From positions 4,554 through 68,553 of the forward strand of contig JAUSED010000008.1 in assembly GCA_030650425.1 (NCBI GenBank): a stretch of DNA of 64,000 bases, written 5' to 3'. Position 1 is the first letter of the stretch, and every line of letters begins with the position of its first letter. The translations under genes and the position numbers were made by a program. The notes under the pieces are model-generated. The model made no database searches and was not told where the DNA came from. It saw nothing but the letters and a program-made list of their open reading frames with translations. Positions 1 to 64,000 of this stretch are shown in pieces. The DNA is from Candidatus Omnitrophota bacterium. Its GTDB lineage: Bacteria > Omnitrophota > Gorgyraeia > Gygaellales > Profunditerraquicolaceae.

Positions 1-45
1 GCTTCAGCGATTACCGGTAAAATAACTCATCCTGAAGCTCTCTAG
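1..45 (+). CDS. 3' end of upstream gene, probably leuC (3-isopropylmalate dehydratase large subunit); partial at window edge
   Basis: Frame open from nt 1 to TAG 43-45, directly followed by leuD and leuB; identity inferred from operon context only. Confidence 0.3.
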   Translation, partial: ASAITGKITHPEAL

Positions 46-53
46 TGTTGCCA

Positions 54-82
54 GTAGGGACTGTCCCACGACAAGATAAGTA
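54..82. repeat. REP-like element: GTAG + GGGACTGTCCC palindrome + conserved tail ACGACAAGATAAGTA (leuC/leuD junction)
   Basis: Same GTAG-GGGACTGTCCC(C) unit recurs at 10026-10123, 11341-11389 and 18171-18213. Confidence 0.7.
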
Positions 83-107
83 TCAGTAGCGGGAGATAAG
101 CGAAACT

Positions 108-599
108 ATGATCCTCAAAGGCAAGGTCCACAAATTCGGCGACGATATCAATACCGACGATATTATCTCGGCGAAATACCTGGTTTCTACTGATGCCAAG
201 GAATTAGGCTCGCATTGTATGGAGAGTATTGCCCCGGATTTCGCCAAGAAGGTCAGCCCGGGAGATATGATTATCGCGGGAAAGAATTTTGGCTGCGGTT
301 CAAGCAGAGAGCATGCGCCGGTAGCGATTAAGGGGTGCGGAGTTTCAGCGGTGGTCGCTAAAAGTTTCGCGGCGATATTTTTTAGGAACGCCATCAATAT
401 CGGCCTGCCTTTCTTAGAATCAGATGATGCGGATAAGATAAAAGACGGGGATTTAATCGAAATAGATTTAGGCGGTGGTATAATCAAAAACCTTACCCGG
501 AATGAAACTTATAAAACGCAGGCCTTCCCTGAGTTTTTGCAGGAGCTGGTAAAAGAGGGCGGCCTGATGAGTTATATTAAAAACAAAGGAAAGAAGTAA
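108..599 (+). CDS. leuD: 3-isopropylmalate dehydratase small subunit
   Basis: 163 aa; N-terminus MILKGKVHKFGDDINTDDIISAKYL typical of LeuD/aconitase swivel domain; ATG 108; followed by leuB. Confidence 0.88.
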   Translation: MILKGKVHKFGDDINTDDIISAKYLVSTDAKELGSHCMESIAPDFAKKVSPGDMIIAGKNFGCGSSREHAPVAIKGCGVSAVVAKSFAAIFFRNAINIGLPFLESDDADKIKDGDLIEIDLGGGIIKNLTRNETYKTQAFPEFLQELVKEGGLMSYIKNKGKK

Positions 600-609
600 C
601 AACGTCGGT

Positions 610-700
610 GTAGGGGAGGTTTAAACCTCCCCCCGAGCCCCAATCGCAGGGGACATTTTCCGTCAGGGCTATCAGGGATTCTTTAAAGGAAAGTGTCCCC
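610..700. repeat. composite REP cluster: GTAGGGGAGGTTTAAACCTCCCCCC palindrome + inverted pair GGGGACATTTTCC / GGAAAGTGTCCCC
   Basis: leuD/leuB intergenic; the same 26-bp palindrome recurs at 29825-29850; the GGGACA(C/T)TTTCC core recurs at >10 sites. Confidence 0.7.
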
Positions 701-726
701 TAGGATAATTATTTTGGAGAATACTC

Positions 727-1779
727 ATGTATAAAATCGCAGTTATAGCCGGAGACGGCACAGGGCCTGAGGTTGTCGCGGAAGGTTTGAAGGTCCTGAA
801 GGCAGCATCCAATAAATTTAAATTCAAATATGAACTAAAGGATTTTGATTTTAGCGGTAAGCGGTATTTAGAAACCGGGAAGCTTGTCGAAGAGAAGGAT
901 ATCGAGGAGTTAAAAAAATATTCCGCAATTTATCTTGGCGCGGTGGGTGACCCGAATGTAAAACCCGGCATTATTGAGACAGGCGTCTTGTTAAAATTAA
1001 GGTTTGACTTGGATCAGTATATAAATTTAAGGCCGGTTAAGCTTTACAATTCTAATTTTTGCCCTTTAAAGGACAAAAAACCGGAAGATATAGATTTTGT
1101 GGTAGTGCGTGAGAATTCCGAAGGACTATATAAAGGTATGGGGGAGTTCCAGAAAAAAGGCACCAAAGAAGAGGTGGCTATTCAGATTTCTTATAATACA
1201 CGTAAAGGTGTTGAGCGCTGCATTCGTTATGCCTTTGAATATACCCGTAAGCGCAACAAAAAGAAAAAGCTGACTTTATGCGGCAAGACCAATGTCTTAA
1301 CCTATGCCTGGGATCTTTGGCAGAGGGCCTTTAACGAGGCGGCCAAAGACTATCCGGATATTACCACGGATTACGCGCACGTGGATGCGACGACGATGTG
1401 GTTTGTGAAAAATCCGGAGTGGTTTGACGTGATTGTTACGGATAATATGTTTGGAGATATTATTACGGATTTGGGCGCGATGATTCAGGGCGGGATGGGC
1501 ATTGCCGCGGGCGGAAATATTAATCCCGAAGGCGTATCGATGTTTGAACCGATCGGCGGAAGCGCTCCCAAATATACCGGAAAAAATGTGATTAATCCTT
1601 TAGCCGCGATTTGCGCCGTAGGTATGCTCTTAGAGAACTTAAGCGAGGTTCAAGCGGGAAAAGCAGTTGAGGATGCGGTGATTAAAGTTGCAAGCAAAAA
1701 GTTAAAATCGCTGGCTGCCGGGAAGATGGGTTATTCCACCAGCGAGGTAGGGGATCTGGTCGTTGAAAACCTAGCCTAA
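727..1779 (+). CDS. leuB: 3-isopropylmalate dehydrogenase
   Basis: 350 aa; [14 protein letters not shown]-terminus, NLRP and GSAPxxxG motifs of isocitrate/isopropylmalate DH family; adjacent to leuD. Confidence 0.9.
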
Positions 1780-1801
1780 CGTTGCCTATAACTAAACCTA
1801 C

Positions 1802-1903
1802 GGGACATTTTCCAACCCTTAGAGAAGGGGACACTTTCCGTCAAGGTTCTTAAGGAATCCTCAAAAGGAAAGTGTCCCCTTCCGGCTAAAAGGAAAGTGT
1901 CCC
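1802..1903. repeat. nested inverted REP pairs (GGGACATTTTCC, GGGGACACTTTCC / GGAAAGTGTCCCC, GGAAAGTGTCCC)
   Basis: leuB/asd intergenic; two left copies and two right copies in inverted orientation (BIME-like). Confidence 0.7.
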
Positions 1904-1930
1904 GGTTCGAGAAAGAAAAGGAAGTTTCTA

Positions 1931-2989
1931 ATGAAAAAATATAATGTTGCGGTAATAGGTGTAGGAGTGGTGGGGATAGAGATGCTGAGGGTTTTAAAGC
2001 AACGTAATTTTCCCATCGGAGAATTACGCGTTTTTGCCCGCTCTAGCCGCGATATAGATGTAGATGGCCAAAAATATTCGGTAAAACCGATTAGTCCCGA
2101 AGGTTTTGAGGGCATAGATATCGCTTTGTTCGCAGGGACTGAAGGAGAGAAAGGCGCCGCGGTTACTTACGCGAACGAAGCAGTTAAAAGAGGCGCGGTG
2201 GTCATCGATAATGGCGCGGATTTCCGCATGGATCCGGATGTCCCGCTGGTTGTTCCGGAAGTAAACGCGGCAGATGTAAAAAAGCACAAAGGTATTATCG
2301 CTAATCCCAATTGTTCAACTATCCAAATGGTTGTAGCGTTAAATCCTATTTATAAGAAAGTCGGGATCAAGAGGATAATTGTTACTACTCTGCAAGCTTC
2401 CAGCGGAGCAGGTAAAGCTGCTGTCGAACAGCTCTGGCAGGAAACCGAAGAAGTAATTCTTAGAAGTCAGAAGTCAGAAAACAGAAGTCAGAAAGTTCTG
2501 TCTTCTGTCTTCTGTTCTCCGTCTTCTGAAAAACCAATGCCGCAACAGCTGGCTTTCAATGTCTTTCCCCACATCGGTTCCTTTGTCGAAGGCGATTATA
2601 CTAATGAAGAATGGAAATTGGTTAAGGAGACGCATAAAATTATGCACGCGCCGAAAATTAAAATTTCAGCAACTACTGTTCGGGTTCCGGTAAGGACTGG
2701 CCACTCCGAATCAGTTTATATTGAAACTGTTCGTCCCATTGCGGTGGATAAAGTTAAAGCTATTCTTTCCAAAGCCCCCGGCGTGATTCTAATGGATGAA
2801 CCCAAAAATAATCTCTATCCTATGCCTAAGGATGTAGAGGGTAGGGATGAGACTTTTGTCGGCCGCATCCGTAAGGACGCTTTTGTAAAAAATGGTTTAT
2901 GGCTGTGGGTGGTAGCGGATAACCTGCGTAAGGGAGCCGCCACCAATGCTGTGCAGATCGCCGAATGCGTAATCTCAAGCTCGAAATAG
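1931..2989 (+). CDS. asd: aspartate-semialdehyde dehydrogenase carrying an in-frame repeat insertion
   Basis: 352 aa; N-terminal Rossmann VAVIGVGVVG, active-site region NPNCSTI; residues SQKSENRSQKVLSSVFCSPSSE are encoded by an inverted purine/pyrimidine repeat at 2458-2530. Confidence 0.88.
   Translation: MKKYNVAVIGVGVVGIEMLRVLKQRNFPIGELRVFARSSRDIDVDGQKYSVKPISPEGFEGIDIALFAGTEGEKGAAVTYANEAVKRGAVVIDNGADFRMDPDVPLVVPEVNAADVKKHKGIIANPNCSTIQMVVALNPIYKKVGIKRIIVTTLQASSGAGKAAVEQLWQETEEVILRSQKSENRSQKVLSSVFCSPSSEKPMPQQLAFNVFPHIGSFVEGDYTNEEWKLVKETHKIMHAPKIKISATTVRVPVRTGHSESVYIETVRPIAVDKVKAILSKAPGVILMDEPKNNLYPMPKDVEGRDETFVGRIRKDAFVKNGLWLWVVADNLRKGAATNAVQIAECVISSSK
2458..2530. repeat. intragenic inverted purine/pyrimidine repeat (AGAAGTCAGAAG...)x / (TTCTGTCTTCTG...)x inside asd
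   Basis: Imperfect 34-nt arms with one mismatch per unit; read in frame as SQKSENRSQKVLSSVFCSPSSE. Confidence 0.65.
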
Positions 2990-3705
2990 AGTATGACGGG
3001 ACTAATTACGCAGGTTGGCAGGTTCAACCTAAAGCCCACGGCAAGACCATTCAGGCAGTCATTGAGAAAACACTCCGCAAGATCCTCCGTGAAAAAATAA
3101 AAATCATTGCTTCAGGCAGGACTGACGCGGGCGTGCATGCCCGGGCTCAAGTGGCCAATTTTTTCACCTCTTCAAATTTTCCGCTATCCCGATTAAAAAT
3201 AGGCCTCAATGGAATTCTTCCCGAAGATATCAAAGTTATAAAATTAAACGAGGTAGGCCCGGATTTCCACAGCCGCTTTTCGGCAAAATCAAAAATCTAC
3301 CGTTACACCATTTTAAATCGCGGCTATTCTTCACCTTTATGGCGTAATACGGTTTATTTCTATCCCCACCCCTTGGACGTAAAGCTTATGCAGAAGGAAG
3401 CCGAATGTTTATTAGGCAGGCATAATTTCCGCGCTTTTTGCGCCAGCCACGGAAGAGAGAAGGATCAGATTAAGGAAATCAGGAGAATAGCGATCAGCCG
3501 GAAGAAAGATTTCATTTATATCGATATTGAGGCAGACGGATTCTTATATAATATGGTCAGGAATATCGTCGGGACATTGATCGAAATAGGAAGGGGCAGG
3601 ATTCCTCGAGGCTCGCTAAAAAAAATACTCCTTTCCCGTAACCGCAGGCTTGCCGGCCAAACCGTCCCTCCCCGCGGCCTTTGTCTTTTGAAGGTAAAAT
3701 ATTAA
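2965..3705 (+). CDS. truA: tRNA pseudouridine(38-40) synthase
   Basis: 246 aa; GRTDAGVHA catalytic motif; start overlaps asd end. Confidence 0.85.
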   Translation: MRNLKLEIEYDGTNYAGWQVQPKAHGKTIQAVIEKTLRKILREKIKIIASGRTDAGVHARAQVANFFTSSNFPLSRLKIGLNGILPEDIKVIKLNEVGPDFHSRFSAKSKIYRYTILNRGYSSPLWRNTVYFYPHPLDVKLMQKEAECLLGRHNFRAFCASHGREKDQIKEIRRIAISRKKDFIYIDIEADGFLYNMVRNIVGTLIEIGRGRIPRGSLKKILLSRNRRLAGQTVPPRGLCLLKVKY

Positions 3706-3714
3706 TAAAAAATA

Positions 3715-3859
3715 GTAATGCGTCAGTCAATGGGGGAAATTCCCATCGTGTCATTGCGAGCGAACGAAGTGAGCGAAGCAATCTCGACGAGATTGCTTCG
3801 TCGCTGCGCTCCTCGCAATGACAAATTCCTTGGATCGCCCCCGTTCACTGACGCATTAC
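3715..3859. repeat. 145-bp nested palindromic element (outer IR GTAATGCGTCAGTCAATGGGGG / CCCCCGTTCACTGACGCATTAC; inner GTCATTGCGAG...CTCGCAATGAC hairpin with GAAGCAATCTCG/ACGAGATTGCTTC core)
   Basis: truA/rplM intergenic; GTCATTGCGAG-type cores recur at 16032, 37648, 46505, 34411. Confidence 0.7.
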
Positions 3860-3878
3860 AAAAAATAATAAAAAATAT

Positions 3879-3906
3879 TTGACTTAAGCTTTAAATATGA
3901 TATACT
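3879..3906 (+). promoter_or_regulatory. sigma70-like promoter for rplM-rpsI (TTGACT-16-TATACT)
   Basis: -35 3879-3884, -10 3901-3906, 8 nt before ATG 3915. Confidence 0.45.
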
Positions 3907-3914
3907 TTTAGTCT

Positions 3915-4346
3915 ATGAAAAAAACCTACTCAGCAAAAAAAGAGGATGTAAAGAGAGTCTGGTATTTGGTGGATGCCAAAGATAAGATACTCGGTCGGAT
4001 GGCAGCTAAGGTGGCCAGCATCTTAAGGGGCAAGCATAAGCCGATATTTACTCCGCATGTAGATACCGGGGATGCCGTGATTATCATTAATGCTTCCCAA
4101 GTCAGGCTTACCGGCAGAAAGGCCAAGCAAAAAGTGTACCGGCGTTATTCCGGTTATCCGGGTGGCTTAAGGGAAGTCTCTTTTGAAAAGATGTTCAAGA
4201 ATAAGCCTACAACCGTAATCAAGCTGGCAGTCAGGCGCATGCTTCCCGGTGGCGCGTTGGGCCACGATATGTTAAAGAAGCTAAAGATTTATGCTGATGA
4301 TAAGCATAATCAGCAAGCGCAGAAGCCGCAAGTTCTGGAGGTATAA
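3915..4346 (+). CDS. rplM: 50S ribosomal protein L13
   Basis: 143 aa; conserved L13 N-terminus KRVWYLVDAKDKILGRMAA; sigma70-like promoter 3879-3906 upstream. Confidence 0.93.
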   Translation: MKKTYSAKKEDVKRVWYLVDAKDKILGRMAAKVASILRGKHKPIFTPHVDTGDAVIIINASQVRLTGRKAKQKVYRRYSGYPGGLREVSFEKMFKNKPTTVIKLAVRRMLPGGALGHDMLKKLKIYADDKHNQQAQKPQVLEV

Positions 4347-4350
4347 ATAA

Positions 4351-4746
4351 ATGAGTGAGACAATAAAATATAAAGCAGTAGGAAGGCGCAAGGAATCAGT
4401 GGCTAGAGTGGCGCTTATTCCCGGTAAAGGGGATTTTCTAGTCAATAAACGGCCTTATGAAAAGTATTTCTTGCGGGAGACAGACAGGATTATTGTGAAA
4501 CAGCCTTTAGACGCGACTAATAATATGAATAAGTATGATGTTGTTGCCAATATTAGAGGAGGCGGACTAACCGGCCAGGCAGGGGCATTAAGGCTGGGTA
4601 TTTCCCGCGCGTTGATTTCTATGGACCCGGCCCTAAAAGATTTACTGCGCAAACAGGGTTATTTGACTCGCGACCCTCGCGCTAAGGAACGCAAGAAGTA
4701 TGGCCAGAAGGGCGCGCGTAAACGCTTCCAGTGGACTAAGAGGTAA
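4351..4746 (+). CDS. rpsI: 30S ribosomal protein S9
   Basis: 131 aa; C-terminal RDPRAKERKKYGQKGARKRFQWTKR typical of S9; rho-independent terminator follows. Confidence 0.93.
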   Translation: MSETIKYKAVGRRKESVARVALIPGKGDFLVNKRPYEKYFLRETDRIIVKQPLDATNNMNKYDVVANIRGGGLTGQAGALRLGISRALISMDPALKDLLRKQGYLTRDPRAKERKKYGQKGARKRFQWTKR

Positions 4747-4795
4747 GATGATTACACAGATTTAAAAATAGATTACACAGATTTAGAGTAAACTA

Positions 4796-4823
4796 ACCCC
4801 GCTGGGAAAAGCGGGGTTTTTTA
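4796..4823 (+). terminator. rho-independent terminator after rpsI
   Basis: CCCCGC-TGGGAAAA-GCGGGG followed by TTTTTT. Confidence 0.6.
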
Positions 4824-4841
4824 TTGCCGACGAGAAAAACC

Positions 4842-4870
4842 TTGACTACGACGGGTTTTTATTCTAAGAT
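4842..4870 (+). promoter_or_regulatory. candidate promoter for arg operon (TTGACT-17-TAAGAT)
   Basis: Located between the rpsI terminator and argC RBS. Confidence 0.3.
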
Positions 4871-4898
4871 TAAAAGATTATTGAGGAGAATAGATAGT

Positions 4899-5921
4899 AT
4901 GTTAAATGTTGGGATTGTTGGAGTTTCGGGATATGCGGGAGAAGAGTTAATTCGGATTCTCCTAAACCATCCGGGAGTAAAGATTAGCGGGCTTTTTTCA
5001 AGCAGCGCCTGCGGAATGCCGATTGCGAAAATATTCCCCGAGTTAGCTAAAGATTTAGGCTTAGTCTGTTTAAAGCCGGATATAAAGAATATCGTCGATA
5101 ATTGCGATCTTGTATTTTTAGCCCTGCCGCATACTGCTTCCATGGAATTAGTTCCGCAACTGGTTAAAGCGGGAAAGAGGGTAATTGATTTAAGCGCTGA
5201 TTATAGGCTTAAAGACTTCAGAGTATATGAGCAATTTTATCAGCATAAACATAAAGATAAATTAAATCTCAAGGCAGCAGTTTATGGGCTGCCTGAATTA
5301 TACCGGTCAGAGATTAAGCAGGCAAAAGTGGTTGCCAACCCCGGGTGTTACCCGACGGCAGCGATATTGGCTTTGGCGCCATTAGCGGCTTTAGGCTCGG
5401 TGGATGTAAGTTCAATAATTATCGATGCCAAGTCAGGCGTAAGCGGCGCGGGAAGAAAAGCAACCGAGGAATTTTTCTCTTCGCAAGACAAAGAAGATTT
5501 TAAGGCCTATAAGGTGGGCGTGCACCAGCATACCCCTGAAATTAGTCAGATATTATCAAGCCTGGCAGGTAAAAAGGCCAAGCTAACTTTTGTGCCGCAT
5601 CTTTTACCGGTAAAGAGGGGGATATTGGAGACGATTTATCTGAGAAAGGCCGCGAAAACCAAACATCAAGCGCCAAGTTTAATTAATTTATATAAGAAAT
5701 TCTATAAGCAAGAGCCTTTTGTAAGAATAAAGGCCGAAGGAGAGTTCCCGCGGCTGGCGGATGTGGTAGGGACAAATTTCTGCGATATTGGGATCTGGAA
5801 TTCTGTTGACAATATAATTATAATCTCTGCTATTGATAATCTAGTGAAAGGGGCTTCCGGGCAGGCAGTGCAGAATATGAATATCATGTATAAGTTTCCG
5901 GAAACAATAGGGTTACTATGA
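4899..5921 (+). CDS. argC: N-acetyl-gamma-glutamyl-phosphate reductase
   Basis: ORF track starts at 4824 but ATG 4899 (MLNVGIVGVSGYAGEEL) preceded by GAGGAG is the likely start; PGCYPT active-site cysteine motif. Confidence 0.88.
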   Translation: MLNVGIVGVSGYAGEELIRILLNHPGVKISGLFSSSACGMPIAKIFPELAKDLGLVCLKPDIKNIVDNCDLVFLALPHTASMELVPQLVKAGKRVIDLSADYRLKDFRVYEQFYQHKHKDKLNLKAAVYGLPELYRSEIKQAKVVANPGCYPTAAILALAPLAALGSVDVSSIIIDAKSGVSGAGRKATEEFFSSQDKEDFKAYKVGVHQHTPEISQILSSLAGKKAKLTFVPHLLPVKRGILETIYLRKAAKTKHQAPSLINLYKKFYKQEPFVRIKAEGEFPRLADVVGTNFCDIGIWNSVDNIIIISAIDNLVKGASGQAVQNMNIMYKFPETIGLL

Positions 5922-7054
5922 AGATATACACTAAATCAATTTTACCGTTAGGCTTTAAAGCTAGCGGCATATCGAGCGGAATCAAAAAGTCAGGAAAATT
6001 AGATTTGGCTTTATTTTTTTCGGAAACTCCGGCAACCGCCGCCTGTGTATTTACAGCTAACAGTATTAAGGCAGCCCCGGTTATTTTGAGTAAAGGCTAT
6101 TTAAGGAGTAACTATTATTTTCAGGCGATCATCGCCAATAGCGGGAACGCCAATTGTTTTACCGGCAGGCAAGGCTTAAAAGATGCTCAATTAACCTCTA
6201 AATTTTTAGCTGATGCTTTAGGTTTGAAGGAAAAGGAAGTTTTGGTTGCTTCTACCGGAATCATCGCCAAGAAGTTACCGGTTGATAAGATTAAGCTGGG
6301 GATTCCCGGATTGATTAAGCAACTATCCAGAGAGGGGATTAATCAGGCGGAGAAAGCGATCATGACTACGGATACCTTCACTAAGAAGATTTCGGTAAAG
6401 TTTAGTTTGGGCCCCAAGACGGTTACTATCTGCGGCATAGCTAAAGGCGCCGGGATGATCGCGCCGAATATGGCCACTTTGTTAAGTTTTATTTTTACAG
6501 ATGCCAAGATTACCCGGCAAGCGCTTAATCAGGCTTTAAAAGTCAGCGTGCGAAATTCATTTAACTGTATAACGGTAGATGGCTGTATGAGTACTAATGA
6601 TGCGGTGATGCTTTTAGCAAATGGGGCTGCGCAGAACGCCTTGGTTAGCGGAGGGAAGAATTTGGATTTATTTATCAGGGTTTTAAGCTTAGTCTGCCTG
6701 GAGTTGGCGAAAATGGTGGTTAAGGATGCCGAAGGCGCGAGTAAATTTATCCGGATTAAGGTTAGCTCCGCCAAAAATTACAATCAGGCAAAAGCCGCAG
6801 CCTTAAGTATAGCTAACTCTAATCTTGTTAAGACAGCGATCTATGGCCAGAATCCGAATTTCGGAAGGATTGCCGCCGCTATCGGAGCAAGCGGGGCAGG
6901 GGTTGAAGAGAAGGATTTGAAGATTAAGGTTAGTTCGCTAAAGAAAAAAGAGATAGAGATTGAAGTTGAGCTTAATCAGGGTAAGGCGAATGCCGTGATT
7001 TATACTTCGGATCTTACCCCTGAATATGTTAAGATAAACGCGGAATACAATTAA
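5918..7054 (+). CDS. argJ: bifunctional glutamate N-acetyltransferase / ornithine acetyltransferase
   Basis: 378 aa; ATLLSF self-cleavage region (ATML-type) present; ATGA overlap with argC. Confidence 0.88.
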   Translation: MKIYTKSILPLGFKASGISSGIKKSGKLDLALFFSETPATAACVFTANSIKAAPVILSKGYLRSNYYFQAIIANSGNANCFTGRQGLKDAQLTSKFLADALGLKEKEVLVASTGIIAKKLPVDKIKLGIPGLIKQLSREGINQAEKAIMTTDTFTKKISVKFSLGPKTVTICGIAKGAGMIAPNMATLLSFIFTDAKITRQALNQALKVSVRNSFNCITVDGCMSTNDAVMLLANGAAQNALVSGGKNLDLFIRVLSLVCLELAKMVVKDAEGASKFIRIKVSSAKNYNQAKAAALSIANSNLVKTAIYGQNPNFGRIAAAIGASGAGVEEKDLKIKVSSLKKKEIEIEVELNQGKANAVIYTSDLTPEYVKINAEYN

Positions 7055-7065
7055 GTGAGGTAAAA

Positions 7066-7920
7066 ATGGAAGAAGCAATCAGAAAAGCAGACGTATTAAT
7101 CGAGGCCCTGCCGTATATCAAAAGGTTTCATAAGAAAATAATTGTCATAAAATACGGCGGAAGTATTTTGGGCGAAGAAAAAATCCGTAAAGGAGTGCTT
7201 GAGGATATTGTTTTCCTTAATTTTATGGGCTTAAAGCCAGTTTTAGTTCATGGCGGCGGCCCGAACATCAGCGATCGCATGCGGCATTCGGGAAAGAAGA
7301 CCGAATTTGTGGATGGGATGCGCGTCACTGACGAAGAAACGCTTGAGGTGGTGGAAGAAGAACTCAAGACTCTAAATGATATTATTGTTAAGGAAATTTT
7401 GGAATTAGGGGCAAAGGCTGTCGGCTTAAACGGAAAAAAAGACCAGCTTATTCAGGCTGAAAAGAAAAAGGCAAAGATAGATTTAGGCTTGGTCGGCAAT
7501 ATTGTCGGCGTCAATGCCGAAGCGATTCTGGATGAAATAAAGAAAGATAAGATTACGGTTATTTTACCTATGGGCATCGGTAAAGACAAAAAAATATATA
7601 ATGTCAATGCGGATGAAGCAGCTGCCAGTGTGGCAGGAAGCCTTGAAGCGGAAAAATTCGTTCTATTGACTAATGTTAAAGGTATCTTACGTAATCCTGA
7701 TGACCCGCATTCATTTATTTCAACATTGACCACTAAAGAAGCCAAAGGTTTAGTTGAAAATAATATTATCCAGCAGGGGATGATCCCTAAGGTTAAAGCG
7801 TGTATTGACGCCTTGGAAAAAGGGGTTAAGAAGACGCATATTATTGACGCGCGCATTCCCCACGGTTTACTGCTTGAGATATTTACCGATAAGGGGATCG
7901 GGACGGAGATTATTCAATGA
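7066..7920 (+). CDS. argB: acetylglutamate kinase
   Basis: 284 aa; amino-acid kinase family, VIKYGGS and VHGGGP motifs. Confidence 0.88.
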   Translation: MEEAIRKADVLIEALPYIKRFHKKIIVIKYGGSILGEEKIRKGVLEDIVFLNFMGLKPVLVHGGGPNISDRMRHSGKKTEFVDGMRVTDEETLEVVEEELKTLNDIIVKEILELGAKAVGLNGKKDQLIQAEKKKAKIDLGLVGNIVGVNAEAILDEIKKDKITVILPMGIGKDKKIYNVNADEAAASVAGSLEAEKFVLLTNVKGILRNPDDPHSFISTLTTKEAKGLVENNIIQQGMIPKVKACIDALEKGVKKTHIIDARIPHGLLLEIFTDKGIGTEIIQ

Positions 7921-9092
7921 AGTTAGAAGAAGTTTTCGACAGTTACAAGAATAATATAATGCCTACTTATACCAAAGTTCCTTTGGTCTTTGTTAAGGGG
8001 AAAGGTTCTAAGCTCTGGGATATCCATAATCAGGCCTACTTGGATTTCTTCCCGGGCTGGGGGGCGTGTAATCTTGGCCATTGCCATCCGAAAGTGATGC
8101 AGGCAGTGCGGGACCAAATCTCCAAGTTGATTTTTATCCCGAATAATTATTACCATATCCCTCAGGCGAAATTAGCCAGGGAGATGGTTTATTGGTCATA
8201 TCCGGCAAAAGTATTTTTTTGTAATTCCGGGGCTGAGGCAAATGAGGCGGCTTTTAAGCTTTCTAGAAAATACGGCCAAGGCAGATACGAAATCATCACA
8301 TTTACCAATTCTTTTCATGGAAGGACTCTAGCCGCGCTTGCCGCTACTGGACAGAAAAAATATCAGGAAGGCTTTAGCCCTTTACCGGAAGGTTTTAAGT
8401 GTGTTAAGTTTAATGATCTGGAAGCGGTAAAACAGGTGATTAGCGATAAAACCGTGGCCATCATGTTAGAGTTTGTGCAGGGAGAAGGCGGGATCAATGT
8501 TGCTGGTCAGGATTTTGTCTTAGCACTAAGAAAATTGTGCGATGAGAAGAAATTATTATTGATCGCGGATGAAGTCCAGACCGGTATGGCTAGGACCGGA
8601 AAATTATTCGCTTATCAAAATTACGGAGTAACTCCGGATATCATGACTTTAGCTAAGTCATTAGGAGGAGGCTTGCCCATCGGAGCAATGATTGTAAAGA
8701 AGGAGATAGCTGATACCTTAGGCCCGGGTACGCACGCATCTACTTTTGGCGGTTCTCCGGTCATTTGCCGGGCAGCTTTAGCTGTCTTTAAAGCGATACA
8801 AGAAGAAAAGCTGCTGGCTAACACTAAAAAGATGGCTGACTATTTATTTACCAAACTAAATATGCTAAAAGATAAATATCCGCTTATTCAAGAAATTAGG
8901 GGATTAGGTTTAATGATCGGAGTGGAGCTAAAAGTTGAGGGTAAGAGCATAGTTGAGAAATGCATTGAGAAGGGGCTGTTGATTAATTGTACACACGTTA
9001 AGGTTTTAAGGATTATGCCGGCGCTAAATGTGACGAAGAAAGAGATCGATAAAGCAGCAAGCATATTAGAGAGCGTATTGGAAAGTATATAG
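7917..9092 (+). CDS. argD: acetylornithine aminotransferase (class III PLP aminotransferase)
   Basis: 391 aa; class-III aminotransferase motifs (DEVQTG, PLP-lysine region TLAKSLGGG); ATGA overlap with argB. Confidence 0.85.
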   Translation: MKLEEVFDSYKNNIMPTYTKVPLVFVKGKGSKLWDIHNQAYLDFFPGWGACNLGHCHPKVMQAVRDQISKLIFIPNNYYHIPQAKLAREMVYWSYPAKVFFCNSGAEANEAAFKLSRKYGQGRYEIITFTNSFHGRTLAALAATGQKKYQEGFSPLPEGFKCVKFNDLEAVKQVISDKTVAIMLEFVQGEGGINVAGQDFVLALRKLCDEKKLLLIADEVQTGMARTGKLFAYQNYGVTPDIMTLAKSLGGGLPIGAMIVKKEIADTLGPGTHASTFGGSPVICRAALAVFKAIQEEKLLANTKKMADYLFTKLNMLKDKYPLIQEIRGLGLMIGVELKVEGKSIVEKCIEKGLLINCTHVKVLRIMPALNVTKKEIDKAASILESVLESI

Positions 9093-9102
9093 GAAGGGAA
9101 AG

Positions 9103-10029
9103 ATGACCAAAGACCTGGTTTCCATAAAAGATTTAAGCAAGGCAGAAATCGAAGAATTATTTAAGCTAACGGATCAACTAAAGAAAAATAAGAATAAATT
9201 TAGCGAGGTTTTAGCCGGTAAGACTTTGGCGCTTATTTTTCAGAAGCCTTCCAACAGGACACGGGTTTCTTTCGAAGTGGGGATGTTTCAATTAGGGGGC
9301 AATTCTTTGTATTTAGCGCCTAATGAGATCAATCTGGGTGTCAGGGAATCTATCGCTGATGTAGCCAAAACTCTCTCCAGATACGTTGACGGAATAGTCT
9401 TAAGGACCTTTGAACATAAGAATTGTCTGGAAATGGCTAAGGGCGCGGGGATACCGGTGATTAACGGGCTTTCGGATTTTTCCCATCCTTGTCAGGCTTT
9501 AGCGGATTTATATACGGTAAAAGAAAAGTTAAAGACTTTTAAGGGGGTTACCCTGGCTTACGTTGGAGATGGTAATAATGTTTGCAACTCATTGCTTTTT
9601 ATCTGCGCGAAATTAGGCGTGAATATGAACGTGAGTTCTCCTAAAGGTTATGAACCAGATAGTACGGTGTTAAAAGATGCCAAGGTTATCGCGAAAACCG
9701 CAGGCTCATTGATAAATTTATTGAGCGATCCATTGCTTGCGGTTAAAAACGCGGATGTGATTTATACGGATGTCTGGGCAAGTATGGGGCAGGAAGAGGA
9801 AGCGAAGGAAAGAAAGGAAGCTTTTAAAGATTTTCAGGTGAATAAGGATTTGATGAAATTAGCCAAGAAAGATGTTTTGATTATGCACTGCCTTCCGGCG
9901 CATAGGGGAGAAGAAATAACCGATGATGTCTTGGATAGCAGGAATGCGGTTGTCTTTGATCAGGCGGAAAATAGATTGCACGTGCAAAAAGCGATTTTAA
10001 TAAGATTACTTAACAACCGTTGCCAGTAG
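9103..10029 (+). CDS. argF: ornithine carbamoyltransferase
   Basis: 308 aa; STRTRVSFE carbamoyl-phosphate motif, HCLP and DVWASMG ornithine-binding motifs. Confidence 0.85.
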   Translation: MTKDLVSIKDLSKAEIEELFKLTDQLKKNKNKFSEVLAGKTLALIFQKPSNRTRVSFEVGMFQLGGNSLYLAPNEINLGVRESIADVAKTLSRYVDGIVLRTFEHKNCLEMAKGAGIPVINGLSDFSHPCQALADLYTVKEKLKTFKGVTLAYVGDGNNVCNSLLFICAKLGVNMNVSSPKGYEPDSTVLKDAKVIAKTAGSLINLLSDPLLAVKNADVIYTDVWASMGQEEEAKERKEAFKDFQVNKDLMKLAKKDVLIMHCLPAHRGEEITDDVLDSRNAVVFDQAENRLHVQKAILIRLLNNRCQ

Positions 10030-10123
10030 GGACTGTTCCCGAAGGGGACTGTCCTCGAAGAACTAGTGTAGCCAGTAGGGACTGTCCCCGCTTTTTGGGG
10101 ACTGTCCCACGACAAGATAAGTA
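10026..10123. repeat. cluster of four GTAG-headed GGGACTGT(T)CCC palindromes + ACGACAAGATAAGTA tail (argF/argG junction)
   Basis: Copies at 10029-10040, 10044-10055, 10078-10089, 10097-10108; third copy followed by GCTTTTTG. Confidence 0.7.
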
Positions 10124-10144
10124 CTATTTGGGAGATAAGTGAAA

Positions 10145-11326
10145 ATGAAAAAAGTTATCTTAGCGTATTCAGGCGGGCTTGATACATCCTGTATCATCAG
10201 ATGGCTAAAGGATAAAGGCTATGAGGTTATCTGCTTTATGGCAGATTTAGGGCAAGGTTTGGGTCAGGGTGAGAATCTGGAAGCGATTGAGTCCCGGGCC
10301 CTCGCAGCCGGAGCATCCAAAGTTTATATCAAGGATTTGCAGGATGAATTCGTGGAAGAATTTGTCTTACCCGCTCTTGCGGCCAATGCTGTTTATGAAG
10401 GAAAATACCTGTTGGCTACTGCTTTGGGCAGGCCGTTAATTGCCAAGTATCTGGTGCAGATAGCGCACAAAGAGAAGGCCACGGCAATCGCGCATGGCTG
10501 CACCGGAAAAGGAAATGATCAGGTAAGGATCGAGGTTGCGGCGGGTATTCTTGATGCAAGCCTGGAGATTATTGCTCCGGTGAGAAGCTGGGAATTCAAA
10601 TCGCGGGAAGAAGAGATAGAATATGCTAAGACACATAGCATCCCGATAGATGTTACCAAGAAAAAACCGTATAGTATTGACAGGAATATCTGGGGGATAA
10701 GTATTGAGGCGGGTGTTTTAGAGGATTTAACGCAGGAGCCTCCGGAAGACGCGTATATGATTACCAAGAGTCCGACTGCTCAGGCAAGTTATCCTAAATA
10801 TATTGAGGTTTATTTTGAAAAAGGCGTGCCGAAGAAGATAGACGGTAAAACCTGTAAATTAAAAAGCCTGATCAGCCATTTGAATGAAGTTGGGGGGTTT
10901 TATGGCGTAGGCAGGTCGGATATGCTTGAAAACAGGTTAGTCGGGATTAAGTCGAGGGAAATTTATGAGGCGCCGGCAGCCACGATTTTACATATCGCGC
11001 ATAAAGAATTAGAGGCGCTGGTTTTAGATAGGGAGTTGGCCCACTTTAAAGATATTATCAGCCTTAAATACGCGGAGTTGGTTTATAATGGACTTTGGTT
11101 TTCTCCTTTGAAAGAGGCACTGGATGCTTTTGTCAAATCTACGCAAAAACATGTAACCGGCTCGATAAGATTAAAATTGTTTAAAGGTAATTGTCTAGCG
11201 GTGGGAAGAAAATCAACACACTCGCTTTATAAAAAAGAATTGAGCACCTACGGTAAAGAAGATAAATTTGACCAGAAATTAGCCGAAGGGTTTATTAAGA
11301 TATGGGGAATGCCCTACAGAAGATGA
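10145..11326 (+). CDS. argG: argininosuccinate synthase
   Basis: ORF track starts at GTG 10139; ATG 10145 gives MKKVILAYSGGLDTS, the canonical ArgG N-terminus. Confidence 0.9.
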   Translation: MKKVILAYSGGLDTSCIIRWLKDKGYEVICFMADLGQGLGQGENLEAIESRALAAGASKVYIKDLQDEFVEEFVLPALAANAVYEGKYLLATALGRPLIAKYLVQIAHKEKATAIAHGCTGKGNDQVRIEVAAGILDASLEIIAPVRSWEFKSREEEIEYAKTHSIPIDVTKKKPYSIDRNIWGISIEAGVLEDLTQEPPEDAYMITKSPTAQASYPKYIEVYFEKGVPKKIDGKTCKLKSLISHLNEVGGFYGVGRSDMLENRLVGIKSREIYEAPAATILHIAHKELEALVLDRELAHFKDIISLKYAELVYNGLWFSPLKEALDAFVKSTQKHVTGSIRLKLFKGNCLAVGRKSTHSLYKKELSTYGKEDKFDQKLAEGFIKIWGMPYRR

Positions 11327-11340
11327 CGCTAGTATAGCCA

Positions 11341-11389
11341 GTAGGGACTGTCCCCGTTTTTTGGGGACTGTCCCACGACAAGATAAGTA
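11341..11389. repeat. GTAG-GGGACTGTCCCC-GTTTTTT-GGGGACTGTCCC-ACGACAAGATAAGTA (argG/argH junction)
   Basis: Near-identical to 10075-10123. Confidence 0.7.
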
Positions 11390-11413
11390 TTGGCACCTAA
11401 ATACAGGAGAGCA

Positions 11414-12802
11414 ATGTCCAAAAAACTTTGGGGCACAAGATTCTCAAAGCAGACAAACGCGTTAACCAACAAGTTTACTTCCAGTATCTCCTTTGATCAG
11501 CGATTGGCTAAGTATGATTGTTTGGGGAGTATCGCGCACGCGAAAATGCTGGGTAAGCAAAGGATTATCCCTAAGGCTGATTCCGCTTTAATGGTTAAGG
11601 GGCTTAACTCTATTTTGCAGGATTTAAAAGGCGGTAAATTTAAATTTGATTTAGGCGCCGAGGATATCCATTCCAATATTCAGGAGGCGTTGGTGAAAAA
11701 GATAGGCAAGGCTGCTTTTAAATTGCATACGGCAAGATCCCGCAACGACCAGATAGCTTTGGATATAAAAATGTATATCAAGGATGAAATAGATAACTTG
11801 GAAGGGTTGATCTCTGAGTTGCAAAAAGCAATTCTCAAGCTCGCGAAGAAGAATTCCGAGGTGATTATCCCCGGCTATACGCATTTACAAGTAGCCCAAT
11901 GCGTATTGCTGGCGCATCATCTTTTGGCTTATATCGAAGGCTTAGAAAGGGATAAGCAAAGATTACTTGATGCGAAAGCGCGGCTGGATGTTATGCCTTT
12001 AGGCGCTTGCGCGTTTTCCGGGACGAGCCTTCCGATTGACAGGAGCTATGTAGCTCGGGAATTAGGCTTTAAAAACGTAACCGCTAATAGTATTGATTCG
12101 GTCAGCGACCGGGATTTTATCATTGAGGCCCTGGCTGCCTTATCCATTTTGTCGGTGCATCTTTCGCGGATGGCCGAGGATCTTATTCTCTGGTCAACCA
12201 AAGAATTCTCATTTATTGATATTGATTTTTCTTTTTGCACCGGTTCAAGCATTATGCCGCACAAAAAGAATCCGGATATACTGGAATTAATCCGGGGCTC
12301 AGTCGGTAAAATCCAGGGTGATCTTTCCAGTGTTTTGATATTGATGAAGGGGTTACCTTCTTCCTATAACCGGGACCTGCAGTTGGATAAACCGCCGCTT
12401 TTTGACGCCATAGATACGGTTAAAGACATTTTGGAGATTTTTGTTGCCTTGTTTGAAAATATTGTGATTGAGAAAGAAGCGATTGCCGGACGCCTGGGCG
12501 ACGAAGCCTTATTTTCAGTTGATGTTGTGGAATACCTGATTAAAAAGGGCATCTCTTATAGAGAGGCGCACGATATTGTCGGCTCAATGGTCAGGGATTG
12601 CTTGGATAAAGGGAGAAAGATTTCATGCTTAAGCGAAAAAGAGTTAAATAAATATTCCCCTAAGCTTAAGACAGATGTAAAAAAGATACTCAATGCTTGG
12701 GTTTCGGTGAATCTTAAGCAATCCTATGGCGGGACAGGTTTTACGCAGGTTAATCTTCAACTTAAAAGATGGAAGAGGTTATTGGAAAGGAGAAAAATAT
12801 GA
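11414..12802 (+). CDS. argH: argininosuccinate lyase
   Basis: ORF track starts at TTG 11390; ATG 11414 (MSKKLWGTRF) with AGGAGA RBS; fumarate-lyase signature GSSIMPHKKNPD. Confidence 0.9.
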   Translation: MSKKLWGTRFSKQTNALTNKFTSSISFDQRLAKYDCLGSIAHAKMLGKQRIIPKADSALMVKGLNSILQDLKGGKFKFDLGAEDIHSNIQEALVKKIGKAAFKLHTARSRNDQIALDIKMYIKDEIDNLEGLISELQKAILKLAKKNSEVIIPGYTHLQVAQCVLLAHHLLAYIEGLERDKQRLLDAKARLDVMPLGACAFSGTSLPIDRSYVARELGFKNVTANSIDSVSDRDFIIEALAALSILSVHLSRMAEDLILWSTKEFSFIDIDFSFCTGSSIMPHKKNPDILELIRGSVGKIQGDLSSVLILMKGLPSSYNRDLQLDKPPLFDAIDTVKDILEIFVALFENIVIEKEAIAGRLGDEALFSVDVVEYLIKKGISYREAHDIVGSMVRDCLDKGRKISCLSEKELNKYSPKLKTDVKKILNAWVSVNLKQSYGGTGFTQVNLQLKRWKRLLERRKI

Positions 12803-13356
12803 CGCGTTTCCGGATTTTAGCTTTGCTTTTTCTTTTCTCTGTTTGCAGCACTGCGTTCCTATCTGCCGCTGATGAGACCCTAACCATTACCACTTATTAT
12901 CCTTCACCGTACGGTAGTTATAATTCTCTTCAAACAAGCACACTTGGCGTGGGAGACAATAACGGCGATACTAAGCTTACTTCTGCTGATGTGCCTACTA
13001 CTGTTGGAGATGTCTGGATTAAAGGCAAGGTCGGCATCGGGACGACGACACCGGGGACGAAGTTGGAGGTGAACGGTCAAATTAAGATCACCGGGGGTAA
13101 CCCTGGAGCAGGTAAAGTTTTGACTTCTGATGCCAATGGAGTGGGGAGTTGGCAGGGGGGGGGAGCTGGATTGGTTCAATATGGGGGTAGTTACTTAGTT
13201 GAATATATGGGTGGCACATGTACTACTCCTAACATAGTAACGAGTAATTGTTCCTGTCCCGCTGGTTATTCAGCTAGGATGATAGCAAAAGGCGAGTATT
13301 ACTATTATCAGCCATGGGATGCTGCTCATTGGGGCTATGCTTGTGAAAAATATTAA
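12799..13356 (+). CDS. secreted Gly/Thr-rich protein with Cys-rich C-terminal module (resembles tail-fibre or adhesin tips); function unknown
   Basis: ATG 12799 overlaps argH stop (ATGA); signal peptide MTRFRILALLFLFSVCSTAFLSA; motif GKVGIGTTTPGTKLEVNGQIKITGG...GKVLTSDANGVGSWQ; 5 Cys in last 45 aa. Confidence 0.55.
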   Translation: MTRFRILALLFLFSVCSTAFLSAADETLTITTYYPSPYGSYNSLQTSTLGVGDNNGDTKLTSADVPTTVGDVWIKGKVGIGTTTPGTKLEVNGQIKITGGNPGAGKVLTSDANGVGSWQGGGAGLVQYGGSYLVEYMGGTCTTPNIVTSNCSCPAGYSARMIAKGEYYYYQPWDAAHWGYACEKY

Positions 13357-13385
13357 TTGCGATAAAATCAAAATTAAATTATTAA

Positions 13386-13444
13386 ATTATAGACGGTTTA
13401 CGGAAGAAAATTATAGAAAATTATAGAATTATAGACGGTGTACG
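13386..13444. repeat. AT-rich tract with direct repeats ATTATAGACGGT(T/G)TACG x2 and (A)ATTATAGA x4
   Basis: Between the Gly-rich protein gene and the MNT-HepT gene; locally much more AT-rich than flanks. Confidence 0.5.
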
Positions 13445-13547
13445 TAACTGCTTAGCGTATAAGATGATAGGAAACAAATACATGAATTTAAAGAAAAAAT
13501 GAAGATAAACGTTAGTGAAGGGAATCACAAAAAATAGGGGTCAGCAA

Positions 13548-14396
13548 ATGTTAAATAAGAGTATAGCGATTCTCAAGAAGTATTTTCTTAATAAACCGGA
13601 TATATCGGCGGCTTTTTTATTCGGCTCTCAGGCAAAGACTTACGCGGGCAAGATTTCAGATTGGGATATCGCGGTCTATTTTTGGCCGAAAGAGGATAAG
13701 AGTGAAATTGAGTGGGAAGAGGCGGGTAAGGCCTATCCCGGAGAGAATAAAATTTGGGATGACCTCGTAGATATACTTAAGACCGATAATGTGGATCTGG
13801 TGGTCTTAAACCGCGCTCCGGCAAACATAGCAGCTTCGGCAATTAGCGAAGGCAGGGCCTTGGTAATTAAAGACAGAAAGGCCTTTTTGGATTTTATGCT
13901 GGTAACTATGCGCCAGGCCGAGGATTATTCTGATTTCGTAGATACCTATTATAAGATCTCCCAACGTTCAAGCTCCCTTGGCCAAAGAGACAGGGAAAAA
14001 TTAAAAAAGATTATAGATTTCTTAAGCCATGAAGTTTCTTCTCAGGAATATTTTTCAAAATTTGATTTCAACGGCTATCAAGATGCCCATAAGCGCCGCG
14101 ATATTGAGCGATGGGTGGAGAATATGATAAATTCCGCCATAGATATAGGAGAGGTTATTTTGGCTTCAGAGAAAAAGAAGATCCCTGATTATTATAAAGA
14201 TGTGTTTGTCCAGCTTGGGTTATTGCCGCAGTTTAGGCAAATGGATGTGGCAAAATTTACCGGCTGGGTTAAGCTGCGGAATATCCTGGCTCACGAATAC
14301 CTTGATCTAAAATGGCAAAAGATAAGTAGTTTTGCCCAAGAATGCAAAACGCATTTTGCGGTATTTTTGGAGGCCGCTAAGGAGTTCTTGAAATAA
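13548..14396 (+). CDS. fused minimal nucleotidyltransferase (MNT) - HepT/DUF86 (HEPN) protein, toxin-antitoxin-like
   Basis: N-terminus GSQAKTYAGKISDWDIAV (GS...DxD nucleotidyltransferase motif); C-terminus RNILAHEY (Rx4HxY HEPN motif); ORF track starts at GTG 13515, ATG 13548 likely. Confidence 0.7.
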   Translation: MLNKSIAILKKYFLNKPDISAAFLFGSQAKTYAGKISDWDIAVYFWPKEDKSEIEWEEAGKAYPGENKIWDDLVDILKTDNVDLVVLNRAPANIAASAISEGRALVIKDRKAFLDFMLVTMRQAEDYSDFVDTYYKISQRSSSLGQRDREKLKKIIDFLSHEVSSQEYFSKFDFNGYQDAHKRRDIERWVENMINSAIDIGEVILASEKKKIPDYYKDVFVQLGLLPQFRQMDVAKFTGWVKLRNILAHEYLDLKWQKISSFAQECKTHFAVFLEAAKEFLK

Positions 14397-14406
14397 AGTA
14401 AATAAA

Positions 14407-14424
14407 GGGACCGTTTCTATTTTT
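14407..14424. repeat. solo left terminal repeat GGGACCGTTTCTATTTTT of the composite-element family
   Basis: No matching right end nearby. Confidence 0.55.
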
Positions 14425-14445
14425 GATTCAGAGGATAAAAAACAA

Positions 14446-15693
14446 ATGCATGAATTCAAATATATTCATAAACAGCTTTATTGCGAAAAATTAAAAGTAG
14501 CAGGCTTAGCGGAAAAATTTGGAACGCCGCTGTATGTCTATAGCTATGATACCTTAGTTGGCCACTTTCTTAAATTGAAGGAGGCTTTTAAATCTATTAA
14601 ACCGTTGATTTGCTATTCGGTAAAAGCCAATTCTAATCTGGCAATTTTGAGAGCATTAGTTAATCAAGGTGCTGGCTTGGATATCGTTTCCGGAGGCGAG
14701 CTTTTCCGGGCAAGGCGCGCCGGTTGTCCGGCAAATAGAATAGTCTATGCTTCGGTAGGTAAAACCGATTACGAAATAAAAGAGGCGATAAAATCAGGAA
14801 TTTTCTTTTTCAATGTGGAGTCATTCCCTGAATTAAAAAATATCCAGCATATCGCCAGAAGGCTTAAAAGGCGGGTGAATGTTGCTTTGCGTATCAATCC
14901 TGATGTTGAGCCTAAAACCCATAAATATATTACTACCGGGAAGCTGACCAATAAATTCGGGATAGATTTTCAAAGCGCTAAACGGATTATTTTACTAGCG
15001 AGAGGTTTTTCGCATGTAAAAATCTCCGGGCTGCACATTCATATCGGCTCACAAATCACTACTCCGGAGCCTTTTGTGGCAGCGATAACCAGAATAATCA
15101 GGTTTATCTTGGTGCTTAAAAAAGAGGGGATCGCCTTGGAATATTTAAATATCGGGGGAGGCCTGGGGATTATTTACGATCGGGAAACGCCTCAGACCGC
15201 GGCCAGATTCGCGGCCAGGATCTTACCCTTATTGAAAAAATCCGGGCTTAAAATAATTATGGAACCGGGCAGGTTTATCGCGGGGAATGCCGGGATATTG
15301 GTGACTAAAGTACTTTATGTCAAAAATACGCCGAAGAAAAAATTTATTATTGTGGATGCCGGAATGAATGATTTAATCCGTCCGGCGTTATATGACGCGT
15401 ATCATAACATTGTTCCTCTACAGAGGACAGAAAACAGAAAACAGGAGGCAGAGAAAGCCGATATTGTCGGCCCTATTTGCGAGAGTGGAGATTTTTTAGC
15501 CAAAGAAAGGATTGTGCCTAATCTGGAAGAAGGAGATTATTTAGCCGTAATGGGCGCCGGGGCATATGGTTTCAGTATGGCCAGTAACTACAATTCCCGG
15601 CGAAGGCCCCAAGAGGTACTCGTAAATAAAGATAAGGTATCTGTAATCCGTAAAAGAGAGTCTTATAAGGATTTAATCCGTAATGAATTGTAA
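14446..15693 (+). CDS. lysA: diaminopimelate decarboxylase
   Basis: 415 aa; fold-III PLP decarboxylase motifs (CYSVKAN, GPICESGD). Confidence 0.88.
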   Translation: MHEFKYIHKQLYCEKLKVAGLAEKFGTPLYVYSYDTLVGHFLKLKEAFKSIKPLICYSVKANSNLAILRALVNQGAGLDIVSGGELFRARRAGCPANRIVYASVGKTDYEIKEAIKSGIFFFNVESFPELKNIQHIARRLKRRVNVALRINPDVEPKTHKYITTGKLTNKFGIDFQSAKRIILLARGFSHVKISGLHIHIGSQITTPEPFVAAITRIIRFILVLKKEGIALEYLNIGGGLGIIYDRETPQTAARFAARILPLLKKSGLKIIMEPGRFIAGNAGILVTKVLYVKNTPKKKFIIVDAGMNDLIRPALYDAYHNIVPLQRTENRKQEAEKADIVGPICESGDFLAKERIVPNLEEGDYLAVMGAGAYGFSMASNYNSRRRPQEVLVNKDKVSVIRKRESYKDLIRNEL

Positions 15694-15755
15694 ATGAAAC
15701 TGTTTCCATTTTGTGAAGGAAACTGTTTCTAGCTCAATCGGGAAAGTGGGTATTG

Positions 15756-16589
15756 ATGATACAGAAAACATTTACTTTTACTAAAATGGTCGCCTCAGGC
15801 AATGATTTCATAGTTTTGGAAGTCAGAAGTCAGAAGTCAGAAGTCAGAAATTTAAAAGATTTGGCAAAGAAAATGTGCGATAGGAAATTTGGGATAGGCG
15901 CAGACGGCCTGCTTGTTTTAGAAAAGTCCAGGAAAGCCGATATCAAAATGCGCATTTTTAACGCCGACGGTTCGGAGGCTGAGATGTGCGGTAACGGCGC
16001 CCGTTGCGCCGCGTATTATTTAAGCCAAAATGTGTCATTGCGAGCCCCGAAGGGGCGAAGCAATCTTAAAATAGAAACTAAGGCCGGAGTTATCGAATCT
16101 ATAGTAAAAGGGAATAACATTAAAATTAATTTAACCGAACCAAGTAATTTAAAATTAGATATACCTATTGGAATAAACAATCGCCTAATAAAAGTTAACT
16201 TCATTAATACCGGTGTCCCCCACGCAGTAATATTCGTGGAAGGGCTTGATCAGATTGATGTTGCAAGTATCGGGAGTAAAATCCGCTATCATAGAAAATT
16301 TATTCCCGTAGGAACGAATGTTGATTTCATGGAAATCCTAAGCAAAGATTCTATAAAGGTAAGGACTTATGAAAGAGGCGTAGAGGATGAGACCTTGGCT
16401 TGTGGTACTGGGAGCGTTGCCGCAGCGCTCATTTTTGCCTTAAAGACAGTTGGCTTAGATAGAATTAACGTAAATACCGAAAGCGGAGACACTTTAAAAG
16501 TTTACTTTAAAAAAGAGAAAAATAAATTTTCAGATGTTTGGCTTGAAGGTAAAGCCGGAATAGTTTACAAAGGAGAATATTATGTTTAA
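15756..16589 (+). CDS. dapF: diaminopimelate epimerase with two in-frame repeat insertions
   Basis: GNDF motif and catalytic Cys regions (EMCGNGARC, ACGTGS); (GAAGTCA)x4 at 15819-15848 and the GTCATTGCGAG hairpin at 16032-16065 are translated in frame. Confidence 0.85.
   Translation: MIQKTFTFTKMVASGNDFIVLEVRSQKSEVRNLKDLAKKMCDRKFGIGADGLLVLEKSRKADIKMRIFNADGSEAEMCGNGARCAAYYLSQNVSLRAPKGRSNLKIETKAGVIESIVKGNNIKINLTEPSNLKLDIPIGINNRLIKVNFINTGVPHAVIFVEGLDQIDVASIGSKIRYHRKFIPVGTNVDFMEILSKDSIKVRTYERGVEDETLACGTGSVAAALIFALKTVGLDRINVNTESGDTLKVYFKKEKNKFSDVWLEGKAGIVYKGEYYV
15819..15848. repeat. (GAAGTCA)x4 tandem heptamer inside dapF, in frame
   Basis: Related to the purine arm of the asd insertion at 2462-2495. 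Confidence 0.6.
16032..16065. repeat. GTGTCATTGCGAG-CCCCGAAGGGGC-GAAGCAATC hairpin inside dapF, in frame
   Basis: Same head as intergenic copies at 3748-3760 and 37648-37660. Confidence 0.65.
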
Positions 16590-17460
16590 GGGTTCTATCA
16601 CAGCCATTGTTACGCCTTTTAAAAACGGCAAGGTCGACGAAAAGAAGCTTGGGGAACTCATCGAATTCCAGATTAAAAACGGTACTTCCGGAATCGTGCC
16701 TTGCGGCACAACCGGAGAATCCGCGACTCTTTCTTTCCAAGAGCATGAGCGCGTAATTGAAATTACTATCGCGCAGGCGGCTAAAAGGGTGCCGGTGATC
16801 GCCGGGACAGGCTCAAACTCTACCGAAGAGGCGATCATCTTGACTAAGCACGCGGCAAGTGCCGGAGCTAACGCCTCTTTGCAAGTCTCTCCATATTATA
16901 ACCGGCCAACGCAACAAGGCCTCTATGAGCATTTCAAGGCAGTTGCCCAATCAGTAAATATCCCGATTATCCTTTATAACATTGCAGCTCGTACCGGAGT
17001 GAATATTGAGCCGGAGACTATCGCCAGGTTAGCCAATGACTGTAAAAATATCGTGGGAGTAAAAGAGGCTTCGGGAAACTTAGAACAGATGTCGCGCGTA
17101 AAAGCGCTTTGTCCGAAAAACTTCGCGTTGATTTCCGGAGATGACGGTTTGACGCTGCCGGTTTTAAGTATCGGCGGCGTAGGGATAATCTCCGTCGTGG
17201 CTAATATTGTTCCGCGGGATGTGGCGGATCTGGTCAGCGTTTTTGAAAAAGGGGATATTAAAGCAGCCCAAACCCTGCATTATAAATTATTACCGTTAGT
17301 CAAAGCGATGTTTATTGAAACTAACCCTATACCAGTGAAGACGGCTATGGGCCTGTTAGGTATGAGTGAAGCGGATTTAAGGTTACCAATGTGCTCAATG
17401 TTACCTGAGAATTTGGAGAAACTTAAAAAAGCGCTAAAAGATTACGGGGTGTTAAGATGA
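16582..17460 (+). CDS. dapA: 4-hydroxy-tetrahydrodipicolinate synthase
   Basis: 292 aa; GTTGES and Schiff-base lysine region of the DapA/NAL family. Confidence 0.88.
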   Translation: MFKGSITAIVTPFKNGKVDEKKLGELIEFQIKNGTSGIVPCGTTGESATLSFQEHERVIEITIAQAAKRVPVIAGTGSNSTEEAIILTKHAASAGANASLQVSPYYNRPTQQGLYEHFKAVAQSVNIPIILYNIAARTGVNIEPETIARLANDCKNIVGVKEASGNLEQMSRVKALCPKNFALISGDDGLTLPVLSIGGVGIISVVANIVPRDVADLVSVFEKGDIKAAQTLHYKLLPLVKAMFIETNPIPVKTAMGLLGMSEADLRLPMCSMLPENLEKLKKALKDYGVLR

Positions 17461-18167
17461 TTAAACTCGGAATCGCTGGTGTCTGCGGCAAAATGGGGAG
17501 GCGGATTTTTGAGTTGGCGTCTTTTGATAAAGATTTTGAATTAACCTTTGGCTTAGAGAAAAAAGGTACTCCGGCAATAGGTAAAGATATAGGTAAGCTG
17601 AAGATATCCTCAAGTCTTGATGGATTATTTCTTGTTGATGTATTCGTGGATTTTACCATCCCGGAGGCAACCGAAATAAATCTTGATTATATCGCTAAAT
17701 ATAGAAAACCTCTTGTATTGGGCACAACAGGTTTAAGCGATGCGCAGATAAAAAAAGTCGAAGAGATTTCCCGGGTTGTTCCGGTTGTCTTTACTCCGAA
17801 TATGGCTATCGGGGTTAATGTTTTATTTTCGATCCTGCCGCAGATCGCTAAAAGGTTAGGCCCGGATTATAGTATTGAAATCGTCGAGGCGCACCATAAA
17901 TCCAAAAAAGACGCTCCTTCGGGAACAGCCAAGAAAATGATAGAGGTGTTGAGCGAGGCTACCGCCAGGCAAATACCCGCTCACTCGATCCGGCTGGGAG
18001 ATATTGTGGGAGACCATACAGTGATCTTCTGTGGAAACTCCGAGCGTATTGAAATCAAACATCAAGCGCATTCGCGGGATTTATTCGCTTTGGGCGCCTT
18101 AAGGGCGGCGAAATGGATTTTCGGCAAACCGGCCGGATTATATTCGATGCAGGACGTACTAAAATAG
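17457..18167 (+). CDS. dapB: 4-hydroxy-tetrahydrodipicolinate reductase
   Basis: 236 aa; GxxGxxG N-terminus, EAHHKSKKDAPSGTA motif; ATGA overlap with dapA. Confidence 0.88.
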   Translation: MIKLGIAGVCGKMGRRIFELASFDKDFELTFGLEKKGTPAIGKDIGKLKISSSLDGLFLVDVFVDFTIPEATEINLDYIAKYRKPLVLGTTGLSDAQIKKVEEISRVVPVVFTPNMAIGVNVLFSILPQIAKRLGPDYSIEIVEAHHKSKKDAPSGTAKKMIEVLSEATARQIPAHSIRLGDIVGDHTVIFCGNSERIEIKHQAHSRDLFALGALRAAKWIFGKPAGLYSMQDVLK

Positions 18168-18170
18168 GGG

Positions 18171-18213
18171 AAAATGGGGACTGTCCCCGTTTTCTGGGGA
18201 CTGTCCCCATTTT
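18171..18213. repeat. 43-bp near-perfect palindrome AAAATGGGGACTGTCCCC-GTTTTCT-GGGGACTGTCCCC-ATTTT (dapB/dapL junction)
   Basis: Two GGGGACTGTCCCC copies, each followed by a T-rich run. Confidence 0.7.
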
Positions 18214-18219
18214 AGTTAA

Positions 18220-19377
18220 ATGTTTAAACTATCCAAAAAATTACAGGCTTTACCGCCATATTTATTTTTGGAGATGGATAAAGCCAAAAGGCAGGCGCGC
18301 GCCGAAGGCCGCGATATTATTGATTTAGGTATAGGAGACCCGGATCAGCCGACACCTAAATATATCATCGAGGCATTATACCGCGCGGCGCTTGACCCGG
18401 CTAACCATCGTTATGCCTTAGATCAGGGTATGCCGGTTTTACGCCGGGCTATCGAAAGCTGGTATAAACGCAGGTTTAATGTCAGCCTTAATCCTGATTC
18501 CGAAATCCTTCCCTTAATTGGCTCAAAAGAGGGAATCGCGCATTTTCCGCTCGCCTTTTTAAACCCCGGTGATTATTCCTTGGTTCCTGATCCGTGCTAT
18601 CCTCCGTATAAAGGCGGAACGATCTTAGCCGGAGGTAAACCTTATCTTATGCCGTTACTTAAAGAAAATGCCTTCCTTCCCGATTTAAAGAAGATACCGT
18701 TTAACGCGCGCAAAAAAGCAAAAATAATTTTTATAAATTATCCCAATAATCCTACATCAGCGGTTGTTCAGCAATCTTTTTATCAAGAATTAATCGATTT
18801 CGCGCGTAAAAATAAGATCATTATTATTTCAGATCTGGCTTATTCCGAGATATATTTTGACGGATACAAGCCGCAAAGTATATTGGAATTAGATGGCGCG
18901 AGAGAGGTGGTAGTAGAATTCCATTCGCTCTCCAAAACTTTCAATATGACCGGTTGGCGGGTGGGCTGGGCAAGCGGGAATAAAAAATTAATCGCTGCTT
19001 TGGCTAAAGTTAAATCCAATATTGATTCCGGGATATTCTCGGCGGTGCAATTAGCCGGGATAGCCGCGCTTAGCGCTCCGCAAGAACATATTGAGCATAT
19101 GTGCACTCTTTATCAAGAAAGGCGTGATTTGTTGGTTAGCGGCCTAAATTCTTTAGGTTGGCAGGTGGATAGCCCCAAAGCGACATTTTATCTCTGGATA
19201 AAGCTGCCTAAGACATGCGGTTCGCTAAAATTCGCCGGGGATTTATTAGAGCAAGCGAATATTGTCGTTACTCCCGGAGTAGGCTTTGGTAAATACGGAG
19301 AAGGATATATTCGTATGGCGCTTACCGTGAATCGGGAACGTATCAGAGAGGCGCTCGATAGGCTCAAGAGTTTATGA
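18220..19377 (+). CDS. dapL: LL-diaminopimelate aminotransferase (class I PLP aminotransferase), DapL-type
   Basis: 385 aa; N-terminal LPPYLFLEMD...LGIGDPD resembles DapL; SLSKTF PLP-lysine motif; sits in the dap operon. Confidence 0.7.
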   Translation: MFKLSKKLQALPPYLFLEMDKAKRQARAEGRDIIDLGIGDPDQPTPKYIIEALYRAALDPANHRYALDQGMPVLRRAIESWYKRRFNVSLNPDSEILPLIGSKEGIAHFPLAFLNPGDYSLVPDPCYPPYKGGTILAGGKPYLMPLLKENAFLPDLKKIPFNARKKAKIIFINYPNNPTSAVVQQSFYQELIDFARKNKIIIISDLAYSEIYFDGYKPQSILELDGAREVVVEFHSLSKTFNMTGWRVGWASGNKKLIAALAKVKSNIDSGIFSAVQLAGIAALSAPQEHIEHMCTLYQERRDLLVSGLNSLGWQVDSPKATFYLWIKLPKTCGSLKFAGDLLEQANIVVTPGVGFGKYGEGYIRMALTVNRERIREALDRLKSL

Positions 19378-19781
19378 TAATTTGTTATTTGGGGGTAGGC
19401 TCGAATTTAGGGAACAGGAGAAATAACATAGAGCAGGCTATAAGAAAGATAAACCTTTTGAAGAATACTCAAGTTTTGAAACGATCATCTTTAATCCAAA
19501 CAGATCCTCTCGGGGGTACTGCTGGCCAGCCAAAGTTCCTCAACGCTAGCCTAAAAATAAGCACAAGCCTTTCACCTTTAGCCCTGCTTAAGAATTTAAA
19601 AATAATAGAAAAAGAATTAGGAAGAAAGAAAACCGTGCGTAATGGAGCGCGAACAATCGATTTGGATATTTTACTTTATGGAGACAAAACAGTGAAGAGA
19701 AAGGGATTAATTATTCCTCACCCGCGTATGTTTAGCCGTGACTTTGTGATTAGGCCGTTGTCGGAGGTAATACAAAGGTGA
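19374..19781 (+). CDS. folK: 2-amino-4-hydroxy-6-hydroxymethyldihydropteridine pyrophosphokinase (HPPK)
   Basis: 135 aa; CYLGVGSNLG N-terminus and RTIDLDILLYG motif. Confidence 0.82.
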   Translation: MIICYLGVGSNLGNRRNNIEQAIRKINLLKNTQVLKRSSLIQTDPLGGTAGQPKFLNASLKISTSLSPLALLKNLKIIEKELGRKKTVRNGARTIDLDILLYGDKTVKRKGLIIPHPRMFSRDFVIRPLSEVIQR

Positions 19782-19812
19782 CTGTCACGTCTTTTGTGAC
19801 TGTCACCTTTGT
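19772..19812. repeat. hairpin ACAAAGGTGACTGTCACG-TCTTT-TGTGACTGTCACCTTTGT overlapping folK stop
   Basis: 16-18 bp stem; GTGACTGTCAC core also at 29108-29126 and 34370-34410. Confidence 0.65.
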
Positions 19813-19823
19813 ATGAGAATAAT

Positions 19824-20672
19824 ATGAAAACGGTAAAAAATCCGGAAACTATATCTAAATCTTTAAAAAAGTTTAAATTAAAAGGAAAATCCATCGGTTT
19901 TGTTCCGACCATGGGAGCTTTACACGCAGGCCACTTAAGTTTAATCAGAGAAGCGGCTAAAGAGAATAAAATTATCGTGGTGAGCATCTTTGTAAACCCA
20001 ACGCAGTTTGGCCCGCAAGAAGATTTAAAGAGCTATCCCCGGCCAATAAAGAAAGATCTCTTACTTTGCCAAAAAGAAGGGGTGGAATATGTTTTTCTGC
20101 CTCAGGTAAAAGATATCTACCCGCGAGGATTTTCTACTTATGTTAACGTGGAAGGATTAAGCGATCTGCTTTGTGGAAAAGCGCGGCCGGGGCATTTTCG
20201 GGGAGTTGCCACGGTAGTAACCAAGCTTTTCAATATTATCCAGCCTGATACCGCCTATTTTGGACAGAAAGACGCGCAACAGGCGATGATCATTCAAAGG
20301 ATGGCCAAAGATTTAAATATGCCGGTAAAAATAAAAGTTATAGCGACGGCGCGCGAAAAAGACGGCTTGGCCTTGAGTTCGAGGAATGTATATTTGAGTA
20401 AAAATGAAAGAAAAGACGCGCTGGTTTTATCAAAAGCCTTAAATTTAGCCAAGATTTTAATTAAGGGAGGCGCTAAAGACACCGGCAGGATTATTAGCAG
20501 GATGAAACAGTTAATCATCAGTAAAAAAAGCGCAAAAATTAATTATATCGCCGTAGTTGATCCCATGAATCTTAAGCCGCTTAAGAAGATTTCCGGTGAT
20601 TATTTAATTGCTTTGGCAGTAAGCATTGGTAAGATTCGGTTGATCGATAATTTTCAGGGACGGCTTTATTGA
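19824..20672 (+). CDS. panC: pantoate--beta-alanine ligase
   Basis: ORF track starts at TTG 19809; ATG 19824 gives MKTVKNPE...; IGFVPTMGALHAGH and GQKDAQQ motifs. Confidence 0.87.
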   Translation: MKTVKNPETISKSLKKFKLKGKSIGFVPTMGALHAGHLSLIREAAKENKIIVVSIFVNPTQFGPQEDLKSYPRPIKKDLLLCQKEGVEYVFLPQVKDIYPRGFSTYVNVEGLSDLLCGKARPGHFRGVATVVTKLFNIIQPDTAYFGQKDAQQAMIIQRMAKDLNMPVKIKVIATAREKDGLALSSRNVYLSKNERKDALVLSKALNLAKILIKGGAKDTGRIISRMKQLIISKKSAKINYIAVVDPMNLKPLKKISGDYLIALAVSIGKIRLIDNFQGRLY

Positions 20673-21490
20673 ATAAACTAAAAATAGGAATAGTCGGCTG
20701 CGGCGCGATCGGCAGCTCTCTGGCCAAGGTCATTGTTAAGGACTTTTCCGGTGAAGCTAAGCTTTGCGCTCTTTATGATTTGGATAATGAGCAGGCTGTG
20801 GGTTTATCAAGGGAAGTTTTTGGAAGGCCTACTTTAGCGGTTCCTGGCTTTAATCAGTTAATCAGAAAATCAGAATTGATCATTGAGGCGGCATCGGCAA
20901 AAGCCTCTTGGGAGATCGCCAAGCTAGCCTTATCTCACGGTAAAGATATTATGATTATGAGCGTTGGCGGAGTATCGAGCCGGTTTAAGCAATTGACCGT
21001 GTTGGCTAAAAATAATGGCGCTAAAGTTTATATCCCCAGCGGCGCTATAGCCGGGATAGACGCGTTAAAAGCGGCAAATATAGGAAAAATTAAAAAAGTA
21101 ATCCTTACTACGATCAAAAACCCGTTGTCTTTTAAAGGGGTGGAATATGTTGAGAAAGCGGGTATAAATTTGGGCAAGATAAAAGACGCTACCGTATTAT
21201 TTTCAGGCAGGGCGGCTGATGCGGTTAAGTGTTTTCCTCAAAACATCAATGTTGCCGCGACGTTAAGCTTAGCAGGCATAGGAGAAGGCAAAACTCAAGT
21301 TAGGATTATTGCTTCTCCTAAAGTTACCAGAAATATACACGAAATTGCGATAGAATCTGACGCCGGGGATATCTTTACCCGTACGGAAAATATTTTACAT
21401 CCGGATAATCCAAAGACGAGTTATTTGGCGGTATTATCGGCAGTGGCGATGTTGAAGCAGATTTTGGAGCCGGTGAAAATCGGCACATAA
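20669..21490 (+). CDS. nadX: L-aspartate dehydrogenase (NadX family)
   Basis: 273 aa; KIGIVGCGAIGSSLAK Rossmann N-terminus, length and layout like NadX. Confidence 0.7.
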   Translation: MNKLKIGIVGCGAIGSSLAKVIVKDFSGEAKLCALYDLDNEQAVGLSREVFGRPTLAVPGFNQLIRKSELIIEAASAKASWEIAKLALSHGKDIMIMSVGGVSSRFKQLTVLAKNNGAKVYIPSGAIAGIDALKAANIGKIKKVILTTIKNPLSFKGVEYVEKAGINLGKIKDATVLFSGRAADAVKCFPQNINVAATLSLAGIGEGKTQVRIIASPKVTRNIHEIAIESDAGDIFTRTENILHPDNPKTSYLAVLSAVAMLKQILEPVKIGT

Positions 21491-21520
21491 TTTACAAAAA
21501 GAGAGGGGGTGAATCAGAAA

Positions 21521-21760
21521 ATGGCAGAGAAAATAGTGAAACTGGGGATCAAGAGAGAGAAGGGTTTCCTCTATTACATTGACAAGCAAGGTGATGTATC
21601 TTGCGCCAAGATGGCCAGAGGCGCGAAAAAAGGAGGCAGCCCCAAGAAGGTAGCTAAGTGCGGTATCAAGAGAAAAGAAGGCTACCTTTACTTCTTGGAT
21701 AAAAAAGGCGATGTTTCAGCTGCAAAGATGAAAAGAGGCGGTAAGAAGAAAAAGAGATAA
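21521..21760 (+). CDS. small Lys-rich protein made of two tandem ~38-aa repeats; unknown function
   Basis: ATG 21521 after GAGAGGGGGTGA RBS; repeats GIKREKGFLYYIDKQGDVSCAKMARG / GIKRKEGYLYFLDKKGDVSAAKMKRG; C-terminal KKKKR. Confidence 0.5.
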   Translation: MAEKIVKLGIKREKGFLYYIDKQGDVSCAKMARGAKKGGSPKKVAKCGIKRKEGYLYFLDKKGDVSAAKMKRGGKKKKR

Positions 21761-21777
21761 ATGTAAAACAAAAACAA

Positions 21778-21915
21778 GGGACCGTTTCTATTTTTTCATA
21801 GTAGGGACACTTTTCTTTAGCCTGAAGGGGACACTTTCCTTTTGAGGCTTTCATTAGAGCCCTGACGGAAAGTGTCCCCTGAACGCCCTGAACGAGGAAA
21901 AATAGAAACGGTCCC
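21778..21915. repeat. composite element: TIR GGGACCGTTTCTATTTTTT ... AAAAATAGAAACGGTCCC enclosing GTAG-GGGACACTTTTC, GGGGACACTTTCC / GGAAAGTGTCCCC
   Basis: 138 bp; between the Lys-rich mini-protein gene and GT2. Confidence 0.75.
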
Positions 21916-21934
21916 AAGTTTCTCAGGTTTCTAT

Positions 21935-22702
21935 ATGCTAGAAGGCAAAAAAATTATAGTGGTGATGCCTGCTTATAACGCCGAGCTTACCTTAGAGCAG
22001 ACTTACCGTGACATCCCTAAGGGCTTGGTGGATGAGGTATTGGTTGTAGACGACCATAGCCGCGATAAGACCGTGGAGGTCTGCCGCAGGCTGGGCCTGC
22101 AGGTGTTTGTGCACGAAGATAACAAGGGTTATGGAGCAAACCAAAAAACTTGTTACAGGGAGGCGTTAAGAAGAGGGGCGGATGTCGTGATTATGCTTCA
22201 TCCTGATTACCAATATCCCCCGAGGTTAATCACCGCGATGGCCGGCTTGGTCGTTTCCGGGATGTTCGATATTGTTTTAGGGTCACGGATATTGGGCGGA
22301 ATGAGCCTAAAAGGAGGGATGCCGCTCTATAAATACATTTCAAACAGGTTCCTTACTTTGTTTGAGAATATCATTACAGGCGCGCAGCTCTCTGAGTACC
22401 ATACGGGTTACCGGGCTTTTTCCCGCGAGGTTTTACTGCGCCTTCCTTTGCTGGAGAACTCCGATGATTTTATTTTTGATAACCAGATCCTTGTTCAGGC
22501 AATCCGCTTTAATTATAGGATAGGCGAATTAACCGCGCCTTCCCGGTATACCAAAGAATCATCTTCGATTTCGTTAAAAAGAAGCATCGTTTATGGCTTG
22601 GGAGTAATCGTGACAGCCTTAAGCTTACTTTTAGAAAAATCAAATTTAATTAAATTCCGCATCTTCAATCCCAATGGCCGCAAAATCGACCTTACAATAT
22701 AG
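21935..22702 (+). CDS. family 2 glycosyltransferase, polyprenyl-phosphate sugar synthase type (DPM1/ArnC-like)
   Basis: ATG 21935 (ORF track start at 21872 lies inside a repeat element); VVDDHSRD and DxD-type motifs. Confidence 0.78.
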
Positions 22703-23879
22703 ACTGATTTTATTTCTGATTATTGCAGTAGCTGTTACGTTAATCTCCCCGACCTTTAAAAAAATACAGTTTGCCTCTGGCGTGGATGAAGGGTATTATT
22801 TTAAATATGCCGCTTTTATCTCCGCGAAAGGCTTATCCGGGTTCAGCGAGCTTTTCAAGGGATACCTTGGGAATCAGGAACATTGGCTTTTCCCCAGCCC
22901 GCTCAGAGCCGGTTACATAATTTTATCGGCGGTTTGGCTAAAAATATTCGGCCAGTCATTCATCAACCTGGCCTATTTTTCTTTATTCTGCTACGTGCTT
23001 TTTTTAGGGGTTAACTATTATTTTTCGAAGAAATATCTGGGCGGGCAACTCGCCTTATTATTCGTACTCCTGCTTGCCTTTTCGCCGCTGCAGCTGGCGA
23101 TGAGCAGGAGGGCGTTGGCCGAGGCAGCCGTTAATTTATTCTCCTCTTTATCGATTTGGTTCTTCTGGGATTTTTTACGGGAGCGCAAGCATAGAACATT
23201 TATTTTTTTCATCGCGGCGATGAGCGTAAATATTTTAATCAAAGAAAGTTCAGCCTTATTGGTTTTTACGTTCCTGATCTTATGGCTAATCGATAAATTT
23301 ATCTATCAAGGAAAGGCGGATTTTAAAGAATGCGCGTCTATTTTGATCTTTCCGCTGTTTGCCGCAGGGCTGGCCTTTTGGCTGTTAAGATGCCTCCCGT
23401 ATCTATTTAGCGCGATAAAAATAATCTTAAATTCTCCCGGGACTAATGCTTACGCGATCCAATTTGGCTCAGGGCCATGGTATCGTTATCTCATAGATTA
23501 TATGCTTCTTTCTCCATGGGCAGTTATTTTGGCATTGGGTTTCATTTTGCGTCTTTTATTAGGCAAAGCGGACAATGAGATGCACGCGTATTTCGCGGCC
23601 TTTTTTTTAGCCGCCTTTATTTTATTAAATATCTTTACCAAAAACGTTCGTTACGCGATTGTTTTGGATATGCCTATGCGTTTGTTTTCGCTGCTTATGC
23701 TGGAAAGAATCACCCGGAGGATCTTTCCTCAGCAGGCGATAAAATTACTTTCTGTTTTAGTCGTCGCGTTAGCATTCTCCGATTACTTTAATTTTTATGA
23801 GATATTTGTTCAAGGAGGGGTTTATGACCCGGCAAGCTTTCTTTTGCTTAAAGCCAAACATATCATTCCTTTCAATTAA
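22674..23879 (+). CDS. polytopic membrane glycosyltransferase, GT39/GT83 (PMT/ArnT-like)
   Basis: 401 aa, ~11 predicted TM segments; loop-1 motif [12 protein letters not shown] resembles DE(x)RYA of ArnT/PMT; follows the GT2. Confidence 0.65.
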
Positions 23880-23902
23880 TTATTCGCGCAGGTTAAAAAA
23901 TA

Positions 23903-26695
23903 ATGCAGAATGAATTTATTATTATCCGCGGGGCTAAAGAGCACAATTTAAAGAATATAAACCTTAAACTTCCCCGTAATAAACTGATCGTGGTCACCGG
24001 TTTATCCGGTTCAGGTAAATCCAGCCTCGCCTTTGATACAATTTACGCCGAAGGCCAACGCAGGTTTGTGGAAAGCCTCTCTAGTTATGCCCGGCAATTC
24101 TTAGAGAAATTACAGAAGCCGGATATAGAATACATATCCGGCTTATCTCCTGCTATTGCTATTGAGCAGAGGTCTGCCGGTTCCAATCCTCGTTCCACGG
24201 TGGCAACGCAAACCGAAATCTATGATTATTTAAGGATTCTTTTTAGCCGTATTGGCAGGGTATTTTGTTACCATTGCCAAGAGCCAATCCAGAGGCAGAG
24301 CGCGCAGGAAATTATCGAAAAGATCGTCTCTCTGCCGGCAGGGATAGATATCCAGATTTTGGCTCCGCTGGCGCGGGGAAAAAAGGGCGAACATAAGGAT
24401 ATATTATCCGGAATTCAGAAATCAGGATTTACGCGGGCGCGCGTTGACGGAAAGGTTTATGAATTACCCGTAAAATTAAAATTGGCTAAATATAAAATGC
24501 ATAACCTGGAAGTAGTGGTGGACAGGCTCACTCTTAGGGAAGGGATTAAAAATCGGCTTACGGATTCAGTCGAGACCGCGCTCAAGGTTGGCAAGGGCAT
24601 AGTTATTATTAGCCGGTTGAACCCGCCAACAGATTTAGTTTTTAGCGAACAATACGCCTGCGCTAAATGCGGGGTAAATTACGCGGAGGTTGAGCCGCGT
24701 ATTTTTTCTTTTAATTCTCCTTATGGAGCTTGTCCCGAATGTAATGGCTTGGGGACAAAAATTAAATTTGATTCCGATCTGGTTATCCCCGACAGGAGTA
24801 AATCGATAAACGAAGGCGCTATTGCCCCGTGGAAAAGAGGCGGGAGGGGTTATATCCTTTACTATCGCTGGCTGATCCGGGAATTGGCCGCGCGGCTGCG
24901 CTTTAATTTAGATACCCCGTTCAATAAATTATCCAAAGAAAATCAAAACGCGATCCTTTATGGCTCGAAAGAGTTTATTGGCAATAAACCTTTTGAAGGG
25001 GTAATCCCGCATCTGGAAAGATTATTCCGCGAATCAGATAGCGATTACCTGAAAGAAGAGATAACTAAGTTTATGACCAGTTCAGCTTGTCCGCTATGTA
25101 AAGGCGCCCGGCTCAAGAAGGAGAGCCTAGCGGTGAGGATTAGCGGGAAGAACATCTGGGAAGTTAGCCGGATGTCCATTAAAGAAGCGCGCCATTTTTT
25201 TAATCATCTTGAATTAAACGCCAAAGAAAAACTGATTGCTTATCAGGCGCTCAAGGAGATCATCCAAAAGTTAAGATTCTGTGTTGATGTCGGCCTCGAC
25301 TATCTTACCTTGGATAGAAAGAGCTCGACTCTTTCCGGAGGAGAGGCGCAGAGGATCCGTTTAGCTACTCAGGTTGGTTCAGGCCTGGTCGGAGTTTTAT
25401 ATGTCTTGGATGAGCCGAGTATCGGGCTGCATCAACGGGATAATGATAAGCTGCTGGCTACACTTAAGTCATTGAGGGATTTAGGGAATACTCTGCTGGT
25501 GGTTGAGCATGACGAATCAACCATTCTCAGCGCGGATTACGTGGTGGATTTAGGCCCGGGCGCAGGCAGGCATGGAGGCGAAGTGGTTTTTTCAGGAGTA
25601 AAAGAAGAGCTGTTAAAAGACAGGCATTCTTTGACCGCTAAATATTTACGCGGGGAATTAAAAATCGATTTACCGCAAAACAGGAGAAGCTGGCGTGACA
25701 AAAAGATGTTGGAGATAAAGGGAGCCAGCGAACATAATCTTAAGCATATCGATGCCAAATTTCCTTTAGGGATTTTTATCGGGGTTACCGGCGTATCCGG
25801 TTCAGGCAAATCCACTCTCGTTGATGAAATATTATTCCGGGCGCTCTCTCAAAGGCTTTATCGCGCGAAAGAAAAGCCCGGAGCCTTTAAAAAGATTACC
25901 GGTGTAGAATTTATTGATAAAGTGATTGTGGTGGATCAGTCGCCAATAGGCCGAACTCCCCGCTCTAACCCGGCTACTTATACGGGAGTGTTTAATTATA
26001 TCCGCGATATCTTCGCCCGGCTTCCTGAGTCGCGCGGCCGGGGTTATCAACCCGGAAGGTTCTCCTTTAATGTCAAAGGCGGCCGCTGCGAGGCATGTAT
26101 GGGCGATGGGATAAAAAAGATCGAGATGCATTTTTTGCCCGATGTCTATGTTAAATGCGATATCTGCAAGGGCTTAAGGTTTAACGAGGCAACTTTAGCC
26201 ATAAAATATAAAGGCAAGTCTATCGCCGACGTACTGGAGATGACCGTAGAAGAGGCCCGGGAGGCCTTTAATAATATCCCGGCTATAAAAAATACGCTTG
26301 CTTACTTATTCGATGTTGGTTTGGGATATATCCAACTCGGCCAATCCGCGACTACCTTATCCGGAGGAGAAGCGCAGAGGATTAAGCTTTCCAGCGAATT
26401 GAGCAAGCGCGCGACCGGCAACACACTTTACATCCTTGATGAGCCGACCACGGGCTTGCATTTTGCCGATGTGGCTAAATTAATCAATGTCTTGCAGAGG
26501 TTAGTCGATAAGGGGAATACGGTGATTGTTATTGAACATAATTTAGAGGTGATTAAAAGCGCGGATTATATCATTGATTTGGGACCCGAAGGCGGGGATA
26601 AAGGTGGAGAGTTGGTTGCCTCAGGCAGCCCGGAAGAAATTATCCGGAATCAAGACTCCTACACAGGCCAGTTTCTTAAAAAAATATTGCTATGA
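23903..26695 (+). CDS. uvrA: excinuclease ABC subunit A
   Basis: 930 aa; two ABC ATPase modules (GLSGSGKSSLAFDT, GVSGSGKSTLV) and zinc-finger Cys clusters. Confidence 0.93.
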   Translation: MQNEFIIIRGAKEHNLKNINLKLPRNKLIVVTGLSGSGKSSLAFDTIYAEGQRRFVESLSSYARQFLEKLQKPDIEYISGLSPAIAIEQRSAGSNPRSTVATQTEIYDYLRILFSRIGRVFCYHCQEPIQRQSAQEIIEKIVSLPAGIDIQILAPLARGKKGEHKDILSGIQKSGFTRARVDGKVYELPVKLKLAKYKMHNLEVVVDRLTLREGIKNRLTDSVETALKVGKGIVIISRLNPPTDLVFSEQYACAKCGVNYAEVEPRIFSFNSPYGACPECNGLGTKIKFDSDLVIPDRSKSINEGAIAPWKRGGRGYILYYRWLIRELAARLRFNLDTPFNKLSKENQNAILYGSKEFIGNKPFEGVIPHLERLFRESDSDYLKEEITKFMTSSACPLCKGARLKKESLAVRISGKNIWEVSRMSIKEARHFFNHLELNAKEKLIAYQALKEIIQKLRFCVDVGLDYLTLDRKSSTLSGGEAQRIRLATQVGSGLVGVLYVLDEPSIGLHQRDNDKLLATLKSLRDLGNTLLVVEHDESTILSADYVVDLGPGAGRHGGEVVFSGVKEELLKDRHSLTAKYLRGELKIDLPQNRRSWRDKKMLEIKGASEHNLKHIDAKFPLGIFIGVTGVSGSGKSTLVDEILFRALSQRLYRAKEKPGAFKKITGVEFIDKVIVVDQSPIGRTPRSNPATYTGVFNYIRDIFARLPESRGRGYQPGRFSFNVKGGRCEACMGDGIKKIEMHFLPDVYVKCDICKGLRFNEATLAIKYKGKSIADVLEMTVEEAREAFNNIPAIKNTLAYLFDVGLGYIQLGQSATTLSGGEAQRIKLSSELSKRATGNTLYILDEPTTGLHFADVAKLINVLQRLVDKGNTVIVIEHNLEVIKSADYIIDLGPEGGDKGGELVASGSPEEIIRNQDSYTGQFLKKILL

Positions 26696-29097
26696 AAATA
26701 AGGGACCGTTTCTATTTTTCCCTGGTAGGAGACATTTTCCTTTGCGTCAGAAAGGGACATTTTCCTTTTGAAGTTCTAGTTAGAGCCCTGACGGAAAGTG
26801 TCCCTTTCTGCAAAGGTTGGAAAGTGTCCCCTACTGCGCCTAGAAACGGTCCCATTTTTTTTCTATTCGTTATTACGTTGGTATTGCTGCCTCTCTTTAG
26901 CCTATCCGCCGATACTTCAGCAGGTAAGGAAGCGGAAACATTCTTTATGGCCCAAAAGGCCTTTGAGGATGGTTTTTATGACGCGAGCCTCGGTTTTCTG
27001 GAGCGTTTCCTGAAAAATTATCCGGATTCCGCTAAGGCCATAGAAGCGAATCTGCTGGTCGGTGAATGTTATTTCCATCAGCATAAGTTTACTGCCGCTT
27101 TAGCCAAGTTCGAAGAGCTTTTAAAAGATCCTCAATCCAAAAGTATTAGAGATGTCCTTTACTATTGGATGGCTGAAGTTAATTTCAAAGGTGATAATTT
27201 TACTCAGGCTTCTTTATATTACAAGAATATTATTCAGGAATTTCCTGTTTCTGCTTACGCCCCCGCGGCGTATTATTCTTTAGGCTGGTGTTTATTTCAG
27301 GAACATAGATTTAAGGACGCGATCGGTTATTTTCAGGCCTTGATTAAGAAGTACCCTCAAGAACCCCAAGCTAAAGATGCCGGTTTTAAAATTATCGAAT
27401 GCCTGTATAACCTAAAAGATTACGCCCAGCTAAAAGAAAGAATAAATTCAAACATCGATGTCTTTCCCAAAGATGCCTTGCGCGTGGCCTACCTTTATTT
27501 TTATTTAGGCGAAGCTGATTATTATCTGGGAGATTTTGACGGGGCGCTCGCTGCCTATGCTAAAGTTTTAACGAACAGCCCCGACGCTAAAATGCAGGCG
27601 CTGACTAAACTGGATTTAGGCTGGGCATACCTTAAATTAAAACGCTACCAAGAGGCCGAAGATGTTTTCTTAGGGATAAAACAGAGTAATTTGGAGAAGG
27701 GAAGCCGGGATATCCTGTTATTGGGCAGGGCTATTGCTTCAATGGAGACTAACCGGATACATCAGGCTAAAAAACTATATGAAGAATTGTCAGTTCAGGC
27801 CAGCGACCCCTTGATTTCAATCCAAGGTTTGATCGGCAGGGCGGATGCCCTTTATAATTTGGCTGACTACGCGGAAGCCTCTAAGGCTTACCAAGAGGCA
27901 TTGGCCAAAGTAAATCTAAAAGGAGCCTATCGTCAGATAATCGATAAATTATATTATAATTTAGGCTGGTCTTTGCTGAAACAAGGGTATATCCTTGAGG
28001 CTATTACAGCGTTTCAAAGGGTGATTGATTTAAGCAGCGACGCTACATTTAGAGCAGGCGCTCTTTGTCAGATAGGAGATGCCTATCAGGAGGGGGCGGA
28101 TTATAAAAAAGCCGAAGAGGCATATAAATTATTATTGAAGGAATACCCGGGTTCTCATTATAACGATTATACATTATATCAATTGGGTTCAGTCTGTTTA
28201 AAAGAAGCAAAAATCAATGAAGCAATTTTAAACCTGATCCTTTTAGAAAAGAAATTTTCTTCATCCAAATTTTTGGATGATGCCGCGTATACCCTTGGTT
28301 TAGCTTATTTCAATAAGCAGGATTATAATTTGGCGAAGGAGACCCTTAAAAAATTTCAGGACATATTTAAGAATAGCGATTTAAGGCCAAAGGCGCTTTA
28401 TCTTTTGGGAAATTGCCTCTATAGCTTGGGAGATTATCCTTCGGCTATACAGGTTTTCAAAGAAATCCCGAGGTTTACCGGTATTGAAGCTGAATTGGAA
28501 GAGAAAGCTGAGTACGGGGTGGCGGACGCGCTTTATCAGATGGGGCAGGAGGAAGAGGCGCTTGCGCGATTTAAGGCTTTACGCTCTAAATATCCCGGCT
28601 CAAGCCTTGCCCCGGATATCCTCTGGTGGTTGGGGAGCTATTATTATCAGCATAATGAAGTGGAGCTGGCGCAGAGGTATTTTTTGTCGCTTATACAGGA
28701 TTTCCCTAAGAGTAATTTATTAGCCGACGCTTATTACGGCTTAGGCCTTACCTTAATGGATGGGCCAAAGGCACAGGAGGCTCTGGATAATTTTAGAAAG
28801 GCGCTTGCTTTAAATAATCCCGAGATTAAGCCTAAGGCAGCGGTAGCGATGGCTGAAATCGAAGAGGCGAAGGGGAACATTGATCAGGCAGCTAAAGATT
28901 ATCTGGAAGCGATTAAACTATCCGGACAGGATAATAAACTTACCGCGACAGTTCTTTTAAGGTTAGGTAGAATCTATGAAGATAAGAATAATATTCAGGA
29001 AGCCTTAAAGGTTTATTCCAAGATATTAGATATGAATATAGCGGAGTCCAAATACGCCGAAGAGCGGATTGCCAGCCTTAAGCCCAGCGTTAAATAA
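26692..29097 (+). CDS. large tetratricopeptide-repeat protein, signal/anchor after residue ~55; start uncertain
   Basis: ATG 26692 overlaps uvrA stop; first ~54 codons run through composite repeat 26702-26853; hydrophobic IFFLFVITLVLLPLFSLSA then many TPR units. Confidence 0.6.
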   Translation: MKIRDRFYFSLVGDIFLCVRKGHFPFEVLVRALTESVPFCKGWKVSPTAPRNGPIFFLFVITLVLLPLFSLSADTSAGKEAETFFMAQKAFEDGFYDASLGFLERFLKNYPDSAKAIEANLLVGECYFHQHKFTAALAKFEELLKDPQSKSIRDVLYYWMAEVNFKGDNFTQASLYYKNIIQEFPVSAYAPAAYYSLGWCLFQEHRFKDAIGYFQALIKKYPQEPQAKDAGFKIIECLYNLKDYAQLKERINSNIDVFPKDALRVAYLYFYLGEADYYLGDFDGALAAYAKVLTNSPDAKMQALTKLDLGWAYLKLKRYQEAEDVFLGIKQSNLEKGSRDILLLGRAIASMETNRIHQAKKLYEELSVQASDPLISIQGLIGRADALYNLADYAEASKAYQEALAKVNLKGAYRQIIDKLYYNLGWSLLKQGYILEAITAFQRVIDLSSDATFRAGALCQIGDAYQEGADYKKAEEAYKLLLKEYPGSHYNDYTLYQLGSVCLKEAKINEAILNLILLEKKFSSSKFLDDAAYTLGLAYFNKQDYNLAKETLKKFQDIFKNSDLRPKALYLLGNCLYSLGDYPSAIQVFKEIPRFTGIEAELEEKAEYGVADALYQMGQEEEALARFKALRSKYPGSSLAPDILWWLGSYYYQHNEVELAQRYFLSLIQDFPKSNLLADAYYGLGLTLMDGPKAQEALDNFRKALALNNPEIKPKAAVAMAEIEEAKGNIDQAAKDYLEAIKLSGQDNKLTATVLLRLGRIYEDKNNIQEALKVYSKILDMNIAESKYAEERIASLKPSVK
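26702..26853. repeat. composite element with TIR GGGACCGTTTCTATTTTT ... (CT)AGAAACGGTCCC enclosing four GGGACAxTTTCC-type cores
   Basis: Immediately after the uvrA stop; overlaps the 5' part of the TPR-protein ORF. Confidence 0.75.
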
Positions 29098-29107
29098 AGG
29101 TAAATAA

Positions 29108-29126
29108 AAAGGTGACTGTCACCTTT
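29108..29126. repeat. palindrome AAAGGTGACTGTCACCTTT after the TPR gene
   Basis: Perfect 9-bp arms. Confidence 0.6.
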
Positions 29127-29142
29127 AACCCCTAGAAAATAG

Positions 29143-29170
29143 TTGACAGAAGTCATATTTATTATAAAAT
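29143..29170 (+). promoter_or_regulatory. sigma70-like promoter (TTGACA-16-TAAAAT) for the small-gene/pil operon
   Basis: 19 nt upstream of ATG 29189. Confidence 0.35.
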
Positions 29171-29188
29171 AAAATTCTGGAGGAGAAA

Positions 29189-29395
29189 ATGATTACAGAA
29201 ATAGGCATCGTTGCCGGAGAGATATGGCATTTTTTAGACCAGCATGGAGAGGTTAGCTTAGTTGAATTGGTTAAGGGTATAGATAAACCTCGGGATAATG
29301 TGCTGATGAGTTTGGGTTGGCTTGCCAGAGAAGGGCATGTACTTTTACAGCAGGCAGGGAATGACTACAAAGTATCTTTAAGAAAAGATGCCTAA
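29189..29395 (+). CDS. small winged-helix-like protein (68 aa), unknown function
   Basis: ATG 29189 with GGAGGAG RBS; sigma70-like promoter 29143-29170 upstream. Confidence 0.55.
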   Translation: MITEIGIVAGEIWHFLDQHGEVSLVELVKGIDKPRDNVLMSLGWLAREGHVLLQQAGNDYKVSLRKDA

Positions 29396-29795
29396 TTTTA
29401 AAACCAATGGAAAAGGCGTAGTTCTGCTTATTGTCCTAGGGGTGGTACTAGTGGTTACTTTTTTGGCCGCAGCTATATTGACGATTATGTCCAGCCATTC
29501 CCGTTTGACACACCATCAGGTCAGCCGGATTAAAGCTTATTATACCGGAAAAGGAATGATGAATTATGTCTTAGATAAAATGAGGACAGATTCTGTTTGG
29601 CAGCCGCACGCTACAGAGACTCACTATGCTTGTTATCGAGGTTGTATAGATGCCACTGCCACTGCCACTGTTGGTTTAGATATGCCTGTCGTTGATGCCG
29701 ATATCCTCTATAAGGTTCAAGTAACGATCTATCCCCTTAATGTGGATCCCAAGGGTAAAATAAATATAAAGACCGACTATACCTATACTCTGTAA
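29388..29795 (+). CDS. PilX-like minor pilin / pilus-associated membrane protein
   Basis: 135 aa; N-terminal GKGVVLLIVLGVVLVVTFLAAAIL resembles the PilX N-terminal domain; immediately upstream of the pil operon. Confidence 0.5.
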   Translation: MPNFKTNGKGVVLLIVLGVVLVVTFLAAAILTIMSSHSRLTHHQVSRIKAYYTGKGMMNYVLDKMRTDSVWQPHATETHYACYRGCIDATATATVGLDMPVVDADILYKVQVTIYPLNVDPKGKINIKTDYTYTL

Positions 29796-29801
29796 AAACT
29801 A

Positions 29802-29880
29802 GGGACCGTTTCTATTTTTCTAAAGTAGGGGAGGTTTAAACCTCCCCTACCGTCTTAAAAATAGAAACGGTCCCTTTTTT
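29802..29880. repeat. composite element: TIR GGGACCGTTTCTATTTTT / AAAAATAGAAACGGTCCC enclosing the 26-bp perfect palindrome GTAGGGGAGGTTTAAACCTCCCCTAC; followed by TTTTTT
   Basis: Hairpin plus T-run could act as an intrinsic terminator after the PilX-like gene. Confidence 0.75.
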
Positions 29881-29962
29881 GCTGATTAGCGGTAAGTCTA
29901 AGGAAGTCTATATAAGAAAACACTTGACAAACTAAGACTGTTATGTTTTAATTAAGTTCGTT

Positions 29963-30154
29963 ATGAATCGACTGATCGACATAGACGAATTAGCGGATTA
30001 TCTTAAGCTCAAAAAGCAGACCATCTATAACTGGTTGAGCCAAGGCAAGATCTCCGGGATTAAAGTTGGCGGTGTGTGGAGGTTTGACCGTAAGGATGTG
30101 GATAGCTGGCTGCAAAGCAGCAAACGTCTCTCCAGGACAGGAGCGAACCAATGA
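29963..30154 (+). CDS. small helix-turn-helix DNA-binding protein (excisionase/AlpA-like HTH_17)
   Basis: 63 aa; IDIDELADYLKLKKQTIYNWLSQGKISGIKVGGVWRF typical of excisionase-family HTH; overlaps pilM start. Confidence 0.6.
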   Translation: MNRLIDIDELADYLKLKKQTIYNWLSQGKISGIKVGGVWRFDRKDVDSWLQSSKRLSRTGANQ

Positions 30155-31701
30155 GTGATTTAGGCATATATTTTGGGCCCAAATCCATCGATGTATCAGA
30201 GGCCAAGGGAAGAAAGCTGGTCAATAATCTGCAGATTCCCGTCTTCGGAATTATCGGTAATGAATTGGATGAAAAAGTCCCTACCGAAATAAAATTAGTC
30301 GCTGCTTTTAATGACGCCTTTAGAAGGAATAAGATCCAAGCTAAAGAGGCGAACCTTTGCCTTTCCGGTAAAGATCTGATTATGAGGACGTTTGAGATCC
30401 CCTTACTTCCTAAAGAGGAGCTTCATGCTGCGATAAACTTTGAAGCCAAGAAGTACATACCTTTTAAGGTCGAGGAGCTTATTTCAGATTATCAGGTTGA
30501 GTTGGATAAGCTAAGCCGGACGAATATCGTCCTTTTTATGGGGATCAAAAAGGATACCTTCGATAAATATTTCTCGACTCTCAATCAGTTAAATATCAAG
30601 ATAAACTCAATAGAATATGCCGGGTTTAGCGCTTTAAGGATATTAAAACTGGCGCGGATCAATGAAAGCGGAGTTATAGGCATACTTTGTTTTGACTCAC
30701 GTGGCGAAGACGAGATAAATTTTACGGTTTTAGATAACGGTTTTCCGTTATTCAGCCGGGATATCAATTTAAGCAGCGTTCCTTCGGATTTAGACCAGGC
30801 TCAGGGAGAGTCTGGTCTTTCTCCGGATAAATTGAAGGCAGAGGTGCGTGTATCTTTGGATTATTATCACCGTAAATTCCCAGCCAAAGCCATAAAAAAT
30901 ATCTTTGTCGTTTCCAGCCCTGACTGGCGCCAGGAACTCGAGGTTTTTATCAATGATTTAGGCCTTCCCAACAAGTTTATCGATATCTCTAAAATAATCA
31001 ATAAGCCGATGGCTTTTTCTTCGGGTTTGGTGAAAAGCTATAGCGCGGCGATCTCCAAGGCCATTCCGATTAAGGTTAGGGTTAATTTAATCGAGAGTAA
31101 GGCCAGGGCGCTTAAGCCCGCGGCAGCCGCTGCCGGACTGGATTTAACCTCTTTATTAAAGAATATAAAATTAGACTTTCGCGTGATTACCGCGGGGGTT
31201 TTGCTTTGCGCCGCCACCTTTATCTATGGAATTTTTCAGCTAGCGCCTTTAAAACAGAATTTAGGTCAGGTGGTCAGCAAAAGGAGCAAGGTAGCTAAGA
31301 TCAGCCCTGACTCCAGCTATGCGTCGCTCAATATTGCCAGTTTAAAAGATAAAAAGACTTTGGATAATCTGGATAACCTGATTAAAAAACAATTATACGT
31401 TACCGAAGTATTGAATATTGTTCCTCCTTCTCTTCCGCGAGGGGTATGGCTGACTAAGTTTTCTTTGGCTAAAAGGGAAGAGGATAAAAAAGAGCTTACC
31501 TTGGCGGGTATGAGTTATTTGGGAGAGAGCAGCAATGAATTTCAGGCGATAAATAAGTTTTTTAATAATTTAAGGGATAACCCGGAATTTACCAAATATT
31601 TTAAGGATATAAGCATAGTTTCGATTGATCATACTCAATTTCTTCAGGCAACGGTAACCACATTTTCCATATCCTGCAAGACTTACCAAGAGGCTAAATA
31701 A
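30151..31701 (+). CDS. pilM: type IV pilus assembly protein PilM fused to PilN
   Basis: 516 aa; N-terminal actin-like PilM domain (~330 aa), then TM segment FRVITAGVLLCAATFIYGIF and a PilN-like periplasmic domain. Confidence 0.75.
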   Translation: MSDLGIYFGPKSIDVSEAKGRKLVNNLQIPVFGIIGNELDEKVPTEIKLVAAFNDAFRRNKIQAKEANLCLSGKDLIMRTFEIPLLPKEELHAAINFEAKKYIPFKVEELISDYQVELDKLSRTNIVLFMGIKKDTFDKYFSTLNQLNIKINSIEYAGFSALRILKLARINESGVIGILCFDSRGEDEINFTVLDNGFPLFSRDINLSSVPSDLDQAQGESGLSPDKLKAEVRVSLDYYHRKFPAKAIKNIFVVSSPDWRQELEVFINDLGLPNKFIDISKIINKPMAFSSGLVKSYSAAISKAIPIKVRVNLIESKARALKPAAAAAGLDLTSLLKNIKLDFRVITAGVLLCAATFIYGIFQLAPLKQNLGQVVSKRSKVAKISPDSSYASLNIASLKDKKTLDNLDNLIKKQLYVTEVLNIVPPSLPRGVWLTKFSLAKREEDKKELTLAGMSYLGESSNEFQAINKFFNNLRDNPEFTKYFKDISIVSIDHTQFLQATVTTFSISCKTYQEAK

Positions 31702-31702
31702 T

Positions 31703-32218
31703 ATGGCGCAGTCAGGGCAAACCGATAAATACAGGAATATGCTGATCAACGCGGCGATCATTACGGTAACCTTGATTATCGCCTACAATCTATATCAGGC
31801 CAGCCTTTCCCAGGCCCAATCTTTAAAGGCTAAGATCAGCGAAGAAGAAAAGAAGAATATTGAACTGGAAAAGATGGGTAAGCTGGAAAAAAGGATCGCT
31901 GCGTATCGATCGCTGCTGGTTGTAAGAGAGACGAGCGCGGTGATGAGCGATATTAGCGATATTGCTAAAGAAACCAAGGTAAAGGTTTTATCGGTTAAGC
32001 CGTCCCAAAAGGAATCAGCAGCCGACTATGCTAAGGCAATTTTTGAGGTTACTCTTAATGCCGGCGGATATGATCAATTGGCTAAATTCATTAACGCGAT
32101 AGAAGCTTATGAAAATGTCTATATGGTCGAAGGTATGGATATCAGCAGCCAGCCCGGGCTTGATCAGTCCGGATTGACGGTTAATTTGCGGATTAGCTCT
32201 GTCTCGGCGAATCAATGA
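31703..32218 (+). CDS. pilO: type IV pilus assembly protein PilO
   Basis: 171 aa; single TM then coiled-coil, position after PilMN. Confidence 0.65.
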   Translation: MAQSGQTDKYRNMLINAAIITVTLIIAYNLYQASLSQAQSLKAKISEEEKKNIELEKMGKLEKRIAAYRSLLVVRETSAVMSDISDIAKETKVKVLSVKPSQKESAADYAKAIFEVTLNAGGYDQLAKFINAIEAYENVYMVEGMDISSQPGLDQSGLTVNLRISSVSANQ

Positions 32219-32724
32219 TAAAAATGCGCAAAATTTCCAGATTAATAATTTTTTGCTTAGGGTTATTCATTACGGCTTCGTTTTACCCGGAAGCATTTGC
32301 CGAGGTGGATTGGAACCTTAAGGCGCCGAAGGAGCTGGAGGAAGAAGAGATCATTAAAAAGGCGGCTCCGTTAGAAAACGCCCGGAAGAAGGATGAGACC
32401 ATCCGTCCCAAAATAGAATATAACAGCCAAGGCTTAAGAGACCCTTTTCGGCCTTTAATTACGGAGAAAAAAACCGAGAGCGCCGCGGTGAGCCGGGAGC
32501 CGGAAATAAAACCGCTCCCTGTTTTAACGGTGCAGGGTTTAATTTGGGGAGGTATTTTCCCTCAGGCGATCATCAATAATAAAGTGGTAAAAGTAGGAGA
32601 CGCGATAGGAGAGGTCAAGATAACCGAAATAAGTAAAGAAGGCGTAACTGTGCTCTTCGCTAATATGGAGCATAAATTGTCTTCTCCGGCTGTGACGGGT
32701 CCACAGCAAAAAGGGAAGAAATAA
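32215..32724 (+). CDS. pilP: PilP-like pilus assembly lipoprotein
   Basis: 169 aa; signal peptide, RDPFRP motif and C-terminal beta domain (VKVGDAIGEVKITEI). Confidence 0.55.
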   Translation: MIKMRKISRLIIFCLGLFITASFYPEAFAEVDWNLKAPKELEEEEIIKKAAPLENARKKDETIRPKIEYNSQGLRDPFRPLITEKKTESAAVSREPEIKPLPVLTVQGLIWGGIFPQAIINNKVVKVGDAIGEVKITEISKEGVTVLFANMEHKLSSPAVTGPQQKGKK

Positions 32725-32783
32725 TACCCCGCGCTTATAAGGAATTGCGCGGGTATGCCCTTATGGGCAAAAGGGAGGAAATT

Positions 32784-34361
32784 ATGAAAACTTATTTTAG
32801 AGCATTTGTCTTCATCTTTGTTTTAGCTAATCTTACTTTGATTCCCAAACTCAGCGCCTCTGAATACTCGCCCATATCGGAGGATAATGAAACGTCTATT
32901 TCTATGGATTTGCAGGATGCATCCTTAAAGGATGTATTGAAGATTTTATCTATCCAATCGGGCTTAAATTTTGTTGCTTCAGAGGCAGTCCAGGATAGAA
33001 AGCTAACTCTCTATATGGATAAAGTGCCTTTAAAAGAGGCGATGGATAAGATATTCAAGGCTAATAATCTGTCTTATGATTTGGATAAAGAGGCGAACAT
33101 TTTTATTGTCAATGATTGGGGGAAACCAACCACCCAGACAGTGACTAAGGTTTTTTACCTAAAGCATGCCACAGTTTCTTCCTCTTCGTTAAAAGAAGAG
33201 ATGAAGAATAATATAAGCGCTACCAGCAGTTCAGACTCTTCTTCAGAATCTTCCAGCAGCTCTTCCGGTTCATCTTCAAGCAGTAGTTCAGAAGGCGGTA
33301 AATGGAAGGCGGAAGAGGAGGCGGGGATTACTTCCGCGGTCAAAAAGCTTTTATCCAAGGATGGCTCGGTAATTGAAGATTTCCGCACCAACAGCCTGAT
33401 TGTTACGGATATACCCAGCAGGATGGAAGTTGTCAGCCAAGTAATCACTTCTTTAGATATCTCTGTTCCGCAGGTATTGTTGGAAGTGGAGATGCTGGAT
33501 GTGAGTAAAAATGTAGTTGATCAAATAGGTTTTAAATTCGGCCAAACGCCCTTTAGTGTGGCTTTAAGCGGCGCCGCGATCAGCACGGAATATCCTTTTA
33601 GCCCGGCGATGTATGCTTTTAGAAGTGTTGCCAAAACCCTTACCGCCGGATCAATCAACGTGAGCAATGGGACGAACGGCACCAGTGTTTATAATATGCA
33701 GTTAGATTTCTTAAGGACGCAGACCGATACCAAGTTTCTTGCCCGGCCCAAGATACTCACTTTAAATAACGAAACAGCCGAGGTTAAGATTACTACTGAT
33801 GAAGCTGTGGGAGTAACCAGCGTTCAGCAAGGGCAAGGGGATGCTTCTTCAACTACCGGTTCAGCGGAAAGATTTGCTACCGGGGTTACCTTAAGAGTAA
33901 CTCCTCAGATTGATTTAGAGGCCGGAGAGATTACCATGTTTGTTTATCCGCAGGTGGCTGAAGCTTCCACTACTACCGTTACTTTTACCAGTAACGGTGA
34001 AGATTTTACTTTTCATAATCCGGAAATCCGCAGCACGAAGACTACAGTGTGTGTAAAAGACGGAGAGACGGTGGTGCTCGGAGGCTTAATCCGTAACCAG
34101 AAGAGCACGATTATCACCAAACTTCCTATATTAGGAGATATACCCATACTCGGCGCGTTATTTAGGCATAAAAATCAAAGTCCCGATAATCAACGCGAAC
34201 TGTTAGTTTTTATCACTCCGCATATCGTGAAAAGTGCTAAAGCAGATACAACTCCGCTTAAAAAAACAGTTCTTCCGTTAAGAGAGCAAGCCCAAGCCAT
34301 TCCGCTCTCCCGGCAGCAAAGTATGAGCACCTATCTGAATAATTTTGAGGCTAAGCGTTAA
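32784..34361 (+). CDS. pilQ: type IV pilus secretin PilQ
   Basis: ATG 32784 after GGGAGG; signal peptide, N-domains, poly-Ser linker, C-terminal secretin domain (VVLGGLI...LPILGDIPILGALF...FITPHIV). Confidence 0.85.
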   Translation: MKTYFRAFVFIFVLANLTLIPKLSASEYSPISEDNETSISMDLQDASLKDVLKILSIQSGLNFVASEAVQDRKLTLYMDKVPLKEAMDKIFKANNLSYDLDKEANIFIVNDWGKPTTQTVTKVFYLKHATVSSSSLKEEMKNNISATSSSDSSSESSSSSSGSSSSSSSEGGKWKAEEEAGITSAVKKLLSKDGSVIEDFRTNSLIVTDIPSRMEVVSQVITSLDISVPQVLLEVEMLDVSKNVVDQIGFKFGQTPFSVALSGAAISTEYPFSPAMYAFRSVAKTLTAGSINVSNGTNGTSVYNMQLDFLRTQTDTKFLARPKILTLNNETAEVKITTDEAVGVTSVQQGQGDASSTTGSAERFATGVTLRVTPQIDLEAGEITMFVYPQVAEASTTTVTFTSNGEDFTFHNPEIRSTKTTVCVKDGETVVLGGLIRNQKSTIITKLPILGDIPILGALFRHKNQSPDNQRELLVFITPHIVKSAKADTTPLKKTVLPLREQAQAIPLSRQQSMSTYLNNFEAKR

Positions 34362-34369
34362 ATGTTCAA

Positions 34370-34424
34370 GAGAAGGTGACAGTCACGTATTTCGTGACTG
34401 TCACCTTCTCTTGCTCGCAATGAC
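34370..34424. repeat. perfect 18-bp-stem hairpin GAGAAGGTGACAGTCACG-TATTT-CGTGACTGTCACCTTCTC plus TGCTCGCAATGAC half-site, after pilQ
   Basis: pilQ/pilB intergenic. Confidence 0.7.
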
Positions 34425-34456
34425 AATATAAAAAGGTTTTCGAGTTTAAATACTCT

Positions 34457-36190
34457 ATGTTGAATAAAGGAAAATATTTAAGGTTAGGGGAGCTTTTGAT
34501 TAAAGAAGGCCTGCTCAGCGAAGTGCAACTGGAAAAAGCCATAGCCGCCCAGCGCCAGCAAGGCGGAAGGCTGGGCGAGGTTTTGGTTAAGCTAGGCATG
34601 GTCAAAGAGGATCAGATGGTCGCGGTCTTAGGCAAACAGCTGAATGTCCCGTATTTTTCTCTGGGCACAGGGATGCTTAAACCGGCAATGGATCAGGGCC
34701 TTGAGCGGCTTATTCCGCAGGATTTCGCGATGAAAAATTCCGTCCTTCCTTTGTCGCGCACTTTACGTTCCCTGACCGTAGCGATGGCTGATCCTCTGGA
34801 TTTAATCTTGGTTGATAATTTAGGCAGGTTGACCAATTGCGAAATCAATCCGGTGATTGCCACCAAATCCGATATTGTTAAGGCTGTTGAGGGTTTTTAC
34901 GGCAAGTCCGCGATGTTACAGCAGGCGGTAGAAGACTCTTATGATGTTTCGGCCGCGGAGCTGGCTTCCGCGGGTACAATGTCGGATGAGGGGACGGAAC
35001 AGGAATTAAGCTTAGATAAATTAGTTGCCCGGGCAGAAGAAGCCCCGGTGGTAAAATTAGTCGATTTGATCATCCGGCAGGCAATTGATGAGCGCGCCTC
35101 AGACATCCATATCGAACCGTTTAAGGATAAAATATCCCTAAGGTACCGTATCGATGGTAAATTATATGAAATACCCCCTCCGGCAAAGCATCTGCATATG
35201 CCGATTATTTCGCGCATCAAGATTCTTTCCAAGCTGGATATTGCCGAGAAACGGCTTCCTCAGGACGGCGCGTTGTTAGTGAAGATCGGAGAGAGGCCCA
35301 TTGATATCCGCGTTTCGGTTATTCCTACAATCTATGGCGAGAAGATAGTAATGCGGCTGCTTGACCGGAGCCAGATCTCTCTGGATTTAAATAAATTAGG
35401 CGGTGATCCCAAACAGCTGGAATTGATTCGTAAATGTATCGCTACTCCTTACGGCCTGATTTTCCTGACCGGGCCGACCGGCAGCGGAAAAACTACTACC
35501 TTATATGCCATCTTAAACGAAATAAAAAGCCCCACTAAAAATATTGTCACGATTGAAGATCCGGTGGAATACAAATTAGATGGGATTAATCAGGTACAGG
35601 TTAAGCCTGAAATCGGCCTGACCTTTTCCGCGGCCTTACGTAGTTTCTTAAGGCAGGATCCGGATATCATGCTCGTCGGGGAAGTGCGGGATTTGGAAAC
35701 TGCCCAGATCTGCGTGCGTTCCGCGCTTACGGGACATTTGGTTTTAAGCACCCTGCATACTAATGACGCTCCTACAGCCGTAAGCAGGCTGATGGATATC
35801 GGTATTGAGCCTTATATGCTCTCTTCTTCTTTGATCGCGATCATCGGCCAGCGCCTGGTGAGGAGGCTCTGTTTGGATTGCCGGGAGGCCTATGAGCCGA
35901 AGCAGGATGAACTTAAGAATATAAAGTTAAAAGCGGAATTAATTTATAAAGCTAAAGGATGCGCTAGTTGCAATAATACTGGTTATAAAGGCAGGATTTC
36001 TATTTCCGAAGTTTTGGTAGTGAACGAAGAGATCAAGAGTTTGATTACTCAGCGGGCGCCATTCCAGAAGATCAGGGATGTGGCCAAGGCCGGCGGTATG
36101 CAAACCTTATTTGACTCCGCGCTAAAAAAAGTTGAGGAAGGCGCGACTTCTTTGGAAGACGCGCTTTCCATTACCATAGGAGCGGAATAA
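34457..36190 (+). CDS. pilB: type IV pilus assembly ATPase PilB (GspE family)
   Basis: 577 aa; T2SSE N-terminal domain, Walker A GPTGSGKTTT, Asp box, His box and tetracysteine motif. Confidence 0.88.
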   Translation: MLNKGKYLRLGELLIKEGLLSEVQLEKAIAAQRQQGGRLGEVLVKLGMVKEDQMVAVLGKQLNVPYFSLGTGMLKPAMDQGLERLIPQDFAMKNSVLPLSRTLRSLTVAMADPLDLILVDNLGRLTNCEINPVIATKSDIVKAVEGFYGKSAMLQQAVEDSYDVSAAELASAGTMSDEGTEQELSLDKLVARAEEAPVVKLVDLIIRQAIDERASDIHIEPFKDKISLRYRIDGKLYEIPPPAKHLHMPIISRIKILSKLDIAEKRLPQDGALLVKIGERPIDIRVSVIPTIYGEKIVMRLLDRSQISLDLNKLGGDPKQLELIRKCIATPYGLIFLTGPTGSGKTTTLYAILNEIKSPTKNIVTIEDPVEYKLDGINQVQVKPEIGLTFSAALRSFLRQDPDIMLVGEVRDLETAQICVRSALTGHLVLSTLHTNDAPTAVSRLMDIGIEPYMLSSSLIAIIGQRLVRRLCLDCREAYEPKQDELKNIKLKAELIYKAKGCASCNNTGYKGRISISEVLVVNEEIKSLITQRAPFQKIRDVAKAGGMQTLFDSALKKVEEGATSLEDALSITIGAE

Positions 36191-36227
36191 TTATCGTACA
36201 CCTCGTAGGTGAAATAGGAGCAGGATA

Positions 36228-37475
36228 ATGGCTAAATATTCATATATTGCCCGGGATAAATCCGGAGCAAAGATTAACGGAAGCGAAGAAGGGGCGACGC
36301 AGGATGAAATCATCAACCGCCTGCAGGCAAAAGGCTTGGTAGTGGTTAACATCCTCGCTGAAAGCGCCGGAAAAGAAGCCTTAGCTCCTGCCGGATCTCC
36401 CGCGATGGTAAAAGTAAAATCCAGCCCTAAACACAATAGAATTAATAACGATGACCTTACCCTTTTTTGCCGCCAGTTAGCTACCCTGCTTGGCGCCGGA
36501 GTTACGATTTTAAAGAGCTTGGATATCATTTCACTGCAGGTTGCCAGCAAGCGCCTCTATTTGGTAATTAAGGATCTGGAGAAGAATATGGAAGCGGGAT
36601 TAAGTTTTCATGAGGCAATGGCCAAGCATCCTAAAGTTTTTCCAGAGTTGTGGATTCATTTGGTGGAGAGCGGAGAGGCTAGCGGTAATTTGGCGGTGAT
36701 CCTGTCGCGTTTAGCCAGTTACCTTGAAAGAAACGCGGCTTTTAAGAAGAAGATTGTCTCGGCATTGATTTATCCGGCGATACTTTTTATGGCAGGTATG
36801 TCCGCGCTTTTGTTTATGACGATTAAAATCATTCCTACCTTTGCCGAAATCTTTAGCGGTTTTAATATCAAGCTCCCTTTTTTAACCCTTATGTTGATTT
36901 ACGTAAGCAAGTTTATCCGGGGGTATTTCTTGATTATTATTCTTGGCATAGGCGCTGGAATTTGGTTTTTCCGCAAGTACACCTCAACTAAAGCCGGCAA
37001 GAAAAAATACGAAGAGTTCCTTTTGAAACTCCCGGTTTTAGGAGGGTTCTTCCACACTTTGGTTATTGAGCGTTTTACATCCGAGATGTCCACTTTAGTT
37101 GAGAGCGGCGTGCCGATACTTTATTCATTGGAGATAGCTGAACGCAGCGTGGGTAACCTTGTTTTGGGCGAGATTATTCGCAACATTAAGGAAGATGTGC
37201 GCGCGGGTAAGCCTTTGGGTCTCTCTTTAGAGAGGAGCAATTTCTTTGACCCGATGGCCGTGCAGATGGTTACTATCGGCGAAGAAATCGGAGAACTCTC
37301 TAATATGTTTAAGCGCCTGAATGCCTTTTATGAGGAATACTTAGACACCTTTTTAGTCCGCCTGACGTCTATGTTTGAGCCCTTTATGCTTATTTTTATG
37401 GGAGCGGTGATTGGGATAATGGTGATTGGGATGTTTCTGCCTATATTTGAGATTTCTCAGATAGGGGGAAAATAA
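36228..37475 (+). CDS. pilC: type IV pilus inner-membrane platform protein PilC (GspF family)
   Basis: 415 aa; duplicated GspF domains, 3 TM segments. Confidence 0.85.
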   Translation: MAKYSYIARDKSGAKINGSEEGATQDEIINRLQAKGLVVVNILAESAGKEALAPAGSPAMVKVKSSPKHNRINNDDLTLFCRQLATLLGAGVTILKSLDIISLQVASKRLYLVIKDLEKNMEAGLSFHEAMAKHPKVFPELWIHLVESGEASGNLAVILSRLASYLERNAAFKKKIVSALIYPAILFMAGMSALLFMTIKIIPTFAEIFSGFNIKLPFLTLMLIYVSKFIRGYFLIIILGIGAGIWFFRKYTSTKAGKKKYEEFLLKLPVLGGFFHTLVIERFTSEMSTLVESGVPILYSLEIAERSVGNLVLGEIIRNIKEDVRAGKPLGLSLERSNFFDPMAVQMVTIGEEIGELSNMFKRLNAFYEEYLDTFLVRLTSMFEPFMLIFMGAVIGIMVIGMFLPIFEISQIGGK

Positions 37476-37476
37476 T

Positions 37477-37574
37477 GGGACCGTTTCTATTTTTCCCTAT
37501 TAGGGGACACTTTCCAACAGTCAGTAAACGCGTGTAGGAAAGTGTCCCCTGAACGAAAAAATAGAAACGGTCCC
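37477..37574. repeat. composite element (TIRs as above) enclosing ATTAG-GGGACACTTTCC ... GTAG-GAAAGTGTCCCC with ACGCGT-centred spacer
   Basis: Inner 66 bp nearly identical to 39010-39075 and 45766-45830. Confidence 0.75.
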
Positions 37575-37597
37575 AAGTTTTTCGGTAATAAAAATCC

Positions 37598-37625
37598 TTG
37601 CAATTTTTACAAATTGCATTATTAT
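37598..37625 (+). promoter_or_regulatory. candidate pilin promoter TTGCAA-16-TATTAT overlapped by palindrome TTGCAATTT-TTAC-AAATTGCA
   Basis: About 85 nt upstream of pilin ATG 37710. Confidence 0.35.
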
Positions 37626-37647
37626 AGATTCAGGTATTATTTAAACT

Positions 37648-37696
37648 AGTCATTGCGAGGAGCCCCTGCGTTACGTCGGGGCGACGCGGCAATCTC
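37648..37696. repeat. AGTCATTGCGAG-GAGCCCCTGCGTTACGTCGGGGCGACGCGGCAATCTC hairpin element in the pilin 5' leader
   Basis: Same GTCATTGCGAG head as 3749 and 16034. Confidence 0.6.
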
Positions 37697-37709
37697 AAAA
37701 GGAGGAGAG

Positions 37710-38090
37710 ATGAAAAGGAATAGAAAGGGTTTTACCTTAATCGAGTTGATCATCGTCATTGTAATTATCGGCATCTTGGCGGTTGTCGCTATACCAAAAT
37801 ATTTCGCTAATATTACAACTTCCCGAAAAGCCGCAACATTGCAAAGTTTGCACGCAATTAGCGAAGGCGTTAACGCGTATTTTTCAGCCACTGGAGTTGA
37901 GCTTGCAGATAAAGCAGCGGGAAGTTTCATCGAAACTACTATTGATGGGCAGGTGGTACATTCAGTTGGGTTACCAACCGGTTATAGTTACACAGCGGCC
38001 ACACATACGATTGCCTCTCCTGCGGTAACAGGATGTGGTATTTGTACAATGAATTCTCAGACAGGTGCTTATAGTTGCGCTAGCTGTTAG
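37710..38090 (+). CDS. type IV pilin (prepilin, class III signal)
   Basis: MKRNRKG/FTLIELIIVIVIIGILAVVAIP; Cys-rich C-terminus; ORF track start at 37653 is upstream of the RBS GGAGG. Confidence 0.85.
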   Translation: MKRNRKGFTLIELIIVIVIIGILAVVAIPKYFANITTSRKAATLQSLHAISEGVNAYFSATGVELADKAAGSFIETTIDGQVVHSVGLPTGYSYTAATHTIASPAVTGCGICTMNSQTGAYSCASC

Positions 38091-38109
38091 TAAATTTATT
38101 TGTTTAAGA

Positions 38110-38508
38110 ATGTTTAAGAATATAAGAAATATTGAAAATGGTTTTACGTTAATAGAATTAATAATTGTAGTGGCAATTGTGCTTGCGTTGTCAAGTATTG
38201 CTATAGTTAAGTATGGGAATATTACTGAAAAAGCGCGTTCTGCCGAAGCCTACGCGGTATTGGCTGATATTGCTGCTTCGGAGGTCAGTTATTCAATAGA
38301 ACATAATGACGCTTACACTGGAACTTGGTCAGATTTAGATAGGTATAATGCTGCGCCGGCAAGCGAGAATTTTACCTTTTTTCTTGCCGACGCGGTTAGC
38401 AGCGGGTATGTCAATGCCGCGCATATCACAGGCAGGGGAACAGTGGATTATTATATGTGCATAAGGGGAGGAGAGCGGGGGACCATCGTTCCGACAAATT
38501 GCCCATGA
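38110..38508 (+). CDS. type IV pilin
   Basis: MFKNIRNIENG/FTLIELIIVVAIVLALSSIAIV. Confidence 0.8.
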   Translation: MFKNIRNIENGFTLIELIIVVAIVLALSSIAIVKYGNITEKARSAEAYAVLADIAASEVSYSIEHNDAYTGTWSDLDRYNAAPASENFTFFLADAVSSGYVNAAHITGRGTVDYYMCIRGGERGTIVPTNCP

Positions 38509-38522
38509 GAAATGTAAAAAAA

Positions 38523-38581
38523 GGGGACGGTTCTATTTTTCCGGCGTTAGACTCAAGAAAAATAGAACCGTCCCCTTTTTT
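38523..38581. repeat. variant composite element GGGGACGGTTCTATTTTT ... AAAAATAGAACCGTCCCC + TTTTTT between pilin 2 and pilin 3
   Basis: Variant TIR (CGG instead of CCG) shared with the intragenic copy at 44280-44332. Confidence 0.7.
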
Positions 38582-38585
38582 CCAG

Positions 38586-38984
38586 TTGGCGCGGGGGTTT
38601 ACTCTCATCGAGCTTATCTTGGTGGTTACGGTGATTATTACGCTGGCTTTAATTGCTATTCCCAACTATAATAAGTCAAAAGACAGGGCGATAGAAAAGG
38701 AAGGTATTTCTAACGTCAGGCTGATAGCCGCGGCTGAGAGAATATACAAGATGGAAAGCAGCGCTAATGTTTATGTTGCTTGTGCTAATGCCACTACTTG
38801 TAATACAGCGCTTAATTTGAATTTGAACGCGACTAACTGGAGTTACAAAGTTGAGCTTGCTTCAGGTTCAGGGGTCGCGACCATAACCGCTACTGGATCT
38901 GCTGTCTCTGGTTGTAGCTATACCTTGACGAGCGCCAATTTTGATGCAGAACCAACAGTACCAGCAGGCTCAAGCTGCCCTTAG
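38586..38984 (+). CDS. type IV pilin; start ambiguous (TTG 38586, or ATG 38505 reading through a repeat element)
   Basis: ARG/FTLIELILVVTVIITLALIAIP; ATG 38505 overlaps the previous stop (ATGA) and would add 27 repeat-encoded residues. Confidence 0.7.
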   Translation: MARGFTLIELILVVTVIITLALIAIPNYNKSKDRAIEKEGISNVRLIAAAERIYKMESSANVYVACANATTCNTALNLNLNATNWSYKVELASGSGVATITATGSAVSGCSYTLTSANFDAEPTVPAGSSCP

Positions 38985-38991
38985 GAAAAAA

Positions 38992-39093
38992 GGGACCGTT
39001 TCTATTTTTCCCTGTTAGGGGACATTTTCCAACAGCCAGTAAACGCGTGTAGGAAAGTGTCCCCTTAGACTCTAGAAAAATAGAAACGGTCCC
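38992..39093. repeat. composite element (TIR GGGACCGTTTCTATTTTT / AAAAATAGAAACGGTCCC) with inner REP pair
   Basis: Between pilin 3 and pilin 4. Confidence 0.75.
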
Positions 39094-39112
39094 ATGTTTC
39101 CCTTAGCTTAGT

Positions 39113-39469
39113 ATGAATAAAAAAGCCCTTAGCTTACTAGAAATTATTATTTCCACGGTAATTCTGTCATTAGTGATTACCGGCTTGGTTAATGTTTTTG
39201 TAGCGGGGAAGCAATATATCCAGCATAGTCGTCTGCGCATGGCTGGTGGAGAGATAGGAAAGTTTTTTCTCGATCCTTTGCAGCAGTATGTCCGCCAGGA
39301 TACCTGGGATGCCAGTTGTTTTGGCACGAATAAGGTTATAGCCAATTGTCCAAATGTTCCCTCTACAAGCAACCCTTACACCACCGCTTATTCTATCAGC
39401 GACCTTAGCGCTGATACCAATATCAAGAAAGTAAAAGTAACAATCACCTGGCCCAGTCCCGGCTCCTGA
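39113..39469 (+). CDS. minor pilin / pseudopilin-like protein
   Basis: 118 aa; N-terminal LSLLEIIISTVILSLVITGLV pilin-like hydrophobic helix with Glu at +5. Confidence 0.6.
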   Translation: MNKKALSLLEIIISTVILSLVITGLVNVFVAGKQYIQHSRLRMAGGEIGKFFLDPLQQYVRQDTWDASCFGTNKVIANCPNVPSTSNPYTTAYSISDLSADTNIKKVKVTITWPSPGS

Positions 39470-39474
39470 CCCCA

Positions 39475-40092
39475 ATGTTTTCTAAGCCCCTTAAATCCGT
39501 TACCCTGATCGAATTAATCATCGCCATAATCTTGCTCGCGGTAATTATCTTAGGGGTCAACAATATCGGCATCTTCAGCCGCTATCAGGTTGTTTCTTCG
39601 GACCGCCGGGCCAAACTGCAAAATGATGTTTCACGCTGCCTTGAGCATATGACAAAGTATCTTTCTACGGCAATAGGCAATGAGGAGGTGCCTTTGGGAG
39701 AGGATACGGTGGTCTATTTCAAAGAGAACTCTCCCCGCACCATCCTGTCTGTTTTTACGGATGCCAATAGCAATGGTTTAATAGATTCAGGGGGAGCGGA
39801 TTATTGGATTGGGTATAAATTTGACGATTCCACTCATAAATTTACTTATTGTAGCCAATGCCAAAACCGGGCATGCGTGGCATGCTCCGTTACTGAGGAT
39901 GCATTAGCGAACAATATAACCGCATTTTCTGCCTCTAAAAGTGGTACTCCAGCTAACGATTTCTCTAAAGGTAACTATATAAACCTTGGCCTAACTGCTT
40001 GTTGGGATCCTGCTGGGAGCTGTAATACCCCCGATAACCCCAGTGTTACTATGTCTACTAGTATCAGTCTGCCTTCAGTCGCCACCAATTAA
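39475..40092 (+). CDS. minor pilin-like protein
   Basis: 205 aa; SVTLIELIIAIILLAVIILG N-terminus; Cys-rich C-terminal half. Confidence 0.6.
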   Translation: MFSKPLKSVTLIELIIAIILLAVIILGVNNIGIFSRYQVVSSDRRAKLQNDVSRCLEHMTKYLSTAIGNEEVPLGEDTVVYFKENSPRTILSVFTDANSNGLIDSGGADYWIGYKFDDSTHKFTYCSQCQNRACVACSVTEDALANNITAFSASKSGTPANDFSKGNYINLGLTACWDPAGSCNTPDNPSVTMSTSISLPSVATN

Positions 40093-40097
40093 AACCT

Positions 40098-40111
40098 GGG
40101 GGACGCTCCCC
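40098..40111. repeat. GGGGGACGCTCCCC palindrome upstream of the RAYT gene
   Basis: Inverted partner at 40839-40851. Confidence 0.6.
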
Positions 40112-40209
40112 AAGGTGCCAGCCTACTTCTAATTTCAGGTATTTTCTTAAAAAAATTTCGTTAGATTTGCTGCCTTCATGCGTCTATTAATAGTGAGGAG
40201 GTGGTAAAT

Positions 40210-40800
40210 ATGTCAAGGAGACAAAGGTTAGTTTTTGAGAGGTCATACTACCATGTTTTTACCAGGGGAAATGACCGCAAGCGGATTTTTAGAAAGGAAG
40301 CAGATTATCAGGTTTTTCTTTCGATAATCAGGAAGTACTTGGAGAAATTCCAGATCTCCATAACAAACTATTGCCTTATGCCTAATCATTTGCATTTGCT
40401 TATTTTTATTGAGACAGGTGGAGAATTGTCTAAGTTTATGAAAGCCGTCTTGCAGGTATATGCCAATTACCATAGGAAAGAATATGGCTCAACCGGGTTT
40501 CTCTATCAAAATAGGTTCAAAAGTTTATTGATCAAGGAGGAGAGTTATTTAATCGAGTGCGCTAGATACATAGAAAGAAATCCATTAAGAGCAAAATTAG
40601 TAAGCGATATTTTTGCTTGGCCATGGAGCAGCCTTTCTTACTATGCAAAAGGAATTAAAGATGGTATAATTACGAAAGTAAATCCGATTTTTGAGGCTTT
40701 GGCAGATACACCCGTGGAGAGAAGAGAAGCCTATATCAAGTATGTCTTACAGGAAAGAGCATATGAACAAATTCTTGATAAAGAATTTGACATAAAATAA
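40210..40800 (+). CDS. IS200-like Y1 transposase of the REP-associated tyrosine transposase (RAYT) type
   Basis: ATG 40210 after GAGGAGGTGG; HuH motif NHLHLL and catalytic Tyr region ARYIERNP; flanked by inverted GGGGACGCTCCCC / GGGGAGCGTCCCC at 40098-40111 and 40839-40851. Confidence 0.8.
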   Translation: MSRRQRLVFERSYYHVFTRGNDRKRIFRKEADYQVFLSIIRKYLEKFQISITNYCLMPNHLHLLIFIETGGELSKFMKAVLQVYANYHRKEYGSTGFLYQNRFKSLLIKEESYLIECARYIERNPLRAKLVSDIFAWPWSSLSYYAKGIKDGIITKVNPIFEALADTPVERREAYIKYVLQERAYEQILDKEFDIK

Positions 40801-40823
40801 CTTAAAATAGTCGAAAATACGTT

Positions 40824-40851
40824 GTAGAGTGTCCCTTTGGGGAGCGTCCCC
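40824..40851. repeat. GTAG-AGTGTCCC-TTTG-GGGAGCGTCCCC downstream of the RAYT gene
   Basis: Inverted orientation relative to 40098-40111. Confidence 0.6.
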
Positions 40852-40916
40852 AAGCTCAAGCTTTACAGATTGATAATTGTATTGACAAAGTGTAAATTAT
40901 ACTATATACTTTTATC

Positions 40917-42080
40917 ATGATAAAACGAACCATTTCGGAAAAGATTCTTCATTACGCGCGCCGTTATCCGGTCGTTACTCTTACAGGGCCGCGCCAGTCC
41001 GGGAAGACGACTTTATGCAAGGCGTTATTCCCAAAAAAGAAGTATTTTTCCCTTGAGAACATCGACATACGCGATTACGCCAGGACCGACCCGAGGTCTT
41101 TTTTAAACGAGTGCCTCGAAGATGGGGCGGTTATCGATGAAATACAGCGGGTTCCGGAACTGGTTTCATATATTCAGGAAATAGTGGACACAAAAGACAG
41201 GCCGGGCCTTTTCGTTTTGACAGGAAGCCAGAATTTCCATCTTTTGGATACGGTCAGTCAAAGCCTTGCCGGCAGGACTGCCTTGGCTGTTCTTTTACCC
41301 TTTTCATATAACGAGATCTATACTAACAAGATAGTCTCTATAGATAAACTTCTTTTTACAGGCTTTTACCCGCGCATTCACGATAAAAGGCTCAATCCTG
41401 CTGAAGCGCTTTCTTTTTATGTCAGCACATATCTGGAGCGCGATATCCGCGCGCTGATTAACGTTAAGGATCTCGCGAAATTCGAGAAATTCCTTAAATT
41501 ATGCGCCGGAAGAACGGCTCAGATCATAAATTTGTCAAATCTTGCTAATGATTGCGGAGTCAATCATAACACCGTCAAAAGTTGGTTAGGCGTGCTTGAG
41601 GCAAGCTACGTGATATTTTTTGTGCGGCCGCATCACGCCAATTTCGGCAAGCGGCTGATTAAAGCTCCGAAACTATATTTTACCGATTGCGGGCTTGCCG
41701 CGCATCTTTTGGATATTCAAAACGCCAAGCATATCGTCCATCATCCGTTAAAAGGCGCTTTATTCGAGAATTTCGCGGTTGCCGAGCTTCTGAAGGCGCG
41801 GACAAACCAAGGTAAAAACAGCAATATTTATTTCTTTCGCGACAATATCGGTAACGAGGTTGATATCCTTCTTGAGAATGGCGCGACTCTCCGGCCGGTT
41901 GAGATAAAGCTTGGAATGACCATAAGCGACGATTATTTTAAAGGCCTGCGCTATTATCAAAAGATTAATCAGAAGAATGCTGTCAAACCAGCATTGATAT
42001 ATGGTGGCAATGAAGACCAGCGCCGCGGAGTGTTTGATATATTCAGCTATAGAAATGCGGAAAAGATTAATCTTACGTAA
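40917..42080 (+). CDS. AAA-family ATPase with DUF4143 C-terminal domain
   Basis: 387 aa; Walker [10 protein letters not shown]; layout typical of AAA_14/DUF4143 proteins. Confidence 0.7.
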
Positions 42081-42094
42081 GATTTAACTTCTAT

Positions 42095-42167
42095 GGGGCT
42101 GTAGCTCAGCTGGGAGAGCGCCTCGTTCGCAACGAGGAGGCCAGGAGTTCGATCCTCCTCAGCTCCA
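42095..42167 (+). tRNA. tRNA-Ala (anticodon CGC)
   Basis: 73 nt cloverleaf GGGGCUG/UA/GCUC...GAGC/G/CCUCG-UUCGCAA-CGAGG/AGGCC/AGGAG-UUCGAUC-CUCCU/CAGCUCC/A; G3:U70 Ala identity pair; CCA not encoded. Confidence 0.85.
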
Positions 42168-42180
42168 CTTTCATATAAAA

Positions 42181-43671
42181 ATGATAAGAGATAAACGTTT
42201 CGCCCTCGCAATGGCTGGGGTTAGTATTTGTATTTTTTGTTTTGGGTTTTGCCATTTATTATGCGCCGAAAATATTAAAGAACCCTGCGTTGCCGGCACA
42301 TTTTATCCCGCGAGCCCACAAGAGCTTTCTCAGATGGTTGATAACTATCTGGAAGAGGCTAACCCTGAAAAACCAAGCGGTGAAATCTTCGGCTTAATCT
42401 CTCCGCACGCCGGCTACGGTTATTCAGGCAAGGTTGCCGCCTTCGGCTATAAACTTATTAAAAATCAGCCGTATAAAACAGTAGTGATTTTGGGGACAAG
42501 CCACCATTATCCTTTTAGCGGAGCTTCAGTTTATCCCGATGGAGTATTTAAAACTCCGCTTGGCGCGATTACCATAGACGATAAATTTACCCAAAAACTG
42601 CTTAATCGGAATAAGGACGTATACTTTGCTCCGGAGGCATTTAGGGAAGAGCATAGCGTGGAAGTCCAGCTGCCATTCTTACAAAAAACACTTAATCACT
42701 TCAAGATTGTGCCGATAGTTATCGGCGATTGTTCTTTGTCGGCCTGCCAGTCGCTCGCGTCCTTGCTTAAAGAGGCGATTGGTGAGCGCAGAGATGTTTT
42801 GGTGGTTGTTTCTACCGATATGTATCATGGTTACGATTATGATGAGGCCAATAAAATCGACGTGCTTACCCTCGCCGCTATCAAAAATATGGATGCCGAA
42901 GCCCTTTATTGGGCCTTGCGCGACGAAAAGATGCAGCTCTGCGGCGGATTTGGCGTGGTGACGGCATTGATTTTAGCCAAAGGCCTGGGCCATGATCAAA
43001 TAAGCGTATTGAAACATACAAATTCCGCAGAAGTTACCGGTAACCAGAAGAAGGGGATCTGGACCGTCGGATATGCAAGTTGTGTGATTGACCAGCCAAA
43101 GGGAGAAAAGGCTATGTTAAATAAAGCTCAGAGAAAAAGATTGCTTGAAATCGCGCGCAGCGCAATCGAAACTTATCTAAAAACCGGTAAGAAGCCGCAG
43201 TTGAACGAGACCGATCCGTTGCTTTTAAAGACGATGGGGGCTTTTGTTACCCTGAAGAAACACACAGAGCTGCGTGGTTGCATTGGAAATCTCGTAGGTG
43301 AAAAGGCTTTATATTCTACGGTGAGCGATATGGCGGTTGAAGCTGCGACAGAGGATTACCGTTTTCGTTCTCACCCGGTAGAATTATCCGAACTTAAAGA
43401 TATCGAAATCGAAATTTCTGTTTTATCTCCGATGGTAAAAATTGATAATCCTGATCAAATCAAGCTTGGAACACACGGTGTTTTGATACGTAACGGCCCT
43501 AGGAGCGGAGTATTTCTTCCTCAGGTAGCCACTGAAACAGGCTGGTCAAAAGATGAATTTATGTCTAATCTGTGCATCCACAAAGCTGGCTTAGATGCAG
43601 ACGCTTGGAAAGACAAGTCTACCGAAATCTATATCTTTACTGCCGAAGTATTTTCAGAGAAAGACAAATGA
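42181..43671 (+). CDS. MEMO1-family (AmmeMemoRadiSam protein B-like) domain fused to AMMECR1 domain, with N-terminal signal/TM segment
   Basis: 496 aa; hydrophobic/Cys-rich N-terminus; MEMO motifs [13 protein letters not shown] and [10 protein letters not shown]; AMMECR1 signature [18 protein letters not shown]. Confidence 0.75.
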
Positions 43672-43688
43672 AAAATAGAAACGGTCCC
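43672..43688. repeat. solo right terminal repeat AAAAATAGAAACGGTCCC
   Basis: Immediately after the MEMO-AMMECR1 stop codon. Confidence 0.55.
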
Positions 43689-43709
43689 AAGTTTCCCCAG
43701 GTATTTAAA

Positions 43710-44495
43710 ATGCATAGATTCTTTTGTACAACTTCAGATATCACAAGTACCGAAATAATCATTAAGGATAAAGAACAGGCGCACCATATAAGAGATGTCC
43801 TCAGGCTTAAGCCGGGTAAACAGGTGGAGGTATTTGATGAAAAGGGAAATGAATATAGCTGCGAGATTCGCGAAATAAAAGATAAAATCTATCTTGAGAT
43901 TAAAAATAAAATTGCCGCCGATAAAATAAGCCAGAGAATAAAACTAACTGTAGCTTGCGCCCTGCCCAAGAAGTCTAAGCTAGACGATATCATTGATAAA
44001 CTTGTCCAGTTGGGAGTACACAGGATCATCCCGTTAAAAACAGAACGCGTAATCGTTAAGTTAGATAAATATAAAGAAGCAGGCCGGCTTGAGCGCTGGA
44101 GAAAAATCGCGCTTAGCGCCGCCAAACAAAGTAAGAGAAATGACTTACCTGTAATTGAGCCGGTTCAGGATTTACAAAAGGTTATCGCGCGATCGCAAGA
44201 ATTTGATTTAAAGCTTATACCGTATTTAGGAGGAGAGCGTAAAAATCTAAAGGATGTTTTAGATAAATTCTTAAAAAAAGGGGACGGTTCTATTTTTTCG
44301 GCATCAGACTCTAGAAAAATAGAACCGTCCCCTTGTTTTTTAATTCTTATCGGCCCGGAAGGAGATTTCTCTGAAGCAGAGGTAAAGCTAGCCGTAGCCG
44401 CGGGATTTATTCCGGTAACCCTTGGTGATTTAGTTTTACGCGTGGATACCGCGGCCATCGCGGCGGCCAGCTTCATTACTATGTACACCTCGTAG
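43710..44495 (+). CDS. rsmE: 16S rRNA (uracil1498-N3)-methyltransferase RsmE with an in-frame repeat insertion
   Basis: ATG 43710 (MHRFF...); C-terminal SPOUT motif LILIGPEGDFSEAE...LGDLVLRVDTAAIAA; residues GDGSIFSASDSRKIEPSP are encoded by a repeat element at 44280-44332. Confidence 0.8.
   Translation: MHRFFCTTSDITSTEIIIKDKEQAHHIRDVLRLKPGKQVEVFDEKGNEYSCEIREIKDKIYLEIKNKIAADKISQRIKLTVACALPKKSKLDDIIDKLVQLGVHRIIPLKTERVIVKLDKYKEAGRLERWRKIALSAAKQSKRNDLPVIEPVQDLQKVIARSQEFDLKLIPYLGGERKNLKDVLDKFLKKGDGSIFSASDSRKIEPSPCFLILIGPEGDFSEAEVKLAVAAGFIPVTLGDLVLRVDTAAIAAASFITMYTS
44280..44332. repeat. variant composite element GGGGACGGTTCTATTTTTT ... AAAAATAGAACCGTCCCC inside rsmE, in frame
   Basis: Encodes GDGSIFSASDSRKIEPSP just before the GPEGD SPOUT motif. 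Confidence 0.7.
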
Positions 44496-44515
44496 GTGTA
44501 CATAGGTTTACTTGT

Positions 44516-45733
44516 ATGCCTACCGTAAAATTTCATACCTTAGGTTGTAAAGTCAATCAATACGATACTCAAAGTATCAGAGAACGTTTTTTGGAACAGG
44601 GATTCAGGGAAATCCGCGGCCGGGCTAAGCCAGCGGATTTCTACTTGATCAATACCTGTACCGTAACAGCGGTGGCCGACCAGAAATCCCGCGGAATTAT
44701 CCGGCGCTCGATTAAGGAAAACCCCAAAGCCAAAATAATCGTTACCGGATGCCTGGTTAAACAAGATAACGCTAAATTAGCTAAGCTAAAAGGCGTGAGT
44801 CTCATTATAAGCAAAAGTTTTTTTAGCGAAGGTATAAGCGATTTCTGCTCGCATACGCGAGCTTTCTTAAAAATTCAAGATGGTTGCGATAATTTTTGCT
44901 CTTATTGTAAAGTACCTTTGGCGCGCGGCAGGTCAAGAAGCAAACACTTAAATGACCTGATCAAGGAAGCCAATCGTTTGAGCGATAAAGGCTTTAAAGA
45001 GATTGTGCTTACCGGGATCTGTTTAGGCGCCTATGGCCGGGATTTAAGCCCAAAAATAGATTTAGTCAAGGCGATAGACGCGTTGGAAAAGATCGATGGA
45101 ATCTTGAGAATCAGGTTAAGTTCGATCGAGGCAGGGGATGTTACGGAAGCCTTAATCAACAAAATAGCCAAATCGCATAAGCTCTGCCGGCATCTGCATA
45201 TTCCTATTCAAAGCGGCAATGATCAAATCTTGAAAAAAATGCGGCGCAGATACACGCGCAAATTTTATCTTAAGCTGATCAAAAAAATAAGAAATAAAAT
45301 TCCAGAGGCGGCTATTACTACGGATTGCCTGATTGGTTTTCCGGGAGAGCTCCAGAAACATTTTCGGGATACCCTAGATTTAGTGAAGCGTATCTTACCG
45401 TTAAAAGTGCATATCTTTCCTTATTCGGCAAGAGAAGGGACCACTGCCTATTTAGAGCCGGCTTTTGGCTCCTTATCAGCGAAGGATATTAAAGAGCGTA
45501 TCATCAGCCTTAAGAATGTCGCTCGTTCTTGCTCTCAAGATTATCAGAAACGTTTTCTTGGAAGAGCGCTGCCTGTTCTCTTTGAAGGCAATTCCAAAGA
45601 AAAAAAAGATTATTGGGAAGGTTATACCGATAATTATATCAAGGTTTTATTTAAGTCCCGGCGGATTTTAAAAAATAAACTTGTTTGCGTCAAGCTTGAA
45701 AGTATTATTGGAGATTATGTTATAGCTGCTTAA
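44516..45733 (+). CDS. radical SAM methylthiotransferase, MtaB/MiaB-like
   Basis: 405 aa; N-terminal MTTase Cys triad, radical SAM CDNFCSYC, C-terminal TRAM-like domain. Confidence 0.78.
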   Translation: MPTVKFHTLGCKVNQYDTQSIRERFLEQGFREIRGRAKPADFYLINTCTVTAVADQKSRGIIRRSIKENPKAKIIVTGCLVKQDNAKLAKLKGVSLIISKSFFSEGISDFCSHTRAFLKIQDGCDNFCSYCKVPLARGRSRSKHLNDLIKEANRLSDKGFKEIVLTGICLGAYGRDLSPKIDLVKAIDALEKIDGILRIRLSSIEAGDVTEALINKIAKSHKLCRHLHIPIQSGNDQILKKMRRRYTRKFYLKLIKKIRNKIPEAAITTDCLIGFPGELQKHFRDTLDLVKRILPLKVHIFPYSAREGTTAYLEPAFGSLSAKDIKERIISLKNVARSCSQDYQKRFLGRALPVLFEGNSKEKKDYWEGYTDNYIKVLFKSRRILKNKLVCVKLESIIGDYVIAA

Positions 45734-45747
45734 AACACGGAAAACAC

Positions 45748-45845
45748 GGGACCGTTTCTATTTTCCCTAGTAGGGGACACTTTCCAACAGCCAGTAAACG
45801 CGTGTAGGAAAGTGTCCCCTGAGCGAAAAAAATAGAAACGGTCCC
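45748..45845. repeat. composite element (TIRs GGGACCGTTTCTATTTT / AAAAAAATAGAAACGGTCCC) with GTAG-GGGGACACTTTCC ... GTAG-GAAAGTGTCCCC
   Basis: After the MtaB-like gene. Confidence 0.75.
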
Positions 45846-45859
45846 AAGTTTTATTATAC

Positions 45860-45888
45860 TTGACAAAATGTGCCGATAATGGTATAAG
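45860..45888 (+). promoter_or_regulatory. strong sigma70-like promoter TTGACA-17-TATAAG for the major pilin, followed by ~150-nt 5' UTR
   Basis: -35 45860-45865, -10 45883-45888. Confidence 0.45.
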
Positions 45889-46036
45889 TAAAAAAGTAAA
45901 ATTAAAGGTGGCTTTGGCGCGGTAATAAGCGACCTCTTAAAAGAAGCTTGGAAGTTCTAATTTTACAATAACCAATAAGAGGCCAAGCAGAGAGCGCGAA
46001 AAGTTAATCTTACCTTAGAAAGGGGGATTTACAGAG

Positions 46037-46438
46037 ATGAATAGAAAAGGTTTTACGCTCGTCGAAATCATGATTGTCGTAGCGATCATCGCGTTATTAG
46101 CCGCTATCGCTATACCTAACTTGTTAAGCGCCAGAATGACCGCGAATACCGCGGCAGCCAAGGCGAATGTGCGTAGTTTATCCACAGCCGCAGAGACATT
46201 CTCTACCGCTAACAACGGTACGTACCCGTCTTCAGTGGCCAATTTAACTACTTTTATTAGTGCGGCAGGTTCTTATTGCGCGGATGCAGGCGGCGCGACA
46301 ACCGCAGTTCAGGGTTATAACTATGCTTGTACTTTGACTGCCGGCGGTTACTCTGTAGTAGCTGCTCCAGTGACGGTAGGTACAACTGGTACCACAACTT
46401 ACACCGCAACAACAGGAGGAGTGCTCACGCCATTATAA
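46037..46438 (+). CDS. pilA: type IV major pilin (PilA-like)
   Basis: MNRKG/FTLVEIMIVVAIIALLAAIAIPNLL; Thr-rich C-terminus; strong promoter, long 5' UTR and strong terminator. Confidence 0.88.
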   Translation: MNRKGFTLVEIMIVVAIIALLAAIAIPNLLSARMTANTAAAKANVRSLSTAAETFSTANNGTYPSSVANLTTFISAAGSYCADAGGATTAVQGYNYACTLTAGGYSVVAAPVTVGTTGTTTYTATTGGVLTPL

Positions 46439-46464
46439 AAGCACGCTTCTTATGAAGAGTTAGA

Positions 46465-46500
46465 AGGAGGAGAGGATAAAATTCTCTCCTCCTTTTTTTT
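46465..46500 (+). terminator. rho-independent terminator after the major pilin
   Basis: AGGAGGAGAGG-ATAAAATT-CTCTCCTCCT + TTTTTTTT. Confidence 0.7.
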
Positions 46501-46504
46501 CCGG

Positions 46505-46571
46505 TCATTGCGGGTAATTAAGTTGTAGCGGACATTTAAATGTCCGCTACAACTTCGCCGTTCGCAATGAC
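46505..46571. repeat. GTCATTGCGGG ... GTTGTAGCGGACATTTAAATGTCCGCTACAAC ... CGTTCGCAATGAC nested palindrome
   Basis: Inner palindrome recurs (GTAGCGGACACTTAAGTGTCCGCTAC) inside the downstream gene at 48223-48252. Confidence 0.7.
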
Positions 46572-46585
46572 GATAATTTACTATA

Positions 46586-48550
46586 GTGAATAAATCTAAA
46601 TTAATTTTATTTATAGGTATCCTTTTCATTCTCGCCTTATCCTGCGCGGCCGCCTATTCCAATTCCGTACACAATCCTTTTATCTGGGACGACGATGCCT
46701 TAGTGGTTAAGAATCCGCTGCTAAGCAACTGGTCGAATCTGCCGAAGGTATTCACCAGCGACCTGTATCCCGGGGTAACTGCCGGCTCAAACTTTTATCG
46801 TCCGCTGCAGACCATATCTTATATCTGGGATTATCATTTTTGGCAGCTGGATCCGTTTGGCTACCACCTTTCCAATATCATCCTGCAGATTTTAGTTTCT
46901 TTGCTCGTTTTCTTACTTACCCGGATTATGCTCAAGGATACAAAAATCGCTTTGGCCGCGGCTCTGTTATTTGCCTTAAATCCGCTGCATACGGAAGCGG
47001 TAACCTATATTTCCGGAAGGGCGGAGATGCTTATGGGATTATTTCTACTTGCTTCCCTAATTTTATTTATTAAGGGGCATCGAGTTTTTTCTCTTTTGAG
47101 CTTTATCTGCGGCTTGCTCTCTAAGGAGTTATCCGTAGTTTTTCCGTTAGTTATTTTAGCATATTTATTTTACTATAAGAGAGAGAAGCTAAAGAAGGCA
47201 CGCTACCTCCTAAAATCAGTTTTACCATTTTTGATTATAGATTTGATCTATTTAATCTTGAGGTCCGGTTTATTGCATTTTGCGACTATCAGGCCGCCGG
47301 CATTGACTAAATACCCCTTCATTTTAAGAGTGATAGTCTTTCCTAAAGTAATGCTGACCTATCTAAAGTTATTTATCCTTCCGGTCGATTTGCATATGAG
47401 CCGGACATTGGCGCGTCCGGTGAATTTTTTAAGCCTATTCTGGAGTTGTTTTTTTCTCGGGATGATCTTTGTGTTTTGCGCCTATATTTTAAAAAACTAT
47501 AAGCAAAGAAAGACAGCCGCGTTTATGCTCTGTTGGTTCTTGATTTTTCTTCTTCCTCAATCCGGGATCCTGCCGATTAACGCCTTTATCGCCGAGCACT
47601 TTATCTATCTGTCATCGATCAGCGTTTTTATCTTACTGGCTTATTTATTGCGTAAATATTTAAGGAGGGGACTTTTTATTTTTTCCGTCATCGGGCTTGC
47701 GCTATTCTACGCTATGCTTACTTATACGCGTAACTTTGACTGGAGCGATCCTTTAGTATTTTATTCCAAAATAATCAAATATTCTCCGGATAGCTTTCAG
47801 GCGCATAACAATTTAGGGTTGCAATACGAATACCGGCATGACTTGAGGAAAGCCATCTTGGAATATAAGCGGGCATTGGAAATAGAGCCTAAGCTGATTG
47901 AGGCGCGTTCTAATCTGGCTAATGCCTATTTTAAACTGGGTAAATTTAAGGACGCGCTTTCGGAGTACGCCCAAGTAGAGAAGAGTGCTCTGCGGGAAAA
48001 GGCCGGAGAGCTGCAGAACAATATCGGTTGTATTTATGAAGTTGAAGGATTGTTGGATGAAGCCTTAGATAGGTATAGGCTCGCTTTACGTTTAGACCCT
48101 GCCTTGAACTTTACGCATTTCAATATCGCCAGGATTTACGCGGCTAAGGCTAAGTTTGATTTGGCCGCCCAAGAGGTAATAAAATCGCTTCCTGAGCTAA
48201 GTCTTACTGATTTTTATAGCAGCCGTAGCGGACACTTAAGTGTCCGCTACGGAGATAAGGATAGATATGCTCAGGTAATTAGTGCCTACGTGAAATCGTC
48301 AAAAGCATTTCAATCGGGCGTAATATTCTATAATGATTTAGGCGTGAAGTTCGCATCTGAAAACCTGTTGGAGGGAGCAATTGCCGCGTTCAAAAGGGTG
48401 ATTGAGCTGGATCCGCTTTACGCTGACGCGCATTTTAATCTGGGGCTTGCCTTTTGGAAAAAAGGCTTAAAAAAAGAGGCGATTTTTGAGTTCAAGAGAG
48501 CGCTTAAAATAAATCCTAATCACTTGAATGCCAAAGGGTTCTTAAGATAA
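46586..48550 (+). CDS. polytopic membrane protein with C-terminal TPR repeats (PMT_2/TMTC-like glycosyltransferase candidate)
   Basis: 654 aa; GTG start; ~11 TM helices in first ~400 aa then TPR units; contains in-frame 30-bp palindrome at 48223-48252. Confidence 0.65.
   Translation: MNKSKLILFIGILFILALSCAAAYSNSVHNPFIWDDDALVVKNPLLSNWSNLPKVFTSDLYPGVTAGSNFYRPLQTISYIWDYHFWQLDPFGYHLSNIILQILVSLLVFLLTRIMLKDTKIALAAALLFALNPLHTEAVTYISGRAEMLMGLFLLASLILFIKGHRVFSLLSFICGLLSKELSVVFPLVILAYLFYYKREKLKKARYLLKSVLPFLIIDLIYLILRSGLLHFATIRPPALTKYPFILRVIVFPKVMLTYLKLFILPVDLHMSRTLARPVNFLSLFWSCFFLGMIFVFCAYILKNYKQRKTAAFMLCWFLIFLLPQSGILPINAFIAEHFIYLSSISVFILLAYLLRKYLRRGLFIFSVIGLALFYAMLTYTRNFDWSDPLVFYSKIIKYSPDSFQAHNNLGLQYEYRHDLRKAILEYKRALEIEPKLIEARSNLANAYFKLGKFKDALSEYAQVEKSALREKAGELQNNIGCIYEVEGLLDEALDRYRLALRLDPALNFTHFNIARIYAAKAKFDLAAQEVIKSLPELSLTDFYSSRSGHLSVRYGDKDRYAQVISAYVKSSKAFQSGVIFYNDLGVKFASENLLEGAIAAFKRVIELDPLYADAHFNLGLAFWKKGLKKEAIFEFKRALKINPNHLNAKGFLR
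48223..48252. repeat. perfect 30-bp palindrome CCGTAGCGGACACTTAAGTGTCCGCTACGG inside the TPR-membrane gene, in frame
   Basis: Encodes SRSGHLSVRYG. Confidence 0.7.
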
Positions 48551-48659
48551 TCCACCCACGAGATGTAGGGGCACGGCATGCCGCGCCCCTACATCGCAGT
48601 TGTACATGGGTAACAAAAAGTAATTGCTAAAAGCAGCCTTTATGTTAGAATAAATTAAC

Positions 48660-49109
48660 ATGAAAAATAAGCTTTCCGGGTTTAGCTTAGTCGAAATAAT
48701 GTTTGTAGTTTTTATTATTTCTTTCCTGGTTTCGCTGGCGGTAGTAGAAGGAGTGGTACTTAGGAAAAAAGCTAACGAAGCGAATGCCCAAGCCAATTTA
48801 AAATATATAGCTACGGGTTTCGAAATATACGCTGCCGGCCACGGAGGCGCGTATTCTTCCGGTAATGAAACTGACTTGCAGTTTTTAGTAGAGGCCAAAT
48901 GCGCCTCGCAGGATTTAGTGAGCATCGGCCAGATAGGGAATTTCCGCTATGTCGTTGATTCGATAACGCCTACAGGGTATGATATCCGGGCGATGGCGGT
49001 AAATACCGCTTTAGCCGACCATAATTATCAGATTTCGACTGGAGGCCTGATCAGGCGAAGCGACAGCTCGGGCACTCAAGACGCGGACTTTAAAGATTAC
49101 ACCTCATGA
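48660..49109 (+). CDS. pseudopilin (GspG/ComGC-like)
   Basis: MKNKLSG/FSLVEIMFVVFIISFLVSLAVV; paralogous to the next ORF. Confidence 0.65.
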   Translation: MKNKLSGFSLVEIMFVVFIISFLVSLAVVEGVVLRKKANEANAQANLKYIATGFEIYAAGHGGAYSSGNETDLQFLVEAKCASQDLVSIGQIGNFRYVVDSITPTGYDIRAMAVNTALADHNYQISTGGLIRRSDSSGTQDADFKDYTS

Positions 49110-49522
49110 AAAATAAGAGAGCCAGAAGTTTTGTGGTTATAATGATTGTCTTAGCCCTCTCTGCCTTGACTTTGAGAATGCTTATAGGAGAGATTATCAG
49201 CGTAACGAGCATCCAAAATGAGTCCAACGCTCAATCCACACTTAAACTTATTTCTACGGCTTTTGAGAACTATGCTAAGGATAACCAGGGAGCCTACCCG
49301 GCGAAAATTTCTGTTTTGATTCAAGCTAAGCCAGCCTATTTAGATAAGGATTATATAAAACTGTCTCCGATAAAAGGCTACAGTTATAGCTGCAGCCGGC
49401 TGGACGCGGCAGGATATAGCTGTCAGGCGTTTCCTAGCAGGTGTAAATTGACCGGTAAGCTGAATTTTAGCGTCACTACAGGTAGTTTATTAATCTCAGA
49501 TGACTGCGGAACAAGGGAATAA
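49106..49522 (+). CDS. degenerate pseudopilin paralogue
   Basis: 138 aa; hydrophobic N-terminus without canonical G/FxxxE; shares NE(A/S)NAQ(A/S)xLK(Y/L)I(A/S)T(G/A)FE motif with 48660 ORF. Confidence 0.5.
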   Translation: MKNKRARSFVVIMIVLALSALTLRMLIGEIISVTSIQNESNAQSTLKLISTAFENYAKDNQGAYPAKISVLIQAKPAYLDKDYIKLSPIKGYSYSCSRLDAAGYSCQAFPSRCKLTGKLNFSVTTGSLLISDDCGTRE

Positions 49523-49545
49523 ACAGCTGGAAACTCGAAATCCAA

Positions 49546-50577
49546 ATGCTAAATATTATTTCTAAATTAAAAGATAACTTTTCCGGGGAGAGGCTTTCTG
49601 TTGGATTGGATATCGGGAATTCCACGGTAAAGATAGTCAAGCTTAAATTTATTAAAGACGAAGTTACCCTCTGTGGCTTTGACATAGAGTCATCGACGTT
49701 GGAATTAAACGAGGTATTAAAGAAAATAAAACAGGCGCATGGCGCCGAATTGGTGAATATATCCGTTTCAGGGGCTCAAACCGTCATCCGCTACGCGAAT
49801 TTTCCCAAAATGAACGCTTCAGAATTAAGGCAGGCCTTGAAATTTGAAGCCCAGAAGCATATACCTTTTTCTGTTTCCGAAGTCAATCTTGACGGTTACA
49901 TTTTAGAAGATGATCTTCCTGATAATAAGATGTTGGTTTTAATCGCCGCGGTAAAAAAGGAACTAGTCTCCAGCCGCCTGAAGTTGTTGGAAAGCGTAAA
50001 TCTTGCCGCGAATTCCGTGGATATGGACTCTATCGCTTTGGTTAACGCCTTTAATTTTAATAATCCATCGGTTAGTAACGGGGAACATAAAGCAGCCGCC
50101 TTGTTGAATATCGGAGCTACCGTGAGCAATCTGGATATATTGGAAGCCGGTATGCCGCGCTTAAGCCGGGATATGCATATTGCCGGCAATACTTTTACCC
50201 ATAAAATAATGGATGTTTTCGGCATTGATTTTAATAATGCCGATAAGCTTAAGTTTGATCCCGAAAGCGATCCTGAAAAGAAGAATAAGATAAACGCGGC
50301 AGTGGAATCAGTGCTCTCCAATTTGGCTACCGAAATAAGGACATCTTTTGATTACTATGAGAGCCAGAATGCCTCTTCAGTGGCCAAGATTTTCTTAAGC
50401 GGCGGAGCTTCAAAATTCAATGGGTTAAAAGATATGCTTTCCCGGCTTTTGGGTTTAGAAGTGGAGAATTGGGATCCGCTTAAGCAGTTGCAGATTAATC
50501 AGGCTATCGGAGCTGAAAAAATTAAGGCAGCATCAGGCCAATTGGCGGTTGCCGTCGGACTGGCTTTACGCGCGTAA
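49546..50577 (+). CDS. pilM: type IV pilus assembly protein PilM
   Basis: 343 aa; actin-like ATPase fold motifs (GLDIGNSTVKIV, LNIGATVSNL). Confidence 0.8.
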   Translation: MLNIISKLKDNFSGERLSVGLDIGNSTVKIVKLKFIKDEVTLCGFDIESSTLELNEVLKKIKQAHGAELVNISVSGAQTVIRYANFPKMNASELRQALKFEAQKHIPFSVSEVNLDGYILEDDLPDNKMLVLIAAVKKELVSSRLKLLESVNLAANSVDMDSIALVNAFNFNNPSVSNGEHKAAALLNIGATVSNLDILEAGMPRLSRDMHIAGNTFTHKIMDVFGIDFNNADKLKFDPESDPEKKNKINAAVESVLSNLATEIRTSFDYYESQNASSVAKIFLSGGASKFNGLKDMLSRLLGLEVENWDPLKQLQINQAIGAEKIKAASGQLAVAVGLALRA

Positions 50578-50578
50578 G

Positions 50579-51178
50579 ATGATTGAGATTAATTTACTCC
50601 CGGAAGAGTTAAGAAATAAGGTAGTTAAGCTAAAGAAGCCCGAAGCCACGATAACCGCGGCTGGATTAGAGCCGAAACATTTTATTTTACTGATACCGCT
50701 TGCCTTTGGAATTTTAATCGGCCTCCAACTCATTATCGGCCTTCTTGGCCTAACCAAGTCTGTTCAAGCGCGTATGTTAGATGGGAAATGGAGCAGTCTT
50801 GAGCCCGAGCGAAAGGCGCTGAAAGAATTCAACGATAAATATAATCTTGTTTCCGAAGATACGCAGATAATACAACAGTTAATGCGGACCAGGGTTAATT
50901 GGTCAGAGAAACTCAATAGTCTTAGCTTAAATCTTCCCGCTGGAGTTTGGTTTGAAGAAATCTTGGTTAATTCCAAAGAATTGGCCTTGCAGGGCGCGGT
51001 AGTATCCCTGAATAAGGAAGAATTGAGTTTGATTAAGCAGCTAATCGATAATTTGAAGAATGACCCCGCTTTCTTTAGAGATTTTAATTACCTCGAAATG
51101 GGTTCGGCTAAAAAGAAGGCGTTTGGAAGTTACGATATTACCGAGTTTACCTTGAACGCCAGCCTTAAGGCAAAATGA
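50579..51178 (+). CDS. pilN: type IV pilus assembly protein PilN
   Basis: MIEINLLPEEL N-terminus, single TM, periplasmic domain. Confidence 0.72.
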   Translation: MIEINLLPEELRNKVVKLKKPEATITAAGLEPKHFILLIPLAFGILIGLQLIIGLLGLTKSVQARMLDGKWSSLEPERKALKEFNDKYNLVSEDTQIIQQLMRTRVNWSEKLNSLSLNLPAGVWFEEILVNSKELALQGAVVSLNKEELSLIKQLIDNLKNDPAFFRDFNYLEMGSAKKKAFGSYDITEFTLNASLKAK

Positions 51179-51780
51179 TTAACTTAGTGGAGAAGATTAA
51201 AAGTATTAAGATATTAGACCAGTTCGATCTGGACAATAAGAAGCTGATGCTGATCGTGTTGATCAGCGTGGTTGTATTTTATATAGACTTTAATTTTATT
51301 CTTAAGGCACAGGTTAGATGGCTCGCTAAGAGCGGGACGAAGGTGGAGAGGTTCAAGAAAGACTTGGATAATTTTAAAATAGATCTAAAAAAGATGCGGG
51401 ATTTAGAATCCAAGCAGACTCTTGCTTCCCAAAAGCCTGTTTCCAACGCCAAGAGCATTATTCCCGCGAATCAATTTTCGAGCTTACTGCAGGATATTTC
51501 TAGAACAGCCAATCATAATGATGTGAGGATCCTGCAGATAAAACCTTCCCGGATGCCGACGGAGAATCAGAGTAATAAGGCTAAGGTCCCGGTTAACCTT
51601 AATCCATTTATGGTTAATTTGGATTTATCCTGCGCTTACCATAACTTGGGGAAGTTTATTAATGAACTGGAAAACTTACAGGCTTTTGTTAGCTTGCGGG
51701 ATATTAAGATCGAACCGCAGGATGATAACTATCTTAAACAGAAGGTTAACCTTGCCTTGGTTACATATGTTAAGAAATAA
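51175..51780 (+). CDS. pilO: type IV pilus assembly protein PilO
   Basis: 201 aa; TM then coiled-coil; gene order. Confidence 0.62.
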   Translation: MINLVEKIKSIKILDQFDLDNKKLMLIVLISVVVFYIDFNFILKAQVRWLAKSGTKVERFKKDLDNFKIDLKKMRDLESKQTLASQKPVSNAKSIIPANQFSSLLQDISRTANHNDVRILQIKPSRMPTENQSNKAKVPVNLNPFMVNLDLSCAYHNLGKFINELENLQAFVSLRDIKIEPQDDNYLKQKVNLALVTYVKK

Positions 51781-52126
51781 AATATTGCTTATTTTATTTG
51801 TTGGCCTTTATAGCTTTTCTTTCGCGCAAGGCGATTTTATCTATCAGTCAAAAGGAAAACGCAATCCTTTTATCCCTTTAGTGAGCAAGGACGGCAGGTT
51901 AATGAAGTTGGACAAGGATGAGGGGCAAGGGAAATCCGATTTATTAGTGGATGGTATCATTTACGATAAACAAGGCATCTCCTATGCTTTAGTTAACGGG
52001 AGGGTCTTGGGAATCGGTGATTACGCGGGTGAATACAGGGTCTTAAAGATTACCAAAGATAAGGTAGCCTTTCTTAAAGATGATCAGATAAGGGAGGTTT
52101 TGATAAATAAGGAGGGGGAAAATTGA
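51767..52126 (+). CDS. pilP: PilP-like lipoprotein
   Basis: ATG 51767 gives signal peptide MLRNKILLILFVGLYSFSFAQG; RNPF motif and beta domain similar to 32215 ORF. Confidence 0.55.
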   Translation: MLRNKILLILFVGLYSFSFAQGDFIYQSKGKRNPFIPLVSKDGRLMKLDKDEGQGKSDLLVDGIIYDKQGISYALVNGRVLGIGDYAGEYRVLKITKDKVAFLKDDQIREVLINKEGEN

Positions 52127-53889
52127 AAAAATATACAATCCTTAGTTTTTTATTCTGGGCCTCATTATTTATTTTTTCCGTCTCTTCATTGGCTGAAAAC
52201 GCGCAGGTAGCTGTAGTTGTCTCTGCCCCGGGAGGTGTTGATACTTCCGGTATCGCGGAGAACCAAGTTAGAGAAAAAGAAAGCACGGCCCAGATATTGA
52301 GCGCCGCGGATAATGTAACTTTGGATTTTAAGGAAGCGGATATTCAGAACGTGCTTAAGATTATCTCTTATAAGTCCGGGGTGAACATCGTGAGTACCCC
52401 TGAAGTCTTAGGTAATGTAACCATCAGAATGCTGGATGTGCCTTGGGAGACGGCGCTGGATGTAATCTTGAAGACTTATGGCTATAGCTATCAGAAACAG
52501 GGGAATATAATCCTGGTCACTAAAATGGAGAATATGGCTAAACTGCAGGCAGAGGAACCGCTGCAGACCGAGGTCTTCACCCTTAAATACCTAGATGCTC
52601 AGGACGCGCAGAAGATCCTTATTCCCTTGCTTTCTCCGCGTGGAAAAATATCGGTATTGTATGCCCGGGGACAGAAGGGATGGCAATTCGGGACTTTTAA
52701 GATCGGCAAGGAGACCGTGGCCAGCGCTGCCTTGGCAAGAGAAAAACAGGAAGCTAAGTCTGAAACTGTTTCTATGGAAAATACCGCTAGCGGAGAACTT
52801 GTCTCGCGTAAGGCTGAATTTGATTCTACGGTAAAATCAAAAGTGCTTATTATAACCGATACCGCTCCATCCTTAGACAGGATCCGTAATCTGATCATAC
52901 CGACTATCGATAAAAAACCCAAACAGGTATTGATTGAAACCAAGATCTTGGAGGTTAAAAGGGATAAGCTAAAAGATTTGGGGATTGATTGGGGCTTAGG
53001 TAACGCCGGCGCCACCACACTTATCCCGCCGACGACTAAAACAGCGGGCGGGACCGTAGGCGGCCGCGTGTTAGGCGGCGGCGCGGGGACAAGTAAATTT
53101 ACTCCCGATGCTTTTAACCCTCTGGAGGGGACGACCGCTTTCCCGGGGACATACCCTTACGTAGCCGGAGCGACCTTTGTGTTTAATAAGCTCGGAGGGG
53201 TGGAATATCAGGTAGTCTTGCATGCTTTAGAGGAAGACGCCAACACAAACACCTTATCCGCCCCGCGTATCCTGACCTTGGATAATCAAGAGGCCTCTAT
53301 TTTAGTCGGTTTCCATACCCCAATCCTTAGCTCCAGCGTCACCGCCGGAGACGCCAATTCCGGGCCCACGCAGACGCAGACCCTGGATTATTATCAGGAG
53401 ATCGGTATCCGGTTGAATGTCGTGCCGCAAATCAGCGACGAGGGTTACATCAATATGATTATCCATCCGAGCGTCACCTCTTCGACTTCCAATGTGACGG
53501 CTACGAATGTCGCCGGCACAGGGGATGACCAAACCACAACTACAGTTGATTATCCGATTATCGACGTGCGCGAGGCGCAGACGCAGGTCTTAATTAAAAA
53601 TAACGATACCATTGTTATCGGCGGCCTGCTTAAGGACGTCAAGACCAAGGAAAAAATCGGCGTCCCCTTCCTGATGGATATTCCCTGGTTGGGAAAGTTT
53701 TTTACCCGTCAGACGGATAATGTGCAAAAAATTGACCTGTTGATATTTATTACGGCGAGGATAGTTGAAGAGGGCGAACTTAGTAAAGACGAATTAGCCA
53801 GATTTAAAGAAGGCGTTGATTACGCGGCGCCAGTTGAGAAAAGCAAAGCAGTTAAAAAGAAGGGCTGGGATTCTTTGTTAGCCCCTTAG
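52123..53889 (+). CDS. pilQ: type IV pilus secretin PilQ (second copy)
   Basis: 588 aa; signal peptide; secretin C-domain (VIGGLL...VPFLMDIPWLGKFF...LIFITARIV). Confidence 0.85.
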   Translation: MKKYTILSFLFWASLFIFSVSSLAENAQVAVVVSAPGGVDTSGIAENQVREKESTAQILSAADNVTLDFKEADIQNVLKIISYKSGVNIVSTPEVLGNVTIRMLDVPWETALDVILKTYGYSYQKQGNIILVTKMENMAKLQAEEPLQTEVFTLKYLDAQDAQKILIPLLSPRGKISVLYARGQKGWQFGTFKIGKETVASAALAREKQEAKSETVSMENTASGELVSRKAEFDSTVKSKVLIITDTAPSLDRIRNLIIPTIDKKPKQVLIETKILEVKRDKLKDLGIDWGLGNAGATTLIPPTTKTAGGTVGGRVLGGGAGTSKFTPDAFNPLEGTTAFPGTYPYVAGATFVFNKLGGVEYQVVLHALEEDANTNTLSAPRILTLDNQEASILVGFHTPILSSSVTAGDANSGPTQTQTLDYYQEIGIRLNVVPQISDEGYINMIIHPSVTSSTSNVTATNVAGTGDDQTTTTVDYPIIDVREAQTQVLIKNNDTIVIGGLLKDVKTKEKIGVPFLMDIPWLGKFFTRQTDNVQKIDLLIFITARIVEEGELSKDELARFKEGVDYAAPVEKSKAVKKKGWDSLLAP

Positions 53890-53908
53890 TTATTTGAACA
53901 TAGAATAA

Positions 53909-54214
53909 ATGTATAAATTAAATTTTGTTTTTTCCAAAAAAGGCGCGATGATTTATATCGGCCATCTGGATCTGATGCGCCTGCTTACGCGGGCAATGCG
54001 CAGGGCGGATTTACCGCTTAAGATCTCTGAAGGTTTTTCTCCCCACCCAAAACTTAGCTTAAAGCGGGCTTTAAAATTAGGGGTAGAGAGCGAGCATGAA
54101 GAGGGGACAATCATATTAAGGCTGCCGGTTGAAGAGGAGGAATTTAAAATTAGATTACAGCAACAATTACCAGAAGGGATCAAAATAAAACATGTCGAAA
54201 GAAATTTTAGTTAA
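53909..54214 (+). CDS. DUF2344/TIGR03936-like short protein (often adjacent to RNase E/G)
   Basis: 101 aa; IYIGHLDLMRLLTRAMRRADLPL motif; overlaps RNase G start. Confidence 0.45.
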   Translation: MYKLNFVFSKKGAMIYIGHLDLMRLLTRAMRRADLPLKISEGFSPHPKLSLKRALKLGVESEHEEGTIILRLPVEEEEFKIRLQQQLPEGIKIKHVERNFS

Positions 54215-55634
54215 TATTGAACCACAGGAGAAGCGTGTAGCGGTTGTTTCCGATGGACAACTGGAGGAGTTTTACATTGAGCGGCCGCAGGATAGGACTA
54301 TCGTCGGCAATATCTATAAAGGCAAAATTGAGGCGGTTCTGCCTTCTTTGGGCGCGGCCTTTGTGGATATCGGCCTGCCGAAGAAGGGTTTTCTTTATCT
54401 ATCCGAAATAGAGTTTGCTTTTGAGTCGGTGGATGAGCCAAAGGCTCCCAGAGATAAAGAGATTAAGAAGGGGCAGGAGGTGTTGGTGCAAGTGGTTAAG
54501 GAATCATTTGGAACCAAAGGCCCAAGATTATCCACGCATATTGGTTTAGCCGGCAGGTATCTGGTGATTATGCCGCAAGATAGGCAGGTGGGGATATCGC
54601 GCCGGATTGAAGATGACGTTGAAAGAAGAAGGCTGCGTCAGGTATTTAACGAGCTAAAGCTGCCGCAAGACGCCGGGTTTATCGTGCGCACCGCTGCCTG
54701 CGGCAAGTCCAAGCAGGAGCTTGGCCGCGACGCCCAGTTTCTTTATAAGCTTTGGAAGAGGCTGGAGAAGATTGTCGAGCAAAAAAAAGCCCCGAGTTTA
54801 ATTTATGAAGAATATGACCTGACTTTGCGGGCAATCAGGGATTCTTTTACCGAAGACGTCTCTAAGTTAATTGTTGATTCTAAGCCCGAATATTACCGCA
54901 TCCAGAATTTTATGCGCACATTCTTAAATTATCTCTCTAAAAAAGTTGAATTTTACCGGGGGGACGATTTATTTACCGATAAGGATATCGAAAAGCAGAT
55001 CAGCCGGATCAACGAAAGCAAGGTTTACCTGAAGTCCAAGGCCTACTTAGTGATTGAGCCGACCGAAGGCCTGGTGGTCATTGATGTGAATAGCGGAGGT
55101 TTTAAGAAAAAGTTTAATCAGGAAGAGACCGCTTTTAAGGTAAATTGCGAAGCAGCGCAAGAGGTAGCCCGGCAGTTAGTCTTACGCGATTTGGGAGGTA
55201 TAATCGTCATTGATTTTATCGATATGGAGAAGGAGAGCCACCGTCGGGAAATATTTAATCTGTTAAAGAGGGCATTAAGCAGCGACCGGGCTAAATACGA
55301 TATCTTGGGGATATCCAAATTCGGCGTGGTCGAGATGACCCGGGAGCGTATCCATAAAACCGTACAGATGCTTTCTTTTCAAACCTGCCCGTATTGCCAA
55401 GGAAGGGGGAGAGTTAAATCTCCAATGACCATCGCTATTTATGCCTTGAAGGAATTGAAGAGGTTTTTGAAAGGGAAATCCTTAAAACAGGTTAATGTCA
55501 CTCTTTCGCCTTCCGTAATCGGGGAGATACTAAAAAATAAAGAAGACCTAAGGTCGATTGAATATAAATTCAGGACTAAGGTCAATTTTATCTCTAATCC
55601 TACGCTGCATATCGAAGACGTGCATATAGCTTGA
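54192..55634 (+). CDS. rng: ribonuclease G/E family endoribonuclease
   Basis: 480 aa; S1 domain N-terminus (GNIYKGKIEAVLPSLGAAFVDIG), DNase-I-like catalytic core, Zn-link CPYCQG. Confidence 0.85.
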   Translation: MSKEILVNIEPQEKRVAVVSDGQLEEFYIERPQDRTIVGNIYKGKIEAVLPSLGAAFVDIGLPKKGFLYLSEIEFAFESVDEPKAPRDKEIKKGQEVLVQVVKESFGTKGPRLSTHIGLAGRYLVIMPQDRQVGISRRIEDDVERRRLRQVFNELKLPQDAGFIVRTAACGKSKQELGRDAQFLYKLWKRLEKIVEQKKAPSLIYEEYDLTLRAIRDSFTEDVSKLIVDSKPEYYRIQNFMRTFLNYLSKKVEFYRGDDLFTDKDIEKQISRINESKVYLKSKAYLVIEPTEGLVVIDVNSGGFKKKFNQEETAFKVNCEAAQEVARQLVLRDLGGIIVIDFIDMEKESHRREIFNLLKRALSSDRAKYDILGISKFGVVEMTRERIHKTVQMLSFQTCPYCQGRGRVKSPMTIAIYALKELKRFLKGKSLKQVNVTLSPSVIGEILKNKEDLRSIEYKFRTKVNFISNPTLHIEDVHIA

Positions 55635-55659
55635 CCTACCCATTTTCTTATTATATAAT
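55631..55659 (+). promoter_or_regulatory. near-consensus sigma70 promoter TTGACC-17-TATAAT for rplU
   Basis: 45 nt before ATG 55704. Confidence 0.5.
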
Positions 55660-55703
55660 AAACCTCTTAAAAACCTGTTATTTTACTAAAAGGAGAGTCC
55701 AAA

Positions 55704-56021
55704 ATGTATGCTATAATTGAAGTTGGAGCAAAACAGTACAATGTGGCAAAAGATGATATTATCCTTGTGGATAAGCAGTCATTTAAAGATGGGGAGGAAA
55801 TAAGCCTCGATAAAGTGCTTTTAGTCTCTAAAGACAAGAAAGTGGAGGTAGGCCAACCCTACTTAAAGAATGTTAAGGTAAGCGCGGAAGTTCTAGGCCA
55901 AGTTAAGGGCGAGAAGACCACTGCTTTTAAATACCGCCGTCGTAAGTCTTCGCACTGGGAAAAAGGCCACCGGGCTAAATTAACTCAATTAAAGATTAAA
56001 TCTATCGAGATAGGCAGTTAA
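55704..56021 (+). CDS. rplU: 50S ribosomal protein L21
   Basis: MYAIIEVGAKQY canonical L21 N-terminus; near-consensus promoter 55631-55659. Confidence 0.92.
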   Translation: MYAIIEVGAKQYNVAKDDIILVDKQSFKDGEEISLDKVLLVSKDKKVEVGQPYLKNVKVSAEVLGQVKGEKTTAFKYRRRKSSHWEKGHRAKLTQLKIKSIEIGS

Positions 56022-56032
56022 TTAAAGGGGAT

Positions 56033-56056
56033 TCGTCATTCCCGCGTAAGCGGGAA
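56033..56056. repeat. short hairpin TCATTCCCGCG-TAA-GCGGGAATC between rplU and obg
   Basis: Occupies the position where rpmA is usually found. Confidence 0.45.
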
Positions 56057-56075
56057 TCTACGCTATCGTCGTAAA

Positions 56076-57041
56076 ATGTCCGTTGCGTTTGTTGATCAGG
56101 CAAAGATCTTTGTTAAGGCTGGAGATGGAGGCCCGGGTTGCTCCAGCTTATATCGCGATCAATTTATGCGCTGGGGAAGGCCCGACGGAGGAGACGGCGG
56201 AAAGGGCTCGGATATCATCATCCGCGCGGATAGAAATCTCCACACGCTCCTGGATTTAAAATATAACCAACATTTCCGCGGGGCCAATGGCGGTAGAGGC
56301 GGAAGTAATCATAAAACAGGCAGGGAAGGCGCTCCTTTAGTTATTCGCGTACCGGTTGGCACAACCATTACCGACGCCAAAAGCAGTTGCGTTTTACGCG
56401 ACCTGAACAAGGACGCGGAAGAAGTAGTTGTAGCCAAGGCAGGAGCTGGCGGTAAAGGAAATAATAAACATAACCTGCAGGGTGAACCCGGAGCTCCGGG
56501 CGAAGAAAAAGAATTAATTTTAGATCTTAAGTTGATCGCGGAAGTCGGCGTAGTGGGTTTTCCAAACGTGGGAAAATCTACCTTGATTTCGAATATATCC
56601 AATGCCCAGCCTAAGATCGCGGCCTATCCGTTTACGACTAAATTTCCCATCTTGGGTTTTGTCAGGCGCGGTGAAAAAACATTTGTGGTTGCGGATATCC
56701 CCGGCTTGATTAAAGGCTCGGCAGAAGGGAAAGGTTTAGGGGACAGGTTTTTAAGGCATGTCGAGCGCACCCGGATCCTTATCCATATGGTCGACATATC
56801 GGGTTTTGAGGGAAGAGACCCGCTTCAAGATTACCAAACGATTAATCAGGAATTAAAGAGTTATAGCGCGTTGGTCGGTAGAAAAATTCAAATTATCGCG
56901 GCTAACAAGATGGATTTGGATGGCGCGGAAGTTAATTTAAAAAAGTTTAAGAAAGTGGTAAAGAAAAAGATCTATCCGATATCTGCTTTAAACAAAGAGG
57001 GCTTAGAGGAGTTAATCGATGCAGTCGCGGAAAAATTATAA
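56076..57041 (+). CDS. obg: GTPase Obg/CgtA
   Basis: Obg fold N-terminus (FVDQAKIFVKAGDGGPGCSS), G1 GFPNVGKST, G3 DIPG. Confidence 0.9.
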   Translation: MSVAFVDQAKIFVKAGDGGPGCSSLYRDQFMRWGRPDGGDGGKGSDIIIRADRNLHTLLDLKYNQHFRGANGGRGGSNHKTGREGAPLVIRVPVGTTITDAKSSCVLRDLNKDAEEVVVAKAGAGGKGNNKHNLQGEPGAPGEEKELILDLKLIAEVGVVGFPNVGKSTLISNISNAQPKIAAYPFTTKFPILGFVRRGEKTFVVADIPGLIKGSAEGKGLGDRFLRHVERTRILIHMVDISGFEGRDPLQDYQTINQELKSYSALVGRKIQIIAANKMDLDGAEVNLKKFKKVVKKKIYPISALNKEGLEELIDAVAEKL

Positions 57042-58083
57042 AAGGATAGTGGTAAAAATAGGTTCCAGTCTTTTTTGCTCTAAAGGGGCTAAGCTGGATA
57101 CTGCTATGCTTAGCAGTATCTCAGCTCAAGTTTCCGGACTGATCAAAGAAGGCAGAGAAATTGTCGTCGTTTCTTCCGGCGCGATCGCCTTAGGTATGTC
57201 AGTCTTAAGGTTGCAAGAACGGCCAAAAGAATTAAGCTTCCTGCAGGCAGCCGCGGCGATCGGCCAGAATGAATTGATGGATGTTTACCGGAAGTTTTTT
57301 AAAGAGATGGGGATTAACTGCGCTCAATTGCTTTTGACTTGGGAAGATTTTTCCGAGCGCAAGCGTTATTTAAATGCCAAGAATACGCTGAATACCCTGC
57401 TTAAGCTAAAGAGCGTACCGGTAATCAATGAGAATGATACTGTTTCTACCGACGAAATTAAGTTTGGGGATAATGACCGGCTTTCTGCCTTAGTTGCCAT
57501 CCTGGTTAGCGCCGATCTTTTGATCATACTTTCTGATGTCGACGGGCTTCTGGATAAAGATAAAAAGTTAATTAAGGTTGTGGATAAGATAACAGCTGGT
57601 ATTAAAGGCTTGGCTTGCCCAACAGAGAAGAAGACCTGTGTGGGCGGAATGATTTCTAAAATAGAAGCTGCCTCCATCGCGGTTAGCTCCGGTATCCCTT
57701 GCGTTATAGCCTCCGGCCATAAGCAAGATATTATTAAATCTGTAGCTGACGATATTTCCAGTAACGGCACTTTATTCCTGGCCAAGGGCCAGATGCTGGA
57801 CGCGAAAGCGCGCTGGATGGCTTTTGGCACTAAATCCAAAGGTAAAATTCTGGTTGATGATGGGGCGAAAAAAGCCTTGCTGAATAAGAAAAGCCTGCTT
57901 TCCGTAGGGATAGTCTCCTGCTCGGGAAATTTTTCCTGCGGTGACATAGTGAGTGTTTGCGATAACAGGGATGTCGAGTTTGCCCGTGGTAAAGCCGGTT
58001 TATCCGTCAAAGAACTGGAAAAAATCCAAGGAACGCGTTTCGCCAAAGAAATCATCCACCGCGATAACATCGTGATATTATAA
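57019..58083 (+). CDS. proB: glutamate 5-kinase
   Basis: 354 aa; amino-acid kinase domain RIVVKIGSS plus C-terminal PUA domain; start overlaps obg by 23 nt. Confidence 0.85.
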   Translation: MQSRKNYKRIVVKIGSSLFCSKGAKLDTAMLSSISAQVSGLIKEGREIVVVSSGAIALGMSVLRLQERPKELSFLQAAAAIGQNELMDVYRKFFKEMGINCAQLLLTWEDFSERKRYLNAKNTLNTLLKLKSVPVINENDTVSTDEIKFGDNDRLSALVAILVSADLLIILSDVDGLLDKDKKLIKVVDKITAGIKGLACPTEKKTCVGGMISKIEAASIAVSSGIPCVIASGHKQDIIKSVADDISSNGTLFLAKGQMLDAKARWMAFGTKSKGKILVDDGAKKALLNKKSLLSVGIVSCSGNFSCGDIVSVCDNRDVEFARGKAGLSVKELEKIQGTRFAKEIIHRDNIVIL

Positions 58084-58086
58084 ACT

Positions 58087-59346
58087 ATGGATCTAAAAAA
58101 AGAAATTACCCAGATTGCTAAAAAGGCGAAGGCCGCCTGCGGAATCCTGGCTAACTTAGAGACCTCCGAAAAGAATAGAATCTTGGAAGAAATGGCTCGG
58201 AATTTGGAGAGTAAAAAAGAGCAGATTTTGAAGGCGAATAAAAAGGATATCGCCGCTGGCCGCCGCGCCAAGCTTTCCAGCGCTTTCATTGATCGGCTCA
58301 CGCTTAACGATCAGCGGATAGATGATATGGCTGCCTGCCTGTTGGATGTGGCAAAATTAGCTGATCCCGTAGGGAAAGAGATTAAATCTTGGCAGGTTCC
58401 TTCGGGATTAAAAATTCATAAGCTGCGCGTTCCTATAGGTGTAATCGCGATTATTTACGAGTCACGGCCGAACGTTACCTCGGATTGTATCGGTCTTACT
58501 TTTAAATCCGGAAATAGCGTAATCTTAAGGGGCGGAAGCGAGGCCCTAAATTCCAATATCGCGATTTTTGAGGCGATTAATGAGGTGATCAAGAAGAATA
58601 ATTTGCCCGAAGGCGCCATCAATATTATTGCTACCAAAGAGAGGCGCGCAGTCGATGTTTTGCTTAAATTAAATGACTATATTGACCTGGTTATTCCCCG
58701 CGGAGGAGAAGGCTTGATTAAGAAAGTTGTTTCCCTCTCTCGTATTCCGGTGATTAAGCATTATAAGGGGATTTGCCATATCTATGTCGATGATTACGTG
58801 GATTTGAATATGGCGGAAAAAATTTGTTTTAATGCTAAAGTCCAGCGTCCGGGGGTCTGTAATGCCATGGAGAGCATGTTGGTGCATCGCGATGTGGCGG
58901 CCCGCTTTTTACCCGGGATGCTTAAGAAATTTAAAGCGGCTCAAGTGGAAATTCGCGGTTGCCCGCTTACGCAAAGAATCGGAAAAAAGGGAATAATTAA
59001 AGCGAAGGATTCAGATTACCGCACCGAATACGCGGATTTGATTCTAGCGGTGAAAGTCGTGGATAGTCTTGATCAGGCGATTGCTCACATAAATGAATAC
59101 GGTTCGCATCACTCGGATAGTATCGTTACCGATGACCAAAATAATGCTAAAGAATTCCTCAAAAGGATAGATTCTGCCTGTGTCTATGTGAATGCCTCGA
59201 CGCGTTTTACCGACGGAAATCAATTCGGTATGGGCGCCGAGATTGGTATTTCCACGGATAAGCTGCACGCGCGCGGGCCAATGGGGCTAGAGGAATTGAC
59301 CAGTTATAAATACGTAGTTTGGGGGAATGGCCAGATAAGAGAATGA
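58087..59346 (+). CDS. proA: gamma-glutamyl phosphate reductase
   Basis: 419 aa; aldehyde-DH family catalytic Cys region (NASTRFTDG). Confidence 0.88.
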   Translation: MDLKKEITQIAKKAKAACGILANLETSEKNRILEEMARNLESKKEQILKANKKDIAAGRRAKLSSAFIDRLTLNDQRIDDMAACLLDVAKLADPVGKEIKSWQVPSGLKIHKLRVPIGVIAIIYESRPNVTSDCIGLTFKSGNSVILRGGSEALNSNIAIFEAINEVIKKNNLPEGAINIIATKERRAVDVLLKLNDYIDLVIPRGGEGLIKKVVSLSRIPVIKHYKGICHIYVDDYVDLNMAEKICFNAKVQRPGVCNAMESMLVHRDVAARFLPGMLKKFKAAQVEIRGCPLTQRIGKKGIIKAKDSDYRTEYADLILAVKVVDSLDQAIAHINEYGSHHSDSIVTDDQNNAKEFLKRIDSACVYVNASTRFTDGNQFGMGAEIGISTDKLHARGPMGLEELTSYKYVVWGNGQIRE

Positions 59347-59909
59347 AAATAGGCATATTAGGCGGCACATTTAATCCTGTTCACATCGGGCATTTAATTT
59401 TGGCTGAAGAGGCGAGGGAGAAACTGGGTTTAGAGAAGATATTTTTTGTTCCGGCCAACCTGCCTCCGCATAAAGAAAACGGTGATATAGCCGCGGCAAG
59501 CCTGCGCCTAAAAATGCTCAAACTTGCGGTTAAAGGAAATAAATATTTTAACGTATCTGATGCGGAGGTAAAAAGGCAGGGCCGTTCTTATACCATAGAT
59601 ACAATAAAAGAATTTAAGGATAAGTATCTTCAGGATGAACTCTATTTCATTATCGGTTCAGATTTACTTAAATATCTGGAGGAATGGAAGGACTTGGCTG
59701 AAATAAACAAGATGGTTAAATTTATTGCCGCCACCCGTCCGGGATATCCCCTGGAAAAAATTCCATCTTATATCCAGACTTTGGGGATCAGGGCGGTGGA
59801 TATTTCGGGGTTTGAGGTGCGCCGGTGCATCAAAGAGGATAAATCATTCCGTTATTTGGTCCCGGAAGCGGTTTTTAATTTTATCAACACAAAAGGGCTG
59901 TATAAATGA
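59343..59909 (+). CDS. nadD: nicotinate-nucleotide adenylyltransferase
   Basis: ATG 59343 gives MKIGILGGTFNPVHIGH (HxGH motif); ATGA overlap with proA. Confidence 0.87.
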   Translation: MKIGILGGTFNPVHIGHLILAEEAREKLGLEKIFFVPANLPPHKENGDIAAASLRLKMLKLAVKGNKYFNVSDAEVKRQGRSYTIDTIKEFKDKYLQDELYFIIGSDLLKYLEEWKDLAEINKMVKFIAATRPGYPLEKIPSYIQTLGIRAVDISGFEVRRCIKEDKSFRYLVPEAVFNFINTKGLYK

Positions 59910-60553
59910 GTATAAAAGTTGCTCCATCATTGTTATCCGCGGATTTTAGCTGCCTTGCCCAAGAGATAAAAAAAGTCGAGAGGGCTGGGGCGGATATGCT
60001 GCATATCGATATTATGGACGGTCATTTTGTCCCGAATTTAACTATCGGCCCGGTAGTAGTAAAATATATCCGTAAGTGCACTAAGCTGCCTTTAGATGTG
60101 CATTTGATGATTGAGAACCCTCAAGAATTTGTCGACGCATTTGTTAATGCCGGCAGTGATATGCTTACCGCGCACATTGAAACGATTCCCGGATCCAAGC
60201 TCCAAGCCTTAAGTTCCAAGCTTAAGCGTAAGGGGATAAAATTCGGTATCTCGCTTAATCCGGGAACGCCGATAGCTAAAATTAAGCCGGCATTAAAATA
60301 TGCCGATTTTATTCTGGTGATGTCGGTTAACCCGGGTTTTAGCGGGCAAAATTTTATTCCGGGAGCAATCACTAAAATAAAAGAACTGTCTGCTATTTAT
60401 AAAGGGGATATTGCCGTGGATGGCGGGATAAATAATTTAACCGCCAAAGGCGTTATCGCGGCAGGCGCGAATATTTTGGCCGCGGGTTCCTACATCTTTG
60501 GCGCGAAAAATACAAGAGAGGCTATAGAAAGGATTAGAAATGCAGGGAAATAG
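59906..60553 (+). CDS. rpe: ribulose-phosphate 3-epimerase
   Basis: 215 aa; SLLSADF, HIDIMDGHFVPN and VDGGI motifs. Confidence 0.9.
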   Translation: MSIKVAPSLLSADFSCLAQEIKKVERAGADMLHIDIMDGHFVPNLTIGPVVVKYIRKCTKLPLDVHLMIENPQEFVDAFVNAGSDMLTAHIETIPGSKLQALSSKLKRKGIKFGISLNPGTPIAKIKPALKYADFILVMSVNPGFSGQNFIPGAITKIKELSAIYKGDIAVDGGINNLTAKGVIAAGANILAAGSYIFGAKNTREAIERIRNAGK

Positions 60554-61925
60554 CGAAATTAAATTCGGGACAGACGGGTGGCGGGCGGTTATCGGCGATA
60601 CTTACAATTTTAATAATTTAAGGATTTTAGCTCAGGCCACGGCTGACTATCTGGGGAAGGGGAAGAAAATTGTCATAGGTTTTGATACGCGTTTTATGTC
60701 GGGAAAATTTGCCGAAGTAGTGGCTGAGGTTCTCAGTAACAATGCCATTAAAGTCATACTCTCCGACAGGCCGGTGCCTACTCCGGCTTTAAGCCTGGCC
60801 GCTAAAAACCTGAAAATGGATTTAGGAATTATGATTACCGCTTCGCATAATCCTGCGGAATATAATGGTTTTAAAATCAAAATGCCATCAGGTGGCGCGG
60901 CTCCGGTAGAGGTGACCAAAGAGATCGAAAAGCTTCTCGATGAAAATCCTCCCGCTCAAAACAGCGAACAAGCTGTTCCATTCGAAAAAATGGATTTGAC
61001 CAAGGATTATGTTAAATTTATCCGATCTTATATTGATTTTAAGAGAATTAAGAATAAAAAATTTAAGGTTTTAGTTGACGCTATGTACGGTTCAGGGGAT
61101 AGTTTCATCGCCCAAATCTTAAAAGGCTCGCAGATTAAGGTGGAATTTATGCGTAATACGATCAATCCTTCTTTTGGCGGAAGAAGGCCGGAGCCGGTGG
61201 AAGATAATCTTGAGGAATTAAAGGCGCGGGTGAAAAAAGAAAAATTTGACCTAGGGATCGCCCTCGACGGAGACGCGGACAGGATTGCCGCGGTTGCTCC
61301 GGGAGGAGTATTTATCCACCCGCAGAAAATTTTGGGGCTTTTAGCCTTACATTTAAATCAGGATAGAGGCTGGTCCGGCGGCCTAGTCAAGACCATTTGC
61401 GGCACGGCGATGATGGATAATATCGCCAAATTCTTAAAGATTAAATTGTATGAGACGCCCGTAGGCTTTAAGTATATTTCTAATCTTATGGAGACACAAG
61501 ACATCGTTGCCGGAGGGGAAGAGGCCGGAGGAATGGGAGTCAAAGGTTATATCCCTGAGCGCGACGGAAGCATGGCCGGCCTTCTGCTGATTGAAATGAT
61601 GAGTTGCCGTAACAAAAATATCCTAAAAATTTTGAACGAAACAGAGAAGCAATTCGGTAAATTCTATTATGTGCGTAGTGACCTGCATTTAGACAAGCGC
61701 GTTGAGCCGAAAAAAGAAAACTTGCCCAAAGAACTGTTGGGGAAAAAGGTGATTGAAGTTAAGGATTATGATGGGCTAAAACTTATTTGCGAAGACCAGT
61801 GGCTGATGTTCCGCGGTTCAGGGACTGAGCCGATTATGCGCATTTACGCCGAAGCCAAGAGCCTTACGCAGGCGAATAAGCTGTTGGATTTGGGAAAAAA
61901 AGTCATTTTAAGAAATGGCGCGTAG
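60540..61925 (+). CDS. phosphoglucomutase/phosphomannomutase family protein
   Basis: 461 aa; active-site TASHNPAEYNGFK and metal loop DGDADR. Confidence 0.85.
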   Translation: MQGNSEIKFGTDGWRAVIGDTYNFNNLRILAQATADYLGKGKKIVIGFDTRFMSGKFAEVVAEVLSNNAIKVILSDRPVPTPALSLAAKNLKMDLGIMITASHNPAEYNGFKIKMPSGGAAPVEVTKEIEKLLDENPPAQNSEQAVPFEKMDLTKDYVKFIRSYIDFKRIKNKKFKVLVDAMYGSGDSFIAQILKGSQIKVEFMRNTINPSFGGRRPEPVEDNLEELKARVKKEKFDLGIALDGDADRIAAVAPGGVFIHPQKILGLLALHLNQDRGWSGGLVKTICGTAMMDNIAKFLKIKLYETPVGFKYISNLMETQDIVAGGEEAGGMGVKGYIPERDGSMAGLLLIEMMSCRNKNILKILNETEKQFGKFYYVRSDLHLDKRVEPKKENLPKELLGKKVIEVKDYDGLKLICEDQWLMFRGSGTEPIMRIYAEAKSLTQANKLLDLGKKVILRNGA

Positions 61926-62104
61926 GTTAGCTAAGGAAATTCACATAGAAAGGGGGAAGCCTTATCATGAAATTTCGGAAATGATAATGGCTAGTATAAA
62001 GGATTTAGCGAACGAAAATAATTAACCATAAAAAATAAAATATAGACACCCGGCCTTATCGGAGCGGCCGGTGTTGTTTCTGTAAACAAAGGAGAATCAC
62101 TAAA

Positions 62105-64000
<1,896 letters not shown>

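Follow-up and report, generated by a model that had tools for sequence, protein, structure and literature searches.

A pilus-type gene cluster in a Candidatus Omnitrophota bacterium begins with small genes and a 516-aa open reading frame in which PilM and PilN appear to be joined. This raises the question of whether the fusion is real, which machine it serves, and whether the small genes ahead of it are its regulators. The sequence analyzed was a stretch of 64,000 nt (GCA_030650425.1 JAUSED010000008.1:4554-68553; hereafter the window), part of a metagenome-assembled contig, and the part studied was 29189-32218. We consider it probable (roughly 0.7) that the 516-aa protein, termed PilMN, is a genuine and ancient single-chain alignment and assembly-platform subunit of a self-contained type IV filament machine that is kept across the phylum Omnitrophota, and that the cluster is expressed from two promoters, P1 and P2, as outlined below.

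The features of this cluster (locus 1) are listed in Table 1. All four open reading frames named in a preliminary description of this DNA were found where it had placed them. As read from the sequence, the winged-helix (wHTH) gene and the 135-aa gene overlap by 8 nt, and the stop codon of the HTH_17 gene lies over the start codon of pilMN in a 4-nt overlap (ATGA). Between the 135-aa gene and the HTH_17 gene lie 167 nt with a hairpin and a promoter; thus, of the small genes, all of which had been thought to overlap the 516-aa frame, the third alone does so. The type IVa component set is present in locus 1, with a PilB-type extension ATPase, PilC, a secretin, and prepilins. In relatives, the gene order is kept (wHTH, PilX-like, HTH_17, PilMN, PilO, HR-like, secretin, MshEN-ATPase, PilC, pilins), and the PilO-like gene directly follows pilMN in every relative locus compared. 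An IS200/Y1 transposase gene and REP-like elements also occur in or around locus 1.

Table 1. Features of locus 1, numbered from the first nucleotide of the window
Feature	Position	Strand	Basis
P1 promoter-like site, TTGACA-16-TAAAAT, before the wHTH gene	29143..29170	+	11/12 consensus match
wHTH gene, 68 aa, winged-helix protein (DUF2582)	29189..29395	+	Pfam DUF2582, E 8e-14
PilX/GspK-type minor-pilin-like gene, 135 aa	29388..29795	+	NCBIfam GspK/ComGG N-terminus; PilX_N in orthologues
REP-like nested hairpin and T-run, probable terminator of the wHTH/PilX-like unit	29800..29881	+	-54.2 kcal/mol, z = -11
Two tandem direct repeats, GGTAAGTCTA and AGGAAGTCTA (candidate boxes)	29891..29910	+	Near-invariant across 64 loci
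P2 promoter (predicted): UP-element-like A-tract, -35 TTGACA (29924-29929), 17-nt spacer, extended -10 TGtTTTAAT (29944-29952)	29911..29952	+	Pattern match
HTH_17 gene (excisionase/BldC-type), 63 aa	29963..30154	+	Pfam HTH_17, E 1.8e-16
pilMN, 516 aa	30151..31701	+	Pfam PilM_2 and PilN above cutoffs
PilM-like actin-fold cytoplasmic domain, residues 1-305	30151..31065	+	PilM_2/TIGR01175 partial matches, AF2, Foldseek
Putative INLLP relic VRVNLIES, residues 309-316	31075..31098	+	Aligned to MIEINLLPE of locus-2 PilM+PilN, right after the last PilM residue
Transmembrane helix, residues 343-367	31177..31251	+	Kyte-Doolittle, AF2
Periplasmic coiled-coil helix and PilN ferredoxin-like domain, residues 390-510	31318..31680	+	Pfam PilN, BLASTP, AF2
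PilO/GspM-like partner, 171 aa	31703..32218	+	Pfam PilO, E 1.5e-7
PilP/GspB(HR)-like 169-aa protein, secretin, PilB-type ATPase (MshEN c-di-GMP motif), PilC	32215..37475	+	Profile matches
Five prepilin-type genes (major and minor pilins), end of locus 1	37653..40092	+	Pfam N_methyl

The domain searches bore out the covalent PilM-TM-PilN arrangement proposed for the 516-aa frame. Pfam PilM_2 matched residues 11-205 (37 bits, cutoff 27; profile positions 7-208 of 340). The NCBIfam model TIGR01175 gave a partial match of 53.8 bits against a cutoff of 133. The C-terminal region, which had been called PilN-like, matched Pfam PilN at residues 420-510 (30.5 bits, cutoff 22.8; E 3.7e-7), and the PilMN family profile matched PilN of M. 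xanthus (3jc8_Na, E 0.003). Between the two domains lies the single hydrophobic segment of the protein (Kyte-Doolittle 19-mer windows >1.6 there only), within a helix that spans residues 343-376 in the AF2 model. This model has a pLDDT of 77 overall, ~80-90 for residues 1-305 and ~80-92 for residues 390-510. Its N-terminal part adopts an ASKHA, FtsA-type actin-like fold, with PilM structures as the best Foldseek PDB matches (5eou, E 1.9e-18; 5eq6, 3jc8, and 2ych within 1e-15 to 1e-18), followed by FtsA (E 2.7e-10) and cyto-EpsL (E 2.5e-9). The fusion was correctly described as specific to locus 1: locus 2 keeps PilM (49546-50577; full-length PilM_2 match, E 3e-46; TIGR01175 171 bits, above cutoff) and PilN (50579-51178) as separate genes. 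PilMN is related to both products (BLASTP E 9e-14 to PilM and E 3e-8 to PilN), and their concatenated sequence is colinear with it.

The PilM domain had been taken as complete. The fold stands, but subdomain 2B lacks ~27 residues, and all three nucleotide motifs are degenerate. The phosphate-1 motif DIGNST is replaced by YFGPKS (Y7, F8, and G9 being invariant across the family), the phosphate-2 motif NIGATV by FDSRGE, and the adenosine motif SGGAS by VSSPD. Residues 209-221 have a pLDDT below 50. Judged from these motifs, ATP binding has probably been lost. At the junction, the window copy reads VNLIE and the family consensus is [KR][IVL][ND]L[LIV], with L313 at least 90% conserved; the proline of INLLP is mostly lost in the family, INLL occurs in many relatives, and one of them (L087) has PINLLKP. 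AF2 confidence at this site is moderate (pLDDT ~59, residues 311-320). On the strength of the alignment, VNLIE is a probable relic of the PilM-binding INLLP motif of PilN, and docking in cis is putative. The degenerate motifs and the lost 2B residues point to a GspL-like single-chain platform that is still PilM/PilN by sequence score.

This likeness leads to an alternative that we consider unlikely, namely that locus 1 encodes a type II secretion system (T2SS) or another non-pilus type IV filament machine. GspL would then be the 516-aa protein, GspM the 171-aa and GspK the 135-aa protein, and the 169-aa protein would act as a GspB/GspC-like connector; folded proteins would be pushed through the secretin by a periplasmic pseudopilus, with the true pilus left to locus 2 (pilMNOPQ). 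The fused L-type architecture is a T2SS hallmark (PMC10191384), the degenerate nucleotide site and the missing 2B residues are GspL-like, and the structural matches to cyto-EpsL/GspL are clear (Foldseek TM-score 0.67-0.69, normalized to the target). In addition, the 171-aa protein weakly matches T2SSM_b (Pfam, 7e-4) and GspM_XpsM (NCBIfam, 1.9e-4), there are weak T2SSB matches, among them those of orthologues of the 169-aa protein, and the 135-aa protein has a weak GspK match. A PilT retraction ATPase was found neither in the locus nor elsewhere in the 64-kb window, and the same genome holds a second, canonical pilMNOPQ set. However, neither the Pfam models T2SSL and GspL_C (E<=1) nor NCBIfam GspL (E<=0.1) matched PilMN, which is much closer to PilM both by sequence and by Foldseek E-value. 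The ATPase, which carries the c-di-GMP motif NF053729 (63.7 bits, cutoff 38), aligned over its full length with solved PilB at ~515 bits versus 416 bits for GspE; the NCBIfam scores were 621 (PilB) and 598 bits (GspE), both below cutoff. For the secretin, which has N0-N1 only, the PilQ and GspD scores are equal. The pilins gave generic pilin/pseudopilin matches, none decisive for GspG-J, and the putative major pilin ends Cys-rich, like T4a pilins. Moreover, a TXSScan survey counts T4aP clusters as common in Omnitrophota (PMC10066038).

The small genes in front of pilMN had been described as three regulator-like genes heading the operon. The first and the third do encode HTH proteins, and the winged-helix and excisionase-type assignments were both confirmed. 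The wHTH profile also matched PDB entries 2l02 and 2l01, both uncharacterized. The product of the middle gene is PilX-like, as had been noted. Its window copy matched the N-termini of GspK (2e-5) and ComGG (6e-5) weakly in NCBIfam and gave no match to PilX_N (PF14341), which was matched by 8/34 orthologues (best E 1.9e-6) and, weakly, by the orthologue of the relative L086. The orthologues share a conserved hydrophobic N-terminal helix followed by a SRIQAYYA..AG motif. These features mark the 135-aa product as a probable structural or membrane component of the minor-pilin type and not as a regulator.

The idea of a common operon head did not hold. Upstream of the wHTH gene, most related loci show the arrangement AGTTGAC...TATAAAAT...GGAGG...ATGATT, and the 8-nt overlap with the 135-aa gene was found in 50 loci. 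Downstream of the pair, each arm of the hairpin is a copy of an 18-mer with 13 occurrences in the window. The pair probably forms a separate bicistronic unit, with P1 as its own promoter-like site and the hairpin as its end. Alone of the three small genes, the HTH_17 gene appears to belong to the pilMN transcription unit. It adjoins pilMN in 74/75 loci, and 51 show the 4-nt overlap.

The 63-aa protein scored 60.6 bits with HTH_17 (cutoff 27) and 53.3 bits with the excisionase-family model TIGR01764 (cutoff 28.8; E 2.6e-14). A match to MAD1, the NCBIfam HTH model of a defence system, remained below its cutoff (71.8 bits, cutoff 80), and BldC matched weakly. The median identity was 80% for HTH_17, 78% for wHTH (64 species loci), 74% for PilB, and 46% for PilMN, i.e., no other genes of the locus are as conserved as those of the two HTH proteins.

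The tandem boxes upstream of P2, AAGTAAGT, follow the family consensus AAGTAAGTnTA with a period of 10 and are centred at about -61 from the predicted start. In 44 loci, the exact 16-mer is present in a single copy each, invariably at this position. No second comparable site exists in the window; three matches with <=3 mismatches, about the number expected by chance, were found, and the tabulated site is the closest. Relatives have, in addition, a distal box and a 5'UTR/Shine-Dalgarno region, both of which the window lacks. In the comparison of 64 loci, 38 of ~80 columns of the P2 region reach 90% identity or more, and the 36-nt pattern AAAACACTTGACAAnnTAAnnnnnTTATGTTyTAAT occurs a single time in the window, with 0 mismatches. 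Head-to-tail binding to tandem direct repeats is known from members of the HTH_17/Xis/BldC family. As ligand of the candidate boxes, the HTH_17 protein is most likely, with the DUF2582 protein as an alternative or a co-regulator.

Equally doubtful in our view is the alternative that the small HTH proteins are no transcription factors of this locus. They would instead be leftovers of a mobile element (an excisionase-type Xis and a wHTH protein) or protein-binding subunits of the machine, and the upstream DNA would be just a strong constitutive promoter. In line with this, HTH_17 is the excisionase family, the 63-aa protein has a mycobacteriophage Xis (4j2n) as its closest relative of solved structure and also scores with MAD1, a defence-system model, and a transposase gene and REP-like elements are at hand. 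The tight translational coupling to PilMN would also fit a stoichiometric partner, and L086 keeps both HTH genes while its upstream tandem boxes are absent. On the other hand, no integrase or other mobile-element gene adjoins the HTH genes, and in 60-74 species these keep the same place between UvrA/TPR and pilMN, with the same overlaps, which argues for vertical inheritance with the machine. At 78-80% identity, the two HTH proteins are better conserved than the structural genes, and the repeats near -61, although outside the sigma-70 core promoter, hardly vary and occur at this site only. Finally, in one distant lineage (L085) both HTH genes and the boxes are absent alike.

The PilM-TM-PilN fusion is genuine and constitutes a phylum-wide Omnitrophota family, not an oddity of one genome. 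All of the top 120 database relatives (clusters) are ~507-529 aa long. A survey of related genomes found residues 1-516 covered in one frame in the best 80 of 271 matched GTDB species genomes, and full-length relatives (497-544 aa), with identities as low as 26%, come from at least 80 species, of which nearly all belong to the Omnitrophota. At E<1e-30, 250 cluster representatives were obtained, the best 150 of which are mostly full length. An artefact, with pilM and pilN joined through faulty sequencing or assembly or through an overlooked stop or frameshift, would fit the metagenomic origin of the contig and the spacing of the locus-2 genes (TAA-G-ATG, just the stop codon and one base, so that a small indel could join such a pair), but it is effectively refuted by the recurrence of the ~516-aa single frame in assemblies from many independent projects, by the conserved junction region, and by the shorter relatives examined, which are truncations (one cut at a contig end, the other stopping within the TM helix on a contig of 2.4x coverage).

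We return to PilMN as a single-chain platform subunit. It would have arisen by fusion of adjacent pilM and pilN genes, so that the PilM domain runs into the former N-terminus of PilN, where INLLP would survive as [KR][IV][ND]L[LIV]. A predicted disordered linker of ~25 residues, the TM helix, the coiled coil, and the PilN ferredoxin-like domain follow in that order. The periplasmic domain should pair with PilO from the next gene and reach the secretin via the PilP/GspB-like 169-aa protein, and the cytoplasmic domain probably just docks the c-di-GMP-sensing PilB-type ATPase to the platform. Nucleotide-dependent control of the PilM-PilN contact would be dispensable because PilM is permanently tethered to its membrane partner; the degenerate ASKHA motifs and the largely deleted 2B, as in GspL, are consistent with this.

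In the corresponding model of expression, the short unit of P1, wHTH, PilX-like gene, and terminator would stand apart from the main operon. The latter would be driven by the near-consensus P2, with the two boxes near -61 at the position of a class-I activator. HTH_17 would be its first product, translationally coupled to PilMN, and might autoregulate the operon by head-to-tail binding to the direct repeats in the manner of Xis or BldC.

Among known systems, the 63-aa protein is like Xis, BldC, and MerR-like HTH_17 proteins in its family matches, and candidate direct repeats of the kind bound in that family lie upstream of P2; in contrast to them, it has no adjoining integrase and is the fixed first cistron of a pilus operon. 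The 135-aa protein resembles minor pilins lacking Glu5, i.e., PilX (T4aP), GspK (T2SS), and ComGG, in its hydrophobic N-helix and the R..QA.YAA.AG motif of PilX_N. It is far shorter than GspK (135 vs ~300 aa), its C-terminal part has no detectable family, and its gene lies away from the other pilin genes, coupled to the wHTH gene.

For PilMN, a fused cytoplasmic and periplasmic platform architecture is already known from GspL/PulL of the T2SS, which corresponds to PilM+PilN (PMC10191384, PMC4471445). GspL, PulL, and EpsL likewise combine a cytoplasmic actin-like domain without subdomain 2B or canonical nucleotide motifs, one TM helix, and a periplasmic ferredoxin-like domain in one chain, with a PilO/GspM-like partner encoded alongside. 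Unlike GspL, PilMN passes the PilM_2 and PilN models of Pfam without a GspL-model match, the INLL motif of PilN is recognizable at its junction, and its locus has a PilB-like ATPase and a gene order different from that of gspC-M operons. In the engineered PilM:PilN(1-12) chimera (PDB 5eou), the N-terminal peptide of PilN is likewise tethered to the C-terminus of PilM, but this artificial crystallization construct still binds ATP and has no TM and periplasmic parts. Compared to the canonical T4a PilM and PilN (P. aeruginosa, T. thermophilus, M. xanthus, and locus 2), PilMN is covalently fused, degenerate in the phosphate-1, phosphate-2, and adenosine motifs, shortened in 2B, and far from the TIGR01175 cutoff that locus-2 PilM passes (54 vs 171 bits). 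Nevertheless, it is homologous to them over both parts, its best solved matches are PilM (3jc8, 2ych, 5eou) and PilN (3jc8), and PilO, a PilP-like protein, and the secretin come next, as in the canonical T4a set.

The open reading frames of the preliminary description were all present at their coordinates. The 516-aa product of pilMN passed the Pfam thresholds for both PilM_2 and PilN. The PilM_2 match covers residues 11–205, corresponding to profile positions 7–208 of 340 only, and the PilN match (residues 420–510) bears out the proposed PilN-like nature of the C-terminal region. Residues 343–367 are the sole strongly hydrophobic segment, and the gene 3' of pilMN is PilO-like. The second cluster, locus 2, does encode PilM and PilN by separate, canonical genes.

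A survey of related genomes returned relatives of PilMN in 271 species genomes (search set: one genome per GTDB species). The best 80 of these 271 all align with PilMN from residue 1 to about 516 in a single frame; nearly all are labelled Omnitrophota, together with a few TPA MAGs carrying other labels. The best 120 database clusters were all 507–529 aa long, covered the whole query, and shared 46–82% identity with it. In a library of 50%-identity clusters, E<1e-30 was reached by 250 representatives, the best 150 of which were mostly full length, with a lowest identity of 26%. An alignment of 25 sequences revealed conservation along the entire length, junction included. Sequencing error as the source of the fusion is rejected in view of the conservation across database clusters and species genomes. 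Two apparent split or short variants were inspected and rejected as true splits: one (locus L088) is cut by the contig end, and the other (locus L087) has a stop inside the TM helix, on a contig at 2.4x coverage. The PilM-PilN fusion is real.

Concatenated PilM and PilN of locus 2 aligned colinearly with the fused family. The end of locus-2 PilM (…LALRA) directly precedes PilN MIEINLLPEELR and was aligned to …KAI–PIKVRVNLIESKAR (residues 305–318) of PilMN. The junction consensus of the family is [KR][IVL][ND]L[LIV]x[AS][KR], with L313 at least 90% conserved. In PMC4471445 and in the titles of PDB entries 2ych and 5eou, the INLLP peptide is the contact of PilN to PilM; the PilMN junction motif is, judging from the alignment, a recognisable relic of this peptide. 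As locus-2 pilM and pilN are separated only by TAA-G-ATG, a small deletion would give the fused geometry.

In the 2B region, PilMN has about 27 residues fewer than locus-2 PilM, and residues 209–221 in this region form a disordered loop (pLDDT <50, AF2). All three ASKHA nucleotide motifs are changed compared to locus-2 PilM: DIGNST to YFGPKS (no variation in Y7, F8, and G9 across the family), NIGATV to FDSRGE, and SGGAS to VSSPD. The former phosphate-1 site of the distant relative in L085 (27% identity; gene 8001–9521) reads GVFWG and not GIYFG, and the junction motif of this relative is degenerate.

The gene order of locus 1 (UvrA, TPR protein, wHTH, PilX-like, HTH_17, PilMN, PilO, a 169-aa T2SSB/HR-like protein, secretin, ATPase, PilC, and pilins) is kept in relatives from 69% to 26% PilMN identity. 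Many lineages carry ExbB, ExbD, and two small genes between the TPR protein and the wHTH gene; these four are absent from the window and its closest relatives. The TPR protein (~800 aa) was always found between uvrA and the pilus locus, also in the related loci L001, L003, L085, and L086.

The locus-1 ATPase aligned over its full length with solved PilB proteins (about 515 bits) and in its C-terminal part only with GspE (416 bits). The secretin scored equally with PilQ and GspD (about 207 bits) and lower with MshL (138 bits). Only generic N-terminal matches were obtained for the pilins, and assignment to a GspG-J or PilA class was therefore rejected. Based on the PilB-like ATPase, the tie between PilQ and GspD, the generic pilins, and the lack of a PilT in the 64 kb, we call locus 1 a T4aP-like type IV filament machine, as far as its sequence can tell. 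A T2SS-like function is the rival reading, which we regard as unlikely. An MSHA-type assignment was dismissed on the MshL score of the secretin. The N-terminus of the ATPase (residues 8–61) contains two tandem RLGxxL(I/V)xxG… MshEN-type c-di-GMP-binding motifs (NF053729, 63.7 bits; cutoff 38), and c-di-GMP control of the machine is therefore predicted. As the MshEN motif is found in PilB and GspE proteins as well, it is no discriminator for MSHA. The secretin also carries a serine-rich low-complexity insertion, SSSDSSSESSSSSSGSSSSSSS, at residues ~145–190 within Secretin_N (N1). Locus 2 consists of a pilin, a 654-aa membrane protein with TPR repeats, two pilins, and pilMNOPQ; an ATPase or platform gene was not found nearby.

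Positions of the features discussed, in window numbering
Feature	Position	Strand
TPR protein gene	26692–29097	
P2 and boxes	29891–29952	
HTH_17 start region	29947–29965	
pilMN	30151–31701	+
Secretin, serine-rich insertion	33170–33320	
ATPase, MshEN-type motifs	34457–34640	
Y1-transposase-like gene	40201–40800	
Locus 2	46037–53889	
GGGACCGTTTCTATTTTT copies	14407, 21778/21898, 26702, 29802/29857, 37477/37557, 38992/39076, 43671, 45748/45828	
GGGGACGGTTCTATTTTT inverted pairs	38523/38558, 44280/44315	

Three small regulator-like genes had been described as one row heading the operon. Two of them stand as encoding putative regulators, the 68-aa DUF2582 winged-helix protein (E 8e-14) and the 63-aa HTH_17/excisionase-type protein (HTH_17, E 1.8e-16; TIGR01764, E 2.6e-14). 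The 135-aa PilX-like protein does not. Its family shows a conserved N-terminal hydrophobic helix and a SRIQAYYA..AG motif, PilX_N is matched by 8 of 34 orthologues, and the copy in the window gave weak matches to the N-termini of GspK and ComGG; by these features, it is probably a Glu5-less protein of the minor-pilin type. The single row was not upheld either. The PilX-like start and the wHTH stop overlap by 8 nt, as in 50 loci, and the two genes have a promoter-like site of their own (TTGACA-16-TAAAAT); the HTH_17 gene follows 167 nt after the PilX-like gene. HTH_17 and pilMN share an ATGA overlap, found in 51 loci, and are adjacent in 74 of 75.

Downstream of the wHTH/PilX-like pair, the window contains a nested hairpin (-54 kcal/mol) with a T-run, and other hairpins occur at the equivalent place in several relatives. 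This REP hairpin was spotted by eye and confirmed by folding; a simple terminator scan did not pick it up. The 18-mer GGGACCGTTTCTATTTTT, a REP-like palindromic family, is present in 13 copies in the window (0.01 expected). Most of them lie in intergenic gaps as inverted pairs; the long hairpins so produced are probable terminators. A second repeat variant, GGGGACGGTTCTATTTTT, forms two inverted pairs and is translated as KGDGSIF…KIEPSPFF within spurious ORF extensions. Since it was also found in equivalent loci of other Omnitrophota species (L030, L060, and L061), the repeat element family is common to several species. Directly past the locus-1 pilins lies a 199-aa IS200/Y1-transposase-like gene (Pfam Y1_Tnp, E 2.9e-17), the product of which may be one of the REP-associated tyrosine transposases (RAYTs) and connected with both repeats.

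The DNA upstream of the HTH_17 gene, taAGTAAGTnTaAGTAAGTnTATATAAAAAAACACTTGACAAnATAAnnnnnTTATGTTTTAATTAA, is nearly invariant over 64 species loci, with 38 columns at least 90% identical. We interpret it as two tandem boxes AAGTAAGT (period 10, centred near -61), an A-tract, which we take to resemble a proximal UP element, and the promoter P2, whose consensus -35 is separated by a 17-nt spacer from an extended -10. In 44 loci, the exact box pair is present in a single copy per locus, at a constant position. Neither a second P2 match nor, in a regulon search, a second box site beyond chance was found in the window. Most relatives have another box, located about 100 nt farther upstream, as well as a CCGACG element; the distal box is absent from the window. 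A possible third box within the P2 spacer is confined to L086 and a minority of loci. L086 keeps both HTH genes and the core promoter and lacks the upstream boxes. In the distant lineage L085, both HTH genes and the boxes are absent, and the promoter differs. The HTH_17 start codon of the window lies just 10 nt past the -10 hexamer, and its relatives have a 5'UTR of about 40–50 nt with an AAGGAA Shine-Dalgarno sequence; about 30 nt seem to have been lost in the window, where the gene may be leaderless.

Median identity to the window copy was 80% for HTH_17, 78% for wHTH, 76% for UvrA, 74% for the PilB-type ATPase, 64% for PilC, 55% for the secretin, 46% for PilMN, 39% for the PilX-like protein, and 33% for PilO. 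Thus, neither HTH protein is less conserved than the motor ATPase or UvrA. We infer that P2 is regulated via the boxes by at least one HTH protein. HTH_17 is the likeliest candidate, as members of its family bind tandem direct repeats and it would autoregulate.

Omnitrophota are uncultured, mostly ultra-small, and thought to be host-attached, with type IV pili as a main attachment candidate; T4aP clusters are already known from the phylum, in an account in which PilM is unmentioned (PMC10066038). Our search of the available literature library returned no mention of DUF2582, no natural PilM-PilN fusions besides GspL, and nothing relevant on MshI. We know of no regulation described in Omnitrophota, nor of a type IV filament machine with a regulator/operator pair like the one proposed here. 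Three things appear to be new: a large phylum-wide family with PilM/PilN sequence and GspL architecture, the docking motif kept alongside a putatively dead nucleotide site, and the HTH pair with its invariant candidate operator. A bolder and less likely reading, with a probability of roughly 0.3, would make locus 1 a living PilM/PilN-GspL intermediate (PilN docking motif kept, ATP binding lost) with a dedicated phylum-wide switch, in which two ~80%-conserved mini HTH proteins would act on the invariant boxes of a super-consensus promoter and perhaps gate the attachment of these ultra-small, host-dependent bacteria to their hosts. The HTH pair and the near-invariant promoter with its candidate operator provide a concrete hypothesis on regulation, in which both the proteins and the DNA site (about 60 bp) are defined.

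Our reading of PilMN is that of a single-chain alignment and platform subunit in which permanent tethering would take the place of the regulated contact between PilM and PilN. The ATPase would dock to its cytoplasmic domain, and the periplasmic domain would pair with PilO. With its degenerate nucleotide site, PilMN is a natural experiment on the possible origin of GspL-type platform proteins from PilM/PilN, and it also bears on the purpose of the PilM ATP site and of the PilM-PilN contact. In annotation, we recommend the name PilM-PilN fusion (GspL-like) for the family, in place of "PilM" or "PilN domain protein".

The best match of the AF2 model of PilMN (pLDDT 77) was PilM 5eou (E 1.9e-18), an engineered PilM:PilN1-12 chimera. 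The family profile also reached M. xanthus PilN. The cytoplasmic domain of EpsL/GspL was matched as well (E 2.5e-9; TM-score 0.68 on target) and, like FtsA, ranks behind PilM. Membership of the GspL family by sequence was rejected, as no GspL family model (Pfam, NCBIfam) matched PilMN. Subdomain 2B is missing from the cytoplasmic domain of GspL, which is not known to bind nucleotide. Compared with it, the fused chain and the altered nucleotide motifs of PilMN therefore amount to a GspL architecture with a GspL-like loss of the nucleotide site. The architecture of PilMN is the known GspL solution; in contrast to GspL, PilMN is still PilM/PilN by sequence and has kept the PilN docking motif.

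Follow-up and report, generated by a model that had tools for sequence, protein, structure and literature searches.

A RAYT-class Y1 gene in a hairpin-bearing inverted-repeat cassette, and GTAG-tagged palindromic repeats, in an Omnitrophota chromosome

The Y1 gene and its cassette

On the plus strand of the 64-kb stretch of DNA analysed here (hereafter the window), a TIRYT-like Y1 HUH endonuclease gene of the RAYT/TnpA_REP class occupies positions 40210..40800 (ORF span 40201/40210-40800) and encodes a protein of 196 aa, MDO8662300.1 in NCBI. The assignment draws on the ORF itself, on Pfam and NCBIfam, on a family alignment and on an AlphaFold (AF2) model. Both the NHLH (HuH) and the YIERNP motifs are present, the HuH being formed by N59-H60-L61-H62 and the catalytic Tyr being Y120 within YIERNP, and a WSS tail motif is found at residues 139-141. 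Pfam recognises Y1_Tnp in this ORF (63.4 bits, E=2.8e-17), which bears out the HuH and Tyr motifs of Y1 transposases attributed to it in a preliminary description of the locus. H60, H62 and Y120 do not vary across 30 family members, whose mean column identity is 67% and whose common motifs are NH[LI]H, [FY]Q, YIERNP and W-S-S at 139-141. The product of the ORF is a genuine Y1 HUH enzyme, it belongs to the RAYT/TnpA_REP class and its catalytic residues are intact.

The combination of HuH and a single catalytic Tyr in Y---NP is the signature of class-2 TnpA_Y1 proteins (PMC6006769), and both sequence and fold place the protein closer to TnpA_REP than to the IS200/IS605 transposases. In NCBIfam, REP_Tyr_transpos reached 74.1 bits versus 27.3 for IS200, so that the search against TnpA_REP profiles proposed beforehand came out on the RAYT side, albeit with a score just below the curated cutoff of 80, a near miss. 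The profile of the Y1 family matched 4ER8, the E. coli TnpA_REP, with E=3.5e-4 over residues 13-143, covering both motifs, and matched IS608 and ISDra2 at ~0.01 and in the N-terminal half only. For the AF2 model (pLDDT 87), the top Foldseek match was again 4ER8 (E=2.9e-7, TMt 0.74, 159 aligned columns), with which the C-terminal part of the model also aligns, and the IS200-family structures stayed at ~1e-4 over 105-130 columns. These scores, together with the Y---NP signature, agree with the original placement of the gene in the RAYT class and not among ordinary IS200 transposases; as a point of annotation, it should not be named an IS200 transposase. Pfam found no C-terminal HTH family in the 196-aa protein. 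In an alignment of 19% identity and moderate confidence, the E. coli GTAG-contact residues W94, Q95, E100, H101 and R104 correspond to Y/F, Q, S, L and K in the Y1 family. Neither a second Y1 gene nor a tnpB neighbour is found in the 64-kb window.

The gene lies within a cassette of ~760 bp bounded by a terminal inverted repeat (TIR), whose arms at 40096-40135 and 40815-40854 extend over 40 nt at 75% complementarity. Each arm is made of a 5-bp mini-hairpin with a 3-nt loop (GGGGA-CGY-TCCCC) and an inner box G(K)G(M)CAC. The left TIR (40096..40135, +) contains the mini-hairpin GGGGA-CGC-TCCCC (40099-40111), the box AAGGTGCCAG and CTAC at 40127-40130, with an ssDNA fold of -7.6 kcal/mol, and the right TIR (40815..40854, +) contains GTAG at 40823-40826, the box AGTGTCCC and the mini-hairpin GGGGA-GCG-TCCCC (40839-40851). 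As the preliminary description had it, the gene is flanked by GGGGACGCTCCCC and its inverse: this 13-mer stands without mismatch at 40099-40111 (+), as does its reverse complement at 40839-40851. No other exact copies occur in the window, where allowing up to 2 mismatches gives 6 matches versus 0.97 expected. The stem in the window is extended to 9 bp with one mismatch, and GTAG/CTAC stands 7 nt from this extended stem on both sides; the mini-hairpins alone are barely more stable than shuffles (z -1.6 to -2.6). Upstream of the gene, a conserved block at 40161..40209 (+), composed of GTTAGATTT-N13-GCGTCTATTA and then an AGGAGG ribosome-binding site, resembles a promoter and may function as such; its GTTAGATTT-N13-GCGTCTATTA part is conserved in an alignment of 20 upstream regions, and a block of this kind also precedes the paralogous Y1 gene of L140. 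Regarding the flanking hairpins as intrinsic terminators, no T-run is seen on the relevant strand, save for a weak minus-strand match at 40114-40095, and termination as their main role is rejected because the inverted pair is conserved in every genomic context.

Most of the ~30 homologous loci with enough flanking sequence keep a TIR of 25-40 nt around the gene, with the consensus GGGGGACGYTCCCCAARGKRCCACCCT, lying ~100-150 nt before the ATG on one side and 2-40 nt past the stop codon on the other. No convincing repeat surrounds the Y1 gene in L009 and L024, and one extra solo TIR is present 2 kb upstream in L007. The neighbours of the Y1 gene are identical in L002 (81% identity) and L004 (69%), which are syntenic with the window, and in close Omnitrophota relatives the cassette always sits between the pseudopilin operon and tRNA-Ala(CGC). 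Homologues at 52-56% identity occupy four different genomic contexts with their repeats intact, and in total the TIR-gene-TIR unit occurs in five or more distinct genomic contexts. Synteny and TIR conservation suggest that the cassette, single-copy as checked on the 64 kb, has been inherited vertically among close Omnitrophota relatives. In this regard, the syntenic position and the lack of tnpB and of a second copy in the window sustain the earlier view that this is not an ordinary IS. The GTAG/CTAC tetranucleotides behave otherwise than the repeat itself: L002, L004 and L006-L009 have them on neither TIR flank, L010 and L012, which are close relatives, retain just the left CTAC, and a both-sided GTAG is a trait of the window alone.

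Dispersed palindromic repeats

The window holds ~52 repeat arms at 23 loci, which amount to ~1.65 kb (~2.6% of the DNA), lie all between 1 and 48.6 kb and fall into families F1-F7 plus F8 and F9 (at least 7). Both the high repeat load and the existence of at least four families had been pointed out beforehand, along with more than 40 cores directly preceded by GTAG. This last figure was ~2.5-fold too high, since 20 GTAG heads (15 on the plus strand, 5 on the minus) were found on 16 cores. Despite the fewer heads, GTAG tagging in the window is real, GTA preceding 19 of 308 G-run cores versus a background of 1.2% (binomial p=9e-9). These numbers rest on family-based counts and on the G-run-core test, which replaced generic hairpin scans; a perfect-stem scan ranked by the 5' tetranucleotide was swamped by AT-rich and chance hairpins and missed imperfect or GTAG-internal stems. 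The tag is present in five sequence-unrelated families, F1, F2, F3 (in part), F5 and F6, for which the notion of GTAG-headed REPs holds; it does not extend to F4 (17 arms, the most abundant family after F3), which is never GTAG-headed, nor to most F3 arms, and F8 and F9 carry no tag either. The GTAG REP superfamily comprises short repeated palindromes, mostly outside genes, with GTAG at one end, along with REPINs/BIMEs and 'double-foot' REPs (PMC3733652, PMC3116915, PMC6006769), and F2, F5 and F6 are of the double-foot type, with GTAG...CTAC on both feet.

Many of the elements are nested one inside another, and these composites form very stable ssDNA folds (z about -9 to -10). At 37477..37574 (+), outer F4 arms (GGGACCGTTTCTATTTTT and its reverse complement) surround an F3 hairpin (TTAG-GGGACACTTTCC ... 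GTAG-GGAAAGTGTCCCC) in a fold of -36.1 kcal/mol (z=-10.2). A further composite of F4 around F3 lies between pseudopilin genes at 38992..39093 (+), and another, with a GTAG head at 45770, spans 45748..45845 (+). F4 arms also enclose three F3 arms at 21778..21915 (+; GTAG at 21801), four F3 arms at 26702..26861 (+; GTAG at 26725 on the plus strand and 26834 on the minus), where the right F4 arm is truncated, and the double-foot F2 palindrome GTAGGGGAGGTTTAAACCTCCCCTAC (29825-29850) at 29802..29874 (+), a nesting that is found in other Omnitrophota MAGs as well. Similarly, F8 arms (GTCATTGCG / CGCAATGAC) surround the double-foot F5 palindrome GTAGCGGACATTTAAATGTCCGCTAC at 46504..46571 (+; fold -26.8 kcal/mol).

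Among the remaining elements, an F2 palindrome that has GTAG on one foot only (610-632) is followed by an F3 hairpin (648-703) at 610..703 (+), and a four-arm F3 cluster spans 1801..1904 (+). F1 forms a cluster of GTAG-GGACTGTCCC units at 10014..10124 (+; GTAG at 10026 and 10075; fold -12.8 kcal/mol), a doublet at 11329..11390 (+; GTAG at 11341) and a partial copy at 42-83, and an F1-like doublet of the palindrome GGGGACTGTCCCC, without GTAG, lies at 18164..18222 (+). Solo F4 arms occur at 14407..14424 (+) and 43671-43688 (-), an F4-variant hairpin with an empty loop (GGGGACGGTTCTATTTTT ... AAAAATAGAACCGTCCCC) at 38523..38575 (+), and the F6 double-foot GTAG palindrome GATGTAGGGGCACGGCATGCCGCGCCCCTACATC at 48562..48595 (+). 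Two insertions are in frame within genes, namely an F4-variant hairpin in rsmE at 44280..44332 (+), which the rsmE of L002 also has, and an F5 double-foot GTAG palindrome in a TPR gene at 48223..48252 (+). Several ORF starts in the window are inflated by repeats.

In L002, the 81%-identical orthologue in which gene and TIR are kept, a 20-kb syntenic stretch is almost repeat-free, F1, F2, F3, F5 and F6 were not found in it, and five elements of the window are missing at its orthologous intergenic sites, including those at 37477..37574, 45748..45845, 46504..46571 and 48562..48595. The same five families were not found in the flanks of the close relatives L010 and L012-L016. The filled-versus-empty alignments with L002 have boundaries too diverged for the exact insertion target to be defined. 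At a larger scale, many Omnitrophota MAGs among the matches listed also contain F4 hairpins and GTAG-N6-TTTAAA-N6-CTAC palindromes, the palindromes with compensatory changes in their stems. A contig scan with an F4 17-mer yielded, among the matches listed, 112 F4-bearing loci in 801 kb of other, mostly Omnitrophota, DNA, none of them overlapping the window. Among these matches there are two solo copies of the TIR and one Y1 gene (L140), whose ends differ, and none has a Y1 gene lying between F4 arms or GTAG palindromes. Altogether, the chromosome of this lineage has been colonised by at least seven palindrome families, in intergenic and occasionally in-frame intragenic positions, five of which are GTAG-tagged REPs often nested in F4 loops.

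Interpretation of the cassette and the repeats

As a whole, the locus is probably best explained as a Y1 cassette of the RAYT kind with a family-specific TIR, similar to a TIRtron/TIRYT, and with the GTAG repeat colonisation as a separate phenomenon. Judging from its sequence and model, the ORF would encode a functional class-2 Y1 HUH protein of the RAYT (TnpA_REP) kind, with endonuclease/ligase activity on single-strand DNA. By analogy with the E. coli TnpA_REP, such an enzyme would bind the TIR hairpin on single-stranded DNA, for example on the lagging-strand template, and might cut and rejoin the strand beside the hairpin through Tyr120 and an HuH-bound metal. The ends of the cassette are inverted; therefore the same strand does not offer two equivalent ends, and the gene itself would rarely move. 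Some role of the enzyme in spreading F3 or the GTAG REPs can be conceived, F3 being the only family to have the GGGACAC(T) box of the TIR. Because its own repeat is not dispersed, the GTAG at its flanks is not conserved and most of the putative GTAG-contact residues differ, the link between the gene and the GTAG repeats is unproven. The cognate relationship implied in the preliminary description finds no support, given these same points and the nearly repeat-free L002. What we find belongs to a type of system already described, in a phylum new to it.

It could also be, although we lean against it, that a different RAYT encoded elsewhere in the genome mobilises the GTAG palindromes, especially the double-foot GTAG-N6-TTTAAA-N6-CTAC elements, and that the gene of the window serves only its own TIR-type sites or another task on single-strand DNA. 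This other enzyme could resemble those of subclass 2.4, for which double-foot REPs have been described (PMC6006769). In this line, several RAYTs may coexist in a genome, each with its own REP family, and the other Omnitrophota Y1 clades (L029-L033, L140) each have a different TIR, that of L030/L031, GGG(G)TCCGTTTC, resembling the F4 arm GGGACCGTTTC. Such an enzyme is, however, not encoded within the 64-kb window, where no second Y1 gene occurs, and among the matches listed the 801 kb of F4-bearing loci contain a single Y1 gene, which has neither F4 nor GTAG palindromes at its sides.

That the locus is a classic REPtron, with this RAYT as the cognate enzyme that makes and spreads the GTAG REPs and with the flanking hairpins as two diverged members, is doubtful. 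The known substrates of RAYTs are GTAG REPs (PMC8266576, PMC3733652), no Y1 gene besides this one occurs in the window, and both of its TIR arms have GTAG/CTAC 7 nt from the extended stem. Moreover, the right TIR arm GTAG-AGTGTCCC resembles the right F3 arm GTAG-GAAAGTGTCCCC, the inner box GGGACACT ranks first among the 8-mers of the window by over-representation (15 copies versus 0.5 expected), and F1, F3, F4 and the TIR all begin with GGG(G)AC. Against this, the TIR 13-mer is not dispersed, the GTAG on both flanks is peculiar to the window among the relatives compared (left CTAC in L010/L012, neither side in L002, L004 and L006-L009), and W94, E100, H101 and R104 are not conserved. Furthermore, gene and TIR are retained in L002, while F1, F2, F3, F5 and F6 are missing from its syntenic 20 kb and likewise from the flanks of L010 and L012-L016, and F2 and F4 are present in MAGs whose 801 kb of sampled DNA contain, among the matches listed, no member of this gene family.

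A bolder scheme, to which we would give little weight, starts from a RAYT-like enzyme kept vertically throughout the phylum, the TIR cassette being the ancestral seed of lineage-specific hairpin bursts, as the TIR GGGACAC box of F3 might hint, and GTAG palindromes inserting preferentially into single-stranded F4 loops. Were it true, the nested hairpins would directly record HUH transposition aimed at hairpin loops, in bacteria that are ultra-small and depend on hosts.

It is very unlikely that the dispersed palindromes are not mobile at all, but terminators or other regulatory hairpins that evolved locally and are unrelated to any transposase. Most of them do sit 2-15 nt 3' of the stop codons of co-directional genes, and F4 is framed by A-runs and T-runs in the manner of a bidirectional terminator; however, near-identical sequences occur at many unrelated loci and in many MAGs, are missing at orthologous sites of L002, lie in frame within rsmE and a TPR gene, are nested one inside another and, in five unrelated families, have the GTAG tag in common. 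Once inserted, the repeats may act as terminators.

REP/RAYT is the best example of a transposase domesticated along with its miniature elements and, to our knowledge, nearly everything learnt about it comes from Proteobacteria and Cyanobacteria. Omnitrophota is an uncultured PVC-related phylum of mostly tiny cells, across which the hairpin-TIR cassette of this RAYT-class gene is sharply conserved. The contrast between ~2.6% of nested palindromes in 64 kb and almost none at the same sites of an 81%-identical relative could inform three questions, namely if TIRYT-type enzymes spread repeats at all, if GTAG tagging depends on a RAYT that reads GTAG and if hairpin loops serve as insertion targets.

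Comparison with known systems

The IS200/IS605 family (IS608, ISDra2) shares with this locus the Y1 HUH fold and hairpin-containing ends that are recognised as single-stranded DNA, and its members are characterised by Y---Q, DH[VI]H, about 150 aa, a tnpB partner, near-identical copies and direct subterminal hairpins, none of which is found in the window. An active insertion sequence of this type, with ends that merely look inverted, is hardly credible: the hairpin ends, the at least five contexts of the TIR-gene-TIR unit and the solo TIR of L007 would suit it, but the protein has Y---NP, an HuH with L or I, 196 aa and a RAYT-like C-terminal part, tnpB is absent, the ends are inverted and not direct as in IS608, and the gene is chromosomal, single-copy in the window and syntenic among close species, with protein clusters each on only 1-9 contigs.

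The REPtron of E. coli, with its TnpA_REP (YafM/RayT, PDB 4ER8; subclass 2.2, group 2) and Y/Z REPs, provides the best profile and fold match. The two systems have in common the HuH with one Tyr in Y---NP, a single-copy gene bracketed by inverted hairpin repeats and a host genome rich in extragenic GTAG palindromes. On the other hand, the E. coli gene is flanked by GTAG REPs that are dispersed ~600 times, whereas here a TIR private to the gene forms the flanks, most of the residues that contact GTAG differ and the identity is only 19%. Of the REPtron hallmarks the Y1 gene displays the inverted hairpin flanks, and it lacks dispersal of the flank family in the window, a 5' GT[AG]G kept at the hairpin foot among relatives and conservation of the contact residues.

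As for the repeats, F1, F2, F3, F5 and F6 resemble the GTAG REP superfamily in being palindromes of 20-50 nt with a 5' GTAG, often paired in inverted orientation, located downstream of genes and occasionally in frame within them. Unlike that superfamily, they are often nested in the loops of longer untagged F4 hairpins common to many Omnitrophota, and no REP-flanked RAYT was found for them in the 64-kb window or in the 112 loci among the matches listed.

The published TIRtron/TIRYT arrangement (Di Nocera et al. 2013, PMC3733652), from which the GGGGWSAS motif is also taken, fits the locus better than the classic GTAG REPtron. It corresponds roughly to TnpA_Y1 subclass 2.1 of Quentin et al. 2018 (PMC6006769) and to the group 1 RAYTs of Bertels (PMC5581495), and the motifs of the Y1 protein agree in part with those of subclass 2.1 in Table 1 of PMC6006769. 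The proteins of subclass 2.1 have NHVH or NH[YF]H, W[EQ] or FQ, YIELNP or Y[IV]HLNP, and an SS tail (PMC6006769). Several differences exist: the protein has here 196 aa without a detectable C-terminal HTH, whereas subclass 2.1 proteins have a median length of 238 aa and a Bac_DnaA_C or HTH_23/28 domain, and its HuH is NH[LI]H instead of NHVH or NH[YF]H; each TIR arm holds a self-complementary mini-hairpin; and synteny is strong within a clade of the Omnitrophota, a phylum outside the sampling of those studies. The likeness lies in a RAYT-like Y1 gene placed between long TIRs at a fixed distance, and not between GTAG REPs, in a TIR that is low-copy or not dispersed, and in FQ/YQ in place of WQ together with YIE-NP and the SS tail motif. 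It extends, in part, to a G-rich GGGG-W-S motif within the TIR, which is seen in the hairpin as GGGGACGC, one mismatch off GGGGWSAS, in the inner box as (A)GGGACAC, and in the TIR of L013 as an exact GGGGACAC.

A RAYT-class gene in a cassette bounded by inverted repeats

The only long ORF of the 40098-40851 region runs on the + strand from a GTG at 40201 or an ATG at 40210 to a stop at 40800, and encodes, from the ATG, a 196-aa protein (NCBI entry MDO8662300.1, on a 288-kb MAG contig) carrying MPNHLHLL and YIERNP, which are the HuH and Tyr motifs that the preliminary description had located there. A Pfam search returned Y1_Tnp (E=2.8e-17), and the profile comparison proposed in that description came out on the RAYT side, with REP_Tyr_transpos ranking first in NCBIfam (74.1 bits, slightly below the cutoff of 80) and IS200 reaching 27.3 bits, its cutoff being 55. 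The best 120 of 531 database relatives are nearly all of 195-197 aa, with identities of 51-100%, and the named ones among them are Candidatus Omnitrophota/Omnitrophica. A mean column identity of 67% in a 30-member family alignment, with invariant H60, H62 and Y120, shows that the enzyme is under purifying selection. The family profile matched the E. coli TnpA_REP structure (4ER8) across both catalytic motifs (E=3.5e-4), and the IS608 and ISDra2 transposases over the N-terminal half only (~0.01). In this line, the best structural match of an AlphaFold2 model (pLDDT 87) was also 4ER8 (E=2.9e-7, TMt 0.74, 159 aligned columns), compared with ~1e-4 and 105-130 columns for IS200-family structures. 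The class call was made with the motifs tabulated by Quentin et al. 2018, where Y---NP denotes class 2 (the RAYT side) and Y---Q class 1 (IS200) (PMC6006769); judged by its Y---NP signature, the protein belongs to class 2 and not to class 1. Inside class 2, the family motifs (NH[LI]H, [FY]Q and YIERNP, with W-S-S in the tail) appear closest to those of subclass 2.1 (FQ, YIELNP, SS); no C-terminal HTH is detectable in the protein, which is also shorter than subclass 2.1 members.

As previously described, the gene is flanked by GGGGACGCTCCCC, exact at 40099-40111, and by its exact reverse complement at 40839-40851, the only two exact copies in the window. A repeat finder lengthens this pair to terminal inverted repeats (TIR) of 40 nt with 75% complementarity (40096-40135 and 40815-40854), with CTAC in the left arm and GTAG in the right one. 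Homologous loci were obtained through exact-protein look-up and a metagenome scan. Of the ~30 whose flanks are long enough, most have a corresponding inverted repeat, none convincing being found in two of them (L009 and L024). The left arm lies ~100-150 nt upstream of the ATG and the right arm 2-40 nt past the stop codon, with the consensus GGGGGACGYTCCCCAARGKRCCACCCT. Distant clades keep the same arrangement with sequences that co-vary at both ends, such as GGGGTCCGTTTCTTAAGGAGCCAC (L030), GCAGMCGTCCTAYTTRGGTACACCCTAC (L029, L032) and AAAGGGTCCWGGACCCTTT (L035, L036). A conserved promoter-like block, GTTAGATTT-N13-CGTCTATTA, lies after the left arm and before the ATG; in locus L140 it is also found upstream of a paralogous Y1 gene. 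As ssDNA, each of the two arms in the window forms a small hairpin (-6 to -7.6 kcal/mol) that beats shuffles only modestly. Altogether, a RAYT-class gene in a TIR-bounded cassette is well supported.

The cassette occupies an identical slot in the window, in L002 (the 81%-identical orthologue) and in L004 (69%): it directly follows the pseudopilin gene that closes a type II secretion/type IV pilus-like operon, and has tRNA-Ala(CGC) and a Memo/AMMECR1 gene on its 3' side. At 52-56% identity it is found in four unrelated contexts with its repeats retained. The window has a single detectable Y1 gene, and 801 kb of other DNA, mostly from Omnitrophota, likewise show just one, which belongs to a different clade; no tnpB adjoins the RAYT gene. 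The pattern is low-copy, vertical at short distance and relocated at long distance, as expected of a RAYT-type gene that is domesticated or nearly so, and is at odds with an active IS. In L002 and L004 the TIR directly abuts the tRNA, and therefore the segment found here between both, with an AAA_14 + DUF4143 ATPase gene (40917-42080) and its own strong promoter-like site (TTGACA-17-TATACT, 40882-40910), is a 1.24-kb lineage-specific insertion beside the cassette. Further downstream, the window at 42181-42268 is devoid of the radical-SAM gene that L002 (10736-11877) has between tRNA-Ala and the Memo/AMMECR1 gene, and the DsbD_2 gene of L002 (13270-13968) is missing from 43664-43753, where a solo arm of repeat family F4 stands alone.

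Palindromic repeats and their GTAG tags

Family-based searches of the window recovered nine repeat families (F1-F9), where the preliminary description gave at least four, adding up to ~52 arms at 23 loci (~1.65 kb, or 2.6%). The high load noted earlier was borne out. For comparison, the approximately 600 REPs of E. coli K-12 (PMC8266576) correspond to some 8 in 64 kb; the load of the window is high, yet within reach of REP-rich pseudomonads. The families comprise F1 (GTAG-GGACTGTCCC, 9 units), F2 (GTAGGGGAGGTTTAAACCTCCCC(TAC), 2 copies), F3 (19 GGGGACAYTTTCC arms, paired into hairpins), F4 (17 GGGACCGTTTCTATTTTT arms, including a variant), F5 (GTAGCGGACAYTTAARTGTCCGCTAC, 2 copies), F6 (GTAGGGGCRCGGCATGCCGYGCCCCTAC, 1 copy) and F7, the RAYT repeat itself (2 copies). 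Neither of the other two carries GTAG: F8 (GTCATTGCGAG...GCAATCTC; 3750-3822, 16034-16075, 37649-37700, 34414-34424 and 46504-46571) makes hairpins or surrounds other palindromes, and F9 consists of GGTGACAGTCACC palindromes, single or as inverted pairs after genes (19777-19807, 29111-29123 and 34375-34405). An unbiased word count gave GGGGAC/GTCCCC, GGGACACT and GGGACCGT as the top over-represented words. Many elements are nested, with F3 hairpins or an F2 palindrome inside F4 arms and F5 inside F8 arms, and the folding energies of such composites are -27 to -36 kcal/mol, with z values around -9 to -10.

All repeat loci lie before 48.6 kb, nearly all just 3' of stop codons; the tightly packed 48.6-64 kb stretch holds none. 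Every long gene-like ORF of the window (1-64000) is on the + strand. Mechanical ORFs such as 26692..29097, 38457..38984 and 43572..44495 cross repeats at their 5' ends (26692-26861, 38457-38600 and 43572-43750), and their true starts are probably downstream of them. Short arrays of a CAGAAGT heptamer occur at 2462-2513 (an inverted pair of arrays), 15420-15457 and 15818-15850.

Several comparisons speak for the repeats being insertions. From 29.7 to 50.7 kb the window is collinear with L002, and pairwise alignments revealed five elements (34367-34413, 37477-37574, 45748-45845, 46504-46571 and 48562-48595) without counterpart in the orthologous intergenic regions; 20 kb of L002 and L004 contained no F1, F2, F3, F5 or F6. 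Two elements lie in frame inside genes. An F4-variant hairpin at 44280-44332 adds about 8-14 residues (KKGDGSIFSASDSRKIEPSP) to rsmE, a 16S rRNA methyltransferase gene (ORF end 44495); it is present in L002 (14487-14531) and absent in L004, and the same DNA is intergenic at 38523-38575. The other, an F5 palindrome (CCGTAGCGGACACTTAAGTGTCCGCTACGG, 48223-48252), adds about 10 residues to a TPR-repeat gene (46586-48550) relative to its L002 orthologue.

More than 40 GTAG-headed palindromic cores had been announced, a figure that falls to 20 heads (15 on the + and 5 on the - strand) on 16 cores; the GTAG head is missing from F4, F8, F9 and the majority of F3 arms, a few having TTAG, CTAG or ATAG instead. 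Of 308 G-run cores, 19 have GTA immediately before them, compared with a background of 1.2% (p=9e-9), and the GTAG tag, which recurs in five families with no other common sequence, is not due to chance. The palindromes of F2, F5 and F6 are of the double-foot type (GTAG...CTAC), which is known from RAYT subclass 2.4 (PMC6006769). In 11 of the 12 asymmetric units headed by GTAG, the tag lies on the + strand.

A genome-collection scan with an F4 17-mer gave >112 loci, most of which belong to several Omnitrophota MAGs, and the 801 kb of DNA from the matches listed contain 68 arm pairs and 73 solo arms, with no transposase beside the hairpins. The F4 hairpin, in which GGGACCGTTTCTATTTT, a loop and the reverse complement are bordered by A-runs and T-runs, keeps its stems and varies its loops (5-50 nt), and its sequence is conserved across many Omnitrophota MAGs and some labelled Planctomycetales (L090-L201). 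The same 801 kb hold 40 palindromes of 26 nt, GTAG-N6-TTTAAA-N6-CTAC, at loci including L104, L105, L120, L132, L146, L149, L153 and L168, and the window has them at 29825 and 46525. Their eight stem variants (GGGAGG, GGTGGG, GGCAGG, GGGGCG, CGGAGG, TGGGGG, CTGACG and CGGACA) maintain pairing by changes on both sides. Five of the 40 sit within F4 loops (6/41 counting the window copy at 29825), loops that represent roughly 0.2% of the 801 kb, an enrichment only indicative since the loci were chosen for having F4. F3 was not seen outside the genome of the window.

Candidate enzymes for the GTAG repeats

The preliminary description took the gene for a RAYT and implied that the GTAG REPs are its own; the RAYT class, as opposed to an IS, is supported, and the cognate link to the GTAG REPs is a tentative possibility. 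In a REPtron, a RAYT with cognate GTAG REPs, the repeats flanking the gene are by definition the dispersed family; this is not so here, as the TIR 13-mer is found in the window at the gene only, with two solo copies in the 801 kb of other DNA. Mobilisation of the GTAG REPs by this gene is nevertheless a tentative option, in favour of which the TIR shares its inner box GGGACAC(T) with F3, its right arm GTAG-AGTGTCCC resembles an F3 right arm, and GGG(G)AC stands at the start of several families. Besides the lack of dispersal of the TIR, what argues against it is that GTAG is present on both flanks in this genome alone: close relatives L010 and L012 keep just the left-hand CTAC, and L002, L004 and L006-L009 lack the motif on either side. 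Moreover, the GTAG-contact residues of E. coli TnpA_REP align to different residues in the protein. Mobilisation by a putative second RAYT elsewhere is about equally likely. As a further suggestive resemblance between Y1 termini and dispersed repeats, the TIR of a Y1 clade whose proteins share 48-49% identity with that of the window (L030, at 2879 and 3611, and L031) reads GGG(G)TCCGTTTC... and is similar to the F4 arm GGGACCGTTTC, hinting that F4 may derive from, or be served by, another RAYT clade.

Comparison with known systems

RAYT-like genes with long TIRs in place of GTAG REPs were described by Di Nocera et al. 2013 as TIRtrons or TIRYTs, many with a GGGGWSAS motif and only some with dispersed TIR copies (PMC3733652). 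Quentin et al. 2018 equate most TIRtrons with subclass 2.1 and found no REPs associated with it (PMC6006769). The Omnitrophota cassette fits them in arrangement and partly in motifs, but differs in its short protein without HTH tail, in the mini-hairpin held by each TIR arm and in its Omnitrophota source. GTAG REPs had already been reported from eight phyla, the PVC group included (PMC3733652), and therefore this kind of system was already known; its least described aspect is the GTAG palindrome nested in the F4 loop.

Follow-up and report, generated by a model that had tools for sequence, protein, structure and literature searches.

The 64,000-nucleotide stretch of Omnitrophota DNA analysed here, which we call the window, contains an intact rsmE gene with a palindromic repeat lodged in frame within its coding sequence. 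The gene lies in an open reading frame spanning 43572-44495, where ATG 43710 is the likely start and yields a product of 261 amino acids of the 16S rRNA m3U1498 methyltransferase family. A MiaB-like gene is found downstream of rsmE. The gene and its insert comprise the following features:

43710-44495, plus strand: rsmE coding sequence, intact, bearing the insert (TIGR00046, PF20260, PF04452, RsmE fold)
44280-44332, plus strand: core palindrome, with left arm 44280-44297, loop 44298-44314 and right arm 44315-44332
44273-44339, plus strand: palindrome extended into the A-run (KK codons) on one side and the TTGTTTTTT run on the other, with 25-nt arms that are 96% complementary

The window RsmE scored 166 bits against TIGR00046 in a family model search (cutoff 41), and Pfam recognized a PUA-like N-terminal domain, PUA_4 (PF20260), and a C-terminal SPOUT domain, Methyltrans_RNA (PF04452). 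Its AlphaFold model (pLDDT 86.7) was matched by Foldseek to the solved RsmE structures 5o95, 1vhk and 4e8b at an E value of 3e-22, of the order of 1e-22. Profile and fold thus predict an RsmE-family methyltransferase of the SPOUT class. The RsmE fold and the C-terminal motifs (GPEGG/D and LRxET/D) are intact, and the 44 columns that are invariant in the orthologue alignment are all kept (44/44), so the gene is not decaying. The preliminary description of this locus, made from the sequence alone, had stated that the insert leaves the rsmE frame unbroken, and this was confirmed: just one of the three forward frames of the rsmE copy is free of stops, and it is the one in use. We consider it probable that RsmE stays active with its insert.

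It is very improbable that the insert arose by misassembly of the metagenome-assembled genome (MAG) at a repeat, or that rsmE is a decaying pseudogene. Repeats are classic misassembly points, and the window protein is recorded from a single contig, being 100% identical to the protein of one Candidatus Omnitrophota MAG in NCBI. Nevertheless, typical reads are longer than a 53-nt repeat, rsmE is colinear on either side of it with the frame preserved and the invariant columns intact, and in-frame palindromes occur at the same site in independent ENA, Logan, JGI and NCBI assemblies, with one such orthologue (P0004) present on 6 contigs.

The element itself (GGGGACGGTTCTATTTTT-TCGGCATCAGACTCTAG-AAAAATAGAACCGTCCCC, window 44280-44332) has two arms of 18 nt each that are exact reverse complements with 0 mismatches, the left one being GGGGACGGTTCTATTTTT, around a 17-nt loop. 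It is translated as GDGSIFSASDSRKIEPSP, residues 191-208 of RsmE, and is followed by CFLILIGPEGDFS. The in-frame repeat had been correctly located, while the residues that precede it are LDKFLKK and not KKFLKK as first given. As RNA, the element folds into a hairpin of -34.7 kcal/mol compared with -12.4 +/- 2.6 for shuffled sequences (z = -8.6). Digestion with trypsin would release GDGSIFSASDSR or IEPSPCFLILIGPEGDFSEAEVK as peptides diagnostic of the translated insert.

A structure prediction had been proposed to see whether the insert forms a surface loop. In the AlphaFold model residues 191-208 are a low-confidence coil (pLDDT 48-69) between helix 180-189 and strand 209-214, which leads to GPEG. 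The insert had also been placed next to the cofactor-binding knot. This is correct along the sequence; in the fold, however, GPEG comes after the C-terminal end of strand 209-214, and therefore the insert is at the N-terminal end of that strand. By the usual alpha/beta topology it would lie on the face of the sheet away from the SAM/cofactor site, and the inserted peptide may be a tolerated and harmless surface loop.

The alignment with orthologues bears out an insertion of the length first estimated (about 18 residues). Of 110 homologues that could be scored, 65 have a linker of 25 residues from DLKLIP to GPEG; that of the window RsmE is 43 residues long, an excess of exactly 18 amino acids over the modal length. 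The closest insert-free orthologue, P0003, reads DRF-VPAD-IIVLIGPEG across this region, and another close orthologue, P0002, has a different palindrome at the site. A native loop or a chance palindrome was rejected on the basis of this alignment and of the repeat statistics given below. Additionally, HMMER aligned GDGSIFSA of the insert with GEISAFSA of Bacillus subtilis YqeU, a pairing that we judged coincidental, as it needs a compensating 12-residue gap just upstream.

A dispersed repeat family and a candidate transposase

The palindrome in rsmE had been taken as a copy of a dispersed repeat, and both the window and the metagenomes uphold this. A search for the arm that tolerated no more than 3 mismatches found it 16 times in the window. 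The expectation from shuffling is 0.12, and 0 of 100 shuffled sequences reached 16. The related copies in the window are:

14407-14424: single composite-type arm
21778-21915: composite copy
26702-26810: composite copy
29802-29874: composite copy
37477-37574: composite copy
38517-38581, plus strand: twin short element (core 38523-38575), identical to the rsmE copy at 61 of 67 aligned positions (91%) and with identical arms
38984-39101, plus strand: example of the composite or major form, with outer arms GGGACCGTTTCTATTTTT around an inner GTAG hairpin of about 49 nt
43671-43688, minus strand: lone arm of major-form type, AAAAATAGAAACGGTCCC
45748-45845: composite copy

The window has about 8 composite copies, which are longer than the short form and lie between genes, usually directly past stop codons. 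Their arm GGGACCGTTTCTATTTTT is a sister of the short arm, with the differences mirrored on both arms, and in the alignment the short form corresponds to a composite copy minus the inner hairpin of about 49 nt. The lone major-form arm is located directly past the Memo/AMMECR1 stop codon, 22 nt before the rsmE start. How the twin short element is read depends on the start of a pseudopilin gene. From ATG 38505 it is in frame and would be part of the leader MRNVKK-GDGSIFPALDSRKIEPSP-FFQLARG/FTLIE, with the N_methyl motif downstream of it; should the gene truly begin at TTG 38586, the element lies between genes. Pseudopilin orthologues have a short leader (MKKRG/AFTLIE). Since the arms of the rsmE copy are identical to those of the twin although the nearest orthologues of the window RsmE, which do not have the window's element, share only 73-74% protein identity, the arrival or the homogenization of the rsmE copy would be recent.

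Scanning metagenomes with the pattern GGGACGGTTCTATT-N(0-30)-AATAGAACCGTCCC returned at least 120 stretches with at least 124 elements, and among the matches listed 114 of 124 (about 92%) lie outside long open reading frames. Loops and outer flanks vary among these copies while complementarity is kept, and most flanks are A/T-rich as in the window. The family is thus a short imperfect palindrome in many copies that are chiefly extragenic, as is characteristic of REP/REPIN elements. In this sense, it is likely that the rsmE element belongs to a REP-like family of selfish DNA in Omnitrophota, one copy of which became lodged inside rsmE. The family is putatively mobile. No target-site duplication was found at either short copy of the window, their flanks (AAAAAAA and TT(G)TTTT) being inverted and not direct. 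At the protein level, a search with a 44-aa concatenated element peptide had 9 word-sharing candidates and no protein matches, and an exhaustive HMMER search with a 30-aa stretch from the window recovered only its own protein and an unrelated low-complexity open reading frame (P0121); the 18-aa motif holds too little information for such searches.

A candidate for the mobilizing enzyme is encoded in the same window:

40099-40111, minus strand: left inverted repeat at the RAYT gene, GGGGGACGCTCCCC
40201-40800, plus strand: Y1 (HUH) transposase gene of RAYT type (PF01797, 63 bits), 3.5 kb upstream of rsmE
40839-40851, plus strand: right inverted repeat at the RAYT gene, GGGGAGCGTCCCC, preceded by GTAGAGTGTCCC

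The translation contains the HUH (NHLHL) and YIERNP motifs and scores 74 bits with the NCBIfam model REP_Tyr_transpos, just under its cutoff of 80, against 27 bits with the IS200 model. The palindrome that flanks this gene (GGGGAGCGTCCCC) differs from the rsmE element. The same unit with inverted GGGGAGCGTCCCC repeats occupies the same place in the rsmE-bearing locus L001 and is absent from L003. A link to the family of the rsmE element comes from a metagenomic locus, L118. A RAYT homologue there (34% identity), in which the HUH and YIELNPVRAG motifs are present, lies between members of the GGGGACGGTTCTATT family, with an GGGGACGGTTCTATTTT arm about 45 nt upstream of the ATG and a full hairpin shortly downstream. 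This association was found at one locus, on a repeat-dense contig. By its layout L118 appears to present the defining REP-RAYT arrangement for the rsmE-element family, at that one locus. It is thus probable that an HUH tyrosine transposase of RAYT type mobilizes the family in the form of single-stranded hairpins.

Among the matches listed, 10 of the 124 metagenomic copies are deep inside long open reading frames, and in 6 of these 10 a position within a gene was verified by Pfam domains on either side of the insert or spanning it:

PriA, same site in two orthologues (counted as two copies)
PurH
PurS-PurL fusion
GH94 glycosyl hydrolase
Fer4/FlpD protein, with nested partial copies

Six of the 10 copies in long open reading frames use the GDGSI frame of the window copy; five of these six end in IEPSP and three have the same 18-aa form as in the window. 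Additionally, in L005 the repeat of that locus adds 21-24 residues to a DsbD_2 protein and supplies the final codons and the stop of a MiaB-like gene, and in L006 a short copy lies within a MiaB-like gene. This behaviour inside genes is the one described for Rickettsia palindromic elements (RPEs), with which it is compared below.

Occupation of the RsmE loop across orthologues

The rsmE DNA of orthologues was compared locus by locus; L005 is the only close relative among the contig-scan matches listed, the rest being mostly from distant phyla. The RsmE site was occupied as follows:

L001, L085 and L087: GGGACGGTTCTATT-N15-AATAGAACCGTCCC
L086 and L088: decayed versions of GGGACGGTTCTATT-N15-AATAGAACCGTCCC
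L005: element of the GGGGACGTTTCTACTTTT type to which a further right arm is added, matching the dispersed family of its genome (9 arms in 20.8 kb)
L211: perfect palindrome GGGACAGCGACCATTTTTT…AAAAAATGGTCGCTGTCCC
L090: unrelated palindrome TTCCAAACCGGGTTTGGAA, with a tandem duplicate

At least four types of palindrome arm, verified at the DNA level, are therefore found in the RsmE loop, some fresh and some decayed. From its sequence, P0008 would also have a putative GGTGACAGTGATTTTTT-type palindrome. In a neighbour-joining (NJ) tree of RsmE, which is rough and was made without bootstrap, filled and empty states are interleaved.

The clearest view of a change at the site is given by L001 and L003, which are near-isogenic: the rsmE flanks match at 543 of 546 and 161 of 162 nt (99.5%), and 3 kb upstream are 98.4% identical. 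L001 has a 63-nt palindrome-bearing linker and L003 an unrelated linker of 27 nt, so that the difference reads as the replacement of a patch and not as a clean insertion. In the same rough NJ tree the relatives nearest to this pair all have short linkers. An empty site in related strains had been proposed as a check of the insertion; P0003 does have no insert, but the near-isogenic pair shows replacement, and no clean filled/empty pair was found. The orthologue DNA, the tree and the comparison of L001 with L003 together indicate a history of gains, losses, replacements and decay at the RsmE site. The window copy may be a fresh insertion or an older one that was overwritten.

The decayed copies bear on whether the hairpin has a function of its own. 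It is conceivable that it is kept for a role in cis, exerted through RNA or DNA, whether as a translation-sensitive intrinsic terminator or attenuator that tunes expression of the 3' part of rsmE and of the downstream MiaB-like gene, as an RNase III/E site or as a protein-binding site. The stem is very stable, its base (GGGGACGG/CCGUCCCC) is GC-rich and a U-rich run (UUGUUUUUU) comes directly after it, so that in the fold the hairpin and U-run resemble an intrinsic terminator. Most intergenic copies are right after stop codons and lie between an A-run and a T-run, as in bidirectional terminators, and where subfamilies differ in one arm the other arm has the mirror-image difference. However, such mirrored changes are equally expected of a mobile hairpin. 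Furthermore, the inserts of L086 and L088 fold no better than shuffles (z of +0.98 and -0.65), having lost the hairpin at the same site where the gene persists and where they remain as a protein loop, and most orthologues have no insert at all. For these reasons a role in cis is disfavoured, and we consider it improbable. Changes in the L088 stem that could be read as compensatory, and thus as a sign of selected structure, were rejected given its z of -0.65. The terminator scanner made no call on the rsmE element, since its 17-nt loop exceeds the scanner limit of 8 nt or less, and no Rfam family matched it at the gathering threshold; sub-threshold matches to miRNA precursors and plastid 3'UTR hairpins were rejected as generic long hairpins.

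The explanation that we favour is that a RAYT-type HUH transposase would move the hairpins as single-stranded DNA and that short-patch recombination would also carry copies between rsmE alleles. Selection would purge copies in other frames or positions of the small rsmE gene, and therefore one permissive loop would collect them. A resident copy might then either be kept similar to the other copies of its genome or decay into ordinary loop sequence. Against this explanation, no transposition event was observed, the link at L118 is a single one and the RAYT gene of the window is accompanied by a different palindrome.

A different history was also considered, in which there was a single entry of a palindrome into the RsmE loop, in a clade ancestor, and the palindrome was then inherited, often deleted and overwritten from the current subfamily by gene conversion or recombination between alleles, so that the window copy would be an old insert that was converted. 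The 'DGSIANG..NRTVP' inserts of P0004, P0005, P0006, P0007, P0009, P0010, P0019 and P0039 have a homologous loop in common and occur at scattered points in the clade of the window, which agrees with a single entry, as do the existence of decayed versions, the patch replacement between L001 and L003, the rsmE copy of L005 that is of that genome's own subfamily, and the junction of the 'empty' L089, where GTCCCT is retained and may be what is left of a right arm. Nevertheless, the nearest relatives of P0004 are all short-linker, so that at least one recent gain is needed, and the arms of L090 and L211 are unrelated to the GGGACGG type and would leave little arm homology for conversion; the NJ tree on which the scatter is read is rough and has no bootstrap support. 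A single old entry therefore seems to us rather unlikely.

Tentatively, the helix-to-strand loop of RsmE in Omnitrophota may be a true insertion hot spot and not merely a permissive site, if hairpins mobilized by RAYT land in the apex of a resident hairpin and nest within it or replace it. Although we hold this to be doubtful, it would account for the presence of at least four arm types at one codon position across orthologues, for the composite copies, whose outer arms surround different inner hairpins, and for the nested partial copies in the Fer4/FlpD protein. If it were true, new protein loops would keep arising from REP/RAYT systems in the housekeeping genes of a free-living candidate phylum.

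Comparison with known repeat systems

RPEs are dispersed palindromes that occupy intergenic sites and also lie in frame within housekeeping genes unrelated to one another, where they are translated into additional peptide at positions that the fold allows (Ogata et al. 2000 Science 290:347; review PMC10969869). They measure about 100-150 bp and are restricted to Rickettsia, which are obligate intracellular Alphaproteobacteria; no transposase is known for them, and they show no obvious target-site duplication (PMC10969869). The family described here is likewise dispersed and is translated at sites compatible with the fold of the host protein (rsmE, PriA, PurH, PurS-PurL, GH94, Fer4/FlpD, DsbD_2 and MiaB-like). 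In contrast to RPEs, the form inside genes measures 53-67 bp and is hosted by an uncultured Omnitrophota, only about 5-8% of the copies sampled fall within genes, an association with RAYT is found at one locus at least, and a single protein loop holds several palindrome families across orthologues. The rsmE element may thus be regarded as a functional analogue of an RPE, whereas membership of the RPE family is implausible because phylum and length differ. The insertion had at first been called unusual, a judgement to be qualified in that in-frame palindromes are known from Rickettsia and many orthologues of the clade have palindromes in the same loop. What is surprising is that one protein loop has been occupied repeatedly by several palindrome families.

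REP/REPIN-RAYT systems comprise short hairpins in many copies, mostly extragenic, often just after stop codons and nested or in doublets, together with a single-copy Y1/HUH transposase gene located between inverted repeat copies. Classical REPs have a conserved 5' GTAG and are extragenic by definition. REP/REPIN elements with RAYT genes are reportedly treated by Nunvar et al. in 2010, by Bertels and Rainey in 2011 and by Ton-Hoang et al. in 2012. The present repeats resemble them in their short or nested hairpins and in the RAYT gene between inverted repeats, of this family in L118 and of a sister palindrome in the window and in L001. They differ from classical REPs in that the short form in rsmE is translated and has no GTAG in 44273-44339; GTAG is present beside the RAYT gene of the window and, within composite copies, in the inner hairpin. 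By analogy, then, the element would work like an RPE and look like a REP/REPIN.

MITEs and other small repeats (ERIC, BOX, Correia and the terminator-like SPRITE) occasionally fuse in frame with genes (PMC10969869). The likeness lies in small non-autonomous hairpin repeats with occasional in-frame copies, some of which resemble rho-independent terminators (PMC10969869). However, MITEs have terminal inverted repeats derived from DDE-type insertion sequences and target-site duplications, and the short copies of the window have no such duplication, which sets the element apart from MITEs. In our literature search no paper on palindromic repeats of Omnitrophota was found, and the scope of that search is no proof that they are unpublished.

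Selfish DNA in frame within genes has been a textbook oddity tied almost wholly to Rickettsia, and what may be the same process is now seen in Omnitrophota, which are uncultured and largely free-living and in which, unlike RPEs, the repeat family has a candidate transposase of RAYT type. RsmE is a small enzyme whose structure is well understood, and inserts that are fresh, decayed, replaced or absent can be compared at this one loop, which makes it possible to test both how REP-type hairpins choose their targets and how junk DNA becomes ordinary protein sequence. Furthermore, palindromes yield mirror-image spurious open reading frames and ambiguous start codons, which calls for caution among annotators of MAGs. 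Opposite rsmE, for instance, a spurious open reading frame of 123 amino acids is present on the minus strand at 44165-44536, because the symmetry of the palindrome opens a frame on the opposite strand too.

In-gene repeats in other loci

A second case of an in-gene site in common between orthologues is found in PriA: the differing orthologues L124 and L198 both carry an 18-aa form of the short element at the same position (GDGSIFLASDLRKIEPSP and GDGSIFLPSDSVKIEPSP), immediately after the 3'-DNA-binding domain. At the rsmE site, the closest orthologue bearing an insert, L090, contains at 2246-2283 an unrelated palindrome, CCAAACCGGGTTTGGAAT, in tandem duplication and translated as FQTGFGIPNRVWNL. 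In the Fer4/FlpD protein of L173, nested partial copies of the element occupy residues ~340-395: first come three peptides of the left arm (RQGDGSIA-RQGDGS-RQGDGSIV…), then three of the right arm (…IEPSP-CLADEPSP-GLEPSP). This arrangement suggests that one element inserted within another or that the palindrome expanded inside the gene. The MiaB-like gene of L006 presents, besides the short element, a second insertion of 19 residues relative to four orthologues (~11050-11110; …KEKERIVDLLKGLSPKGTVPVTAK…), and its KGTVP motif may mark a further repeat arm that is translated.

Elements at possible gene starts in the window

26702-26810: composite copy (within 26692-26810), overlapped by the TPR-protein ORF
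38505-38600: region of the twin element (the second short copy), candidate starts ATG 38505 or TTG 38586

The twin element, too, may be translated, here in the pseudopilin reading frame. The ATG at 38505 overlaps the TGA of the preceding pseudopilin gene, and from it the frame reads MRNVKK-GDGSIFPALDSRKIEPSP-FFQLARG|FTLIE, being a prepilin leader of 31 aa, whereas pseudopilin orthologues have the leader MKKRG|AFTLIE. If translation started at TTG 38586 instead, the element would be intergenic, within a 78-nt gap. In the case of the 801-aa TPR protein, the initial ATG overlaps the stop of the upstream gene and the ORF reads straight through the composite copy. Either the real start lies downstream or this copy is also translated.

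Surroundings of rsmE

44165-44536, minus strand: spurious ORF of 123 aa crossing rsmE, containing …GDGSIFLESDAEKIEPSP…
44479-44505: separate hairpin CTATGTACACCTCGTAGGTGTACATAG, 12-bp stem, spanning the rsmE stop codon

The minus-strand ORF owes its existence solely to the palindrome, whose mirror frame is open; palindromic elements of the rsmE type can seed spurious gene calls. The hairpin, terminator-like by scan, ends 11 nt ahead of the MiaB-like start at 44516.

Palindrome families, orientation and the RAYT gene

Intergenic palindromes of further types, perfect or nearly so:
18171-18213
19770-19814
34367-34413
46520-46555
48223-48252
48562-48595

Several of them contain GTAG (GTAGCGGACA…, GTAGGGGCAC…), and the genome has multiple REP-like families. 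The composite copies of the window whose asymmetric loop (CAGTAAACGCG) is readable all point the same way, possibly because the mobilising mechanism favours one strand. Nearly all long ORFs of the window lie on the plus strand. The window and L001 (5966-6718) both have the RAYT (REP-associated tyrosine transposase) gene, flanked by its inverted repeats and directly 3' of one and the same pseudopilin gene. L003, near-isogenic to L001, lacks this gene and its repeats. At that spot (~6566-6806) L003 has instead a tRNA and a GGGACAGCGACCATT arm, of the family that occurs within the rsmE gene of L211.
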